Source: Yuukianura sp. NJ FZ-2021 (taxonomy: Eukaryota). From it: a DNA stretch of 64,000 nt. The notes under the pieces were generated by a model. That model did no database searches, had not been told where the DNA came from, and was given only the letters and a program-made list of their open reading frames with translations. Of the stretch, positions 1 to 64,000 are shown in pieces. Where the stretch lies: assembly GCA_046563655.1 (NCBI GenBank), contig CM102285.1, positions 14,818,001 through 14,882,000 of the forward strand, given 5' to 3'. How positions within the stretch are numbered: position 1 is the stretch's first letter; each line of letters opens with the position of its first letter. Made by a program: the position numbers and the translations under genes.

Positions 1-193
1 CCTCAAAATAAAAAATCCTCCAATTTTCAAAAATCCTCAAAATCCCATAAAAACTTTTTGAAAAACGATTCCAGAATCCTTGGATTCTGCAGAGACAAAT
101 AAAATATTTGTGGCGTGTTTTGTGTTTGTGGTGAAAGGAAAAGAAAGTTTTTGTGCTTCTATTTATTTGTAGAATAGCAAAATTCTAAGGGAA

Positions 194-1394
194 ATGGGTA
201 AATTAAAATTTAAAATTAAATGAATTAATTGTTTTATAATAGTTTTTAATTAGTTTTAAAACTAATTAATTGTTCTAGGGGGTGATGAGTCTTGGGTGAC
301 ATTTGTGAGTGATGAAAGCGAGGCTTGGGCTTCCCTTGCTCTTGCGAGATCCATCAAGCGGACTTTCTCCACTAAAAAGTTGACGGCATTTGCAACTGAT
401 GCTGTCTCTCCTGCTCTCAAGTGAGTCTATTTAAATGTAAATTTAATTCACATTTAAATTAAATAAGTTAATTAAATAATTACGTTATTTTAATATATTT
501 ATATTTTGTTAGGTTTCTTCTGGAAGATGAATTTGACCTTGTAGTGACCGTGACCTCTACGGATCTGCGCTCTGAATCTCTGCACGGATCTTTGGCTAAG
601 ATTTTGTGCTGGAAGTTGGCTCCCTGGAACAAGTGTGTGTATGTCCATCCCAATTCTCTGGTAAGGTCAACGTCAAAGTTTTTGCAGGGTCAAAGTCAAA
701 CTTTTTGCTGGGTCAAAATCAAAGTAAAAGTATTTTCTTGACCAGGCTAAAAGTTTCTGCAGGGTCAAAGTCAAAGTCAAAGTTTTTGGTCAAAGTTAAG
801 AGATGACATTTAACCAACATTTTTGTCACAGGTTTTGGAAAACTGCGATGAATTGTTTCGAAAAGACGAACTGGCAAGTACTTCCGGGGATACTTTGTCG
901 CTTTTTGTGTTTCGTCCGAGTGCTAAAACGTTTTGGAGTCTGTTGCGTGCAGTTGAGAAGGGAAACTACGCTGATTTTGGAGAAGTTGTCCAGGAAAAGT
1001 TTCCAGGAATCAAGCGAAGAGTACTGGATGAAAAATATGGTGCTGCAGTGGGAGAAGAGGGAGTCAAAGTTGGGTAATGTTTAGAAATTTTTTTTTTAGT
1101 TTTTCAAAATCTTTCAAACTTTCCCAGTTTTCTTGATTTGGGCTTTTTCCTTTTCCAGGTCCAAGGGTCTCAAGCTGATCAACTTTGTTCAGCATCCTTG
1201 GAAAATGGACGGATCGAAGCAAAAGAAAATGGCGGAAGTAAACACCATTTTCGAAACTTACAACAAATAAGTTTCAAAATTTTATCGTTTTTATAATTTT
1301 GTTTGGTTCTAAAATTACTTTTTTGTAGAACTTTCTTTCCGTTTGGCATGAAATTTATTTCGGAGACGTTCTTCCGCTTGTTCAAAATTTGAAG
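194..1394 (+). other. N-terminal glycogenin-like (GT8 fold) pseudoenzyme domain, about 227 aa, exons 1-6 of the PKS gene
   Basis: Spliced translation MGGDESWVTFVSDESEAWASLALARSIKRTFSTKKLTAF...AKILCWKLAPWNKCVYVHPNSLVLENCDELFRKDELAS...FVFRPS...KLINFVQHPW...FLSVWHEIYFGDVLPL is colinear with glycogenin (AFVTL..[65 protein letters not shown].IF...VLPL). Confidence 0.85.
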
Positions 1395-4300
1395 GTAGGC
1401 AGACTCGCATCTCTGATAGTTGAATCATTAAATTCTTTCATTTTTCAAAATTTAAAATTATAATTATTATTTTTTTAAAAAAACTTTTTCAAAACACTTT
1501 TTTTTAGAAAACTGAAATTCGCCAAGCGTTAGTTGACTCTTTGGCTTCAAACGGCCTCCCACCAGGAACCTCTCCGCGTGACGCTCCAGAAATTCTGATT
1601 CCAGAAGAATTGTCCGACGCCGTGGCAATCGTTGGCATGAGTTGTCGTTTTCCCGGTGCAAATTCTGTTGCCGACTTCTGGAATTTTCTGATTGAAGGCC
1701 GAGATCCGATTCGGGAATACCCGGCAGATCGTCCGAACTACACCGACTGCCTCACTGACGACACTTACTTTGGAGCTGGATTTCTGACATGCCCAGTTGA
1801 CGAATTTGATGCTAAATTCTTTGGAATTAGTCCGCGTGAGGCTCCATTTGTGGATCCCCAGCAGAGACTTCTGCTGGAAGTGACTTGGGAGAGTCTGGAA
1901 GACGCTGGAATCAATCCGCACACGCTCAAGGAGTCTGACACTGGAGTGTTCATGGGCATTTGGCAACAAGACTACGATCGCTTTTTGCCCAACAAAGGCT
2001 TAAGTGCGAACGATTTTCATCATAGATACCTCGGAAACGCTTTCAGCGCCACGGCATCACGAATTTCGTACCATTTGGGGCTCAATGGACCGTCGCTTGC
2101 ACTGGAAAGGTCAGACACGCTGAATTCCAAAATGTTCAAATTCAGAAACCCCAAACTTCAAAATCCCAATATTCAGAAACCCCAACTTTAGATTTAGAAG
2201 CCCCAACTTTAGATTCAGAAACCCCAACTTTAGATTTAGAAGCCCCAACTTTAGATTCAGAAACCCCAACTTTAGATTTAGAAGCCCCAACTTTAGATTC
2301 AGAAACCCCAACTTTAGATTCAGAAACCCCAACTTTTAAAATGTCCTGATTTAGGAAACCCCGAATTTGAAAATGTCCCCAGATTCAGAAACTCCAACTT
2401 TGTCAACTTTAAAAATGTCCAAATTCAGAAACTCGTTTCAGAATACCTACTTTTTCTCTTTTTTTTCTAATTTCAAAATTTTGAAAAACTTGGAATTTTG
2501 ATTTTTGGTTTTCAGCGGTTGCTCGTCTTCAATGGGAGCGATTCACTTGGCCTGTCAGAGTCTGCGCCGTGGGGAAACAAATTTGTGCATCACGAGCGGC
2601 GTCAATTTGATTTTGATGATTTTGAATCCACTTTCTGGAGATGACAAGGACACGGTTGTGCTGTCCAACGACTATCGCTGCAAAACGTTTGATGAATGTA
2701 TGAACAATTTGCAAATTTTGAATTTTGAAACTTTCTTACAAAATTAAAATGCTTGGACATTTAAATGTTGACGTTCTGAATTTTTAGACTAGTACCACCA
2801 ATGAGATGAGAAATCTTCGCTTTGAATCGGAAGTTAATTGAATTCTTTAAAATTTTAGCGGCCGACGGATTCGTTCGTGCTGAAGGTTGCGGAGTTGCAA
2901 TTTTGAAGCGCTACGCAGACGCTTTGCGAGAAGGAGACAAAGTGCTTGCGCTGATTCGTGGATCAGCGCTCAACAATGATGGGGCTGGAACGAGTTTTGG
3001 AACTCCACACGCATGGGCACAGGAACGCGTCATTCGAGACGCTTTGGCTGATGCGCATGTCCATCCTTCTGAAGTGAGCTACGTCGAGGCCCATGGCACT
3101 GGAACGGTTGTTGGCGGTAAGCTTAAAATTTCGAAAACTCAAAAAGTTTTTCAAAAAACTTATAAAGGTAATAATTTTGGTAATTACTGTGCAAAAGTTA
3201 ATTAATTTGGTTAATTAGATCCAACGGAGATGTATGCCATAGGGCAGGTTTACTCTGAAGGAAGAGTGGATCCTCTGCTCGTCTCTTCCGTCAAGACAAA
3301 CATTGGACATGCGGAAGCAGCCGCAGGAATTGCAGGTAAAAATCACATTAATTAACAAAAAATTTAAACATTTAAATCAAGGTTTTTAGTACTTTGGAGA
3401 AGTAACTATTAAAAAAAAAAGTTGGAAATTCGAAAACTGTACTTTTTCTGAGAAGAAACAAAGTTTTTTGACTTTTTTTTTGTATTTCCATTTCCGCTTT
3501 CTCATGTAACTTTACTTTTTAGTTACTCCCTCCGGGAAGACATTGAACCTCCTCCTTCATTAACGTTTCAGTTTCAAACGTAATAATTTCACTCAAAATT
3601 TACAACTTTGTGTCAAATTTTTTACTTTTTCAAAAAAAAAAAAATCGCATCGTTTCAATTAACATTTCTTTGGTAAACGACCAAAAACATTTTTTTTTTT
3701 TATAAAATCCTTTCTTTTTTTCTAAAAAAAAAAGTCTTCGAAAAAAATTTATGAATTTTGGGACCACATCTCGTGTACAACTTAAGACTTATATTGAAGT
3801 TAGTTAATTTTTTAAACAATTTTTTGTTAGGCGTGATGAAGGTGATTTTGTCAATGAAAGCAAAAACGCTTCCGCCGCATCTTCATTTGAAAACGCTCAA
3901 TCCTAGGATAAACCTTGAAGCGATTCCAGCAATTATTCCAGTGCAGGCGACACCGTGGCCGACTCCTTCCAGCGGCGGAAGTCGAATCGCTGGAGTGAGT
4001 TCATTCAGCATGAGTGGCACCAACGTTCACATGATCATCCAAGAACCCCCTCAACCCCGTACCCCCTCAACCCCATCCGGAAAACCCCAAATGATTTCGA
4101 TCTCTGCCAAGTCGGAAGAAGCTTTAGAAGAGTTGCGGAAAAAGTACATGGACTTTTTAGCCGGAAATCCAGGAATTAACATTGACCAATTAGCGTTCAC
4201 TACGAATGTTGGACGAGCTCATTTGTCCAATCGCTTAGCAGTTGTGGGAAAAGACGTTACGAATCTGATTTCGAAATTGGAGAACAGAGGATATGTTACG

Positions 4301-7300
4301 GGCAAGGTCACCCAGAAAGCGAAGATTGGATTTTTGTTTACGGGTCAAGGGTCGCAGTATGTCAACATGGGAAGGAATCTGTACACAATGTTTCCAGCAT
4401 TCCAGCAAGCTTTTGACAACTGCTCGGAACTCTTTTCGGAAAAACTCGGAATTAAACTGGAGTCGGTCGTGTGGGACGGCGAGGGAAAACTTCTGGACAA
4501 AACGATTTACTGCCAACCGGCAATTTTTTGCTTACAATTTGCTCTGCTCCAGCTCTGGAAGTCGTTCGGTATCGAACCGGACTTTGTTCTGGGACATTCG
4601 GTAAGTAACCGACCATAACCGACTATAATGTAGCGTTTGGGGACAGTCTCAAACAGTTTGGGAGCAGTTTGAAGAATTGAGCCTGATAGCCCAAAGGTTA
4701 GAGTGCTTCCCGGATAGAAGAGAAGTGGGGTCGAATCCCACTCGGTCTCTTATTTTTTTTGCACACTCGTTTTTTGTTTCTCATTTCATGTTACCTCTGA
4801 ATATCAACATAGTCGCACATAATCAATTTGACTGCTTTAGGTCGGTGAATTTGGAGCCGCAGTAGCCACTGGTGTGCTGAGCTTGGAAGACGCCATGACG
4901 TTAGTCGTTGAGCGAAGCCGATTGGTCGATTCGTTACCGCACGGAAGTATGCTAGCCGTTAAGGATTCAGCCGAAAAAGTAACAGCAGCTATTAAAGCAT
5001 TTGCTAAAGCCGGTGACGGAAACGATCGAGCACTGGATGTCGCTGCGATCAATTCAGCTGAAGAAGTCGTCGTTTCTGGAAGTCCTGGAGCGATTGAAGA
5101 ATTTTCAAAATTTTGCGCCAACAACTTCGGTGGACTCAAAACTCAGCTGATTCCAGCCTCACATGCTTTTCACTCGCGTCAAATGGACCAAGTTTTAGAC
5201 GAATTCGGATCCGTCGCTGAATCTGTCACAATCAACCCACCAAAAGCAACTTACGTCTCAGGAACTTTAGCTCGAGTGATGGAATTCAGCGATTTCGGAC
5301 CGGATTACTGGAAACGACATCTCCGCGATACCGTTCGGTTTTCCGAAGCAATCAAGTCCCTTTGGTCATCCGAATGCAAAACTTTAGTTGAAATTGGCGC
5401 TCAGCCGATTCTACTTGGCCTAGCAATGGCCAATATCACGGACAGTCACAACGGCAGTTTCTGTCCATCGCTGCGACGCTCAGAAGAAGACTGGCTGTCC
5501 GTTTTTACTGCTCTGAGTAAACTGGAAGTGGCTGGAGCTGACATTGATTGGTCCAATTGGTATGGGCGGGGCTTAAGGAAAATTGACCTGCCCCATTACC
5601 CGTTCCAGCGTCAAAAGTTCTGGTTTGTAAATGAAGATGGCGGGAATGGATTCAATTTGAATACGCGCTTGCTCCACCCACTTTTGGGGAGACAAATGCC
5701 CGCCCCCCTTTCGGACAACATTTTCTGCCATACGCTGCGGGTCAAAGAAATCACGTGGGTGGAAGATCACAAAGTGGCTGAAAGAGTCATTTTACCAGCA
5801 GCAGCGTTTCTGGAAGCGATCATGGCCGCTGGAAGAGAAGTGCTCCAATCAGGTAATTTCAACAGTTGAAACCACATTTGACCTTTGACCTTCATAGTTG
5901 ACTTTTGACCTGGTTGACCATTGACTTTTGACCTATATTGTTGACCCTGGACTTTTGACCTTCATAGGTACCTTTGACCTTTATAAATTGATCCTTGATA
6001 CTCATAGTTGACCTTCGACTTTTATAGTTGACTTTTGACCTTCACAGCTGACCTTTGACCTTCAAAATTAAGCTAACTTTTCCTCAACTTCAAAACTTGG
6101 GCTGCTGATACTTTCAAAGTTTGACGAACCTCAAAATAACGGAACTTGACCGCAGTTGACCTTGACGTCATTAATAAATTGTTCTGACCTCAATTTCAAA
6201 AGTTTACCTTTGACCTGCAAAAGTGCACTCAGTGGTGACCTTTCCATGAAGAAGGGTCAAATACGTTGAATAACTGTTTCAAATAATTTGTAGTTTTAAC
6301 AATTTTACAATTTCAATTTCAGGCGGCGTTCAAGTGCCACTTACCGTGATGGACTTAGCAGTTGAAGCAGCGCTGGAACTGAGCAAAGCTTCGCAGATCC
6401 AAACTATCGTCAGTTCGGCCAGCGTCGAAGACGGAATTCAGTACAAAGTCGGCATTCATCGGCAAATGTCGACCGAACAACCGGACAAATGGAAGCGACA
6501 TGCAACCGGAACCTTTTCTCCAAGTACAAAACTTCCAGAAACGATTCAAGTATCGCTGGACGAACTTAAACAAAAACTAAGCCTCAAAGATTCAGTTGAA
6601 AAAGCTTATGCCACAATCGCTGAAATCGGAATTCAATTCGGACCGAAATTTCAGTCAATTTCAAAAGCATGGACAGGTCCGTCCGAAATCCTGACGGAAA
6701 TCGTCCTTCCCGAAGATTCCGTCCATTATATCGTCCATCCAATTGTAATTGACGCCATGATCCAAACATTTGCTTTTCGTTATGCCTTGACCACTCAAAC
6801 TCCACAGAAGGAACTCCAACTGCCAATTGCAATTAAAAAGTTTGTTTGGCTCAGCAAAGAACCGACTGCGCAGCTTTATGCGCATACTGAATGGGGGACG
6901 GACGGTTCAGAAGGGAATGTGAGTCTGTATAGTTCCAGCGGCGAGAGATTAGCGATCATGGAGGGGCTGGAATTGCTCAAAACGACGGTCGACAGTTTCA
7001 TCCGGACGCTGATTACGGACGGGGCTCATTTACCGGACTTTTTACACGAAACTTGGCGACCGGCACACGGTTGGACGACGAACCGAATCGATCCGAGTGC
7101 TCTACCGGACGTTACCCGAGACATGCCGAATGTGGCCGAAACTTGGGCCGATGTTGATGCTTTTACACAAACGGAATGGAAAGGCTACGAACTTGTGAAC
7201 GACATGTTTTTTCAGTTTCTGTGCCGGTGAGTTTTTTGAAATTTTTGGCGGTCGAGATTTCGAAATTTTGAAAGATTAGTTATGTACAAATTTCCAGTTC

Positions 7301-10300
7301 TCCATTAGTTTTTACCAGGATTAATTGGTTTTTACTTAAAAAAAAACGGGTTTTGGTATAAATGATTGTTTTTTCTTTGAGCAAATCAAAATTTGCAAAT
7401 TCCTATAAGCACAAAAAGTTAATTTTTTCAATTTTTTTTCGCCTTTTGTAAATTATTTTATATTTTAGGGATTTAAACCGAATTTTATTGCAAAAAATAC
7501 CGCCTGGTTTAAATCAACAGGTTTAAACTAAACTAACCCTAGTTTTTACCCATTTTTTTTCAATACGCAGGAGCATCCAGGAGTGCGGACTTCCATGGCC
7601 CGTTGGCCAAAAAATTTCGCACTCTTCTTGGACAAGTATCATCAGCGGCCAAATTCAAGTTTCGAAAATCGTTCGCGCCTATTTCGACATTCTTAGAAAA
7701 GAGAAATATTTAGACGTTGACGGCGACACTGCTTTGGTCCTCCGACCACTTCCGACAATTGACGACATCGAACGTGAAATCCGCGATTTGTCGGAACGTG
7801 CCGAACGGATTTGTGCCAACGACGACGTCATTTTCCGATTCGCCAAGCGGATTGGTCAGCACATGACTTTAGTCTTGCAAGGCAAAATGACTCCTCTGGC
7901 TTTACTTTTTCCCGACGACAAAAACGAAACCGGCGCGTCAAAAATTTACAGCGATTCGCGTTGGTACATTCTCAACACACGATTGGCCATTGCTCTCCTG
8001 TCAGATGCCGTTACCGGTTTGGAAGAACGCGGGAAAGGCAGAATTCGAATTCTGGAAGTCGGAGCTGGAACGGGAGCTTCGAGTGTCAAATTAATGGAGC
8101 GCCTGCGTGAACTTAATGTTCCATTTCACTACACTTTTACAGATATTTCACCTTTGTTTCTAGCCGAAGCCCGCCAAAAATATACAAGCAAAGACATCAC
8201 TTTTGAAATTTTGAATATCGAAGAAGATCCGCTTCCGCAAGGATTCGCACCGGAACAGTTTGACTTTATCATTGGCATGCAAGTGGTCCATGCAACCCGT
8301 GATTTGACCGAATCCCTGACGAACATGCGCAAACTGCTCAAACCGGACGGAATGCTGCTGATGCTGGAGCAGTTTCAGTCAGTATACTTTCTGTCGCTCA
8401 GTTTCGGACTTCTGGATGGTTGGTGGCGATTTACTGACTTTCGCCAACTTTCGCCAATTGTCAGCGCTCAGGAGTGGACAGATTGTGCTCACCAGGCTGG
8501 ATTCGATCGCGTGACGGCCGTGCAAATGTATGATGACACCAATGGAGCTATTTTGGCTAGAGCAAGTACTGCGCCAGTATTCAAATCTCAAGTTGCCCCA
8601 GGACCAATCAGCGACGACCATCGACCAAACTGGATTCTGATTGGCGACGGAACTCATCTTGCCCAGGAATTGGTCACTCGTCTAAGAAATGTCAACAGAA
8701 AGGTCATCCAGGTCAAACTGGAATTCGACAACGGCGACATTGGGATGAATGTCGCCGGAGACGAAGTGACATTGAATGGACTCAAGCCGGAAGCGTTTCA
8801 AGAATTTTTTGAGACTTTGAAAGACCAAAAAGTAGAAGCAGTTGTGTTTATGTGGACGAAATCGCGTGTGGACGAAGAAATCGCGCCGGTTCAGCGCACT
8901 CTCTGCGCAGGTCTGCTCCATGTTTGTCAAAGTTACCAAACGTATGTTCAAAAGCTCAAGAAAAAACCGAAGTTGATGCTGCTGACTCGCGGAGTGAACT
9001 ATATTGGAGATGCTGCTGCTGGTGACCCTACGGGAGCTGCTGCTCTGGGATTGGTCAAGAGCTTCTCCAATGAGAATCCAGAACTGCTCATCCAGACTCT
9101 GGACATGGACCAGAATGAAGAAGATCCAGAAGCGGAAGTGGTCGAAGTATTTTCACATCTCTGGACAAAAGAGAGAGAACTCTTTGTAGCGCTGCGTGAA
9201 GGAAAGAAATTCCTGCAGCGATTGGTCACTACTGAAAAGAGATCTCAACCAATCAACCTCCCGAATGCAGACAGGTTCGATTTTTAGTTTAATTACAAAT
9301 TACTTTTTAAAAGTATTTCAAAATTTGGACGCCACTATGAAAAAAAATGCTTGTCAATTAAAACAAACTGTATAAGGCAAGATAACCTGAATTGGTCCGT
9401 TCTCGAAATCATGAAATATTCGCGCTATAATGTGCTAATTACTACTGAATTTGACTGTAATTACAATTAATTACTTTGTAGTTGTTGTGTTTAGGTTAGG
9501 TTCGTTAAATCTTACTGGCAAAAGTTAGTAGTAGGATATTTAACAAGCTATTTGCCAGTGTAATTGATGTAATTACTGATGAACTTACGTCTAATTACTT
9601 TGAGAATTACCAGAAATTGCAGAATCAGAAAATATTAGACAAATTACAGTAATAATTGTAAATTGTTGCTTTACCTTATTACTTTGTATTTTTCACTTTG
9701 TATTTTTATGAAAATTTTGACTGGCAGAAGTAGTAAAATCAGGAAATATTCACCAAATTGCAGTAATTAGCCAATAATTGATGTAATTACTGATGAACTA
9801 ACGTGGGAATTACTTTGAATTACTTTAGGTTCAAGCTGATCAACCCAGCGAGTGGGGCCTTTAACGACATCGAGGTGGGGCCAATTCCAAAGCAAGAGCC
9901 AATCAAAGACGAAGTTGAACTGGCCATTGAAGCCACAGCACTCAACTTCCGCGATCTCTTCATGATTCTCAAACCAGAAGGATTTCCAATTCCAAAAGAT
10001 CAACCGCTCGAAGTCGGACTGGATATTTCTGGAACAGTGACTGCTCTTGGACCAGACGTCAAAAACTTGCAGGTCAGTGACCTTTGACCTTCAAATTCCA
10101 AATATTTGACCTTTGATCTTCCAATTTCTCAGTATTAGACCTTTGACCTTCAAATTCCATGTCTCCAAATTCCAAGTATTTGACCTTTGACCTTCAAATT
10201 CCAAGTATTTGACCTTTCAGTTTCCCAGTATTTGACCTCTGACCTTGCTTTGACCTTTTTTTTATTACAGGTCGGAGATGAAGTTTTTGGATTTACTTCG

Positions 10301-13300
10301 CACGGTGGCCTTTGCAGTCACGTCGTCGTCAGTTCCCGTGCTTTGATGAAAAAACCGCCAAACATGACTTTTGCCGGAGCGTCAACGATTCCTTGTGCCT
10401 TCCTCACTGCTTACTATTCGCTAATCCAAGTGGCCAAAATGACCAATCAGGATCGCGTTCTCATTCACGTTGCATCAGGCGGAGTTGGACTAGCAGCGAT
10501 TCAAGTAGCCCAGCACATCGGTACTGAAATTTATGCCACTGCAGGGAGTCGGCGCAAAAGAGCTTTTCTGCGTTCCCTGGGCATCAACAACGTCTACCAC
10601 TCTCGAAATACTGACTACGGTGAAGGGATCATGCGCGATTCCCACGGCGCAGGCGTCACAATCGTCTTGAACTCTTTGACTGGACCGAATTTCAAAGAAA
10701 CTTCTTTGGCTGCGTGTTGTGAGGGGGCCCAATTCATTGAAATTGCTAAACTGAATATTTGGAAACCCGAAGAAGTGACGGCCCTGCGTCCAGACGTGAA
10801 GTATTACATCATTGATCTAGCAGAAAAAGTTTGGCAAGCACCGGAAGATGCTGGCGACATGCTGGCCGACATGAACTCTTATTTTGACAAAGGACACTAC
10901 CGCGGATTGCCTTCTACCGTGTTTCCACTTGACTTAAGCCGAGAAGCTTTTTATCACTTTCAAGAGGCTAAGCACATTGGGAAAATTGTTGTGAAGTTGC
11001 CCAAGGTTACGGTGTCACAAGAAGGCAGAATCAAGTTGGTCCATCACATTTTTAACAGTCAGAGTACTTATTTGATCACGGGGGGACTTGGAGGCCTTGG
11101 CATGGAAGTGACAAAGTGGATGACCAAAAATGGAGCTCAAAACATTGTCCTTGTGGGGCGCACTCCACCGATTCCTCGTGCACAGGAACTGATCGACGGT
11201 TTGAATTCGAGCGGGAAGAGAATCGTTGTGATCCAAGCAGACGTGGGAGAATTTGAGCAGTGTGAGAAGATTTTGAGAAGAATTGAGGAACTGGAAATGC
11301 CGCCATTACGAGGAATTATGCATGCTGCGGGAGTAATTTCGGATGCGATTGTACCAAATCAGACGTGGGAAAAGTATGAAAGTGTTTTACGGCCGAAAGT
11401 TTACGGGGGATGGTACTTGCATAATCTGACTAAATCGTTTGACATGGAATTCTTCGTGATGTTTTCATCTGGAGCGGCAATTATCGGGGTCATGGGTCAA
11501 AGTAACCATTCGGCTGCAAATAGGTACTTGGACTCTCTGGTTCACTACAGACTGTCGCTAGGACTCAAGGCCACAACGATCAACTGGGGAGCATGGAGCG
11601 ATGTAAGGAAATATTTCAAAACAATCTAGAAATTAAGGAAATATTTTTTTAAAAAAATCTCCCAATTAAGGAAATATTTTAACACAATCTCAAAATTAAG
11701 GCAATATTTCACAGCAATCTCGAAATAATGGCAGCCAAATTATTCAACTTACACATTACCAGACTTGCCAAAAATATTTCGTTCTCATGCATGTAGTGTT
11801 AACGAAATCAATATTTCGGGTCTTTTTGTTACTGAATATTTTTTTTTATTGTTTGCATTAACTTTTTGCAAAATGAAAATTTATAAACACTTGGATGAAA
11901 CTTAATGACTAAAGAAAGAATATTTTGTATATTTTATTTATTTAAATATTTATTTATTTACCCATTCCCTTAATGTTGAGTTCGTAAATATTCCGAGCTT
12001 TTTCATTGAATTTCGCTGGTTTTTGGTAAATATTTTTGGCAGGTCTGAACATTACTTACACAACTATTTTTTTTATGTTACCACTATACCTGTAAGTAAT
12101 AATAATAATATTTCTGAAGTACTCAAGCAATGTTTAGTTACATAAGTGAATAATTTGAGTAAATAATGTAAAACAGGTGAAAATGTAAGCATAGTGTAGG
12201 ATAAGAAATTACTGGTACATACTGCAACTTTTGTACATGAATGACTCACTTGATTTTGGACTAATTTTTTTTAGGTTGGCGCTGCAGCCCACATTAAGTT
12301 GGGTCAAGAAGGAGCCATTGGAATGCGATCTTTCACTCCAGCTCGTGGAATCGCTGCTCTGGAAAAGATCATGCGCGAAGGAGACACTCAATCCGTTGTG
12401 CTGGACGTCATTGACTGGAACATTGTGAAACAATTTGTAAATGGACTTGGAAACTACTTGGACGAAATGAGATCAGACAAAAGTGCTCTGGACAACTTCT
12501 CTGAAGAATATGCCAAGATGGTCGAAGAAATCAAAGCATCGCCTCCAGAAGAACGCCAAGAGAAGATCCAGAACTTCCTGGAAGCCATTTTGAAACAAAC
12601 ACTAAGACTTCCTGAAAATGAAAAGATCGATCCAGATCAAAATTTCAGTGAACTTGGAGTAGATTCTCTGATGGCCATGGAGATGCGCAACAGATTGCAG
12701 GGAATGCTGGGTGACAAGACACTCACAGTCAGTTCTTTACAAGAAAATCGTACACTGCGCAGCCTGTCCACGCATATGGCCAATCTGATGAACTCCGATT
12801 CTGCTCCGATGGCTCCGTTATCCGAACTTGTCCGAATGGACTCCATTTTGCCCGATGACATCCGAGCGGCAGAAGAGGGGCCTCGGAAACCCTCGGAATT
12901 CAAATCAGTTTTGTTGACAGGGGCAACAGGTCACCTTGGTTTATATTTTATCCCACAACTTCTGTCGGCCAATCAAATTGAGACTGTGGTGTGCCTCGTG
13001 AGGGGTAAGGATCAGGAGGAAGCTCAGACGCGATTGGTCAATGCCATTGGACGATATGACCTCAGTGACCTCGTGGACATGTCTCGTGTCCGGGTAGTTG
13101 TTGGGGATGTGTCCAAAGAGAACTTGGGCATGAGTCCGGAAGAGTATGACGAACTTGTTGGCAGTGTTGATGCTGTTGTCCATTGTGCCATTCGATCAAA
13201 TCATCTGGACGGTAAGACAAAAAATATAAAACTAGGGATGCAGTGTTGGGTTTCGTTTCCGTTTTCTGCTAAAAACGGAAACGGAACGGTAGACCGGAAA

Positions 13301-14616
13301 CACAAATAGAACATAAATCTTTATAAACCGGATCAACGAAAACGGAATAAAAAAAAACGGTTTAAAAATGGGAAAACGGTTAACTGCATAACGAAATTTC
13401 AGCAATTAGATTTCATGTTCTGCCTTTCAAAATCCAAATCTGGTCAATCGCAAAAGTCAAAACTAATGGACATGAATTTTAACGTTTAAGTTTTAATTTC
13501 CCAAAAATTTAGCGCGGGGTGCGGGTGATGAAAAAATGGACATTTCTCCTGGTTTTTCTGTTTTCCGTTTTCTCCCTTTTTTTTTTGATTTTCGTTTTTC
13601 GGCGACAACGGAAACGAAACGAAAGGTACCGTTTTAATAAAAATTCAAAAACCGAACACGGAAAAAACAGAAAGTCCGTTTCGTTCCTGGTTTTACACGG
13701 AAACGGCGGCAACCCTATCTAAAACACAAAATTTTGAATTTCAAAAAATTTCGAAAATTTCAACATTTTGGAATTGTTGGTTTCAGGTTACAGTGAAGGT
13801 GGTAGCAACAGTTTACGAAACCAAAACGCTTTGAGTACCGTCCACATTTTGCGGTTCGCCGGAACGACCCGAACGAAACCGATTCTCTACGCGTCGTCAC
13901 TCGTTGCCGTAACGAAAGCAATTGACAACGAACTGGTCGAAGAGTTTCCGGATCCAGACGACTTTGGTGAAAAAGTGACCAGTGGCTACATCTTGTCCAA
14001 GTTCATCTCGGAGAAACTTCTGCGTGAAGGAGCCGTCCGCGGTATTCCGTCCACCGTGATCCGGTACGCCTCGATCATGGGCAACTCTGTGACCGGTGCC
14101 ATGCCAACGGGCTACAACCATTCATGGAGTATCCTCGTTTCGTGCATTCGGATCCGGAAGTTCCCGCGGTTCGACCAAAACGGTATTCCGATGATGGCTG
14201 TCGACACGGCAGTGAAGATCTCCTCTGAGATATTCTTGAAAGATGACTCCGAATTCGGAGTTTACAATTTGACCAGCAGTTCGCAAGTATCGGAGGATGA
14301 CATTACGGAAGTATTTGCTAAATTTGGTATCCATGGAGAGTACATTCCGTTTATCGAGTGGAGAAACATTGTGTTTGAAGAGATGGACCAGAATGCTCTC
14401 GGTCCAGTTGGATTCCTGTATGAAGATGAGGGAGAAGCTCCAAGATTCTTAAGATTCCATCCACTTGCGCATGACATTGACCATCTCCAGGTCAACTCGC
14501 TGAGTAAAAAAGTACTTGCGAATCTTCCAAATGTCCACGACATGATTCTGCCTGCCAAGGTTGTCATGGAACGTCATCTGGACTACTACCACAAAACATT
14601 GACCAAGGAACCGTAG
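194..14616 (+). CDS. Glycogenin-like domain fused to single-module highly reducing type I polyketide synthase (GT8-like-KS-AT-DH-cMT-ER-KR-ACP-R), about 3190 aa, 18 exons
   Basis: Phase-consistent GT-AG exons: 194-197, 279-420, 513-660, 832-1073, 1159-1237, 1329-1394, 1508-2109, 2516-2697, 2859-3116, 3219-3335, 3831-4600, 4841-5852, 6323-7226, 7571-9274, 9829-10072, 10271-11602, 12275-13211, 13787-14616 (sum 9573 nt, divisible by 3). Motifs: KS DPQQRLLLE, ESGCSSS, EAHGTGT, KTNIGH; AT FTGQGSQ, GHSVGE, HAFHS; DH HPLLG, DHKV..ILP; cMT ILEVGAGTG; ER IHVASGGVG; KR ITGGLGGLG; ACP LGVDSL; R LLTGATGHLG and GYILSK. Confidence 0.9.
2140..2400. repeat. Intronic minisatellite, 21-bp units alternating as a 42-bp higher-order repeat
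   Basis: TCAGAAACCCCAACTTTAGAT / TTAGAAGCCCCAACTTTAGAT in tandem (core about 2173-2335) inside PKS intron 2110-2515. Confidence 0.9.
4680..4748 (+). pseudogene. Degenerate tRNA-like element (tRNA pseudogene or SINE head) in PKS intron
   Basis: A-box-like TAGCCCAAAGG, perfect 5-bp T-stem GTGGG-GTCGAAT-CCCAC, partly pairing acceptor ends AGCCTGA/TCGGTCT, followed by a T-run; mismatches in D and acceptor stems. Confidence 0.55.
5875..6070. repeat. (TTTGACC)-type low-complexity tandem repeat in PKS intron
   Basis: Repeated TTGACCTTTGACC/TTGACTTTTGACC; similar arrays at about 665-800 (opposite orientation) and 10078-10255. Confidence 0.8.
7316..7541. mobile_element. hAT-like MITE in PKS intron
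   Basis: Perfect 8-bp flanking duplication GTTTTTAC (7308-7315 and 7542-7549); imperfect TIRs CAGGATTAATT / AACTAACCCTA. Confidence 0.55.
11760..12047. mobile_element. hAT-like MITE in PKS intron
   Basis: 20-bp TIRs CAGACTTGCCAAAAATATTT / AAATATTTTTGGCAGGTCTG (1 mismatch); 8-bp TSD CACATTAC/AACATTAC. Confidence 0.85.
13233..13717. mobile_element. hAT-like MITE in last PKS intron
   Basis: Ends TAGGGATGC / GCAACCCTA, subterminal AAACGG/CCGTTT repeats, 8-bp TSD TATAAAAC/TCTAAAAC. Confidence 0.75.
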
Positions 14617-15060
14617 CACTAAAACACAAAAACTTGCACAAAATGATTAATTCTTAATTAATTAACTTATTTACTAATTACCTTCACCCATACACTCGTT
14701 GCCCACAATTGGAAACTGTAAAACCGAAGCACCGACCGAAACAATTTGGAAAAATAATACTCTGTTCTGAATGCACCGAAAAAGTTGGAACTTTGAGTTT
14801 TTTTGTTTGGTCAAGTTTGAATTCTTGAATTTTACTTTGAATTTGTCCGAATTAGTTTGACTTTGTTTAAAAATTCTTTGAATTTGGTAAAATCTGGCTT
14901 GCATTTTAAATTGAACTTGTTTATTAAGATATCCCGAAGATTCAGTGCAGAAGATTCCGTCGCTGACAAGGTTTTAAAAATATCTGAACATTTTTAAAAC
15001 AGAATTTTTGATTTTTGAAAGTTGTAGAAACTAAATGCTAAGAAAAGGAGAGCGTAAAGA

Positions 15061-18000
15061 TCATTTTTTAAAAGTAATGCTCTTACCCTCTTTGGCTCTG
15101 AACGGATTTACGAAAAAGTTGGAGGCTCGTGGTCGGTTGTTGGCTCCGCCTCCTGCGACGTTCTTGTCCTTCTGCCCAGCATCCAGCATCTTCTGCTTTT
15201 TGTGCGTCTGCACAGGACTGTCATCTCCTTCAGCACTTCTCTTCTTCCCTTTCTTCATCCACTTCACTTTGTCAAAGAACGCCTTCCGCTTCTGCCTCTT
15301 CGATTCGGACTTCTTCGGACTCCACCTCGTCTGTTCCTCCTCATCCTCTGAATTTTCTTTGCTGACCTCCAAATCAACTGACTTTTCTTTCCTGACCTTC
15401 GTTTCTGCTGACTTTTCTTTCCTGACTTTCAAATCGGCTGACTTTTCTTTGCCGACTTTCATTTCAGCTGACTTTTCTTTGCTGACCTTCGCTTCTGCTG
15501 ACTTTTCTTGGTTGACTTTCGGAGCCTTTGGTCCATTCTTCTTAGCCAGTTTCTTTGCATAAGCCTTCAAATTTCACAAAAGTAATCAATAATTATTATA
15601 ATAATATAAATATATTGATATAAATCAATTAATTGTACAGAATAAAGTTAAACAGTATCTCACCATGGGATTGATTGCAACAAAATCCTTTTCCGGTAAA
15701 ACACGATCCAATCGGCCCATTTTCTCTGCCGGAACTGCAGCGGACAATGGTTTATCAGCTTCTGCCGGATCGGCAAGTATCGTATCCCGAACAGCACGAA
15801 CCACTGGATCGTCCATGTCCAGATTAGCCTTCTTGGTAGGATTCTTCAGAATGTCCAGAATGTTGTTGCTCAACTCATAACGCCCATAGGCACTTGAATC
15901 TTCCCGGACTTTGGTAGTTCCGAACCGACGAACGCCGAACGGTATGCTGGAACTTGTGCGAATGACAATATCGGAACAGTCAATTGTCGGTTTCCGGTTT
16001 TCCGAAAATACGGATTGACGGAACTGATCTTGTGTGACCCCAACAGTAGAAATCAAGGATTCGTCAACATCATGGATGCTGTTCAGCAGAATCATCCACT
16101 CCTTCTGCTTCTTCCGCTTGTCCGGTCCAGTCCATTCCACTTTATCCTTAAAAAAAATGAAATAATGTAAAATTTTGAAAAATTTGAATGTTGAAATGAA
16201 AACTTACTTCGTGAAGAGGTAAATCCCTGGCTTTGAGTATAATTCTATGAAGATCACCCAAGTACTGCTGAACCAACGGTGGAATTGGTTCACAACAGGA
16301 GAGGATTCCAGTCATTTCCTTCGGCAGCGTTTCAGCGATTGTGAGTAACATGTGATTAGGCAGCACATAACTCAAACTCTCGTCTTTCTCTCGTCCAATG
16401 GCGTCTCTCCAGTTGTACAGTTCAGTAAAGGCAAAGAGTTGGCGATTGTTCAAATGTCGCCGTGTTTTCCTCAGAGCCAACTGGGAATTTCTTCCTGGTT
16501 TCTCATAGCGCTAAAACCAAAAGTCAATGTTGATTATAATTAATCAAAATTAATCGATTAATTAGTTCATTAAAACCACTCACTTTGAGACAAGCTAGTC
16601 TCGATTGCTCATAAACAGCACGAAGTAGGTTCTTGTTTGCATTTCCTTGCTCGATCAGCTGAGCCTTGAGCAGATCGTGAATGAAAAGCAGAAAATGCGT
16701 GTCCTGTCTGGCATAAGTCAACATTTCTTCTGGAAGTGGTCTGTAAAAAAACGAGAAACAAAATTTTGAAAACGTATTTCAGAATTTGGTTGAGAAAAAT
16801 GACGAAAAAACTTACCTCAGTCGCCAATCAGCTACTTGATACTTTTTATCAAGTTCAATGGAGCAAAAGTGGGCCAAAAGATGTTGGAGTGAGAAATGGG
16901 CAAAATTGAGTTGCTTCATGGCCAAATAAGTGTCAAAAAGCCCGACAACATAAACTCCGAAATCCCGCTGAAGCCACTCCAGATCACAAGTTGCACCGTG
17001 AAAGACTTTGACGATTTTTGGATTAGTGAAAATTTCATTCAAGGCTTCAAGGTCTTTCCACAGTGGAAGTGGATCAATGATAAAATCCTTGTCTCGAGTT
17101 GAAATCTGAATAAGACAAGTGAGTCCAAGGAAAGTTCTGTAGGAATGATGCTCCAAATCTACTCCAATTTCTTTCACTTGACGCAACTCTGTGATCATTT
17201 CTTCTAAACCGTCAACTGTATCGATGTAGATGAGTGGAGTTTCCTCTAAAGGCTTTGGTGCTATCGGACTAGATTTCTCCAGCATCCAATCCTTCCCCTC
17301 AAAACGACCAAGCTCCACTTCATACGGGTGACCATAACTAAAAAAAAAAGAAAACGTTTTAAAAACGTTTTTACAATTTTTTTGAGAAAACGTTTTACAA
17401 ACAAAATTTGAGAATGAATGTGATTTGTGGTTACAATTCTTCATTGTTGGCAGTATATTCCGGAAGGATAGACAGTGGCTTCAGGGAATTCGGTTTCATG
17501 TTTAGCTTTGGAACAAACGGACTCAAACTGTTGTCAATTGCATCAGCAAACTTGAGTTGTGGCTTCTCAGTCACCCGGAGACGATGGACGGCTTTCTTGG
17601 TTGGTCTAGATTCGATAATAGATGCAGAGATAATCGGTTGTTTCTTGGACACTTCTGCAGAAGTATCTCTGAAATCTCCGCCAGATGCTGAAGATCCGAA
17701 TTTCTTCTTCCCCCATGTCCCCGGAGGTTTTAAGACGCCTGCGCTCACAGATTTATCAACCACCACCATCTCCGCTCGTTTAAATAAACCTTCAGCGTCG
17801 TCCAGAGAAGTTCCCTAAAAAAATCAGGTGATCATGACCTTAACGTTAGTTTCAATATCTACTTCGAACGTCTTACCACTCGTTCCAGAATGTCGTCGTT
17901 AGCTTCTACGAGAAAGTCCAGCTTCTCGTCCACTGTGCGTCTGCCATAGGAATGAGTCGATACCATTTCATGTTCCAGGATAATTTTGATGAGTGGCTCT

Positions 18001-18298
18001 ATTCTGGTTCGGCAGTTCTTCATTGCTCGACGGAATTCGGGGTAAGACTTTTGGAGATCCCATAATGGTCCGGCTGGTGGCAACGTTTGGAATGCCCTCG
18101 TAGCCTCCGCAACTCTCTTTAGTCCTTCCTGTAGTTCAAACAATACTCATAGAAACTATAGTTAATTGCCAATTACTTTCCGTGTGGTCTCACATTTGAA
18201 AAATCTGTAAGTGTGGGAAATCCTGGTAGAAAGTCCTTGATTGTCGTATTGGCATTTGCAGGTATCTTGGGTTTACTTGTCTCTGGATCCTCTGCCAT
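15061..18298 (-). CDS. EXOSC10: Exosome complex exonuclease RRP6 / exosome component 10
   Basis: Multi-exon from ATG 18298 (MAEDPETSK); PMC2NT-like 'LVEANDDILERV', 'KPQLKF..IDNS..PFVPKL..KPN', 'HPYEVEL', DEDDy motifs GVDLEHHSYRTF, CDLEWLQRDFG, ADWRLR, YARQDTHFL; HRDC 'WRDAIGREKDESLSYVLPNHML'; basic C-terminus ending SITFKK. Confidence 0.95.
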
Positions 18299-18939
18299 TC
18301 TGTAATTACGTTCGTATTCACTTAAAAAGGAAACTGTATAACAGTATTAAAAATTAATTAGTTTAATTCAATTAATTAGAAAATTAACAAGTCATTTGTT
18401 TCCATTTTATGAATGAAAAACACGAAAACAAAACAAAAGTCAAAAGTGTGACAAAGCCAAAAGCGAGAGTGAGTGACACAAAATTCAAAATCACACGAGG
18501 AAATACTTTTCCCGCCATTTATCTCCCGTTGCCCCATTTCAACAAATGAAACGAAGAGGAACCGAAACGACATATTTTGAAATGGAAACGTTTGACAAAC
18601 GGACCGAAAAGAAACAAAAGAATTCAAACGTTGAACTTTTACTTTTACGTTTTAGCGTTGTTTGCTGTTTCTTGTTAAGTTTATTAATAGCCAAAATTCA
18701 TTAACTAACTTACAAATGTTAATGCGCGGCTCCTATTTACGCTTAGGTACACCAGTACCTTATCTCTTTTACCTGTAATCTTTGTAAAGTTTCAAAGATT
18801 ACCGTTTCTTTCATTATTCTGGAGTCCTGGGACACATAGGTTTGGTAAAATCAAATCTTTGAATTTCCTTTCATTTATACCGTGCCTTGCCAATTACGTT
18901 TGAGCGTTACACTGTTAATAAGGTCGCTAATCCAGAGTA

Positions 18940-21630
18940 ATGGACGGCATTTCCAAGGGAACACCGACCGGAGCCACCCTGCCTCCAATGTCCACTCCAG
19001 GAGGAATTGCTTTCATTCCAGCAACTGGTCAAGATACAACTGCAGAACCACAAATGGACGTCGACCTTGATGATACATTCGTCTCTTGCACTGAAAACGA
19101 ACCCATTCTGCGTATTTCGCCACCCTCATTCAGCATCAGCTCTTCGGTTGCAAAGAAAGGACGAGTATCAGGTTGCAGCGATGAAAACGACAACCTGGAG
19201 GACCTACGCAAGAAAATTTGTAATACAACAGCGAATTCTCATCTTCTGCGCTGCAAAAGTTGTATGTTTTTTGTTTCACAGCCGACTTGGAAGGAAACCT
19301 TCGGCAAACCCAGAGGGAGTTGGTTGACCACGAAGCAATGTATAAAAAATTGGATCAAGTTAATTCAGAAAATCGCAGATCTTACTTCGAGAAGGTCATT
19401 GCACTGGAAAAGGCTCAAGAGGAGATGAGTATCAAATGTAGAAATGCAACTGAGCGGGTATTACTAGAAACTACAAATTGATAATCGTGGTTACAATTTT
19501 AATCACTAACGTATTTTGTTCAGGCCGAAACTTTGGAAAAACAACTTTTGACACTCCAGAGCGAAAATGCTGATAAAGCTCAAGATTTTGAGACTCGATT
19601 TACGTCCCAGTTGAATAAAATTTCCAAATTGGACGCAACAATTGCCGAGCTGGAAGAGAAAAATGAAGCCCTCCATCTCAAGTTAATGGAGCAATTCACA
19701 GCAGGGGAGAAATCTGCTCAACAGTTGCAGCAGAGAGCAGAAGAGGCAGAGAATGGTGGTGCTAAAGCTAAGCAAGAAGCAGCAATTTTCCAAAGTCAAT
19801 TGACTGAAACTGAGAATCGGTTGGCCAAGTCACAAGCTGAATTGGCAGAGGCAACGAATCAAAGTTCAAGAATCAACGAAACTTACAAACAAGAGACGGT
19901 TAAATTGAGGAATATTGTTCTAGCGGAGCGAATGAAGTGTGAGAATATAACCAAAGAGTGTCGAAACATCCTCCAGTAACATTTTTCGAAATTCCTAAAT
20001 TTTTCAATGAATTTTTTGTTTCAGGGGCCGAGCAAGAGAATCTTTTGAAAAATCAGGTGCAATCATCGGAGAAGGAAATTTCAGTTTTGAAGGAGCAGTT
20101 GAGAGCAAAAGGAGACGTTGAAAGGGAACGGAACAATGTGCTGAGTGAAATCAATGCGTGGATTGGAATTGCAACTAAACTGGAAGCATCGTGTCGTACA
20201 CCGCAGGAGTTTGACGTAACATTTAGAAAAACACAAGGCCTACTGCTGGAACTAGAACGTGACAACTCCACTTTGAAACAAACGTAAGCTAAAAATTACT
20301 TTTTCGTTTAAGGAGAGACAGCAGGTCAATAAAAATAACCCCAAATAACGTTTTAACCCCAAATAACCTAACCAATCAGGAAATAAATGCACCAAAAGTC
20401 TTATGTGAAATCGCGTATAAGTGAATCTGTCTATCCTAATCTTAATGTTTAATTAAACATTTTAATGTTCAAAAATTCTCCGTTTTTCGTGTAATCATAA
20501 TTCATAACTTTTGTCGTAGAAACGAAAATAAAGATAAGAAGATCAAAAGTTTGGAACTGGAGGTTAACAGAGCAAATGGATATGCTCAAACCTTGGCCTC
20601 TGACAAAGCAAAACTGAGCTTGCATTTGAAAAAACTCACACGGCGATTGGCTATGATTGCTCAGGTAACTTAGCACTGTAAGGATCAACTAAATAAACTA
20701 AATAAATTAATTTAAATTAATTAACTTAGCTAATTCATTGTGGCTTACCCAGGACCGTGATTCGTCACGAGTACTGATAGAATCTTTTGTGAATGACTTG
20801 GAGGAGAGTTCTGCAACGGAGATTAATCCACTGAAACTGCGGATTTCTCAATTGGAAACGCTTGTGCTGGACTACGAGGCCGTTCTGGCAGAGGATCCGT
20901 CACTGAGAAAACCTTGTGAAGACTGTAAACGACATTTAGCAACTATCAAGACACTCCAGACAGAGTCAGTTTTTTTTAAAATCAAAATTTTGAAGTTTGC
21001 ACTACAAAATAGAAATACTAAAAGTTCACATAGGTATTCTAATTTTTTTTTAAATTTTATTCTAATTTTTCTTTTATTTTTTTGAAACTCAGCAAACGTC
21101 AACAGAAAACTGGTAAGTTTCGTCTAAGAAAAAAAACGTTTTTTTTGCAACTTCTAAACTTTGACAATTTTTAGAACTTGAACGTCAGCTGAAAGCACTG
21201 CAGGGACGTTACGACCGCCGGAAAGAGCAGCAACGTTATAAAGCTGGGCAACTCCAAAAGGCTTGTAAAAAATTGTTTGGTTACAAGGTTGATTTTAAGA
21301 AAAGCCAGCACTACCAAAAAGAAACTGTATTCAAAATTCGAAACATCAAGTCCAAAAGAGCAGAACAAATTTTTACTTTCGAGGTTTTTTTTTCAACTTT
21401 TCCAAAACAACTTATGAAAATTGATTTTTGAATATGGCGTTTCTTGTCTTTAGGAAGAAAATGGTAAGATGCTGCTGGTGGACACTCCATTCTCACGAAA
21501 TTTTGAAGGCGACGTTAAGCAGTTTCTGAAACGAAAGCCTCCCTCCGCCCCAGGATTTTTTGCTGCCGTAACAAACGCGTACAACCAGGGCTTCATTTGC
21601 GATTGGAAGGACGATTCGGACAATGCATAG
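18940..21630 (+). CDS. MAD1L1: MAD1-like mitotic checkpoint coiled-coil protein, copy A (shortened; possibly degenerating)
   Basis: Coiled-coil exons; 'RRLAMIAQDRDSSRVLIESF' resembles MAD1 'RVLLLTKERDGMRAILGSY'; C-terminal domain 'ACKKLFGYKV...FKIRNI...IFTFE...MLLVDTPFS...SAPGFFAAVT'. Stop TAG at 21628-21630. One junction (19975/20025) is out of phase unless an alternative donor is used. Confidence 0.65.
20310..20438. mobile_element. Small MITE-like insertion in MAD1 copy A intron
   Basis: Inverted ends TAAGGAGAGACAG / CTGTCTATCCTAA; the equivalent copy B intron is much shorter. A similar end (TAGGAGAGACGCC ... GGCGTCTATTTCCTA) occurs at about 32141-32417. Confidence 0.45.
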
Positions 21631-21849
21631 TTATTACGGAAGTGATCGCCATGCAGATGACCATTAAATATTTTTTTTATAGTACCTAAGTCCGTTTCCT
21701 CTCATTCAGTTCAATTTCATAAAAACTGAAAGTGTTGGGATCTCTTGTGGGAAGTAAAAAGCAAGTTGTTCAAGGAAAGTTGTATTCTATTGTTTTCAAA
21801 ATTTAAAAGTATGCTTTTGGCCTGGTTCATTAATTGATTGATCTACAAA

Positions 21850-22430
21850 GCTTGTTTCCTATTTCTTGTTAAGTTCATTGTGAGAAGGTAATATCCAAAG
21901 TTATAGTAATTACAAAGATTAGTTACCGTTTTTTTTTTATTCCGGAAGCATAAGTTTTGTAAGTTTGCATTTTTGAATTTCTTTTGATATTTATACCGTG
22001 CCTAATTTAATTTACCAGCAGGTGTATTTTTACATTTGCAGAGGTCGTTTAGTTCAGAGCTATGGATAGACAATAGGCATATCTAGATTGCCGAATACCG
22101 AATACCCGAATAATTTCACACAAAAAGTTCAGCGCATGTATAATCCGCGAATAATCGGCGCGAATAATAGGCCTAATAAACCGGTTGTGAACCGCCCGTA
22201 ATGATATAATAGCTTAGGAATGCGGGGTTTTTTTCAAGCTTACAGAATGAAATTACCGTAGAATTCCCGTGACTTACGAGTAATTACGGCTCTGATTGTT
22301 CATTTAACTCGAATGTGATTTCAACAATTAACTTTGTTAATTCATTGTCATTTTAATTACTAACTTTGCTAATTATTTAAATTAATTTAATTAATTATGG
22401 TTTGTTAGACCGTGATTCGCCGAGCCATTT
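21850..22430 (+). pseudogene. Relic third MAD1-like copy (5' region plus a fragment of an internal exon)
   Basis: 21850-22075 resembles the 5' region of copy A (TTTCTTGTTAAGTT, TTACCGTTT, TTTATACCGTGCC, AGGTCG..CAGAG..ATGGA) but reads ATG GAT AGA CAA TAG; about 22408 GACCGTGATTCG matches the exon start at 20753/25167. Confidence 0.6.
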
Positions 22431-22507
22431 GTCTCACACTGCGCCAACTCAATTTGAGCAAACAGAAGGAGGGATAATAGTTTGAAATAGAAAACGGTTG
22501 ACAAAAC

Positions 22508-22855
22508 CACTGGTGCTAATTTAGCGCCGCTGGAGCGGCGCTCATCAGCTGCTGCAAAAAAATTTACCCCTCCGCTCCTTCGTCCGCATCGCTCCCGCTC
22601 CGCTCAGAGCGGTCAAAAAACTTTAATGACCGCCTGCCCCCGCTCTCTCATAGTCATATGTTAACATAGGAGCGGGCGGAGCGAAGAGCGGCGCTCTTTA
22701 TCAATTTTTGGCTTCGCTCCGCTCCCGCCCGCTCTTTCAAAAAATTTCTGGGGACCGCTCCGCTCCGCTCTCTGGAGCGAAGAGCGGAGCGGTCACCGCT
22801 CTTCTAAAGAGCGATCGCTCTCAAAAGAGCGGCGCTCTCTCAATTAGCACCAGTG
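22508..22855. mobile_element. hAT-like MITE upstream of MAD1 copy B
   Basis: Perfect 14-bp TIRs CACTGGTGCTAATT / AATTAGCACCAGTG, perfect 8-bp TSD GACAAAAC (22500-22507, 22856-22863), internal GAGCGG/CCGCTC repeats. Confidence 0.92.
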
Positions 22856-23108
22856 GACAAAACACAAAACAGACACAGAAATGAAATTCAATGTTCAAGT
22901 TCAATAAACTTACATAGAATTACGTTAATCGATTACTAATCTAATAAATAGTTTGCTTGCTGTTTAATGTTACGTTCACTGTTAAAAAGTATATAATAGC
23001 CAAAGATAATGTAATTACACGGATTAGTTATCTTTTTGCTGGGTTCTGGAAAGCACAAGTTTGGTAAGTTACGAAATTCGACCTTCGTCACTTTTAATTT
23101 GCTTTATA

Positions 23109-23251
23109 CAGGGAAAGTTTTAAGTTCTGTTCATGCAAATGAGGGCATGAGGGGTCGGTTTTTCGCTATAACGCGTAACGCAGGAGGAATGTAATCGAAG
23201 TTAAAAAACCAGGACCCTCATTTGCACGAACAGAACTTAAAACTTTCATTG
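23109..23251. mobile_element. Tc1/mariner-type MITE (TA TSD) in the 5' region of MAD1 copy B
   Basis: About 37-bp TIRs CAGGGAAAGTTTTAAGTTCTGTTCATGCAAATGAGGG / CCCTCATTTGCACGAACAGAACTTAAAACTTTCATTG flanked by TA; the empty site TTTATACCGT is seen in the paralogous regions (about 18875, about 21990). Confidence 0.9.
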
Positions 23252-23327
23252 TACCGTACGCATTGACCCTTCGACCTTCTTGACTATTTGTATTTTTGCA
23301 GGTATACTGTCGAAGTCATACGAAGTT

Positions 23328-26300
23328 ATGGATGGTCATTCAAAGGAAACACCAATAGCCAAGTACTTGGCAAATTTGGAACGCCGGAAGTCACTGTTTA
23401 CGGGTGTGGGAACAGCCGTTTCTCCAAGTTCCACTCCCGCTGGATTCCCGTTCATTCCAGCAACACGTCGAGTTCCAACTGGAGGACCACAAATGAAAAT
23501 CAACTTTGACGATACATTCTTTTCTCGTCCTGAAAACGAATCTATTCTCCACATCTCTCCACCCCCAATCAGCGCATCGGTTGCTAAGAAGCGACGGCTG
23601 ACGGGATACAGCGATGAAAACGAAAATGTGGAGGGCCTTCATAAGAAAATCTGTAAAACAACTCGGAATTCTAATCTGTGCTGCAAGTGTTGAATTTTAT
23701 ACTTTCCTATTTCTTTCACAGCCGAGCTGGAACGAATCCTCCGGCAAACCCAGACGGAGTTGCTTGACGGGCAAGCAAGGTACGCAAAATTGGATCAAGT
23801 TAATGCAGAAGATCGAAGATCTTACAACGAGAAGGTCATTGCGCTGGAAAAGGCTCAGGAGGAGATGAGAATCAAATGTAGAAATGCAACTGAACGGGTA
23901 AAGCCAAAACGTATTAATTATGACTGGAGTATAAAAACTTAGTATTGATAATCGTGTTTAGAATTTTAGTCAATAACTTCTCTTTTCAGGCCGACAGTAT
24001 GGAAAAACAGCTTCTGAAACTACAACGGAAAGATGCTGATGGTACACGAGATTTTCAGACTCAAGTTACATCTCAGTTGAACAAAATTTCCACTCTCGAA
24101 GCAACAATTTCCGACCTGCAAAAGAAGAATCAAGCGCTCCATCTCAAATTGACAGAGCAATCCATAACAGAGGAGAAATCTGTTCAACATTTGCAGAAAA
24201 GAGCAGAAGAGGCAGAAAAATGTGCTGCCAAAGCTAAGCAAGAATCAGCAATACTCCAAAGTCAATTGACAGAATCTGAGAATCGGTTGGCCAAGGTACA
24301 AACTGAATTAGCAGAGGCCAAGAATCAAGCAGTTGAAAATGAAACTTACAAAAAAGACTTTGAAGCTGCACGAGAGGCACAAGAAAATGCGAGCAACGAT
24401 TTGATCACGTTGCAAACCAACCTTAGAAAAGTGGATAATCTTTTTGTGTTGGAGCAAATCAAGTGCCAGAATTTGACCAAAGAGTGTCGAAAATACCAAC
24501 AAGAAAATGACATTTTGAAGTAAGTTTTTTCGAAATTCATTAATTTTTCAAAAAAGTAATGTTTTTTCTTTTATCTCAGGTCAACTGTCCAAAGAGAGCA
24601 TCTTTTGAAAGAACAGTTGCTATCGTCTGAAACAGAAATTTCAGTTTTGAAAGAAAAACTGAGAGAAAAGGGAGACGTTGAAGGAGACCGGAATAATTTG
24701 CGGAGTGAAATCAAGGCGTGGATTTTAGTTGCCACTAAATTGGACGCATCGTGTCGTACACCGTTGGAGTTTGACTTAACATTTAGAAAAACGCAGGACC
24801 TTCTATTCCAACTAAAGCATGACAACTCTACTCTAAAACACACGTAAGATTAAGATAGAATGTACTTTGATATGATAGAATGCTTTCGAAATTTTAGTTT
24901 TCAAAAAATTTCAACCTCTTTTTTGTTTTTTAGAACTGAAAATTATGAGAAGAAGATCAAAACTTTGGAACTGGAGGTGAACAAAGCTAAGGAATCTGTG
25001 CAAACCTTGGCCTCGGATAAAGCAAAACTGAGTTTAGATTTGAGGAAACTCACACGCCGATTGGCTCTCATTGTTCAGGTAACTTCCTTCCGCTAATTAA
25101 TTAACTTTGTTAATTACTTAATTAACTTAGTTGGTTAATTAACTTTGTTAATTGTGATTTGTCCAGGACCGTGATTCTTTACGCGGACTTATGGAATCTT
25201 ATGAAAATGACTTTGAAGAAAGTTCGCCATTGGAGACGAATCCTCTGAAAATCAGAATTTCTCAGCTGGAAACGCTAGTTGTGGACTATGAGACAGCGCT
25301 AGCAGAGGATCCGTCACTCCGAAAATCATGTGACGACTGTGAACGACTTTCTTCAACTATCAAGAGACTCCAGACGGAGTTAGTTTTTCAGAAAATCAAA
25401 ATTTTGAAGTTTACACTAAAAATTTTACAAGTGCACATAATTTTTTTTCAATACTTTTTTTTTGAAACTCAGACTGGAGAATTCAAGAATAGAAACAACA
25501 ATGTACCAAACCTGTCGACCAAACGCTGACGACTCTTCAGCATCCACAAGAAGTTCGACAGTGCTGGAACTTGAGGCGAAATTGAGGGAATGCATCGCTG
25601 AAAATGAATCGCTGAAAGCGCGGTTAAAAACTGGCTTGGATGGAATCAACACTCCAGCCATGTCAGACAGTACTCTACTTCAAGAGAAAACTGGTGGGTT
25701 TCAGTTTTTGAATATCTGTTGTTCAGAATTTCAGTTTTCGAAATTTTATTTTCAGAACTGGAAGATCAGTTGAAATCGCTGCAGCGACGTTTCGAAATCC
25801 TGACAGAGTCGTATGATTATGAAACTGTCCAGCTCCAAAACGCTTGTACAAAACTGTTCGGCTACTACGTCGTTTTGAGCCGAAGCGGCAAAGATCAAAA
25901 CCAAAATCAAAATGAATTCAGACTCCAAAACATCAACTCTATCGGTCCAGATGAGACGTTCATTTTCCAGGTTTGTTTTCAAAATTTTGAAAATGCCTTT
26001 TCGAAAAAATCCTATTTTTGAAACTTTTGTCTGTTTTGTCTTTAGGAAGGAAATAATGGTGAGATGTTATTACTTGATACTCCGATTCTACAACATTTTC
26101 AAGACGACATTGAGCGATTCCTGCGCCAAGAATCTTCCGTTCCAGGCTTCTTGGCTGCCGTGACAATTGCGTATATCCAGGGATTCAACTTCCCCACGAC
26201 CACTCTGAGTCAGCTGACTTCAGTGGAGGCTGCTGGTTACCATGACGATGACAATTCCAATCCAGAGTCAATGCAAATCTTGGCAACTGAGAGTATTCAA

Positions 26301-26549
26301 GTAGTTCCAGCACAACCGACCCAGAGGCGGGAAGTTCAAATAGAAGTGGAGGGAGAAGATGAAGATGAAGATGTGGGAGATGAATTGGGGAGTGACGAGG
26401 AAGATGATGATGTGGACCAAGGAGAGACGGAGGATGATGACTACTATGATGAAGAGGGGGACGATGTGGATTATGGACATGACAATAGAAGTGATGATGG
26501 TGGGGCAGATGAGGATGGTGACGACGACGATGTGGTGATGCTGGATTGA
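23328..26549 (+). CDS. MAD1L1: MAD1-like mitotic checkpoint coiled-coil protein, copy B, with acidic C-terminal tail
   Basis: Phase-consistent exons paralogous to copy A; 'RRLALIVQDRDSLRGLMESYENDF', 'LQNACTKLFGYYV', 'FRLQNI', 'MLLLDTPIL..DIERFLRQESSVPGFLAAVTI' resemble the MAD1 C-terminal domain; followed by a long D/E-rich tail. Confidence 0.75.
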
Positions 26550-27353
26550 TACTGGGGAAGTACTTGCCCAGTACTTTTCAAAAAAGGCTGTCTTCTAAGT
26601 TCAATTTCATACAAAAGTGGAAGTATCATGCTGCCCAGTTTTTTTGGTCGAATATCAAAGTAATTCATGCCTGCATAGGAAGTTCAAAGTAATTAAGACA
26701 AGCCGAGGTAATTCAAAGTAATTACTAATACCAACAAAGGTAATTCAGGTAATTACCACCAACACAGGTAATTCAAATTAACATCATAAGTAATTCAAGG
26801 TAATTAACATCAGAAGAAGTAATTCAAAGTAATTAACGCCAAAGTAATTCAAACTTTGAATTACTGCGAATTTCAAAGTAATTACAGCAGATGTTAATTA
26901 GAAAAAGCTGAACATTGGAAAACTTTTACTTTTCAATTTAATATATCATTCTTATAGCAAGTAATTGAAATAATTATACAAGTAATTGAATTATTTGTAA
27001 ACATGTATTTGTTGTTTATGTCCTAAAAAGTAAATTACTAATCGTGATGCTTGTTTTCGTAAGTTGTGTTCAGTAGTTCACCCCTTCTTGACATGTCAAC
27101 GTCATGTCAAATGTCAGTTTGGTTACCGTCGGTGTCCAAGATGACATTAATTAAGTTGTTAGTTAATTAAAAGTTAGCGTCACTTTTTGGTATGTTCACT
27201 CGGTACTTCCAGAGAGCAAGGTCAAAGGTCAAAAAAATTGTTGTTTGTTGGAGTTGGATGTTAAAGTTTGATTGAATTATGTCTTTGTTAATTGAGTTTT
27301 GTTAATTGATTAATTGAGTTAATTGAGTCTAAGTTAATTGTTTTGTTTGTGTT

Positions 27354-30300
27354 TCAGTTGGATGAGCAACGACCTTGGTTCTGGAGACACCACTCCGGCT
27401 GGAGTCGATCAGCCGAAATTCCGCGTTTGACGAGCCGTTCGCGATGGTGAATGAGCCGATCCGCGGCGTCTCTCCACGATGAAAATGGATTTGCCCAGAG
27501 CCGTTCGGCCAAAGCGGCTCCTCGTGGCCACACTTTGGCTTCCAGCCCCATTTCGTCCACTTGCTCTGACCAAAGAGCCGCTTCTCCACCAATGACCTGA
27601 CCCGGCTGCAGGTCAATCTCTTCTGTAGTGTTGAGTTGAGCTATGACCCGCAGTGGATTGTTGTCGTACACACGCTGCCAAGTTTTGTAACCGCCGCATG
27701 AACCACGTCCTTCACCCATCTTTCAAATTTTTAAAACAAGGTTAGAATTTTCAATTTTTAGAATTTTGAAAACTTGAATTTTTAAACTTTTTGAATTTCA
27801 GCGATTCTGTGTTACCCAGTCGCCAAATCCGCAATCGAATTGCCATGCATCACGATTTGAGAAGACAACACGATAGCCCTTGTCCAAGATGGCGGCCAGG
27901 GAACGGTCACGTCCACTGTTTCGGAAGTGCACAATGTACCGTTCCGGATCCAAAATGTTTTCAATGTTTTCTTGAATGAGGAGATTGGAAGCCCACACGA
28001 TCGGAGTCAACTCGGTACCACGAGCGGCACGAACCAGTTCGACGTAAGCTCTGAAAAAAATCGAAATTTGGAAAATTTTAGGTTTTTTGAACTTTTGACA
28101 TTTTGACCTTTCGGACTTTTTGACTTTTTTCAGTACCTTCGTTGAAAAGTGGCCCAGAGTTGGAGAAATTCGCGTTCGGTTCGGTTGCGACGCTGAGCTG
28201 TGAGGAAATCAGTGATTTCCTTGCTGGAATTCCAGCAGTTGAAGTTCACATCGTCACCCCCCATATGAAAAGCGTCAGTGTCAAAAACGCTCAACAAGTC
28301 TCGGTAAAGTTTTCCTTTTTTTGAAAAAAAAAGTTTCAAAATTTTGAATTTTCAAAATTTCAATTTTATGAATTGTGACTTACCTAGCACAAGATACGTT
28401 TGTTCATTGACTGGATTGAGTTGACCGCATGGTGGTTCAGAGCAAAATTGGTTCCAGGGTTCGGCATTGACACAAACAGCCATTGGTCCGCCACTCGTCA
28501 CACTCACTGGACTGGGTTGAATCGTATTTGGACCTTAACAACACAAGTATTTTCAAAATTTCGAAATTTTGAAATTTCTACAAACCAAAATTTTAGAATT
28601 TTGGAAAACTAACCAGGTTCTACCGTGTTGCTCCTCTCCAGTCCTTGCCATCCACTGCTGATGTGGGACGGCGCATCTAATTCTGGAATGACTCGAACGC
28701 CTCTGTTTTTCAAAAAGAAAAAAGAATCAGTTTTGCATTAATAAAACAAACGTAGCTGTTCAAAATTTTGAATTGCGGTGATGAAATTTTTAATTTTTTG
28801 GAGTGAAAGTAAAGCTCTGCATTTCTTCAAAGAAATTGTGCAATTTGGGCTTGAAATTGTGCATTTTTGGAAAGAGATTTTGAATTTTTGGAAAGAAATT
28901 TTTACATTTTTGAAAAGAAAGTGCATTTTGGGCAAGAAATTCTCTATTTAGGTGAACAAATTTTGAATTTGAAAAAATGAGGTTTACCGAACACGAGCGT
29001 ACTCCACGAAATCTTTGATTTCTTCTGGAAAGTAAATTTTTTCTGGAGTGTAGGCTCCATACAAGGTCAGTTGCGGTACACGTTGCGAGTAGAACGGAAA
29101 GGAATGTGAATCGGTGATATGCCAGTGAAGTGTATTCAGTTTGTTATAAGACATTCCATCTACCAGTTTCTTCATTCCTTTAATGGACACAAAGTTCCTG
29201 GAAGTGTCCAGCATCAGTCCACGGTAAGCAAACAACGGTCGGTCAATCACAGCTCCAGCCGAGATGATCTGCACAGTGTCTCTCTGGTCATCGTAAGCAA
29301 TCAGTTGACTCAATGTCTCCAGGCCATGACGAGCTCCAAAGAAAGTGTCGCCACGCACTTCTGCTGTGACGGTGTTGCCCTGTGTCTCGATGTCAATTCG
29401 GTACCCTTCAGAGGTCTCCAAGGTCAATCTCTCCTCGGGGTCATCCACCGTGACCTGCACTTGGACAATCGTGCCTTCTATGAGATTGTCATACTGCTTG
29501 TCAAACGGATTGGCCCCGCCTTCGACATAGTTCGGATGGGTTTTCAAAATGTTCGACTGGAAGTCCACCACAACTCGGTTTAAAAGTTCACGAACTCGGT
29601 CTGTCGGAGCGACGACCGGCAGAACACGAAGGTTTTGCGGTTTGAACGGTACGACGACACGGGACAGCTCGACGTCACCTAAGAATAAAAAAAAAGTTGG
29701 TGACCTTTGACCTTGACCTGGAAATGACTTCAGATTTTGCATAAGTCAAGTGTGAAATATCATATCAATCATGTAATTAATTTCGAGGCTACTCAAAACT
29801 TTTTGAGAGTAAAATTTGCTAAAACAAAAGTTTTTAAAGTTTTGTCTCAATTTCTCTAATAATTTCGTTTTGAAAGTTTTTTTTTCTGAAAACTTGGTGT
29901 TTTTAAATGTGACCAGCCGACCAATCCCAAAAGGTCATTGACCTATGATGACCTTTGGTATGAGCGTTGCTAACTGATGGACTCATATTATGATGTGAGT
30001 TATGGTTATGGCTTCCAGGATTTAGCGTGGAAAGGTAGACAGCATTTGCATTTTGGATGAACAGAACTTGCTCATCTTTTGCTAAAGACAAGATGAACGT
30101 TTTCATCTTTTGAGTGAAGATGAAAGATCTCGTAAGGAATACAAATTATGTTGATCTTCTCAACAAAAAAGTTGTTTCAAATCAACTTTTTTGTTGAAAT
30201 TTTAACAAAAAAAATTGTATAGCTTTTCCCCTGCTGCTGGAAGTGTGAATGAACGCTTAAACAAATTCTGATGACGAGATCGTCTCAACGGGTTCTCAAA

Positions 30301-31023
30301 ACGCAAAACCACCAATTTTCCTTCGTCAAAAAACACCTAAAGTTTTCACTTTTTAACTAAAGCAGTCAAAAGTTTTCAATGAAAATCTTCTAAATCAAAC
30401 ACCGCCAAAGTTTTGAATGAAACCCGTAAAACACCGCAAAGTTTTCAATGAAAACCGTCAAAACATCACAAGCTTTTCAACGAAAACCTTTTAAGTGAAA
30501 ACACCGCAAAGTTTTCAATGAAAGCCTTTTAAATATAACCACCAAAGTTTTGAATGAAACCCGTAAAACACCGCAAAGGTTTCAATGAAAACCGTCAAAA
30601 CATCACAAGGTTTTCAATGAAAACCCTTTAAATATAACCACCAAAGTTTTCAATGAAAACCGTGAAACACCGCAAAGTTTTCAAGTCTTCATATGGAAAA
30701 CACTGACCTGTCGGCCTTGGCCAAATTGCTCGAAACCTTCCACAGCGCAGTCTGCAAGTATCCAAGCACTGGATGACGGTTGAATCAGATCTCAGTTTTT
30801 TCGCACAAGTTCCGTTTTTGCAAACATAAGTCCAGGGTGAAGGCATTCTGTTCAAAAAATAGAACGCTGAAATTTCGAAAACTTTTCAAAAAACATAAAA
30901 GTTTGAGAGACTTTATTTTTATACCCACCGGAAGTAAGACTGTGCTTCTGATTCGACCGGTAGAAGTACTAGGGTCACCGCAGCCACAGCTCCTAAGAGC
31001 ATCAGCACCTTGAACTTGTCCAT
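27354..31023 (-). CDS. GH20 chitooligosaccharidolytic beta-N-acetylglucosaminidase-like protein (degenerate active site)
   Basis: Signal peptide MDKFKVLMLLGAVAAVTLVLLPVESEA; 'TFFGARHGLETLSQLI', 'YRGLMLDTSRNF', 'NKLNTLHWHITDSHSFP', 'FHMGGDDV', 'GGEAALWSEQVD', 'WPRGAALAERLW', 'LQPEWCLQN'. Confidence 0.9.
30365..30685. repeat. Intronic minisatellite, about 31-33 bp unit
   Basis: Repeated AAAGTTTTCAATGAAAACC...AAAACACCGC in the large intron of the minus-strand GH20 gene. Confidence 0.85.
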
Positions 31024-33026
31024 TTGTCCCTTGAAGTGGACACAACTACTGAGGGGGACCCTTGGAATTGCTGGAAGGGGACCCTTAATCTCCGAATTCC
31101 TTAAACCTGATTCCTGATTCCTGAGGCTTCTTCTCACTTTGGTCTCTTCGGCGTCTCGTTGGCCTCTGACTGTTTGAATTCATTGGACTTGACCAGCATC
31201 AGCATCCAAAACTGGATTTACACCGTGTTTCACGAGTCAGTGAATCCATGAAGGGGCGGGGCAGAGTGGGGACAGGTCTCGCCCCGGGCTATTCCAATTA
31301 AAATATTCAACTTAACACAAAACACTTCGGTTTGTTTCATTTTATGCCAAAAACTTGGTCCACCATTCGGAAAAACCGATGACCCCTCAGATTTTTGAAA
31401 ATTTGGAGGTCAACATCACTTCTGATACGAAGTATAAATTTGAACTTCATGTTTTCGTTTTAGTATTTTGATTAGAATGCAACTTTTCCCAAGTGGCGTG
31501 GAGTTTGAAAAATGAAAGTTTGGAAGCGTCACTTTTACTCTCCCAACTTTCTCCTCTTATGTAAATTGCAATGTTTTGAGTAACTTGAGATTAAAATCTC
31601 ATTTTTCTTAAGTTTTGTGCATATAACATTATTGAAGTCTTGTTATTTTCTCATTTTTTGATGATGCTTGTGCGTTTTAATTAGAAGTTGTGATGAGAAG
31701 ATCATGGAAACTTATGAGTCGGCTGGTCGTTGACCGGAGGTTGGATTCGTGGACTTTTGTGGTTCACCCTGAAACTTCATCTTCATGAAGAAGCTGCGTC
31801 TTGTGCCTACAAACAAAGTCTATGAAGGTCATTGACCTCTCTCCACTCAAGGTAATCAACACTCTCTCTCTCATCTTCTTGCATCTCAACTTAATCACTC
31901 CCTCTTAAGCCATAAACATTATACTCTCTCTCCAAAATACCAAAACCAAAAGAAAATCAGAATTTTTAAACAAAAACTAATTTATCTTCACACAGTTGTC
32001 CTAAAAATTGAGGTGTCAAAATTTAGAAATCCCAAAGCCTATGGAATGATTAAAAACATTATAAGGAAAAATATTTTGCAAAATCACTGCAATGCAATGA
32101 GGACACATACTAAACAAAAATGATTTGAAAAAATGTTGTTTAGGAGAGACGCCAGTTTAATTTTAGTTTGTTGAGATAGAAAAATTGTCATCCCCATGTT
32201 CATAGTTAAGATTTTCTCTCCCCTTCCATTCCCACAGTTTTTTCCTATGTAATTATTCTATCTCATTCCCTATCTCGCGTTATATAATCTCAATTTGTCA
32301 CATCTTCAAACAAAATGGACCAATTTTAATTTAAATGTAATTAATTTAAAAAAAAAAAAAAAAACAATTTTATCCATTTTAGTGTGTCTATTTTTTCCAT
32401 GCGGCGTCTATTTCCTACTAAAATCCGATTCATGATAATTCTGGAATTATTCCAGATTGCCATTGATCAAATGGAATTAAAACTATAGTATTTTTTTGAA
32501 AAATTAGTCTTTTGATGAAAAATTATAGTCTTTCATTCCAAATTATAGTCGTGTCATGCTCAAATACTGTGAATGTCAAAATAGTGAATGCTATTGCCAT
32601 TGTTCCCAAGGTGTGAACTCATTTTCACGGCCACACCTCCAAAGTGATCATGCATATTCATAATAAATATTAATACACAAGTAGTTCACTTGTTACACAG
32701 TAAATTCTAAATTCATAAGCCATATGTAATCCTGTCCTCATGAAATGTCACTTCCCCAGGGCAATTTGTTAATTTAGTTTTTATCTTGTGTCTAATCTCG
32801 GCAGATGAACAGGACCATAGTTTATTTTTCCACTTTAGTTCACTTTGTACTACTAAAATCACAAAAACTGTCGTTAGAAACCAATTTAGACCAGAGTGAT
32901 ACACTCTAACGACCATTTCAACTCACTCCACTTTACAACAACCTACACTCACTTTTAAACACAAGTAAACAACAGTTGCAGTAAAAAGACAATAGAAATT
33001 TACTTTTAAACAATTGAAACCACAAC

Positions 33027-36000
33027 ATGGGAGTGATGGGCAGAGGAACTGTGATTGCAGTTGCATTGTTCCTTTTGTGCTGTAGTCAGTCTACTCTAGC
33101 TGAAAAGAGCTCGGTGTAAGTCAATTTTCGAAAAAAAAAAGTTCAAAATTTTGAGTTTTGGAAAGCTGGATTTTTTGAATTTCAGAATCCCGAGACGCTA
33201 TTCGTGGGTATGTCGCCAACAAATTTGTGTGAAGGAACTGACATCCGAGATTCCTCTAAACGAAGTTGGACTTCCGATGGCTATTTGCAAATTAAATTGT
33301 GCCGCTGGTGGATCCTTGTGGCCACTTCCATCGATACAAGTAACTTTTTCAAATTTTCAAATTTTTTTGAAAACCTAAAATTTTGAAATTTGAACTTGTT
33401 TTATGGTTTTAGGTGCAATTAGGTCAAGGGAGATTTGACTTCTACCCGCAAAATGTTGAGTTTGGTGTTTTCGACGCAGAGGAAGGCGTCCAAGCAAGGC
33501 TTCACGCCGCTTCTGCAATTTTCAGAGATTATTTAACTAAGGTACGTATAAACTTTAGTTGCAAAAGTTTTACGCATTGTGTTATGTTATATATTGATTT
33601 TAATATATTATTTATTTATATTATATTAATTAAATTTTATTTTAATTAAGTTGGAATTACTCCCACTTTTTATATTTTATTTCCAGATGCACCCTGATAG
33701 TAGAAACAACCAAAATTTTGTTTTTCCTGATCCGACTGTTGGTGCCAAATCTTTTGACCACAAAATTCTAGTGAATGTGGCCGTGGTTTATCCAGATACT
33801 CCAATGACCTTGGGCACTGATGAATCTTATACTCTGAGTCAGGTCAAGTCAGACGATGGAGTAAGTATAGTTACAATATATTAATATATTCTTAGTTTAG
33901 ATTAATATATTTTAGTATAATTTTATATTTTTTAGAAAACTGTTGAAGTGACAATTTCTGCCAACACGTTCTACGGCGCTCGACACGCCTTGGAGACGCT
34001 GAGTCAACTCATTGCTTACAATGAAGACACGCAGTCGCTCACGGTGAGACAACATTTTCAAAATTTCGAAAAATGTGAAAAAAAGTAGTTTTTTTGAAAT
34101 TTTGATTGTTTTAGATTGTTGACCAAGCCATAATTTCTGACAAGCCTTTCTACACTTACCGTGGAATTCTGATGGACACTTCCAGGAACTTCATGTCCGT
34201 GGGATCCCTTAAACGATTGATTGACGGCCTGTCGTATAACAAACTCAATGTGTTCCATTGGCACATCACCGACACGCACTCTTTTCCATTCGAATCCAGA
34301 AGTCGCCCACTCGTAAGTTCAAGAAAAAAAGTTCAAAATTTTGAATTTGAATTTTGAAATTTTGAACATGATTTTTTGTAAAGATGGCCCAATATGGAGC
34401 GTATTCGTGGAGACAAATTTACTCGATTGCTCAAATGAAGGAAATCGTTGAATACGGAAGACAGCGTGGGGTCAAAGTTCTTCCAGAATTTGATGTAAAA
34501 TGAAACCAACACATACATTACACTAAACTTTGAACTATGTTAATATATTTTTATTAATTTTAATTATTTATTTTATTCAGGCTCCAGCCCATGTTGGGAA
34601 TGGGTGGGAGTGGGGTCCATCTGAGGGTTTGGGCAACTTGGCTGTTTGCATGAACAAAGTTCCCTGGTTTGACGTAAGCAAAATTCCCACTTATCGTTGC
34701 AATTTTTCAAAATTCCGATTTCCAAGAATCCTCAAGTGCTTTTGAAATTCAAAAATTTAGAACTTCGGAGAAAAACTTGAAGTATTTTGGTCAAATCTTA
34801 TCAAAAAAATAATCTTGTTGACCTTATTTTTCAGTACTGCGTCGAACCCCCTTGTGGACAACTTAATCCTGCCAATGATAACATGTACACTGTTCTAGGT
34901 AAACAAGCCACAAAATTTTGAAAAATGAAAATTCAAAATTTTGAAAAATGAAAATGAAAAATTTTGAAAAATGAAAATCCGGAATTATGAAAACCTGAAA
35001 ATCATAAGTTTGGGGATCCTCTTATTTCTTGGAAATGCACTTGTTTCTTTTGTTTTTTGAAAACTGATGTCCTGCCAAGAGTGAAAACAAAGTGTCAATT
35101 AAGTCCTTAAGTGATTTTTTTGAAATTGTGTTTTTTGAAATTTCAGGAGACCTGTTTGGTGACTTTTTGGAGATTTTTGGTAATGATTTGTTCCACATGG
35201 GGGGTGACGAAGTGCACTTCGGATGCTGGAACTCTTCAGAAGAAGTTACGAAATGGATGACAGACAATGGGAGGGGACTTAGCAAGGAGGACTTCATTGA
35301 CGTATGGGGGGAATTCCAGGACAAAGGTTTTAAAAAAAATCTTCAAATTCAACATTTCAAAATTTTAAAAAAAAAATGTTGAATTCATAATTTTGGTTTT
35401 TAGCCTACGGTAAATTGAAAGAGGCCAATGGGGGGCAAAACGTTTCAGCAATTCTGTGGACTTCTGAACTCGTTAGCCAAGCGCATGCTCTGCAGTACAT
35501 CAGCAACGAAACTTACGCTGTTCAAATTTGGAGCAATGGTAGTTTTTCAAAATTTTGAAAAAGTATTTTGAATTTTAAAATTTTGGAAAATTTTTTAAAT
35601 CAAGGTCACGATGAAGCCCAGAACGTGATTCCGTTTTTGATTCAAAATGGCTACCGTACCATCTTCTCTCAAGTGGACGCTTGGTACCTTGATTGCGGTT
35701 ATGGTGCTTGGTAATTAAATATAATAACAATTAATTATTTTAAATATATTATTACAATTAATTATTTTTTTTGTATAATATGTAAATCCAAATGTAATTT
35801 GATCCAGGGTTGGAAATGCCGCCAACAACTGGTGCTCACCGTACAAGGGCTGGCAGGTTCGGAATTTAAAGAAAAAACTAATTTTGACTTCATTTTATTA
35901 ACTTAAGTTATTAATTATTATTTAATTTAATTTTATTATTTAATTTGATTAAATTTAAATATTTTTAGCAAGGCTATATGAACAATCCATTGAAGATTTT

Positions 36001-36446
36001 GGCAAATTCCACCAGTTGGGAATATGCAATGGAAGCTTATGAAAAAGGACTGATCCTGGGAGGTGAAGCTGCTATGTGGACTGAACAAGTAAAACTAATT
36101 AATTATTGTAATTAATATAATTAAACCAATGAATTTTATATAATAATAAATGTAGGTTGATGAGGAAGCAGTAGAGTCCAAAGTTTGGCCTCGTGGCGCT
36201 GCCTTGGCAGAGCGCTTGTGGACAAATCCTACGACTGGCTGGTTGGCCTCTGAGCCCAGAATGCTGGATCAGCGTCAGCGCTTGGTTGAGCGGGGACTGC
36301 ACCCAGACCACATTCAGGTAATTTAACATATTATTATTATTACGTTATTTATTATTATTAATATATTATTTTATATTATTAAACAGCCCCAGTGGTGTCA
36401 CCAGAATGATCAAGGATGTCTCACTCTCCCTGCCCGTGACATTTGA
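33027..36446 (+). CDS. GH20 chitooligosaccharidolytic beta-N-acetylglucosaminidase (canonical)
   Basis: Signal peptide MGVMGRGTVIAVALFLLCC; 'YRGILMDTSRNF', 'FHWHITDTHSFP', 'PEFDAPAHVGNGW', 'YCVEPPCGQLNP', 'FHMGGDEV', 'VQIWS', 'WYLDCGYGAWVG..NNWCSPYKGWQ', 'GGEAAMWTEQVD', 'IQPQWCHQN'; about 17 small exons; stop TGA 36444-36446. Confidence 0.93.
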
Positions 36447-37227
36447 CAGCCAAAGGTCAAAGGTCACCGCAGTCTAGGCTTAATCTACTCCTGGCTCCTC
36501 CCCTACGCAGCTTGGATCCGCCCCTTACTGCTATGGACAGTCTAATTAATCCAATTAACTAAGTAATTCGAGTAATTCACTAAGTAATTGAAGTAATTAA
36601 GTAAGTAATTCAAGTAATTAGCTGAGCAATTTGTAGAATTAACTGAGCAATTGTAATTAAGTAGTTCGTAATTTATTTGGCAAGCAATTCAAAATCGAGT
36701 TTTATTTGTCTTGAAAGTGTCAAATTCAAAAAGTTACCAAACGCTTGGAAATTTCGAAATACATAAAAAAAAGTTACCAGGAATTGAAGACAGCTTGTGC
36801 TTCTTTTCTGTTTAGATTAGAACAAATCTTTTCAAAAAAAAAATTTTTTTTTTTAAAAACTATTTTTAGAACTATGCCTCACCAGTAGAAGTGTCAATCA
36901 CTGTTCCATTAGCACTTGACACTTTGCCACTCAAAAGCTCTTTAGTAACAAAACAAAAGCAAATTTGGAAGGTTTAGTTACATAAGAAATTTTGGGAACC
37001 TCAGAAAAAGCAAATTCAAAATAAAATTCTGAGTTAATTATTCTACTTCTCGTATTTTCTATGATTCCAAGGTTTAACGTATACATTTTAAGGCACTCGT
37101 GGTCACCAACTTGACCTCAAAGGTCAAAGGTCAAACGTTATTTTTAGGTAGGAGGAGGTTGGTTTTTTGAAAAGCAAAGGTCAAAGGTCAAAACAGAAAT
37201 TGAAAAACATGACCTGAGGTCAATTCC

Positions 37228-38651
37228 TTAGAAAATTACATTAGAATTGAAATTGTTACTTTGGTGAACGGCGTGTGGATTGTGATAGTTGTCGTTGACT
37301 GATGTCCCAATGGACTGTGTCCCACTGTGTCCATGGTCCAGTGTCCCACTGTGTCCATGGTCCAGTGTCCCACTGTGTCCATGGTCCATGTGGACATGAT
37401 CTTTAGACAGTGCTGAGGTCACAGGGGTCACTTCGTCCCAGGAAGAAGATGAGAGAGACCCTTCGTCCAGGCCGCAGTCCTCCTCTTCCCCCTCGTCACT
37501 TCCAGTTCCTCCACCAACGCCACTTCCGCCAGGAGCTTTACTTAAACCGTACGGCCACGTCTGAAAACCAACATTTCAAACAAAAGTTTCAAAAAAAAAA
37601 AATTCGAAACGACAGTTGGCTCATCTCGAACAAAAATTTAAAAAAAAACACGAAAACTTTCAACTTCCTTTCACCATTTTTACAACTTTCGGGGGCAGCT
37701 TGAAAGATGAGCATCTTTTCTTTGCTTTTTTCGAAAATGGATTCATCAGTGGGCAAAAATTACACAAAAAAAAACGGAAATGAATGATTTTTGGATGATT
37801 GGATCAATTGATCAAAATTATTTAAGAAAAAGAGTAATTTAGAATTTAGAAACTTCGAAATTCAATTTAAAGTCTTTCAAATTGATGACGTAAAACTGAT
37901 GGCAAACAAGAAACTTTTTTTTATATTTTTTAATTAAGCTAACATTAATAATTTGGGTTGTGCGGCGTTTATGTCTCAAACAAGGGACTGTTTTGATTGG
38001 TGGCGACAATAGTCAAATAAAAATCTAAAGTACCCGCGACTTAAAAAAAAGTCGGCCCTTCAAAGGGCCCTTAAGGAAGTTTCAGTTTTTGTTTGTTTAG
38101 GACTTTGTTTGATTTTAAATTGCGATAACAATTTACTTCCTCAACAACTTTCTACTGATTCTCTCGGTTGATTTTCAGCGATAACTTTTAAAAATTTTGA
38201 AAAACGAAATGCAAAAAGCAATTTAAAAAAGTCATGTCACTTTTTTAAAATAGAAACACTGACCATTGTCATTGGAGCGTAGAAGTAATCTGATTGGCTG
38301 ATTGGGTCATTGGATTCCAGCGTCGCTTTGAGTCCAGCGATGTGCTTGGCTGCCATTCGCAGCGTATCCAGTTTACTCAGTTTCGTGTCCGGCGGAACCC
38401 AGGACAACGCTGTTTTCAAGCGATAGAATGCTCTGGAATTTTGAAAAATTTTAAAAATTTTATAATGAAACATTCAAAATTGTGATTTTGAATTTGAACT
38501 AAACAAACCTGCTGAGAACTCTCATGCGAGCCCTTTCCCTTGCATTTGCAGCGTTCCTTTGCTGCGGTTTCTCTTTCTGGTTGATAGTTCTAAGGGATGC
38601 AGGGGCCCTTGAAGGGTCACTGGCAGAGGAGCCCTTCTTCCTACGCGGCAT
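37228..38651 (-). CDS. HLH54F: Musculin/TCF21/MyoR-family bHLH transcription factor (HLH54F-like)
   Basis: Exons 38651-38509, 38432-38264, 37560-37228: '[49 protein letters not shown]' and 'MTWPY' (family TWPF motif). Start codon uncertain. Confidence 0.88.
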
Positions 38652-40739
38652 GACCCCTTTGACCACCGAATCCCTTTGATCCACTTCCGAATCTTTTATG
38701 ACTCTGTCTGCTACACAAAATCAAATAAACAGAATCAAAATCAAAGTTTGAAACACAATCTTCCTAAGGTTTAAAAAAATGAAAGCTATAAAAAGTTGAA
38801 ATGTTAAATTTGATTGATTCCCATGATTTTTTTAGTGTTTGAGAAATTAATATGCAGAGAGGAAATGGATCCAGACGGAGAAAGATGAAGTTACGAGATC
38901 ATGAAATTCCTTCCAGAAAAACACGAATTTTATGTTTAAAAGTACAATGTGGATCCATATGGATCCAAGTATAAACAAATTCCAATAAAACTCTTTGCCT
39001 TTCTTTAACAGAAAATAAAATTTTGTTTTTCAAATTCTTTCTTTTTAGTTTCAAATTCAAAAATTTTGAAACATGCCAAAAAAAAAAATTTCAACAATTT
39101 TCTATTACATGTTCTATACAATTCTAAGCGCTCCGCGCCATCAGCGAACTGAAAACTTCAGTACTACTGTATTCACAAAATTCAACGGAATTTTTAAACG
39201 GGGTCGATTTTTACTGTTTTTAAAAATTTAAGTTTTTTTTCCAACTCACCGTTACGTGTAATTGTCACTTCACTCGTATGTCTCTTGTTCTTTTTAAATT
39301 GAGGTTGTCTGTTGTAAATTACAGGAGTTTTGAAAATTTCAAAATTTCAGAACTTCAAATTTCAGAATTTCAGCTTGAAAGTGACGTAACTCCGTGAACT
39401 CTTGATTTTGTCTCCGAATGAATCCTCAAATTCCGTTGACCTTTCAATTTAAGTCAGATTTTGTTTAGTGAAATGTAAAGATTTTCGGACAGTTTAGACC
39501 GGAACCCGCCTGTTTCCTTCGGATTTTGATGTGGAAGCTCCTCCTCCTAATACCCGGTTGAGTCAAGTGAAGAGCCAATCAGAATGAAGATCCTCCTTCC
39601 CCGGGCTGTTCTATTTTTAGATCCATTGTCTCCCTCATCCGCATCTTCACATCTTTCTTCCAAGTTATGCCTCCACTGACAACTTAACGACTTGGAAGGT
39701 CAATCTAGGGTGACCAACTGCAGGAAAACCCAATTGACCGTGACCTCGCAAAGGTCAATGGTCAACTTACATCTTCAAAATCAAAACCGAAATCCGGAAT
39801 TTAAAAAAAAACACCAATCAAAAAAATTCCATTGGTTTGAATCCACATTTGTCTGCAGAAAAACTTCCTTTTTTGCTGTCCATTACATTCAAAATTTTTA
39901 GCGTTTTTTCAAGTGGTGTGAAACTTTTTCAGAATTTTCTAAACTTAGCAAAAAAAAATTGTTAAAATTGTTACAATTATTGAAGCTTAACATTGTTAAA
40001 ATTGTTACAATTGAAGTTTACATTGTTAAAATTTTCGTACCTTCAGTGTAAAATTAAGTTAAGTTGATGAAGTTAGGTGTGGGTCATGTTCTTTTAAATC
40101 AGAAATCATTAGGTTATGGGAAATTAAAGACAGAAAATGATGATGATCTTGTTGAAAATTTGATGATGTTTGGTCACTTGTTCTTTCTAAAAAGTGGACA
40201 TTGACCACCTATGACTTTACATGATTCTGTGGTTGGGGAAACTGGAGAAACATGTTATGTAATTCTAATGTTACGTTTTTAGCCTAACAAACCTTACCCT
40301 AACCTAACATTTTTTGGTTTTTGACATAAGTTAGGGCTGAAAGCTACAAAGTTGTCACCAGGCAGTTTAGTCTCCCATTTCCTTCTGCCCCCAATCCATT
40401 TCTCTTCCAATTAGGCGGAACGCTTAACGACCTGTCAACCTCACGCTCCATTGAAAACTACATAACCACGGAAATTTTAAAAAAGAATTTACACAAACTT
40501 TCAAAAAAGTTCACTAGTTTGGAAAAAAATAACTTTGAAGAAGTCCAAAAAACTAAAAACAAACTGCTTCCGTTCCAAAAATCACCTTTCTTTTAGAATT
40601 TCTAGAAACAATTATCCATTTATTGTACAACTAAAATCAATTATTTTTGAAACTATCTAATTAATTGTGCTTAATTTAAGTTAATTGTAATTAAACTAAT
40701 TGTAGTTAAATTAGGTTTGAACACTGGGTAACAGTGGTT

Positions 40740-42025
40740 TTAAGCGGAGAGTGGAATGTCGAAAGTTTCTTTGGTCGTGAACACTTTGCGGACGGAGCCA
40801 AAGAAGTCCGTGATTCGGACTTTGTAGGGGTCACGTTTAAACAAATCTTTGCGAGTTCCAACAGTAGAAATGCAGAGAGATTTTGGACAAACTTCGAGCT
40901 GTTCAAAACAAAACCACAATTTTCAAATTTTGAAATTTTAAACCAACTTAGGTGAACTGGACTTACAAATTCGCCCATAGTTTTCTCCGAAGCGGGAGTA
41001 ACTTTTTCAAGAAATTCCAGGGCGTAGTAAGTGTATCTGTCGATGATGTAAACTCCGATGCTCGAATCAACATGATGCTGCAATATTGAAAAAAAAATTA
41101 AAATTTTGAAAATTGTTGTTTTCAAATTTTGAAAATCTTACAGAAAGAGAGTCTTCCCCAACCAGGCTGCTTCCAACAGCAAGAATATTAGGTGAGTAGA
41201 ACTTCTCATACATTGAGGCTGCTTGGCAAGTATCCACCATAAAGAAGATTTCGTTGTACCTGCGCAGTATGAAAATCAAAATGTCAAGTTTTTTTTTTCT
41301 CAAAAACTTTTCAAAAAAGTCGTACTTTTTCTTTTGCCACATTTGTTCAAAAGCGTCTGCTAGTTCCTTGTTCGTAATTTCCTCCGAATCTTGAAATTTC
41401 AGAAATCCTTCTCCGCCGTGTCCAGTCATGTAAATCAAAATGTTACTCCGCTCATCAGACAAAAGACGCTTGGAACGCGGTGTTTCCGGAGTGACACGAC
41501 CTGTCAACAGCCTCACGAAGTTCTCCACGGTCACTTCATAACCTCTGTTCAAAATTCAAAATTTAAAAAGTTTTTCAAAATTTTATGAAAAAGTTAATCA
41601 CAGATCACAGAACGACGAACCTGTAGTCCACTTCGACATCTTCTCCGTACACATCGATGTTTTGATTGGCGTTGTTGTAGACAGTAGCAGGAGTTGGATT
41701 TCTGGGATTGCATGCCATGTCATCAGCAACCATCAGGATAATCTGACTATCCGGAATTCCGAGTCGCTTGACACTTCGATAAATGGATAAAACATTCGCA
41801 ACATGGCGATAGTTGAACCAAAATCGAGAAGTATCTACTAAAACTGCCCAGTTATGGGTATGATTCGACTGGAAAGGCAAAAATCACATGTCCAAAAATC
41901 AAAATCTTGTTTTTAAAATTATTTTTAGGTAATTTTTCATTAACCTGAGCAAATTTTGTCGCAGTGAGTCCAACAATCAGTTTGCAGTTTGCCAGCAAAA
42001 AGGCAAAAACAAGCAAATTTTTCAT
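40740..42025 (-). CDS. PIGK: GPI-anchor transamidase catalytic subunit GPI8 (C13 peptidase)
   Basis: Signal peptide; '[20 protein letters not shown]', catalytic '[16 protein letters not shown]' and 'DTCQAASM', 'IIDRYTYY', 'ITDFFGSVR'; stop at 40742-40740. Confidence 0.95.
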
Positions 42026-42711
42026 GTTGACAGACCCAGGCCTAAAGTGTGAACAAATTCCTGAAATAATTATGAATATTCATAACAAGAATTAAATTTA
42101 ACTATTATTAAACTTAATTAGCATTAACTAAACTTAGTGTTAACTAATTAAAGTTAACGCTATTGGCTATGAAAAACAATTTTGAAATGTAAATAGCAGC
42201 GTTCTTTCCCTTTTTCCCACAGAAATGGAGCGCCATCTCTCGGGGAAAGTGAGAAACTCTTGAAGCAAAATTTCCCGCGAAAGTTTGAAAAAATTTAAAC
42301 TTTTTTGGTGTCAAAATCGGAACTTTTTTTTCCTGTGTTTTTTCTGCAAGCGTTTGGATTTGTCAAATTAGGTGAATTGACTAATTGACAAGGATAATTA
42401 ATCGTTAACGGTAAGTTAATTGTAATTAAGAAATCTGTAAGTTAAGTAATCGATTACCTCGTTCGAAGATGTAAGCTTATCCGTTTTTTTACACGAAAAC
42501 AAAACCGGTACTCTTTTTGTTTTTTTTATCTTATCACTTTTTTTCGCCAAATATTTTCCGAACAGCGCGTTGCCGCGCTTCATGCATAGGATTTCCTAAC
42601 AAACATGGGCATAACGTCCTGGAAGTTGTTTTGCCGGGAAGTAACGATAACCTTTGACCTTATAAACTAAACTTTTCCTTTTACGTTAGATAACTGAACA
42701 CCGGAAACGGA

Positions 42712-45489
42712 ATGGCTACTGCAATCGAGGGCCTGCTACCGTCGAATCTCAATAAACTCGTAACAGATTCCAAAGTATTGGTTGTCGGAGCTGGAGGAAT
42801 TGGATGTGAACTGCTCAAGAACTTGGTCCTCACTGGATTCAGTGAAATTCATATCGTAAGCAAAACGAATTTCAAATGTCGACTAATTCCGTAGATGATT
42901 AATTTATGGTTGTATTTGTTTCAGATTGATTTGGACACTATCGAAGTGAGTAACTTGAATCGTCAGTTTCTGTTTCGTCGTGAACATGTTGGAAAATCAA
43001 AAGCACTGGTTGCAAAGGAATCTGCACTGGAATTCAACCCTAACGTTAACATCACAGCCTACCATGACAGTATTACCGAGGCCAAGTACGATGTCAACTT
43101 CTACCAACAGTTTTCCTTGGTCATGAATGCACTGGATAATCGTGCCGCTCGGAGTCATGTCAATCGAATGTGTCTTGCTGCTAATGTCGCCTTGGTCGAA
43201 TCAGGAACTGCTGGATTCAGAGGTCACGTGGCGGTAAGCTAAGCTTAAATACTCAGTTAATTTGTGATTAATCGTTACTATTTTGAACTTGATTTATGTT
43301 TTTGTAGCTCCACAAGAAAGGTGTGAGTGAATGTTTTGACTGTACTCCACGACCACATCAAAAGACGTTTCCCGGGTGCACTATTCGCAATACTCCGTCT
43401 GAACCGATCCATTGCATTGTATGGGCCAAGCACTTGTTCAGGTGAAAAATCAGCAAATAATGCTCTTGACAGTCAACATACAACTGCTGCTCTTGCTAGG
43501 TTAAAATCGTTGTTTTTACGTTTTATTAGTCAACTTTTTGGCGTTGCGGATCCAGATGAAGACGTTTCACCTGATTCTGGAGATCCAGAAGCCGTTGGTG
43601 ACGCGGGGCAACTGGCTCTGTCAAATGAAACAACAGAGGCTGGAAATACTTCTAAAGTGAGTACTCGTCAATGGGCTCATGATGTTGACTATGATCCTCG
43701 CAAGTTGTTCAAGAAGTTTTTTCATGATGACATCAACTACCTTCTGTCAATGGAGAATCTCTGGAACAAACGACGTCCACCGACGCCACTTGATTGGGAC
43801 ACTCTTCCGGATGCAAGTAAGAATCGAATACTTTTGATTCACTGGTACCCTAGTTTTTACGTTCAAACTCTTGAAATTTTCAGTTGCCGGTACCAGTTCA
43901 ACTGTGAATACTGCCCTGAAGGACCAGAGACTGTGGAGCATGTCAGAATGTGCTCAGGTCTTTGAGCAAAGCTGTCAAACTCTCAAGAAGCAACTCAAGG
44001 TTTCCATTTTGCTTGGATTTTTACTTCAAATTCGGGGCAATGATGTAATGATGAAACTTTTTGTTTGTATTTTCAGGCAGCACAAGAGGGGCATTTGATC
44101 TGGGACAAAGATGACGATCCAGGAATGGATTTTGTCACTGCCTGCTCAAATATTCGCTGCTTCGTCTTTGGAATTCCACAAAAAAGTCGATTTGACACGA
44201 AATGTAAGTTTTCTTCTTTGTTTTTATCAATCCTTCAAGATATCATCATGAAACAACTACTGATTTAGCGAACTGAAATTGACATAAAATTGTATTTTTT
44301 AGCAATGGCTGGGAACATCATTCCTGCAATTGCTGCTACCAATGCAATTGTGGCTGGTCTCATCGTCATGATGGCATTCAAAGTCCTCATGGGAAAACTC
44401 CACGAGTGTCACACGGTGAGAACTGAAGGATTCGAGTTTTAATTAACTTACTTCCTTAGTTAATTAATTAATAATTTGTAATATTTCTCATTTTTAGTTG
44501 TACGTCAACAATCGTCCAAGTGTGAGGAAGGAGCTTTTTGTCATAGACCGCGTCACAGCACCAAATCCTAACTGCTATGTTTGCACTGAAAAACCAGAGG
44601 TAAAGAATAGCAAAATTCCACAAAATGTTAGCAGTTTTAGGCTATTTTTTAATTTTTAAGTTAAAAATTAACTAACTTTCTCTTTTCCGTCAGCTCGTTG
44701 TGAAAATCGACGTTTCCCGAATGACTGTTCGTAACTTTGGAGAGCGTGTGCTGAAGAAGGAACTGAACATGGTTGCTCCTGATGTTGAAATTGATGATGG
44801 CCAGGGAACAATTCTCATTTCAAGTGAAGAAGGGGAGACTGACGACATTGCAGACAAACTCATCAAGGTATGTGTCAAAATTTTATCAAAAATTGAGTAA
44901 AAACGGGAAAAAGTAAAACTTGAAATGGATATTTTTGTTTGTTGAATTTTAGGATTTCAATGTAAAAGAAGGAACGAGGTTGAAGTGTGACGATTTCCTG
45001 CAAAACTATCAGTTGAACATCACCGTTGTGGAGATGATTGTGGACGAAGCTGATAGAGAAAAAACTGAAATGTTTGAAATCATTGGAGACAGAAGCAAGT
45101 TGGCTCCGAAAGAGGAGAAAAAGATCCAGAAACCAAACGGAGTTGGGTCCAACGGAAACGAAGAAGGAGCTGGAACTTCTGGAACCAAAAGTGAGACGAA
45201 CGTTTCAGATTTTTCAAAAACTGAGAATTTTGAACTTTTTTTGAAATTTTGAAAATTTTTAGGAGAAGTGAATACGGTGAATGATGAAGAGGAGGAACTG
45301 ATGATCATTGAGGAAGATGTTACTCCGGTGGAACAAGAAGAAGAAGTGAGTTACATCGGCGGAACGCCGTCCAAGTCCAAGCGCCCACTTCCAGAACTTG
45401 TCGCTCTTCCAGCCAAGAAGCGTCGAATTGAGCATCTTCCAGTAGAGGAAACGGATAAAGATGAAGTCGAAGTGCTGGAAATAGATTAG
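42712..45489 (+). CDS. UBA2: SUMO-activating enzyme subunit 2
   Basis: '[17 protein letters not shown]', '[16 protein letters not shown]', 'NALDNRAAR', catalytic '[16 protein letters not shown]', 'WDKDD', '[10 protein letters not shown]', 'PNPNCYVC', 'DDFLQNY'. Confidence 0.96.
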
Positions 45490-45848
45490 GTAGTACGTGA
45501 CCTTCTGATTTTGACTCCAAAGGTCATTCAGAGGTCACGGATTCGAAATGGCACGGGGAGAAAATGTCATTTCCCGTGAAAAAACTATGTTTCTTTTTTA
45601 ATACAGGCACTTTTGTATTAGATAATAAACTTTATTCAGAATTCGAAGACCCATTTTTACATTAGTGTTAGTATTCTTCTTTGCTACTTCGAAGAAGAAC
45701 AAAGCTTTGTTCAATTTTTTCAAAAAAGTTGCATTTTTTGAATTTTAAAAATTAGAAAACTGTCTTCTCTTCAGTGTTATGGAAGACAGTTTTAAACATT
45801 TGGATTGGACAGGAGAAATCTTTCGTGTTGTAAAGTCCTAACTTCTAA

Positions 45849-46040
45849 TTCGGTTAAGTTTTAACGACCGTCATTGTAGCCACTCCGGCCATCTTTAGTG
45901 GCAACATTTGTAGCCACTCGAACTTAAAACTAATTTGAAATGGCAACAAAAGTAGCCACATTAGAATAGCCACCCATTGCAGCCGCAAAGTGGCTATCCT
46001 GTACTACTACCACAATCACGGTCGTTAAATTTTAGCCGAA
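45849..46040. mobile_element. MITE, family shared with 47223-47437
   Basis: Imperfect TIRs TTCGGTTAAGTTTTAACGACCGTCATTGT / ACAATCACGGTCGTTAAATTTTAGCCGAA; internal TAGCCAC/GTGGC repeats. Confidence 0.7.
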
Positions 46041-46560
46041 CTCCTAAATTGTTATGAATTTAGTTAACTTGAGTGACTTTCTGAAAATACTTTGTTAGTA
46101 ATCAATTACTTAATTGACTAATTGCTATCCTAACCTTCCATCCAGTGGTCATAATTTGCACCAAATGAATCCTTTTAGTTGCTAACTTTACAGTGGAAGT
46201 TTATACGATGATAAGATTGAGCGACTATGACCTTTGACCTTCTATTTCTATTTTTATGCGGGAAGTGAGATTAATCGATTAATTTACATTTAGCAATTTC
46301 CTTGTTCATAAAAATAATCATCACTTTTAAACAGTATTTTTACGAAGTTGTAGAGTAATTCTCGTAAGTTGTTGCGCAGTTGGGAGTTGAAATTCTTAAA
46401 TGTTGTACAACAACAGTCTTAGGCCACAAGTGAAAGTGAAAACAGCGACTTAGGAATGTAGCAACGGAGAGGTGGCTGGAAGCGGACCTGGAATGACATC
46501 AACCAAGAATCAAGTTAATGAAGACTAATTGACTAAATGTTGATTAATCAAGGTCTTACA

Positions 46561-46812
46561 TTATCCATTTTCACAAGAACCTTCTTGTGATTCGTAGCAA
46601 CTGGATCCCCAGAACAAGCAGTTTCCAATTCCTGAGTAGCAGAGGAGAGCAACAGCGATGAAGAAGACGATGGAGCAAATTGTGCAGGGTTTCCGCTCTA
46701 AGAAGAATCCCGTAAGGTAGAGTACAACGAACATCACATGGTTGTGGAGCATTGTGGGATTGATGGGTTTAGGAAGCAGTAGTACTGGAATCAACCACTG
46801 GAGACAGTACAT
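46561..46812 (-). CDS. BLCAP: Bladder cancer-associated protein (BC10) homolog
   Basis: Single coding exon [19 protein letters not shown]...[26 protein letters not shown] is the hallmark BLCAP sequence. Confidence 0.95.
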
Positions 46813-47222
46813 CTTGGATGTTGTGGAAGAGTACTGGCAGTACTTTGCAGTTGAGCCCCACTTGACCACCGATTGCCTTTGAAGTTAATGATTTTAACCA
46901 ACCTAGGCCAATTACAAATAAATCAACTGCAATATCAAATATGGTGAAAATGTTAAGTTTATTTTGAAGTTTACCTTACTTGTTATGTTTGACCAATTAT
47001 ACGCAGTGAGTCAGCACAGCTGATTGACAGCAGCTGAGTTTTAACCGTAGTGTGAGAAAAGAAAGTTAGTTGATAATTGAACTGGCGTAAGATTTAACAA
47101 AAGGCAATTAACACCTTTCAATTTAACAATTAGTTTATATAACCTGCAATCTGCAGTTTCAAAAACGTAGTAAGCAATTCCTTAAATTAGTAACTTTAAT
47201 CGGTGACATTTTCCTTCTTTCT

Positions 47223-47437
47223 GTTGGAGTAAGGTTGCACGACAATGATTGTAGCTACATTGAAGACAATTCGTCTTTTTAGACTCTACAACATGAGGTT
47301 ACAACTGAGTGGACAACGTTAATAGCCAACGTAACTCAAAGTGGCAACAAAGGTTGCCATTAAATGTAGCCCCAATCCGAATCCCAAAGTGGCTACAGTG
47401 TGAGGCTACAATGACAGTCGTTAAACCTTACCCCAAC
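47223..47437. mobile_element. MITE, family shared with 45849-46040
   Basis: Imperfect TIRs GTTGGAGTAAGGTTGCACGACAATGATTGTAGC / GCTACAATGACAGTCGTTAAACCTTACCCCAAC; internal GTGGCAACA and AAAGTGGCTA motifs shared with the first copy. Confidence 0.7.
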
Positions 47438-47470
47438 CTTTCTTTCTTCATGTTTTTTTTTCTTGTTCTC

Positions 47471-48120
47471 TCATCCCTGCTTTTGAGTTTTAAATTCCCG
47501 CTGTTGAGCAAAATGAGCAAAAATCTCCGATGGTGAGACACTGCTTGGTATTTCATAGACTGGAGTTTCCGGAAGTCCCTTGACTGACAAGCATCTTCCA
47601 GCAACTGGATACTGTTTGATAGTATTAAAATCAGCGACTCCGCGGTCAATCGGGTCCTTGGGAAATGCAAATGAAGCACTCGGCGGTTTCTCCTTGCACA
47701 CCAGCTTGGCTTCGTCTGCAATTTCAAGAATTTAAGATGTAAAACGATACCCTACACTATAAATGACATGCTACTACCAAAGTAACTGACCTTTGAACCT
47801 TAGAATCCTCGAATTTGAAAGCGAACTTTCATTTCCACCGAACGATTCCAGGTCATCGAGGTCTAAACTTGGGTCAGAGGAGGCGATTGAGAATTCCACT
47901 CCGTCGAACGAGTCATCGTCGTCGTCATCTCCAAATGCCTCCGATGAGTTCCGGGACGATTTTATCTATTATTCAGAATAGCAATTACATAAGGTTCAGG
48001 GTGATTTTTGTAAATTTCTGATATTTCAAGCAATTAACAATCAAATCACTGAGCCTAGATAGTTCTTACCATTTCAATCGCCAGTTGTAAACGTCTGGCT
48101 TGTTGCTCAATTCTGCTCAT
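47471..48120 (-). CDS. Uncharacterised 156-aa protein, 3 exons
   Basis: Exons 48120-48070, 47965-47791, 47715-47471 join in phase through GT-AG introns: MSRIEQQARRLQLAIEM|IKSSRNSSEAFGDDDDDDSFDGVEF...|DEAKLVCKEKPPSASFAFPKD...QKQG*. Family not recognised. Confidence 0.6.
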
Positions 48121-48704
48121 TTCCGTTGATTACGTTCGTCCAGGCTTATGTCTTAAGGCTATGGTTAATTGATTTTTCAAAAATTTCAGTAATCAAACGC
48201 AGTAATTAGCAAAAATCCACAAACTTTACAAGATGAGGATCTGAAAAAAAACGTAAACAAAACAGTAAACAAATGCAAACAAAGCAAAAAAGGCAAATAA
48301 AAAAAACGTTTTGGCGGGAATTGGCGCCGTTTTGATTCAAATTGCATTTGGATGGTATGTCTCATTCCGTTCATTTTTTGGTTACCATGACAACCGATGA
48401 GATCTTTGTCAATTGGTGAGTGAGTGAGTAGTCTGTGAAACACTTTCTTTTTTTTACACTTTCACTGGCTTTGTCCAGCAGAGTCAGATACGGCAAGAGC
48501 AGAGTCCAGAGTACGTGATCCACAGTATCTCCAGCTGTTGTTTCCAAGGAATCTTGGCGGATGGAACTTTAACACAAAAAACCACGTTAGATACACACGA
48601 ATCCAAGGAATCAGCTGTCACTCGCCTTCTCCTTCTCATCTCTCTTGTATTTTAATTTTAGGAACATTGGAGTGTCAACGGTCCATTAATCGAATCTGTC
48701 CAAG

Positions 48705-50146
48705 ATGATGCCCCAAGGGATGAGAGAGAGCCTTCGACGACACCATCACTCATCGTCGGACAATGGAAAAACAGATCTGAAACTCTACTATCATCCACAC
48801 TCCTACTATTCTCAGAAGGTATGTCAACTAAAACAGGTTGTCATGAAATGCTTGACATGCCTTTGATTTGTATTAGGTGATCATGGCCTTGCTGGAGAAA
48901 GGAATTCCGTTTACGACGTCCTATGTCAACATTCTCAACGGAAAGCAATTCACGGAGGAGTTCTTAGCGATCAATCCAAGAGGCGAAGTTCCTGTCTTGG
49001 TTGATGACAACACGCGATATATTCCAGACTCGGCCCAAATCATGGACTACTTGGAGGATAACTTCTCCAACGGTACTTGTCCACTACTTTCAACTTGATT
49101 GACCTTTGACCTTAATTTTGATTGACCTTTGACCATATTTTGTAGGGTACACTCGCCTTCGTCCAGACGAACCAGACTTGAGAGCCCGCTGTGACACGAT
49201 GTGTCATCAACTGAATGAATTGAAAGTGGAATGTCTGGCGTTTGGGTCAGCGTGTCACAGTGTCCGAGATCTGAATATCACACCACGGCCTCCTTATAGT
49301 ATTGAAAGAGAGCGGGCTAAAATTAGAGGTTAGGGACGAGAGAAAAACGTTTTTGAAAGGCCATTGACGTTTTTGAAACGTTTATTTTATTTATTTTTTA
49401 TAGAGGTTGTTGACCACCGTCGTCGAATTCTCCGAACTGAAGCCAAGAAATTCCCATTTGCTGCTGACGCTTTGAATCAGAAGTTGAAAGAAGTCGACCA
49501 CGATTTGCCCCTCATGAAGAATCGAGAGCAATACGAAAATCTGATCCTGACTTTCGAAAAAGTACTTGACGAATGTGAAGCAGAATTGGCATCTCACGGT
49601 ATCAAAATCTTCAAGTTTCAAAATTTTAACAAAATGGTTTACCTTGTTCCCATTTTTTTCATGTTTTCAGACGATCCAACTTGGTGGCTAGTCTCCCCGT
49701 CCCTGACACTCGCCGACGTTCATCTGAGTATTCTTTTGTACCGTCTCTGGCTCCTTGGATACGAAAAACGAATGTGGGAACGCACGAGACCGGCCGTCGA
49801 AAAATACTTCGCTAGAATCCGGAAAGTCGAGAGTTTCCGAAAAGCTACGTCAATGACGGAAGGATTTGCTCCTCTTCTGGAACTGCTGCGACATCCCTAT
49901 GCTTGGGCTGCCATGGGAACGGCATTGGCTGTCCTCGGAGTCATGTACTTGGCCAACAAGGGCAAGGCAGACGGCACTGGCGGTTTCTTTGGTTTCCTAG
50001 GCGACGGTCACGGAAGTTGTGCCAGTTGTCCAGTCCATGGTGCTGGGCCACTCCCACTCCAAGCTCCTCCTCCACAATTCCAGGCTCCGCCTCCTCCTCC
50101 GACATTTGGAATTCCACATCCAAATGCCCACCAAGGAACCTGTTGA
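48705..50146 (+). CDS. GDAP1: Ganglioside-induced differentiation-associated protein 1-like (GST fold, C-terminal membrane anchor)
   Basis: 'LYYHPHSYYSQKV', 'FLAINPRGEVPVLVD', 'DSAQIMDYLEDNF', 'WWLVSPSLTLADVHLSILLYRL.LLG', hydrophobic 'AWAAMGTALAVLGVMYL'. Confidence 0.85.
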
Positions 50147-50694
50147 CCACAACTCTAAATTTTCCTAAACAAGCGAAAAACTGACCACATTCTAAACTAT
50201 GGTGTGGTTATTCCAAATTTAACATGAAATTCTGATAACATAACACAAAGAGAGGTCAAAGGTCAAATCTCCTGAGAGAGGTCACGCGACTGACCTGGGT
50301 AGCATAACCAAGTATACTGCTGTGATTGACATTACTGCCTGAATGAGAGCTCAAAATTTTAAATTTCATTAGTAATAAAAAATTTCGAAAAACTAGGAGC
50401 CTCAAATTCGAAATTTTAGAAAAACCGTGAATTTTGTGAAAGAATTAAATTGTGAAAGAGTAAAATATCCTTATTTTTAGTGTCGACTGTAAATCGTAAA
50501 AAATTCTCCTTCGGAAAGTGAAAAAATAATAAAATTTTGAAATAAACTGAAAAAAATCTTTCAACTAAAAACAGAATTTATTTCATCAATTAACTCGGTA
50601 ACTAATTAACTAATTTGTTAGTACTTTGAGCTAAATGCAGCTTGAAAGAGAGATAAAGCACCACTGTTCAGAAATACCATTTTTACAATTCTAT

Positions 50695-50915
50695 TCTAGA
50701 ATTTCGAAAATCCCGATTTCTACAATCTCGAAAATCGCGATTTTCAGAATTTGGAAAATCTAGATTGTTAGAATGACAATTCAGAATTTTAGATTTTCGA
50801 AAATCGCGATTTCCAGAATCATGAAAATCGCTATTTAGAATTTCGAAAATCTAGATTGTTAGAATCAGGAAAATCTTGATTTTTAGATTTTCGAAAATCG
50901 CGATTTTTAGAATTC
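50695..50915. repeat. Minisatellite, about 23-bp unit
   Basis: Repeated AGAATTTCGAAAATCGCGATTT variants immediately 3' of the FITM stop codon. Confidence 0.8.
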
Positions 50916-50921
50916 CGACAT

Positions 50922-52142
50922 TTATTTTGCACTTTGTACAGCAGCGTTACGTGGTAAAATTTCAGCGTCTTTTTTATTTCGCAGTGCCCACAGTGGCATT
51001 CCTAAAAACGTCGGAATTTCGTCGCCTTCCTTCGTTTTAAATTTGGATCCAGGATTGGCTCGTGTCATGGCCGCTGAAGGTTGATTTCTGGACGGAGTTC
51101 CGAACTGAAAATTTGAGTACTTGAACTTGCCTTGTCCAGGGAGACAAGGACCCAAGGCACTGTTGAATTTATACATCCATCCATAAGTTAACTTCCACAT
51201 GACAAGGGCTATGAGTCCTCCAAGGATCTTCTCAATCATGATATGAAAGTAAACTGCAGTCATGAGCAACATCAAGTCCCAGATTAGCACTAAAGTCGTC
51301 AGGAAAATCAAACATGCTTTGACCCACATGGTGTGTCGAGTATAAAGTTGCTTTAAAGTAGTAAATTCTTCAGCAGTGAGACATGAAAGAGGCGTTTCTG
51401 GACAGTTTTCGGATACTTCTGAAGTACTTGAGCCCTTGGATCTTTTGTAGTCTTCTTCTCTGATGTGGTCGTTAATTGAATCCCAGCCGATGATTGGTTT
51501 AGACTCTTCAATGATAAAGAAAACACACCAGATGAGCAGAAAAGAGTGACCGGAGATGTCAAAACTGGTCCATTTCCCGCCACTTTTGACACAAGATCGT
51601 CGATCTCTTGAGAAAATCCGGTCTGAAGCAGTTCCAGGGTTCAAGTAGAGGCAGGTTCCAGTGGTGAACTCGATGGATACGAACAGAGTTGTCCAGACGT
51701 ACCAAATTACCGTGGCAACGACAAGGCGCAAGCAGTGCCGTCCAATGTGCTGTCGGTTTCCGCAGCAGTAGACAGAACTTGTAAGGAGAATGAAAATTCC
51801 GGAAGCCAGAAACGTCCAGCCCCAACTGAACTTGACAAACATTTGGTTGAAGAAGTTCTGAGTGTTGGAGAAATAGGACTTTGGCATGGGCATGTAATCA
51901 GTGACGAGTGACACCAAGAACAATACTGTCACGTAGGCCAAGACACGCAGTTTGGGGTCAACGTACAAAATCTTCTTGCAAAGATGGACAAGAGCGTTCG
52001 TCAGTACTTCCGGAACGGACACGGGACTGGGAGCCAGTTTGGTGCCTTTGGTTTGTGGTCGCCCAGTCTCCATTGGACGATACTTCATCTTAGCAGTACT
52101 TGAGATCGTTCCACTCGGTATTGAGTTTCGTTTTGTGACCAT
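50922..52142 (-). CDS. FITM: Fat storage-inducing transmembrane (FIT family) acyl-CoA diphosphatase
   Basis: Single coding exon; 'NFFNQMFVKFSWGWT', 'C...GGKWTSFDISGHSFLL', 'MTAVYFH...EKILG'; first ATG after the acceptor at about 52224 is at 52142. Confidence 0.92.
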   Translation of the reverse strand: MVTKRNSIPSGTISSTAKMKYRPMETGRPQTKGTKLAPSPVSVPEVLTNALVHLCKKILYVDPKLRVLAYVTVLFLVSLVTDYMPMPKSYFSNTQNFFNQMFVKFSWGWTFLASGIFILLTSSVYCCGNRQHIGRHCLRLVVATVIWYVWTTLFVSIEFTTGTCLYLNPGTASDRIFSRDRRSCVKSGGKWTSFDISGHSFLLIWCVFFIIEESKPIIGWDSINDHIREEDYKRSKGSSTSEVSENCPETPLSCLTAEEFTTLKQLYTRHTMWVKACLIFLTTLVLIWDLMLLMTAVYFHIMIEKILGGLIALVMWKLTYGWMYKFNSALGPCLPGQGKFKYSNFQFGTPSRNQPSAAMTRANPGSKFKTKEGDEIPTFLGMPLWALRNKKDAEILPRNAAVQSAK

Positions 52143-53944
52143 ACCGTTCTTCCTGTCTTTTACTGAGATACCGTGTCGTTTCACCGGTTCAGTGTCGGTC
52201 TCAAATAAAACCGGATACAAAGTCTGCAAAAAAGCAAAACAAATGTTAATTAACTTGAATCGTCGAGCGACGTAAGTAATTTAATTAACTTCAACTTGCT
52301 TACTTTGATTTTTAACTTTTACTTAACTTCCGGTTTCGGTTTTAATTTTAAAGTGTCTGTTCGCTTAGCTGTTGTGGTAGTTAATTAGATCGGTGAGAGA
52401 GAGTGTGATGATTGATTTGACGATACGCCGATTTATAGTATTCAATTGATTAATTTTTAATTGTCACGATTATTAAAATTTAATTTATGATTAAGATTAC
52501 AAATCACGTGTGTGGAAAATGTGATTAGACAGCTTTCACCGACAAAAAGAATGCAAAAAAGTGAAAGTGATTAAAATTTATGAATTTGCGAAATTCAAAA
52601 ATCCCGCCTTCCGAAATATTCAAATGAGACAATCAAATTTGTTTTGACGGGGTGTGGCGGGTTCAATATTTTGTTGAACCAATTAAAAATTGTATACGTT
52701 ATTGTGATAAAATTCATTATTTAAAGGTTAAATATAAATTATTTTTGTAATGTAGTGCAATACTTTACGTGATAATATTTAATAACATTTCATATAAATT
52801 ACAGAACTGCAATTCTTATTTTATGAAATAGAGAGAAGTGCCTGATGTTCTTTTTGAGTTTAGTTTTGCCATTTCCGGAAACTCCGCCTCCTGGAATTTA
52901 CTGTTTTTTTTAATGCGTGAAGCGAATGAGATCATTTTGGATTGTCAGTTTTGTTTTGAGAGTGGAAACGGAAGGATCTGTGATTTGTACTCAGTTATTT
53001 CTGTGAAAACGATGAGTAATCAATGATCAATCGGTTCATCTCATCAACGGAGCTGTAACTGGGAAGGTGTAATTGCTGAATGTAAGTCAAACGACGATTA
53101 ATCCATTGAAAGTTAGCTGGAAGGTGTTTGGCGAATGAGACACTGAAAGAGAAAGAGAGGGTTAAATCGTTATCATCGCTAACGTTTATAGGCAAAGTCT
53201 AACTTTAATTGTGTTATTTTGGAGGTGTTTATGAAGGATGGACAACTATTGACGAAAGTGGTGTAGGTCATTCATTCTCTTCAATTGCTCAAGCTGGAAG
53301 GAATTGATGGAGGGAGTGTCAATGTTGCGGTCAACGGATATTGAATCTCTTTTCTCAAGGAAACTTGTTGACTTGTGGGCAGTATTTAGAAGATAGCATT
53401 CAACTACACATTGATATTTAAGTTTTAATTTGCAGTTGAGATAAAGTTACTCTATAAAGTCAAGTCAATCTCTCCTACATCGTTGGAAATCTCTTACAAC
53501 GTTAAGTTTTTAGTGGACAGAGATAGAGAAGTCTACTGAGATGTTCATGAGTTCATGCAAAGAGTATAATTTTATTGGAGAGATTAATCCGACTCTCTGT
53601 AATTACCGCACAATTGAAGTTTATAAGAGCCTATAGTGTTCTTTTAGTAAAAGGAGGAGTTTAGTTTTAAGTCAGACGATGACATCACGTTGACCCCCAC
53701 CTAATTTACCATTTTGGTTTACTATTTATAGGATTCAGAGAAACAGAGCTACTGGAAGGCTTGAATTATCTGCATCACACGAAGATTGACGTCTCAAAAG
53801 TCAACAACATCAGTCTGTCCATAAAATTGGCTGTCTAACCTTACAACCGCTGAAACGCAGTTGTGAAAACCAAAACAGACTTGTGCCAATCCAGCACCTT
53901 CACCGTGATTCTTGAGAAGAGCAGTGGAAAATAAACATTTGGGA

Positions 53945-62234
<8,290 letters not shown>

Positions 62235-62964
62235 AATTTTGAAAATTTTGATGTCGGGTGAGATGATGGGATCGAATTAGAGGTTAAGCTGGATTCACAC
62301 TACAACTTTAGAAAGAGCAACTTTTTGTGCAACTTTTTTGTGCAACTTGCCAAGGAGTGAGAGATAGCTCTCATTCTGCTGGGATTCAAAACACGCTGGA
62401 GAAAAAATCGTAAAAAGTTATATTGGAAAAAAAAAAGAATTTATTTAATTTTTAGGATGTAAGAATATTTAAAAAGTTGATTAATCAGGCGGTGCAAAAT
62501 GTACAGCAAGGAAAATTGTTAGCTTTTTTTAGTTGCTAAGCAACAGGATCCAATGCATTTAGAGCAAGCAACTTTCTGTTTTTAAATTATTGATGAACCT
62601 TACAGGTGTAAATGTGCAGTTTAGTTTCAGTTTCTAATGTAACTCGACCATGACAAAGAAAATTTATACTCAATGAAGAGGCAGGTTTAGCACAACAAAA
62701 AGCTTCATCATCCAAAAATCAAAATACTAATTAGTTAAGCTTAAGCTTTCAATTTTTGTACAACTTTGTGAATCTTTAGTAGCACTTTGTGGGAAATTTT
62801 GAGAAAAAGTAATTCGTGGGGTTAAGGATGAGTAAGGAATTATTGTTATTTTTATGTTTAATTGTTGCTGTAATTTTATTTAATTCAGACAAAAACTAAA
62901 CTTGTTTAGCTTTATACAATTCATGTGAAGAAGCTGTTTTTTTCCGAGTGGCCTAGAATTTATG

Positions 62965-63325
62965 CTTTACTCAAAATATTTACATGTAATATTATATTAT
63001 ATTTAATCGTAGCAGGTCATTAGCGCGAAAACCATAAACGCGAATTCGCCAATTTCGCAACATTGTAACTAAATTAGACTGGGTTTAAAGGTGGAGTTTT
63101 TAAAAGGTGTGGGTTAATTTTCCAAAGGTGTGGGTTTTGTTTTTAAATGTGTGTGGTAGGTTGTTTTAAGGAGGGTGGTAGGTTTTTGATGGGTGTGGGT
63201 TTAGGTTTCATTGCTAACACAGCTCTCAGTGTTGCCAACTTGTCGAATTCGCGCGTATTGTTTTCGCGATATTGACCTGTAGCCTTGAATATAATATTAA
63301 TATTATAAAAAATATTATTATACGA
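62965..63325. repeat. Long imperfect inverted repeat (about 100-bp arms, about 160-bp spacer), probably DNA-transposon ends
   Basis: The reverse complement of about 62965-63065 (CAATGTTGCGAAATTGGCGAATTCGCG..TTTTCGCG..TGACCTG..AATATAATAT) matches 63227-63325 (CAGTGTTGCCAACTTGTCGAATTCGCG..TTTTCGCG..TGACCTG..AATATAATAT). Confidence 0.65.
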
Positions 63326-64000
63326 AACTATTATTTGGATATTATTCAATATTAATTGAATTTTGTCTAAATATCAAGGGTTTAGGACAAAAAAATGCTG
63401 TTGAAGATTGAAATTTCACAATTTGAAAATCACAAAAAGAGTGAAGACTGTAAATAGTGAAACTGTGGGTTAAAAAGCTTGAAGCAGAAACAATTGGATT
63501 GTAGGAATAAAGAATCTTTTGTTGGTTACATTTTGAGTAACGTCGGATGCTGAGTGACAGAGTGGAGGACAATGGCCAAAAACTGCTCTGTTGCGAATTT
63601 GTGAATTCAGAATTGCAATTTGTCAATTGTGTAAGACCACTTGTGTGTCAAGTGAATTAAACACTTTTCGTGTACAGCTTGGGGAGGAGAGAAGGAATTG
63701 CTCAATTTGAGAGTTGAGTAAACAGGAGCTAAAAAGTGTAATTACTAATTGGGAATTATGGGGTTGAGTTGAGCTGGTGATTGGTTGGTGGGGCCGAGGT
63801 TTTTGGAGCCACCAAAATGTTGGTGGCGTCAATGACTTACTTGTTTAATTTCTGGTGGAACTATTTTTCGCCGTTGCTTTTTAGTTTCAACAGTGTGCAA
63901 CCGAAGAGTTTAGTTTTGTCCAAATTTTCAGCGAAGAACGTTTTTGGACGACAAGATTCTGGTGGGGCTAAGGAGCCGATTATTTCGAAAGATGTCAATG

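Follow-up and report, generated by a model that had tools for sequence, protein, structure and literature searches.

A bacterial-type, single-module reducing polyketide synthase gene in a springtail: gene structure, relatives and probable origin

Springtails have previously been described as carriers of polyketide synthase (PKS) genes of bacterial type. In Folsomia candida, 30 type I PKS clusters were called by antiSMASH and most of their genes were attributed to horizontal gene transfer (HGT; PMC5490193), and the springtail protein OXA62418.1 was cited as HGT (PMC10764717). Since bacterial-type PKSs of springtails have already been called HGT in these two papers, the gene described here, located in a stretch of 64,000 nucleotides (the window), is less surprising than the initial annotation had assumed. 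It is an additional member of an already reported kind. A described product of a springtail type I PKS gene was not found in the papers retrieved.

The closest described proteins are the springtail HGT PKSs of F. candida ('PpsC'-annotated P0414, P0531/OXA45421.1) and Orchesella dallaii, which fall into the same ER-KR clade (SH-aLRT 99). They share the host group and, according to precomputed Pfam lists, the cMT-ER-KR-ACP-R set with the window PKS, but differ in belonging to another subclade, with 43-49% identity in ER-KR and ∼30% overall identity for P0531. Bacterial cis-AT fully reducing modules with a cMT, namely curacin CurJ/CurL and, for ER-KR, mycocerosic acid synthase (MAS), are the best solved matches. 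Bacterial loci such as L128 and L153 encode the module order KS-AT-DH-cMT-ER-KR-ACP in one frame like the window PKS, and its KR His variant is common in bacterial modules. However, the bacterial modules lack introns, mostly belong to multimodular lines in which each module acts once, and reach at most 45% identity (ER-KR). Fungal highly reducing PKSs (HR-PKSs) of the LovB type, some of which end in R, resemble the window PKS in layout, in being stand-alone and probably iterative single modules, and in having an active cMT and a psiKR, but score far lower than bacterial PKSs (see below). Animal FAS and AFPKs are likewise animal-encoded type I megasynthases with the order KS-AT-DH-(MT)-ER-KR-ACP, while they differ by a pseudo-MT, mostly a TE, and a similarity to the window PKS well under that of bacterial PKSs. 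Terminal R domains have been reported for some arthropod AFPKs (PMC10764717).

Gene model and domain architecture

Removal of 11 GT-AG introns (102-672 nt), the same number as originally annotated, leaves 12 exons with a single open frame of 2963 codons (Table 1). Exon junctions were picked by GT-AG ends, reading frame and alignment to relatives, and the junction between exons 7 and 8 (7226/7571) is the least certain one. The span first proposed needs correction at its start: because the frame of exon 1 has no start codon, the gene begins further upstream than 1508. GC content is 0.48 in the exons and 0.31 in the introns.

Five coding-like exons upstream join exon 1 in frame without stops, and the start codon may lie there, at 1205 or at 1229. 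These exons, including a frame at 814-1077, gave no Pfam matches and no similarity to any PKS or locus compared, and a relative (L002) begins directly at its KS. They may alternatively belong to a separate gene, as its 3' end with a stop at ∼1267. A further possibility is that the N terminus of the PKS is fused to a domain outside all known families.

Table 1 Features of the PKS locus (positions in the window)
Feature	Position	Strand	Details
Five upstream coding-like exons	279-420, 513-660, 832-1073, 1159-1237, 1329-1394 (within 279..1394)	+	read from sequence
PKS coding region	1508..14616	+	12 exons; stop TAG 14614-14616
PKS exons 1-6	1508-2109, 2516-2697, 2859-3116, 3219-3335, 3831-4600, 4841-5852	+
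PKS exons 7-12	6323-7226, 7571-9274, 9829-10072, 10271-11602, 12275-13211, 13787-14616	+
KS	1616..4058	+	exons 1-5; Pfam PF00109, PF02801; SGCSSS, EAHGTGT, NIGHAE
AT	4331..5539	+	Pfam PF00698 on both exons; GHSVGE, HAFHS
DH	5675..6981	+	Pfam PF21089, PF14765; H-KVAERVIL-P, DAMIQ
cMT	7995..8513	+	ILEVGAGTG, VVHAT; five SAM-methyltransferase Pfam families above cut-offs
psiKR, structural	8637..9149	+	Pfam PF21394 Beta-ketacyl_N, 35.3 bits (cut-off 26.9)
ER	9905..10993	+	Pfam PF08240, PF00107, PF13602 (ADH_N/ADH_zinc_N); LIHVASGGVGLAAIQ
KR	11063..11602	+	Pfam PF08659, 208.9 bits; TGGLGGLG, Lys, Ser, GQSNHSAAN
MITE-like host repeat, 288 bp, intron 10	11760..12047	.	20-nt terminal inverted repeats, arms 95% complementary
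ACP	12578..12775	+	Pfam PF00550; LGVDSL (DSL serine present)
R, terminal thioester reductase	12914..14217	+	Pfam PF07993 (NAD_binding_4) on both exons; TGATGHLG, YILSK; split by intron 11
Second inverted-repeat element, intron 11	13250..13620	.	32-nt arms, 84% complementary; X1 loose end at 13250, depth raised
EXOSC10-like host gene, convergent with the PKS	15061..17818	-	Pfam DNA_pol_A_exo1 (2.6e-39), HRDC (1.1e-13) at 16148-17480

Pfam matches on 11 of 12 plus-strand frames, all 11 lying within 1508-14616, gave the order KS-AT-DH-cMT-psiKR-ER-KR-ACP-R, including the KS-AT linker. Their scores are above the curated cut-offs, and a single polypeptide carries KS, AT, DH, ER, KR and ACP in the canonical arrangement. 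Every catalytic motif checked was found in the translation, and all motifs quoted previously (VDPQQRLLLEVTWESLEDAG, LPHYPFQRQKFW, GHSVG, HAFH, ILEVGAGTG, VVHAT, TGATGHLG, YILSK and GQSNHSAANRYLD) are present after splicing; the KS Cys/His/His said to be intact are located in SGCSSS, EAHGTGT and NIGHAE. The usual form of the KS motif is DTACSSS; here it reads ESGCSSS, which is common to the family members covering that site. HAFH in the AT is taken by us as the malonyl-specific form. In the DH, Glu replaces the Gly of HxxxGxxxxP, and the His, the Pro and DxxxQ are kept across relatives.

A Glu at +26 after VVHAT completes a His...Glu dyad in the cMT, presumably with the spacing of CurJ, and these motifs are kept in relatives. 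The SAM motif, the dyad and the nearest characterised C-MTs together predict a methyltransferase of the active type and not a FAS pseudo-MT. The KR contains the catalytic Lys and Ser, and has His at the usual Tyr position, where it pairs with the Tyr of MAS in the alignment. Among rows matching the pattern, this variant occurs in 25 of 34 family members and in 97 of 397 others; a review also states that the catalytic Tyr of KRs is sometimes replaced by histidine (PMC7327777). The solved proteins nearest to the R domain are a PKS R domain (8v1x), carboxylic acid reductases, MxaA, an R domain of an Mtb NRPS and that of AusA.

The chromosomal setting is that of a host gene. Loose ends of contigs from the DNA run X1 accumulate at 11760 and 12047, the termini of the repeat in intron 10, and the summed contig depth over this repeat is raised 10-15x (∼5000 and ∼3300 in two bins vs ∼300-500 in most others). 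The repeat is thus short and non-coding, carries terminal inverted repeats and has a high copy number, as is characteristic of a MITE. In addition, the window contains 25 copies of TTGACCTTTGACCTT where 0.46 would be expected, 14 of them in introns 6 and 9 of the PKS and 11 elsewhere. The inverted-repeat elements, the rise in depth and the copies of TTGACCTTTGACCTT outside the PKS agree with the host MITEs proposed for the PKS introns. Due to its 3'-5' exonuclease and HRDC domains, both detected by Pfam, the convergent neighbour is EXOSC10-like, as had been suggested. Housekeeping genes lie downstream of the PKS, and host genes flank it on both sides. For an exon of a neighbouring hexosaminidase, identity to the orthologues in the springtails Allacma fusca, Orchesella cincta, O. 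dallaii and Folsomia candida amounts to 90-92%, which narrows the arthropod host of the initial annotation to a springtail. Relative synonymous codon usage of the PKS correlates with that of neighbouring genes (r=0.74) to the same degree as one half of the host genes with the other (0.73).

Relatives and origin of the gene

In an IQ-TREE phylogeny of the ER-KR exon (83 rows), the window PKS forms a clade of 40 rows (SH-aLRT 99) with 34 metagenome or assembly rows and five named springtail rows, all of the latter from F. candida and O. dallaii, and this clade is placed among bacterial modular PKSs. The same clade was recovered by FastTree from 482 rows with a support of 100. The window PKS therein belongs to a subclade of 14 rows (SH-aLRT 86) that holds no named member. 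Thus, it is part of a springtail family of bacterial-type PKSs that stands apart from the bacterial rows. Over the ER-KR exon, the closest relatives share 58-62% identity with the window PKS and the named springtail proteins 43-49%, and no named bacterium exceeds 45%. In the KS tree (FastTree, 301 rows), the window PKS groups with the four family members bearing a KS (support 99), and this group nests in one of 36 rows (support 90) together with Parachlamydiales, Gammaproteobacteria MAGs and metagenome modules. The bacterial neighbours agree between both trees; the ER-KR tree singles out neither a sister group nor a donor. A KS phylogeny had been proposed as a check of the bacterial origin, and the one built from best database matches returned bacterial neighbours. 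The trees include no animal FAS or FAS-like PKSs, no PKSs of the echinoderm or vertebrate type, and none from fungi (HR-PKSs) or protists; the HGT call therefore draws on the nesting seen among the top database matches and on the similarity rankings.

In these rankings, the closest solved proteins were bacterial cis-AT PKSs in all five regions compared. For KS exon 1, EryAIII (122.6 bits) and CurL (121) exceeded FAS (72.5), and CurL was the top solved match of both the linker/AT exon (182.7 vs 66.7 for LovB and 63.7 for FAS) and the AT exon (141.1). CurJ C-MT (130.7) and DisA (129.6) led for the cMT exon, followed by LovB (96.3), and the FAS pseudo-MT was absent among the 16 solved-structure matches to this exon. 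For the ER-KR exon, MAS reached 274.9 bits compared to 177-197 for FAS, 147 for EcPKS1 and 101.5 for LovB. Together with the trees, this bears out the assignment of the gene to a bacterial type outside the animal FAS/FAS-like group.

A descent from fungal HR-PKSs, or from an old eukaryotic lineage, would be suggested by the order KS-AT-DH-cMT-ER-KR-ACP-R, which is the typical layout of fungal HR-PKSs, and by the many fungal-like genes that springtails have acquired. In addition, citrinin PKS and psoF (115 bits each) score little under CurJ (131) for the cMT exon, and a feature-based Atlas look-up with F. candida P0414, useful as a lead only, returned first an all-eukaryote cluster in which Ascomycota are commonest (0.91). 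This origin nevertheless appears improbable to us in view of the low LovB scores for the linker/AT and ER-KR exons and the absence of LovB among the 60 matches listed for KS exon 1. In the four regions in which LovB and psoA appear, bacterial entries outrank both by far (solved structures only), and among the named rows of the best 120 matches listed there is no fungal name, those outside the family clade being all bacterial. Vertical inheritance from an animal PKS or FAS would agree with the animal-type introns, the host codon usage and the host chromosomal setting, but is still harder to reconcile with the data and has in our view very little probability: wherever FAS, Drosophila FAS1 or the mollusc FAS-like EcPKS1/2 appear, their scores are well under those of bacterial PKSs (for FAS, 72 vs ∼120 bits in KS exon 1 and 177-197 vs 275 in ER-KR), the pseudo-MT and the TE of FAS are replaced here by a cMT of the active type and an R domain, and the named eukaryote relatives among the matches listed are springtails only.

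It would also be conceivable that the locus represents a relic, either decaying or silent, or a chimera of the assembly with bacterial contamination. No RNA run is among the runs listed, and in the relative L002 the frame is broken by two stops and the R motifs are degenerate. Against such a reading, which we consider highly unlikely, the frame of the window PKS is open throughout with all motifs intact, and 12 of 14 exonic differences among the 40 rows listed are synonymous, the others being V>I and D>E; some of these differences may stem from paralogues, since reads were matched at 80% likeness. Contig 14 of run X4 joins 13210 to 13786, matching the predicted junction 13211/13787 in spliced form, and starts at the exon start 12275, and all seven X4 contigs listed lie within exons or the 3' UTR. 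Because the type of this run is marked 'DNA?', the spliced contig could also represent a processed DNA copy. Run X5, from a second organism and another study, carries the PKS with its introns; in pieces rich in exons, ∼2-3% of the letters are different. The presence of the gene in runs of two studies, the flanking host genes and the introns with host repeats that recur elsewhere in the window agree with the earlier statement that the gene is not a contamination. Introns also appear to be shared within the family: 18 of 35 ORF fragments stop at most five residues from the position of intron 10, an intron of L027 lies within two codons of intron 10, and one of L004 falls in the same codon as intron 11. 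Since the positions of these shared introns do not coincide exactly (1 nt in phase, or 1-2 codons), homology is likely, not proven. Repeat-bearing introns, host-like codons, mostly synonymous differences, the spliced contig and the second organism point to an old, domesticated and working gene, in line with the domestication suggested at the outset, and the mostly synonymous differences make it look constrained.

Proposed activity and biological role

Intact motifs and the nearest characterised domains are the basis for the following proposal. A host phosphopantetheinyl transferase would prime the ACP, the AT would load malonyl units and the KS would condense them, probably in several rounds. 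At the beta-keto stage of some rounds, or of every round, the cMT may introduce methyl branches from SAM, before KR (in its His variant), DH and ER would reduce the chain. Finally, the terminal SDR-type R domain would use NAD(P)H to free the chain as an aldehyde, which may undergo another reduction to the alcohol. The predicted product is therefore a reduced chain with methyl branches that leaves the enzyme as aldehyde or alcohol; both the iterative action and the substrates are presumed.

Instead of acting iteratively, the enzyme could take a fatty-acyl primer from primary metabolism and add one methylated, fully reduced C2 unit, resulting in a 2-methyl aldehyde or alcohol. In bacteria, the nearest relatives are single modules that each act once within a multimodular line, MAS is the best solved match for ER-KR and MAS-type enzymes extend fatty-acyl primers, and a loading domain was not recognised in the window by Pfam. 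We regard this single extension as rather doubtful, because stand-alone single-module PKSs of eukaryotes usually act iteratively, even though the sequence holds nothing that decides between the two modes.

We consider it likely that the locus encodes a functional springtail single-module, fully reducing type I PKS, belonging to a multigene family that descended from a bacterial cis-AT PKS module acquired long ago; direction and age of the transfer are inferred. After uptake, spliceosomal introns and host repeats would have entered the gene, and its codon usage would have become that of the host. Much more tentatively, a single ancient transfer of the whole KS-AT-DH-cMT-ER-KR-ACP-R enzyme, from a donor related to PKSs of Parachlamydiales or Gammaproteobacteria, may have given rise to at least 40 intron-bearing springtail genes, of which the window member would act iteratively and form saturated, SAM-methylated chains released as aldehydes for the unusual cuticular lipids of Collembola or for their chemical defence.

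Structure and catalytic residues of the PKS gene

Pfam places the PKS domains in canonical order on stop-to-stop frames of the + strand: KS, KS-AT linker, AT, DH, SAM methyltransferase (cMT), psiKR, ER, KR, phosphopantetheine site (ACP) and NAD_binding_4 reductase (R). Splice junctions, picked by GT-AG borders, reading frame and comparison with aligned relatives, define 12 exons which join to a single open frame of 2963 codons. The 11 introns counted in the initial annotation were recovered, all of them GT-AG and 102-672 nt long; of the junctions, E7/E8 is the most doubtful. GC content is 48% in the exons versus 31% in the introns.

Features of the PKS gene and its surroundings (window coordinates)
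Feature	Position	Strand	Remarks
Upstream coding-like exons (n=5)	279-420, 513-660, 832-1073, 1159-1237, 1329-1394	+	Good splice sites; in-frame join to PKS exon 1, no stops
PKS coding region	1508-14616	+	KS to R
PKS exons E1-E12 (n=12)	1508-2109, 2516-2697, 2859-3116, 3219-3335, 3831-4600, 4841-5852, 6323-7226, 7571-9274, 9829-10072, 10271-11602, 12275-13211, 13787-14616	+	GT-AG, frame, alignment
PKS stop codon	14614-14616	+	TAG
MITE-like element	11760-12047		PKS intron 10; 288 bp, 20-nt terminal inverted repeats
Second MITE-like inverted-repeat element	13250-13620		PKS intron 11; loose ends and very high summed contig depth in DNA run X1
Examples of TTGACCTTTGACCTT arrays	5878-6217, 10077-10246, 27218, 37120, 49099		Short tandem arrays
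EXOSC10-like gene			Downstream of PKS, convergent; exonuclease and HRDC domains
ORF with KEKSAE-like repeat	15061-15573	-	30/90-nt tandem repeat at 15348-15520
Coiled-coil paralogue 1	18931-21085	+	Exon series matching paralogue 2
Coiled-coil paralogue 2	23241-26549	+	Weak MAD (mitotic checkpoint) Pfam match at its end, 26046-26549

All motifs quoted in the initial annotation were found in the spliced translation. The KS Cys lies in SGCSSS and its His residues in EAHGTGT and NIGHAE; the AT carries GHSVGE and HAFHS, of which we take HAFH to be malonyl-type. In the DH, the His and the Pro of the HxxxGxxxxP motif are kept while Glu replaces its Gly, and DAMIQ is present. In the cMT, ILEVGAGTG is accompanied by VVHAT with a Glu 26 residues downstream, a spacing that presumably agrees with the His-Glu dyad of the bacterial PKS CurJ. 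The remaining motifs are LIHVASGGVGLAAIQ (ER), TGGLGGLG (KR), GVDSL (ACP), and TGATGHLG with YILSK (R). Catalytic motifs are kept across the alignment of the family, that is, the springtail bacterial-type PKS sequences grouping with the window PKS in the ER-KR tree.

Alignment to mycocerosic acid synthase (MAS) shows His at the catalytic Tyr position of the KR. This residue occurs in 25/34 family rows versus 97/397 other pattern-matching rows, while a further 53 rows gave no pattern match. Since the variant is common among these rows, and a review notes that the KR Tyr is on occasion substituted by histidine (PMC7327777), the KR is not counted as dead; inactivation by the Tyr-to-His change was dropped as unsupported.

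Exon 1 of the PKS lacks a start codon, has an in-frame stop just upstream and is preceded by an acceptor site at 1507/1508. With an E cut-off of 10, the five coding-like exons further upstream matched no Pfam family except for a single chance-level RFX match, nor did they resemble any retrieved PKS or protein. Either these exons would form an N-terminal extension of the PKS belonging to no known family, or those at 279-1237 would close a separate gene whose stop lies near 1267; in-frame ATGs at 1205 and 1229 are possible PKS starts. Because the intronless relative L002 begins right at KS, a short N terminus is favoured. This metagenome locus (1364-10200) has the KS-to-R layout of the window PKS and two in-frame stops, and its R domain is degenerate, with neither TGxxGxxG nor the Lys of YxxxK. 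From its sequence, L002 is probably a decaying copy.

Bacterial neighbours of the PKS module

The ER-KR exon (10271-11602) was searched against 1.84 billion representatives and against 90% clusters of 778-2220 aa; the representative search returned the best 150 rows by summed bits at any length, a ranking crowded by multimodule bacterial proteins. Among the matches listed, the nearest relatives are unnamed metagenome or Logan proteins (58-62%), and the named eukaryotes are springtails only, with four O. dallaii proteins at 43-47% and F. candida 'PpsC' at 49%, all sharing the cMT-ER-KR-ACP-R Pfam set. The top named bacteria among these matches reach 45% (an Acidimicrobiia MAG, Leptothoe spongobia, Parachlamydiaceae). 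For the cMT exon, the matches listed from a search of proteins of 1027-2930 aa only comprise three unnamed relatives at 28-35% identity and named rows that are all bacterial, at ~30%.

In a FastTree phylogeny of 482 distinct ER-KR rows, the window PKS and every named springtail row form a 41-row clade with support 100, and IQ-TREE (83 rows, quick search, LG+C20 PMSF) recovered the same clade with 40 rows (SH-aLRT 99). The latter divides into a window subclade of 14 rows with no named member (SH-aLRT 86) and another of 26 rows containing the springtail-named ones (SH-aLRT 97). The whole clade stands among bacterial rows with no clear immediate sister, next out being Parachlamydiales, Mycobacterium and a group that includes Gammaproteobacteria. 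In the KS FastTree (301 rows), the window PKS groups with the four KS-bearing family rows (support 99), and these are nested among 36 rows (support 90) that include the same bacterial neighbours. Of the KS phylogeny asked for in the initial annotation, this placement of window PKS and family covers the bacterial side. Since the KS and ER-KR trees agree on their bacterial neighbours, the whole module was likely acquired as one piece. In both trees the nearest bacterial neighbours include multimodular PKS lines of amoeba-associated chlamydiae, represented by four Parachlamydiaceae or Parachlamydiales MAG loci (L087, L091, L093 and L098), with weak support for a direct sister relation.

Solved structures ranked by sequence served as a labelled proxy beside the trees, which are without animal FAS, other animal PKSs and fungal HR-PKSs. 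KS exon 1 scored highest with bacterial PKSs (EryAIII 122.6, CurL 121, MAS 104.8 bits, versus psoA 80.4 and FAS 72.5), as did the linker/AT exon (CurL 182.7 versus the mollusc FAS-like EcPKS2 76.8, the fungal LovB 66.7 and FAS 63.7) and the AT exon (CurL 141.1, with no FAS or LovB in 58 rows). For the cMT exon the values were 130.7 (CurJ) and 129.6 (DisA) versus 115.3 (citrinin PKS) and 96.3 (LovB), with no FAS in 16 rows, and for the ER-KR exon 274.9 (MAS) versus 197.2 (Drosophila FAS1), 177-179 (other FAS), 147.1 (EcPKS1) and 101.5 (LovB, KR part only). The R domain came closest to the R domain of a PKS, to carboxylic acid reductases, MxaA, an Mtb NRPS R domain and AusA. Bacterial PKSs outscore FAS wherever both are listed, in agreement with the earlier remark that some of the motifs resemble bacterial modular PKS more than animal FAS. 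Bacterial PKSs also outrank the fungal entries among the solved structures. The ranking argues against membership of the window PKS in the animal FAS/AFPK group and likewise against a fungal source, by similarity and not as a phylogeny. A feature search of the Atlas, started from the F. candida relative, put a eukaryote cluster on top with Ascomycota as the commonest group (0.91), which is a lead for the fungal alternative.

Springtail host, introns and age of the probable acquisition

The hexosaminidase exon of the window matches a Logan protein at 92% identity, whose 90% cluster includes proteins of Orchesella cincta, O. dallaii, Folsomia candida and Allacma fusca. As this exon is 90.0-91.8% identical to the four springtail orthologues, the host is a springtail; at sequence level the conservation is too high for choosing its order. 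A Tribolium neighbour of the exon in FastTree was set aside in view of this cluster, and neither Rfam nor tRNA scanning of the window gave anything informative about host identity. The neighbouring EXOSC10 noted initially is confirmed as an EXOSC10-like gene by its exonuclease and HRDC domains. Further downstream follow two tandem MAD1-like genes, GH20 hexosaminidase, C13 peptidase, ThiF/UBA2-like, GST_C, FIT and FERM genes; no PPTase or tailoring gene was seen among the ORFs scanned in the window, as stated before. The matching exon series of the tandem coiled-coil paralogues suggests that a MAD1-like gene was duplicated locally. On the minus strand, the EXOSC10-like exons are closely followed by an ORF that encodes a Lys/Glu-rich KEKSAE-like repeat.

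Host MITEs, likewise named in the initial annotation, correspond to the inverted-repeat elements in introns 10 and 11 with their high depth in X1; the termini of the former coincide with loose-end pile-ups, and its summed contig depth is 10-15x higher. The motif TTGACCTTTGACCTT is present in 25 copies on both strands of the window versus 0.46 expected (14 in PKS introns 6 and 9, 11 elsewhere), often in short tandem arrays within introns. Between the PKS and its neighbouring genes the RSCU correlation is r=0.74; between two halves of the neighbours it is 0.73.

Gene calling on the relatives' eukaryote contigs yielded plain ORFs, whose ends mark introns, and the intron structure of the closest relatives (P0001, P0131, P0134, P0390) was deduced solely in this way. 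Ends at most five residues from the window intron 10 position are found in 18/35 family proteins, and nine begin near residues 1414-1445, where the window PKS has no intron. At the DNA level, a GT-AG intron of L027 lies at most two codons from window intron 10 (phase 1 versus phase 0), and an intron of L004 shares its codon with intron 11 (phase 2 versus phase 1); L002, L010 and others have none at these positions. Since intron positions recur across both subclades and codon usage is host-like, the sequences suggest that the family was acquired long ago and later underwent expansion and turnover of its introns. Given the small offsets in position, independent intron gain is possible.

Possible expression, apparent constraint and significance

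None of the sequencing runs listed for the window is recorded as RNA; three of the runs were aligned to it at 80% likeness. X5, from a second organism in another study, contains PKS exons together with introns and differs in ~2-3% of letters in exon-rich pieces; therefore the locus is genomic and common to both organisms. In X4, whose kind (DNA or RNA) is a guess, the longest contig measures 13 kb, depth climbs toward the 3' end, and 7/7 contigs listed fall within PKS exons or the 3' UTR. One of them has its start precisely at 12275 and runs from 13210 straight into 13786, with the predicted intron 11 removed. This contig is most simply cDNA, although it may be a processed DNA copy. In X1, the host DNA run, contig joints at 2067/2643, 2706/2823, 4030-4335 and others disagree with the predicted introns, which suggests divergent paralogues or haplotypes of the PKS in the same genome, picked up at this likeness; alternative splicing was not adopted for them. 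Among 40 listed differences (727 more lie beyond the listing) 14 are exonic, 12 of them synonymous and the others V>I and D>E. Part of these may stem from paralogues, and the gene appears to be under purifying selection.

The published F. candida genome is reported to have 36 antiSMASH clusters, 30 of type I PKS, with most genes called HGT, and dozens of bacterial-type PKS genes in springtail genomes without an assigned product (PMC5490193). In a passage by Lin et al., an F. candida PKS is cited as horizontally acquired and many arthropod 'PKS' genes are supposed to be likewise (PMC10764717). Our search of article full texts found no published domain layout, intron history or product for springtail PKS genes. 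Springtails make unusual lipids and defence compounds by enzymes that are not known, and the putative product of the window PKS matches this chemistry only loosely (PMC10825826).

The window PKS is a well-preserved addition to the known springtail acquired PKS genes and leaves the general picture of springtails with such genes unchanged. Two points were not found in the literature searched, namely the bacterial neighbours shared by the KS and ER-KR trees and the recurring introns in divergent members. Complete from KS to R, with defined splice sites and an initial sign of a spliced transcript, the gene lends itself well to expression and knock-down work.
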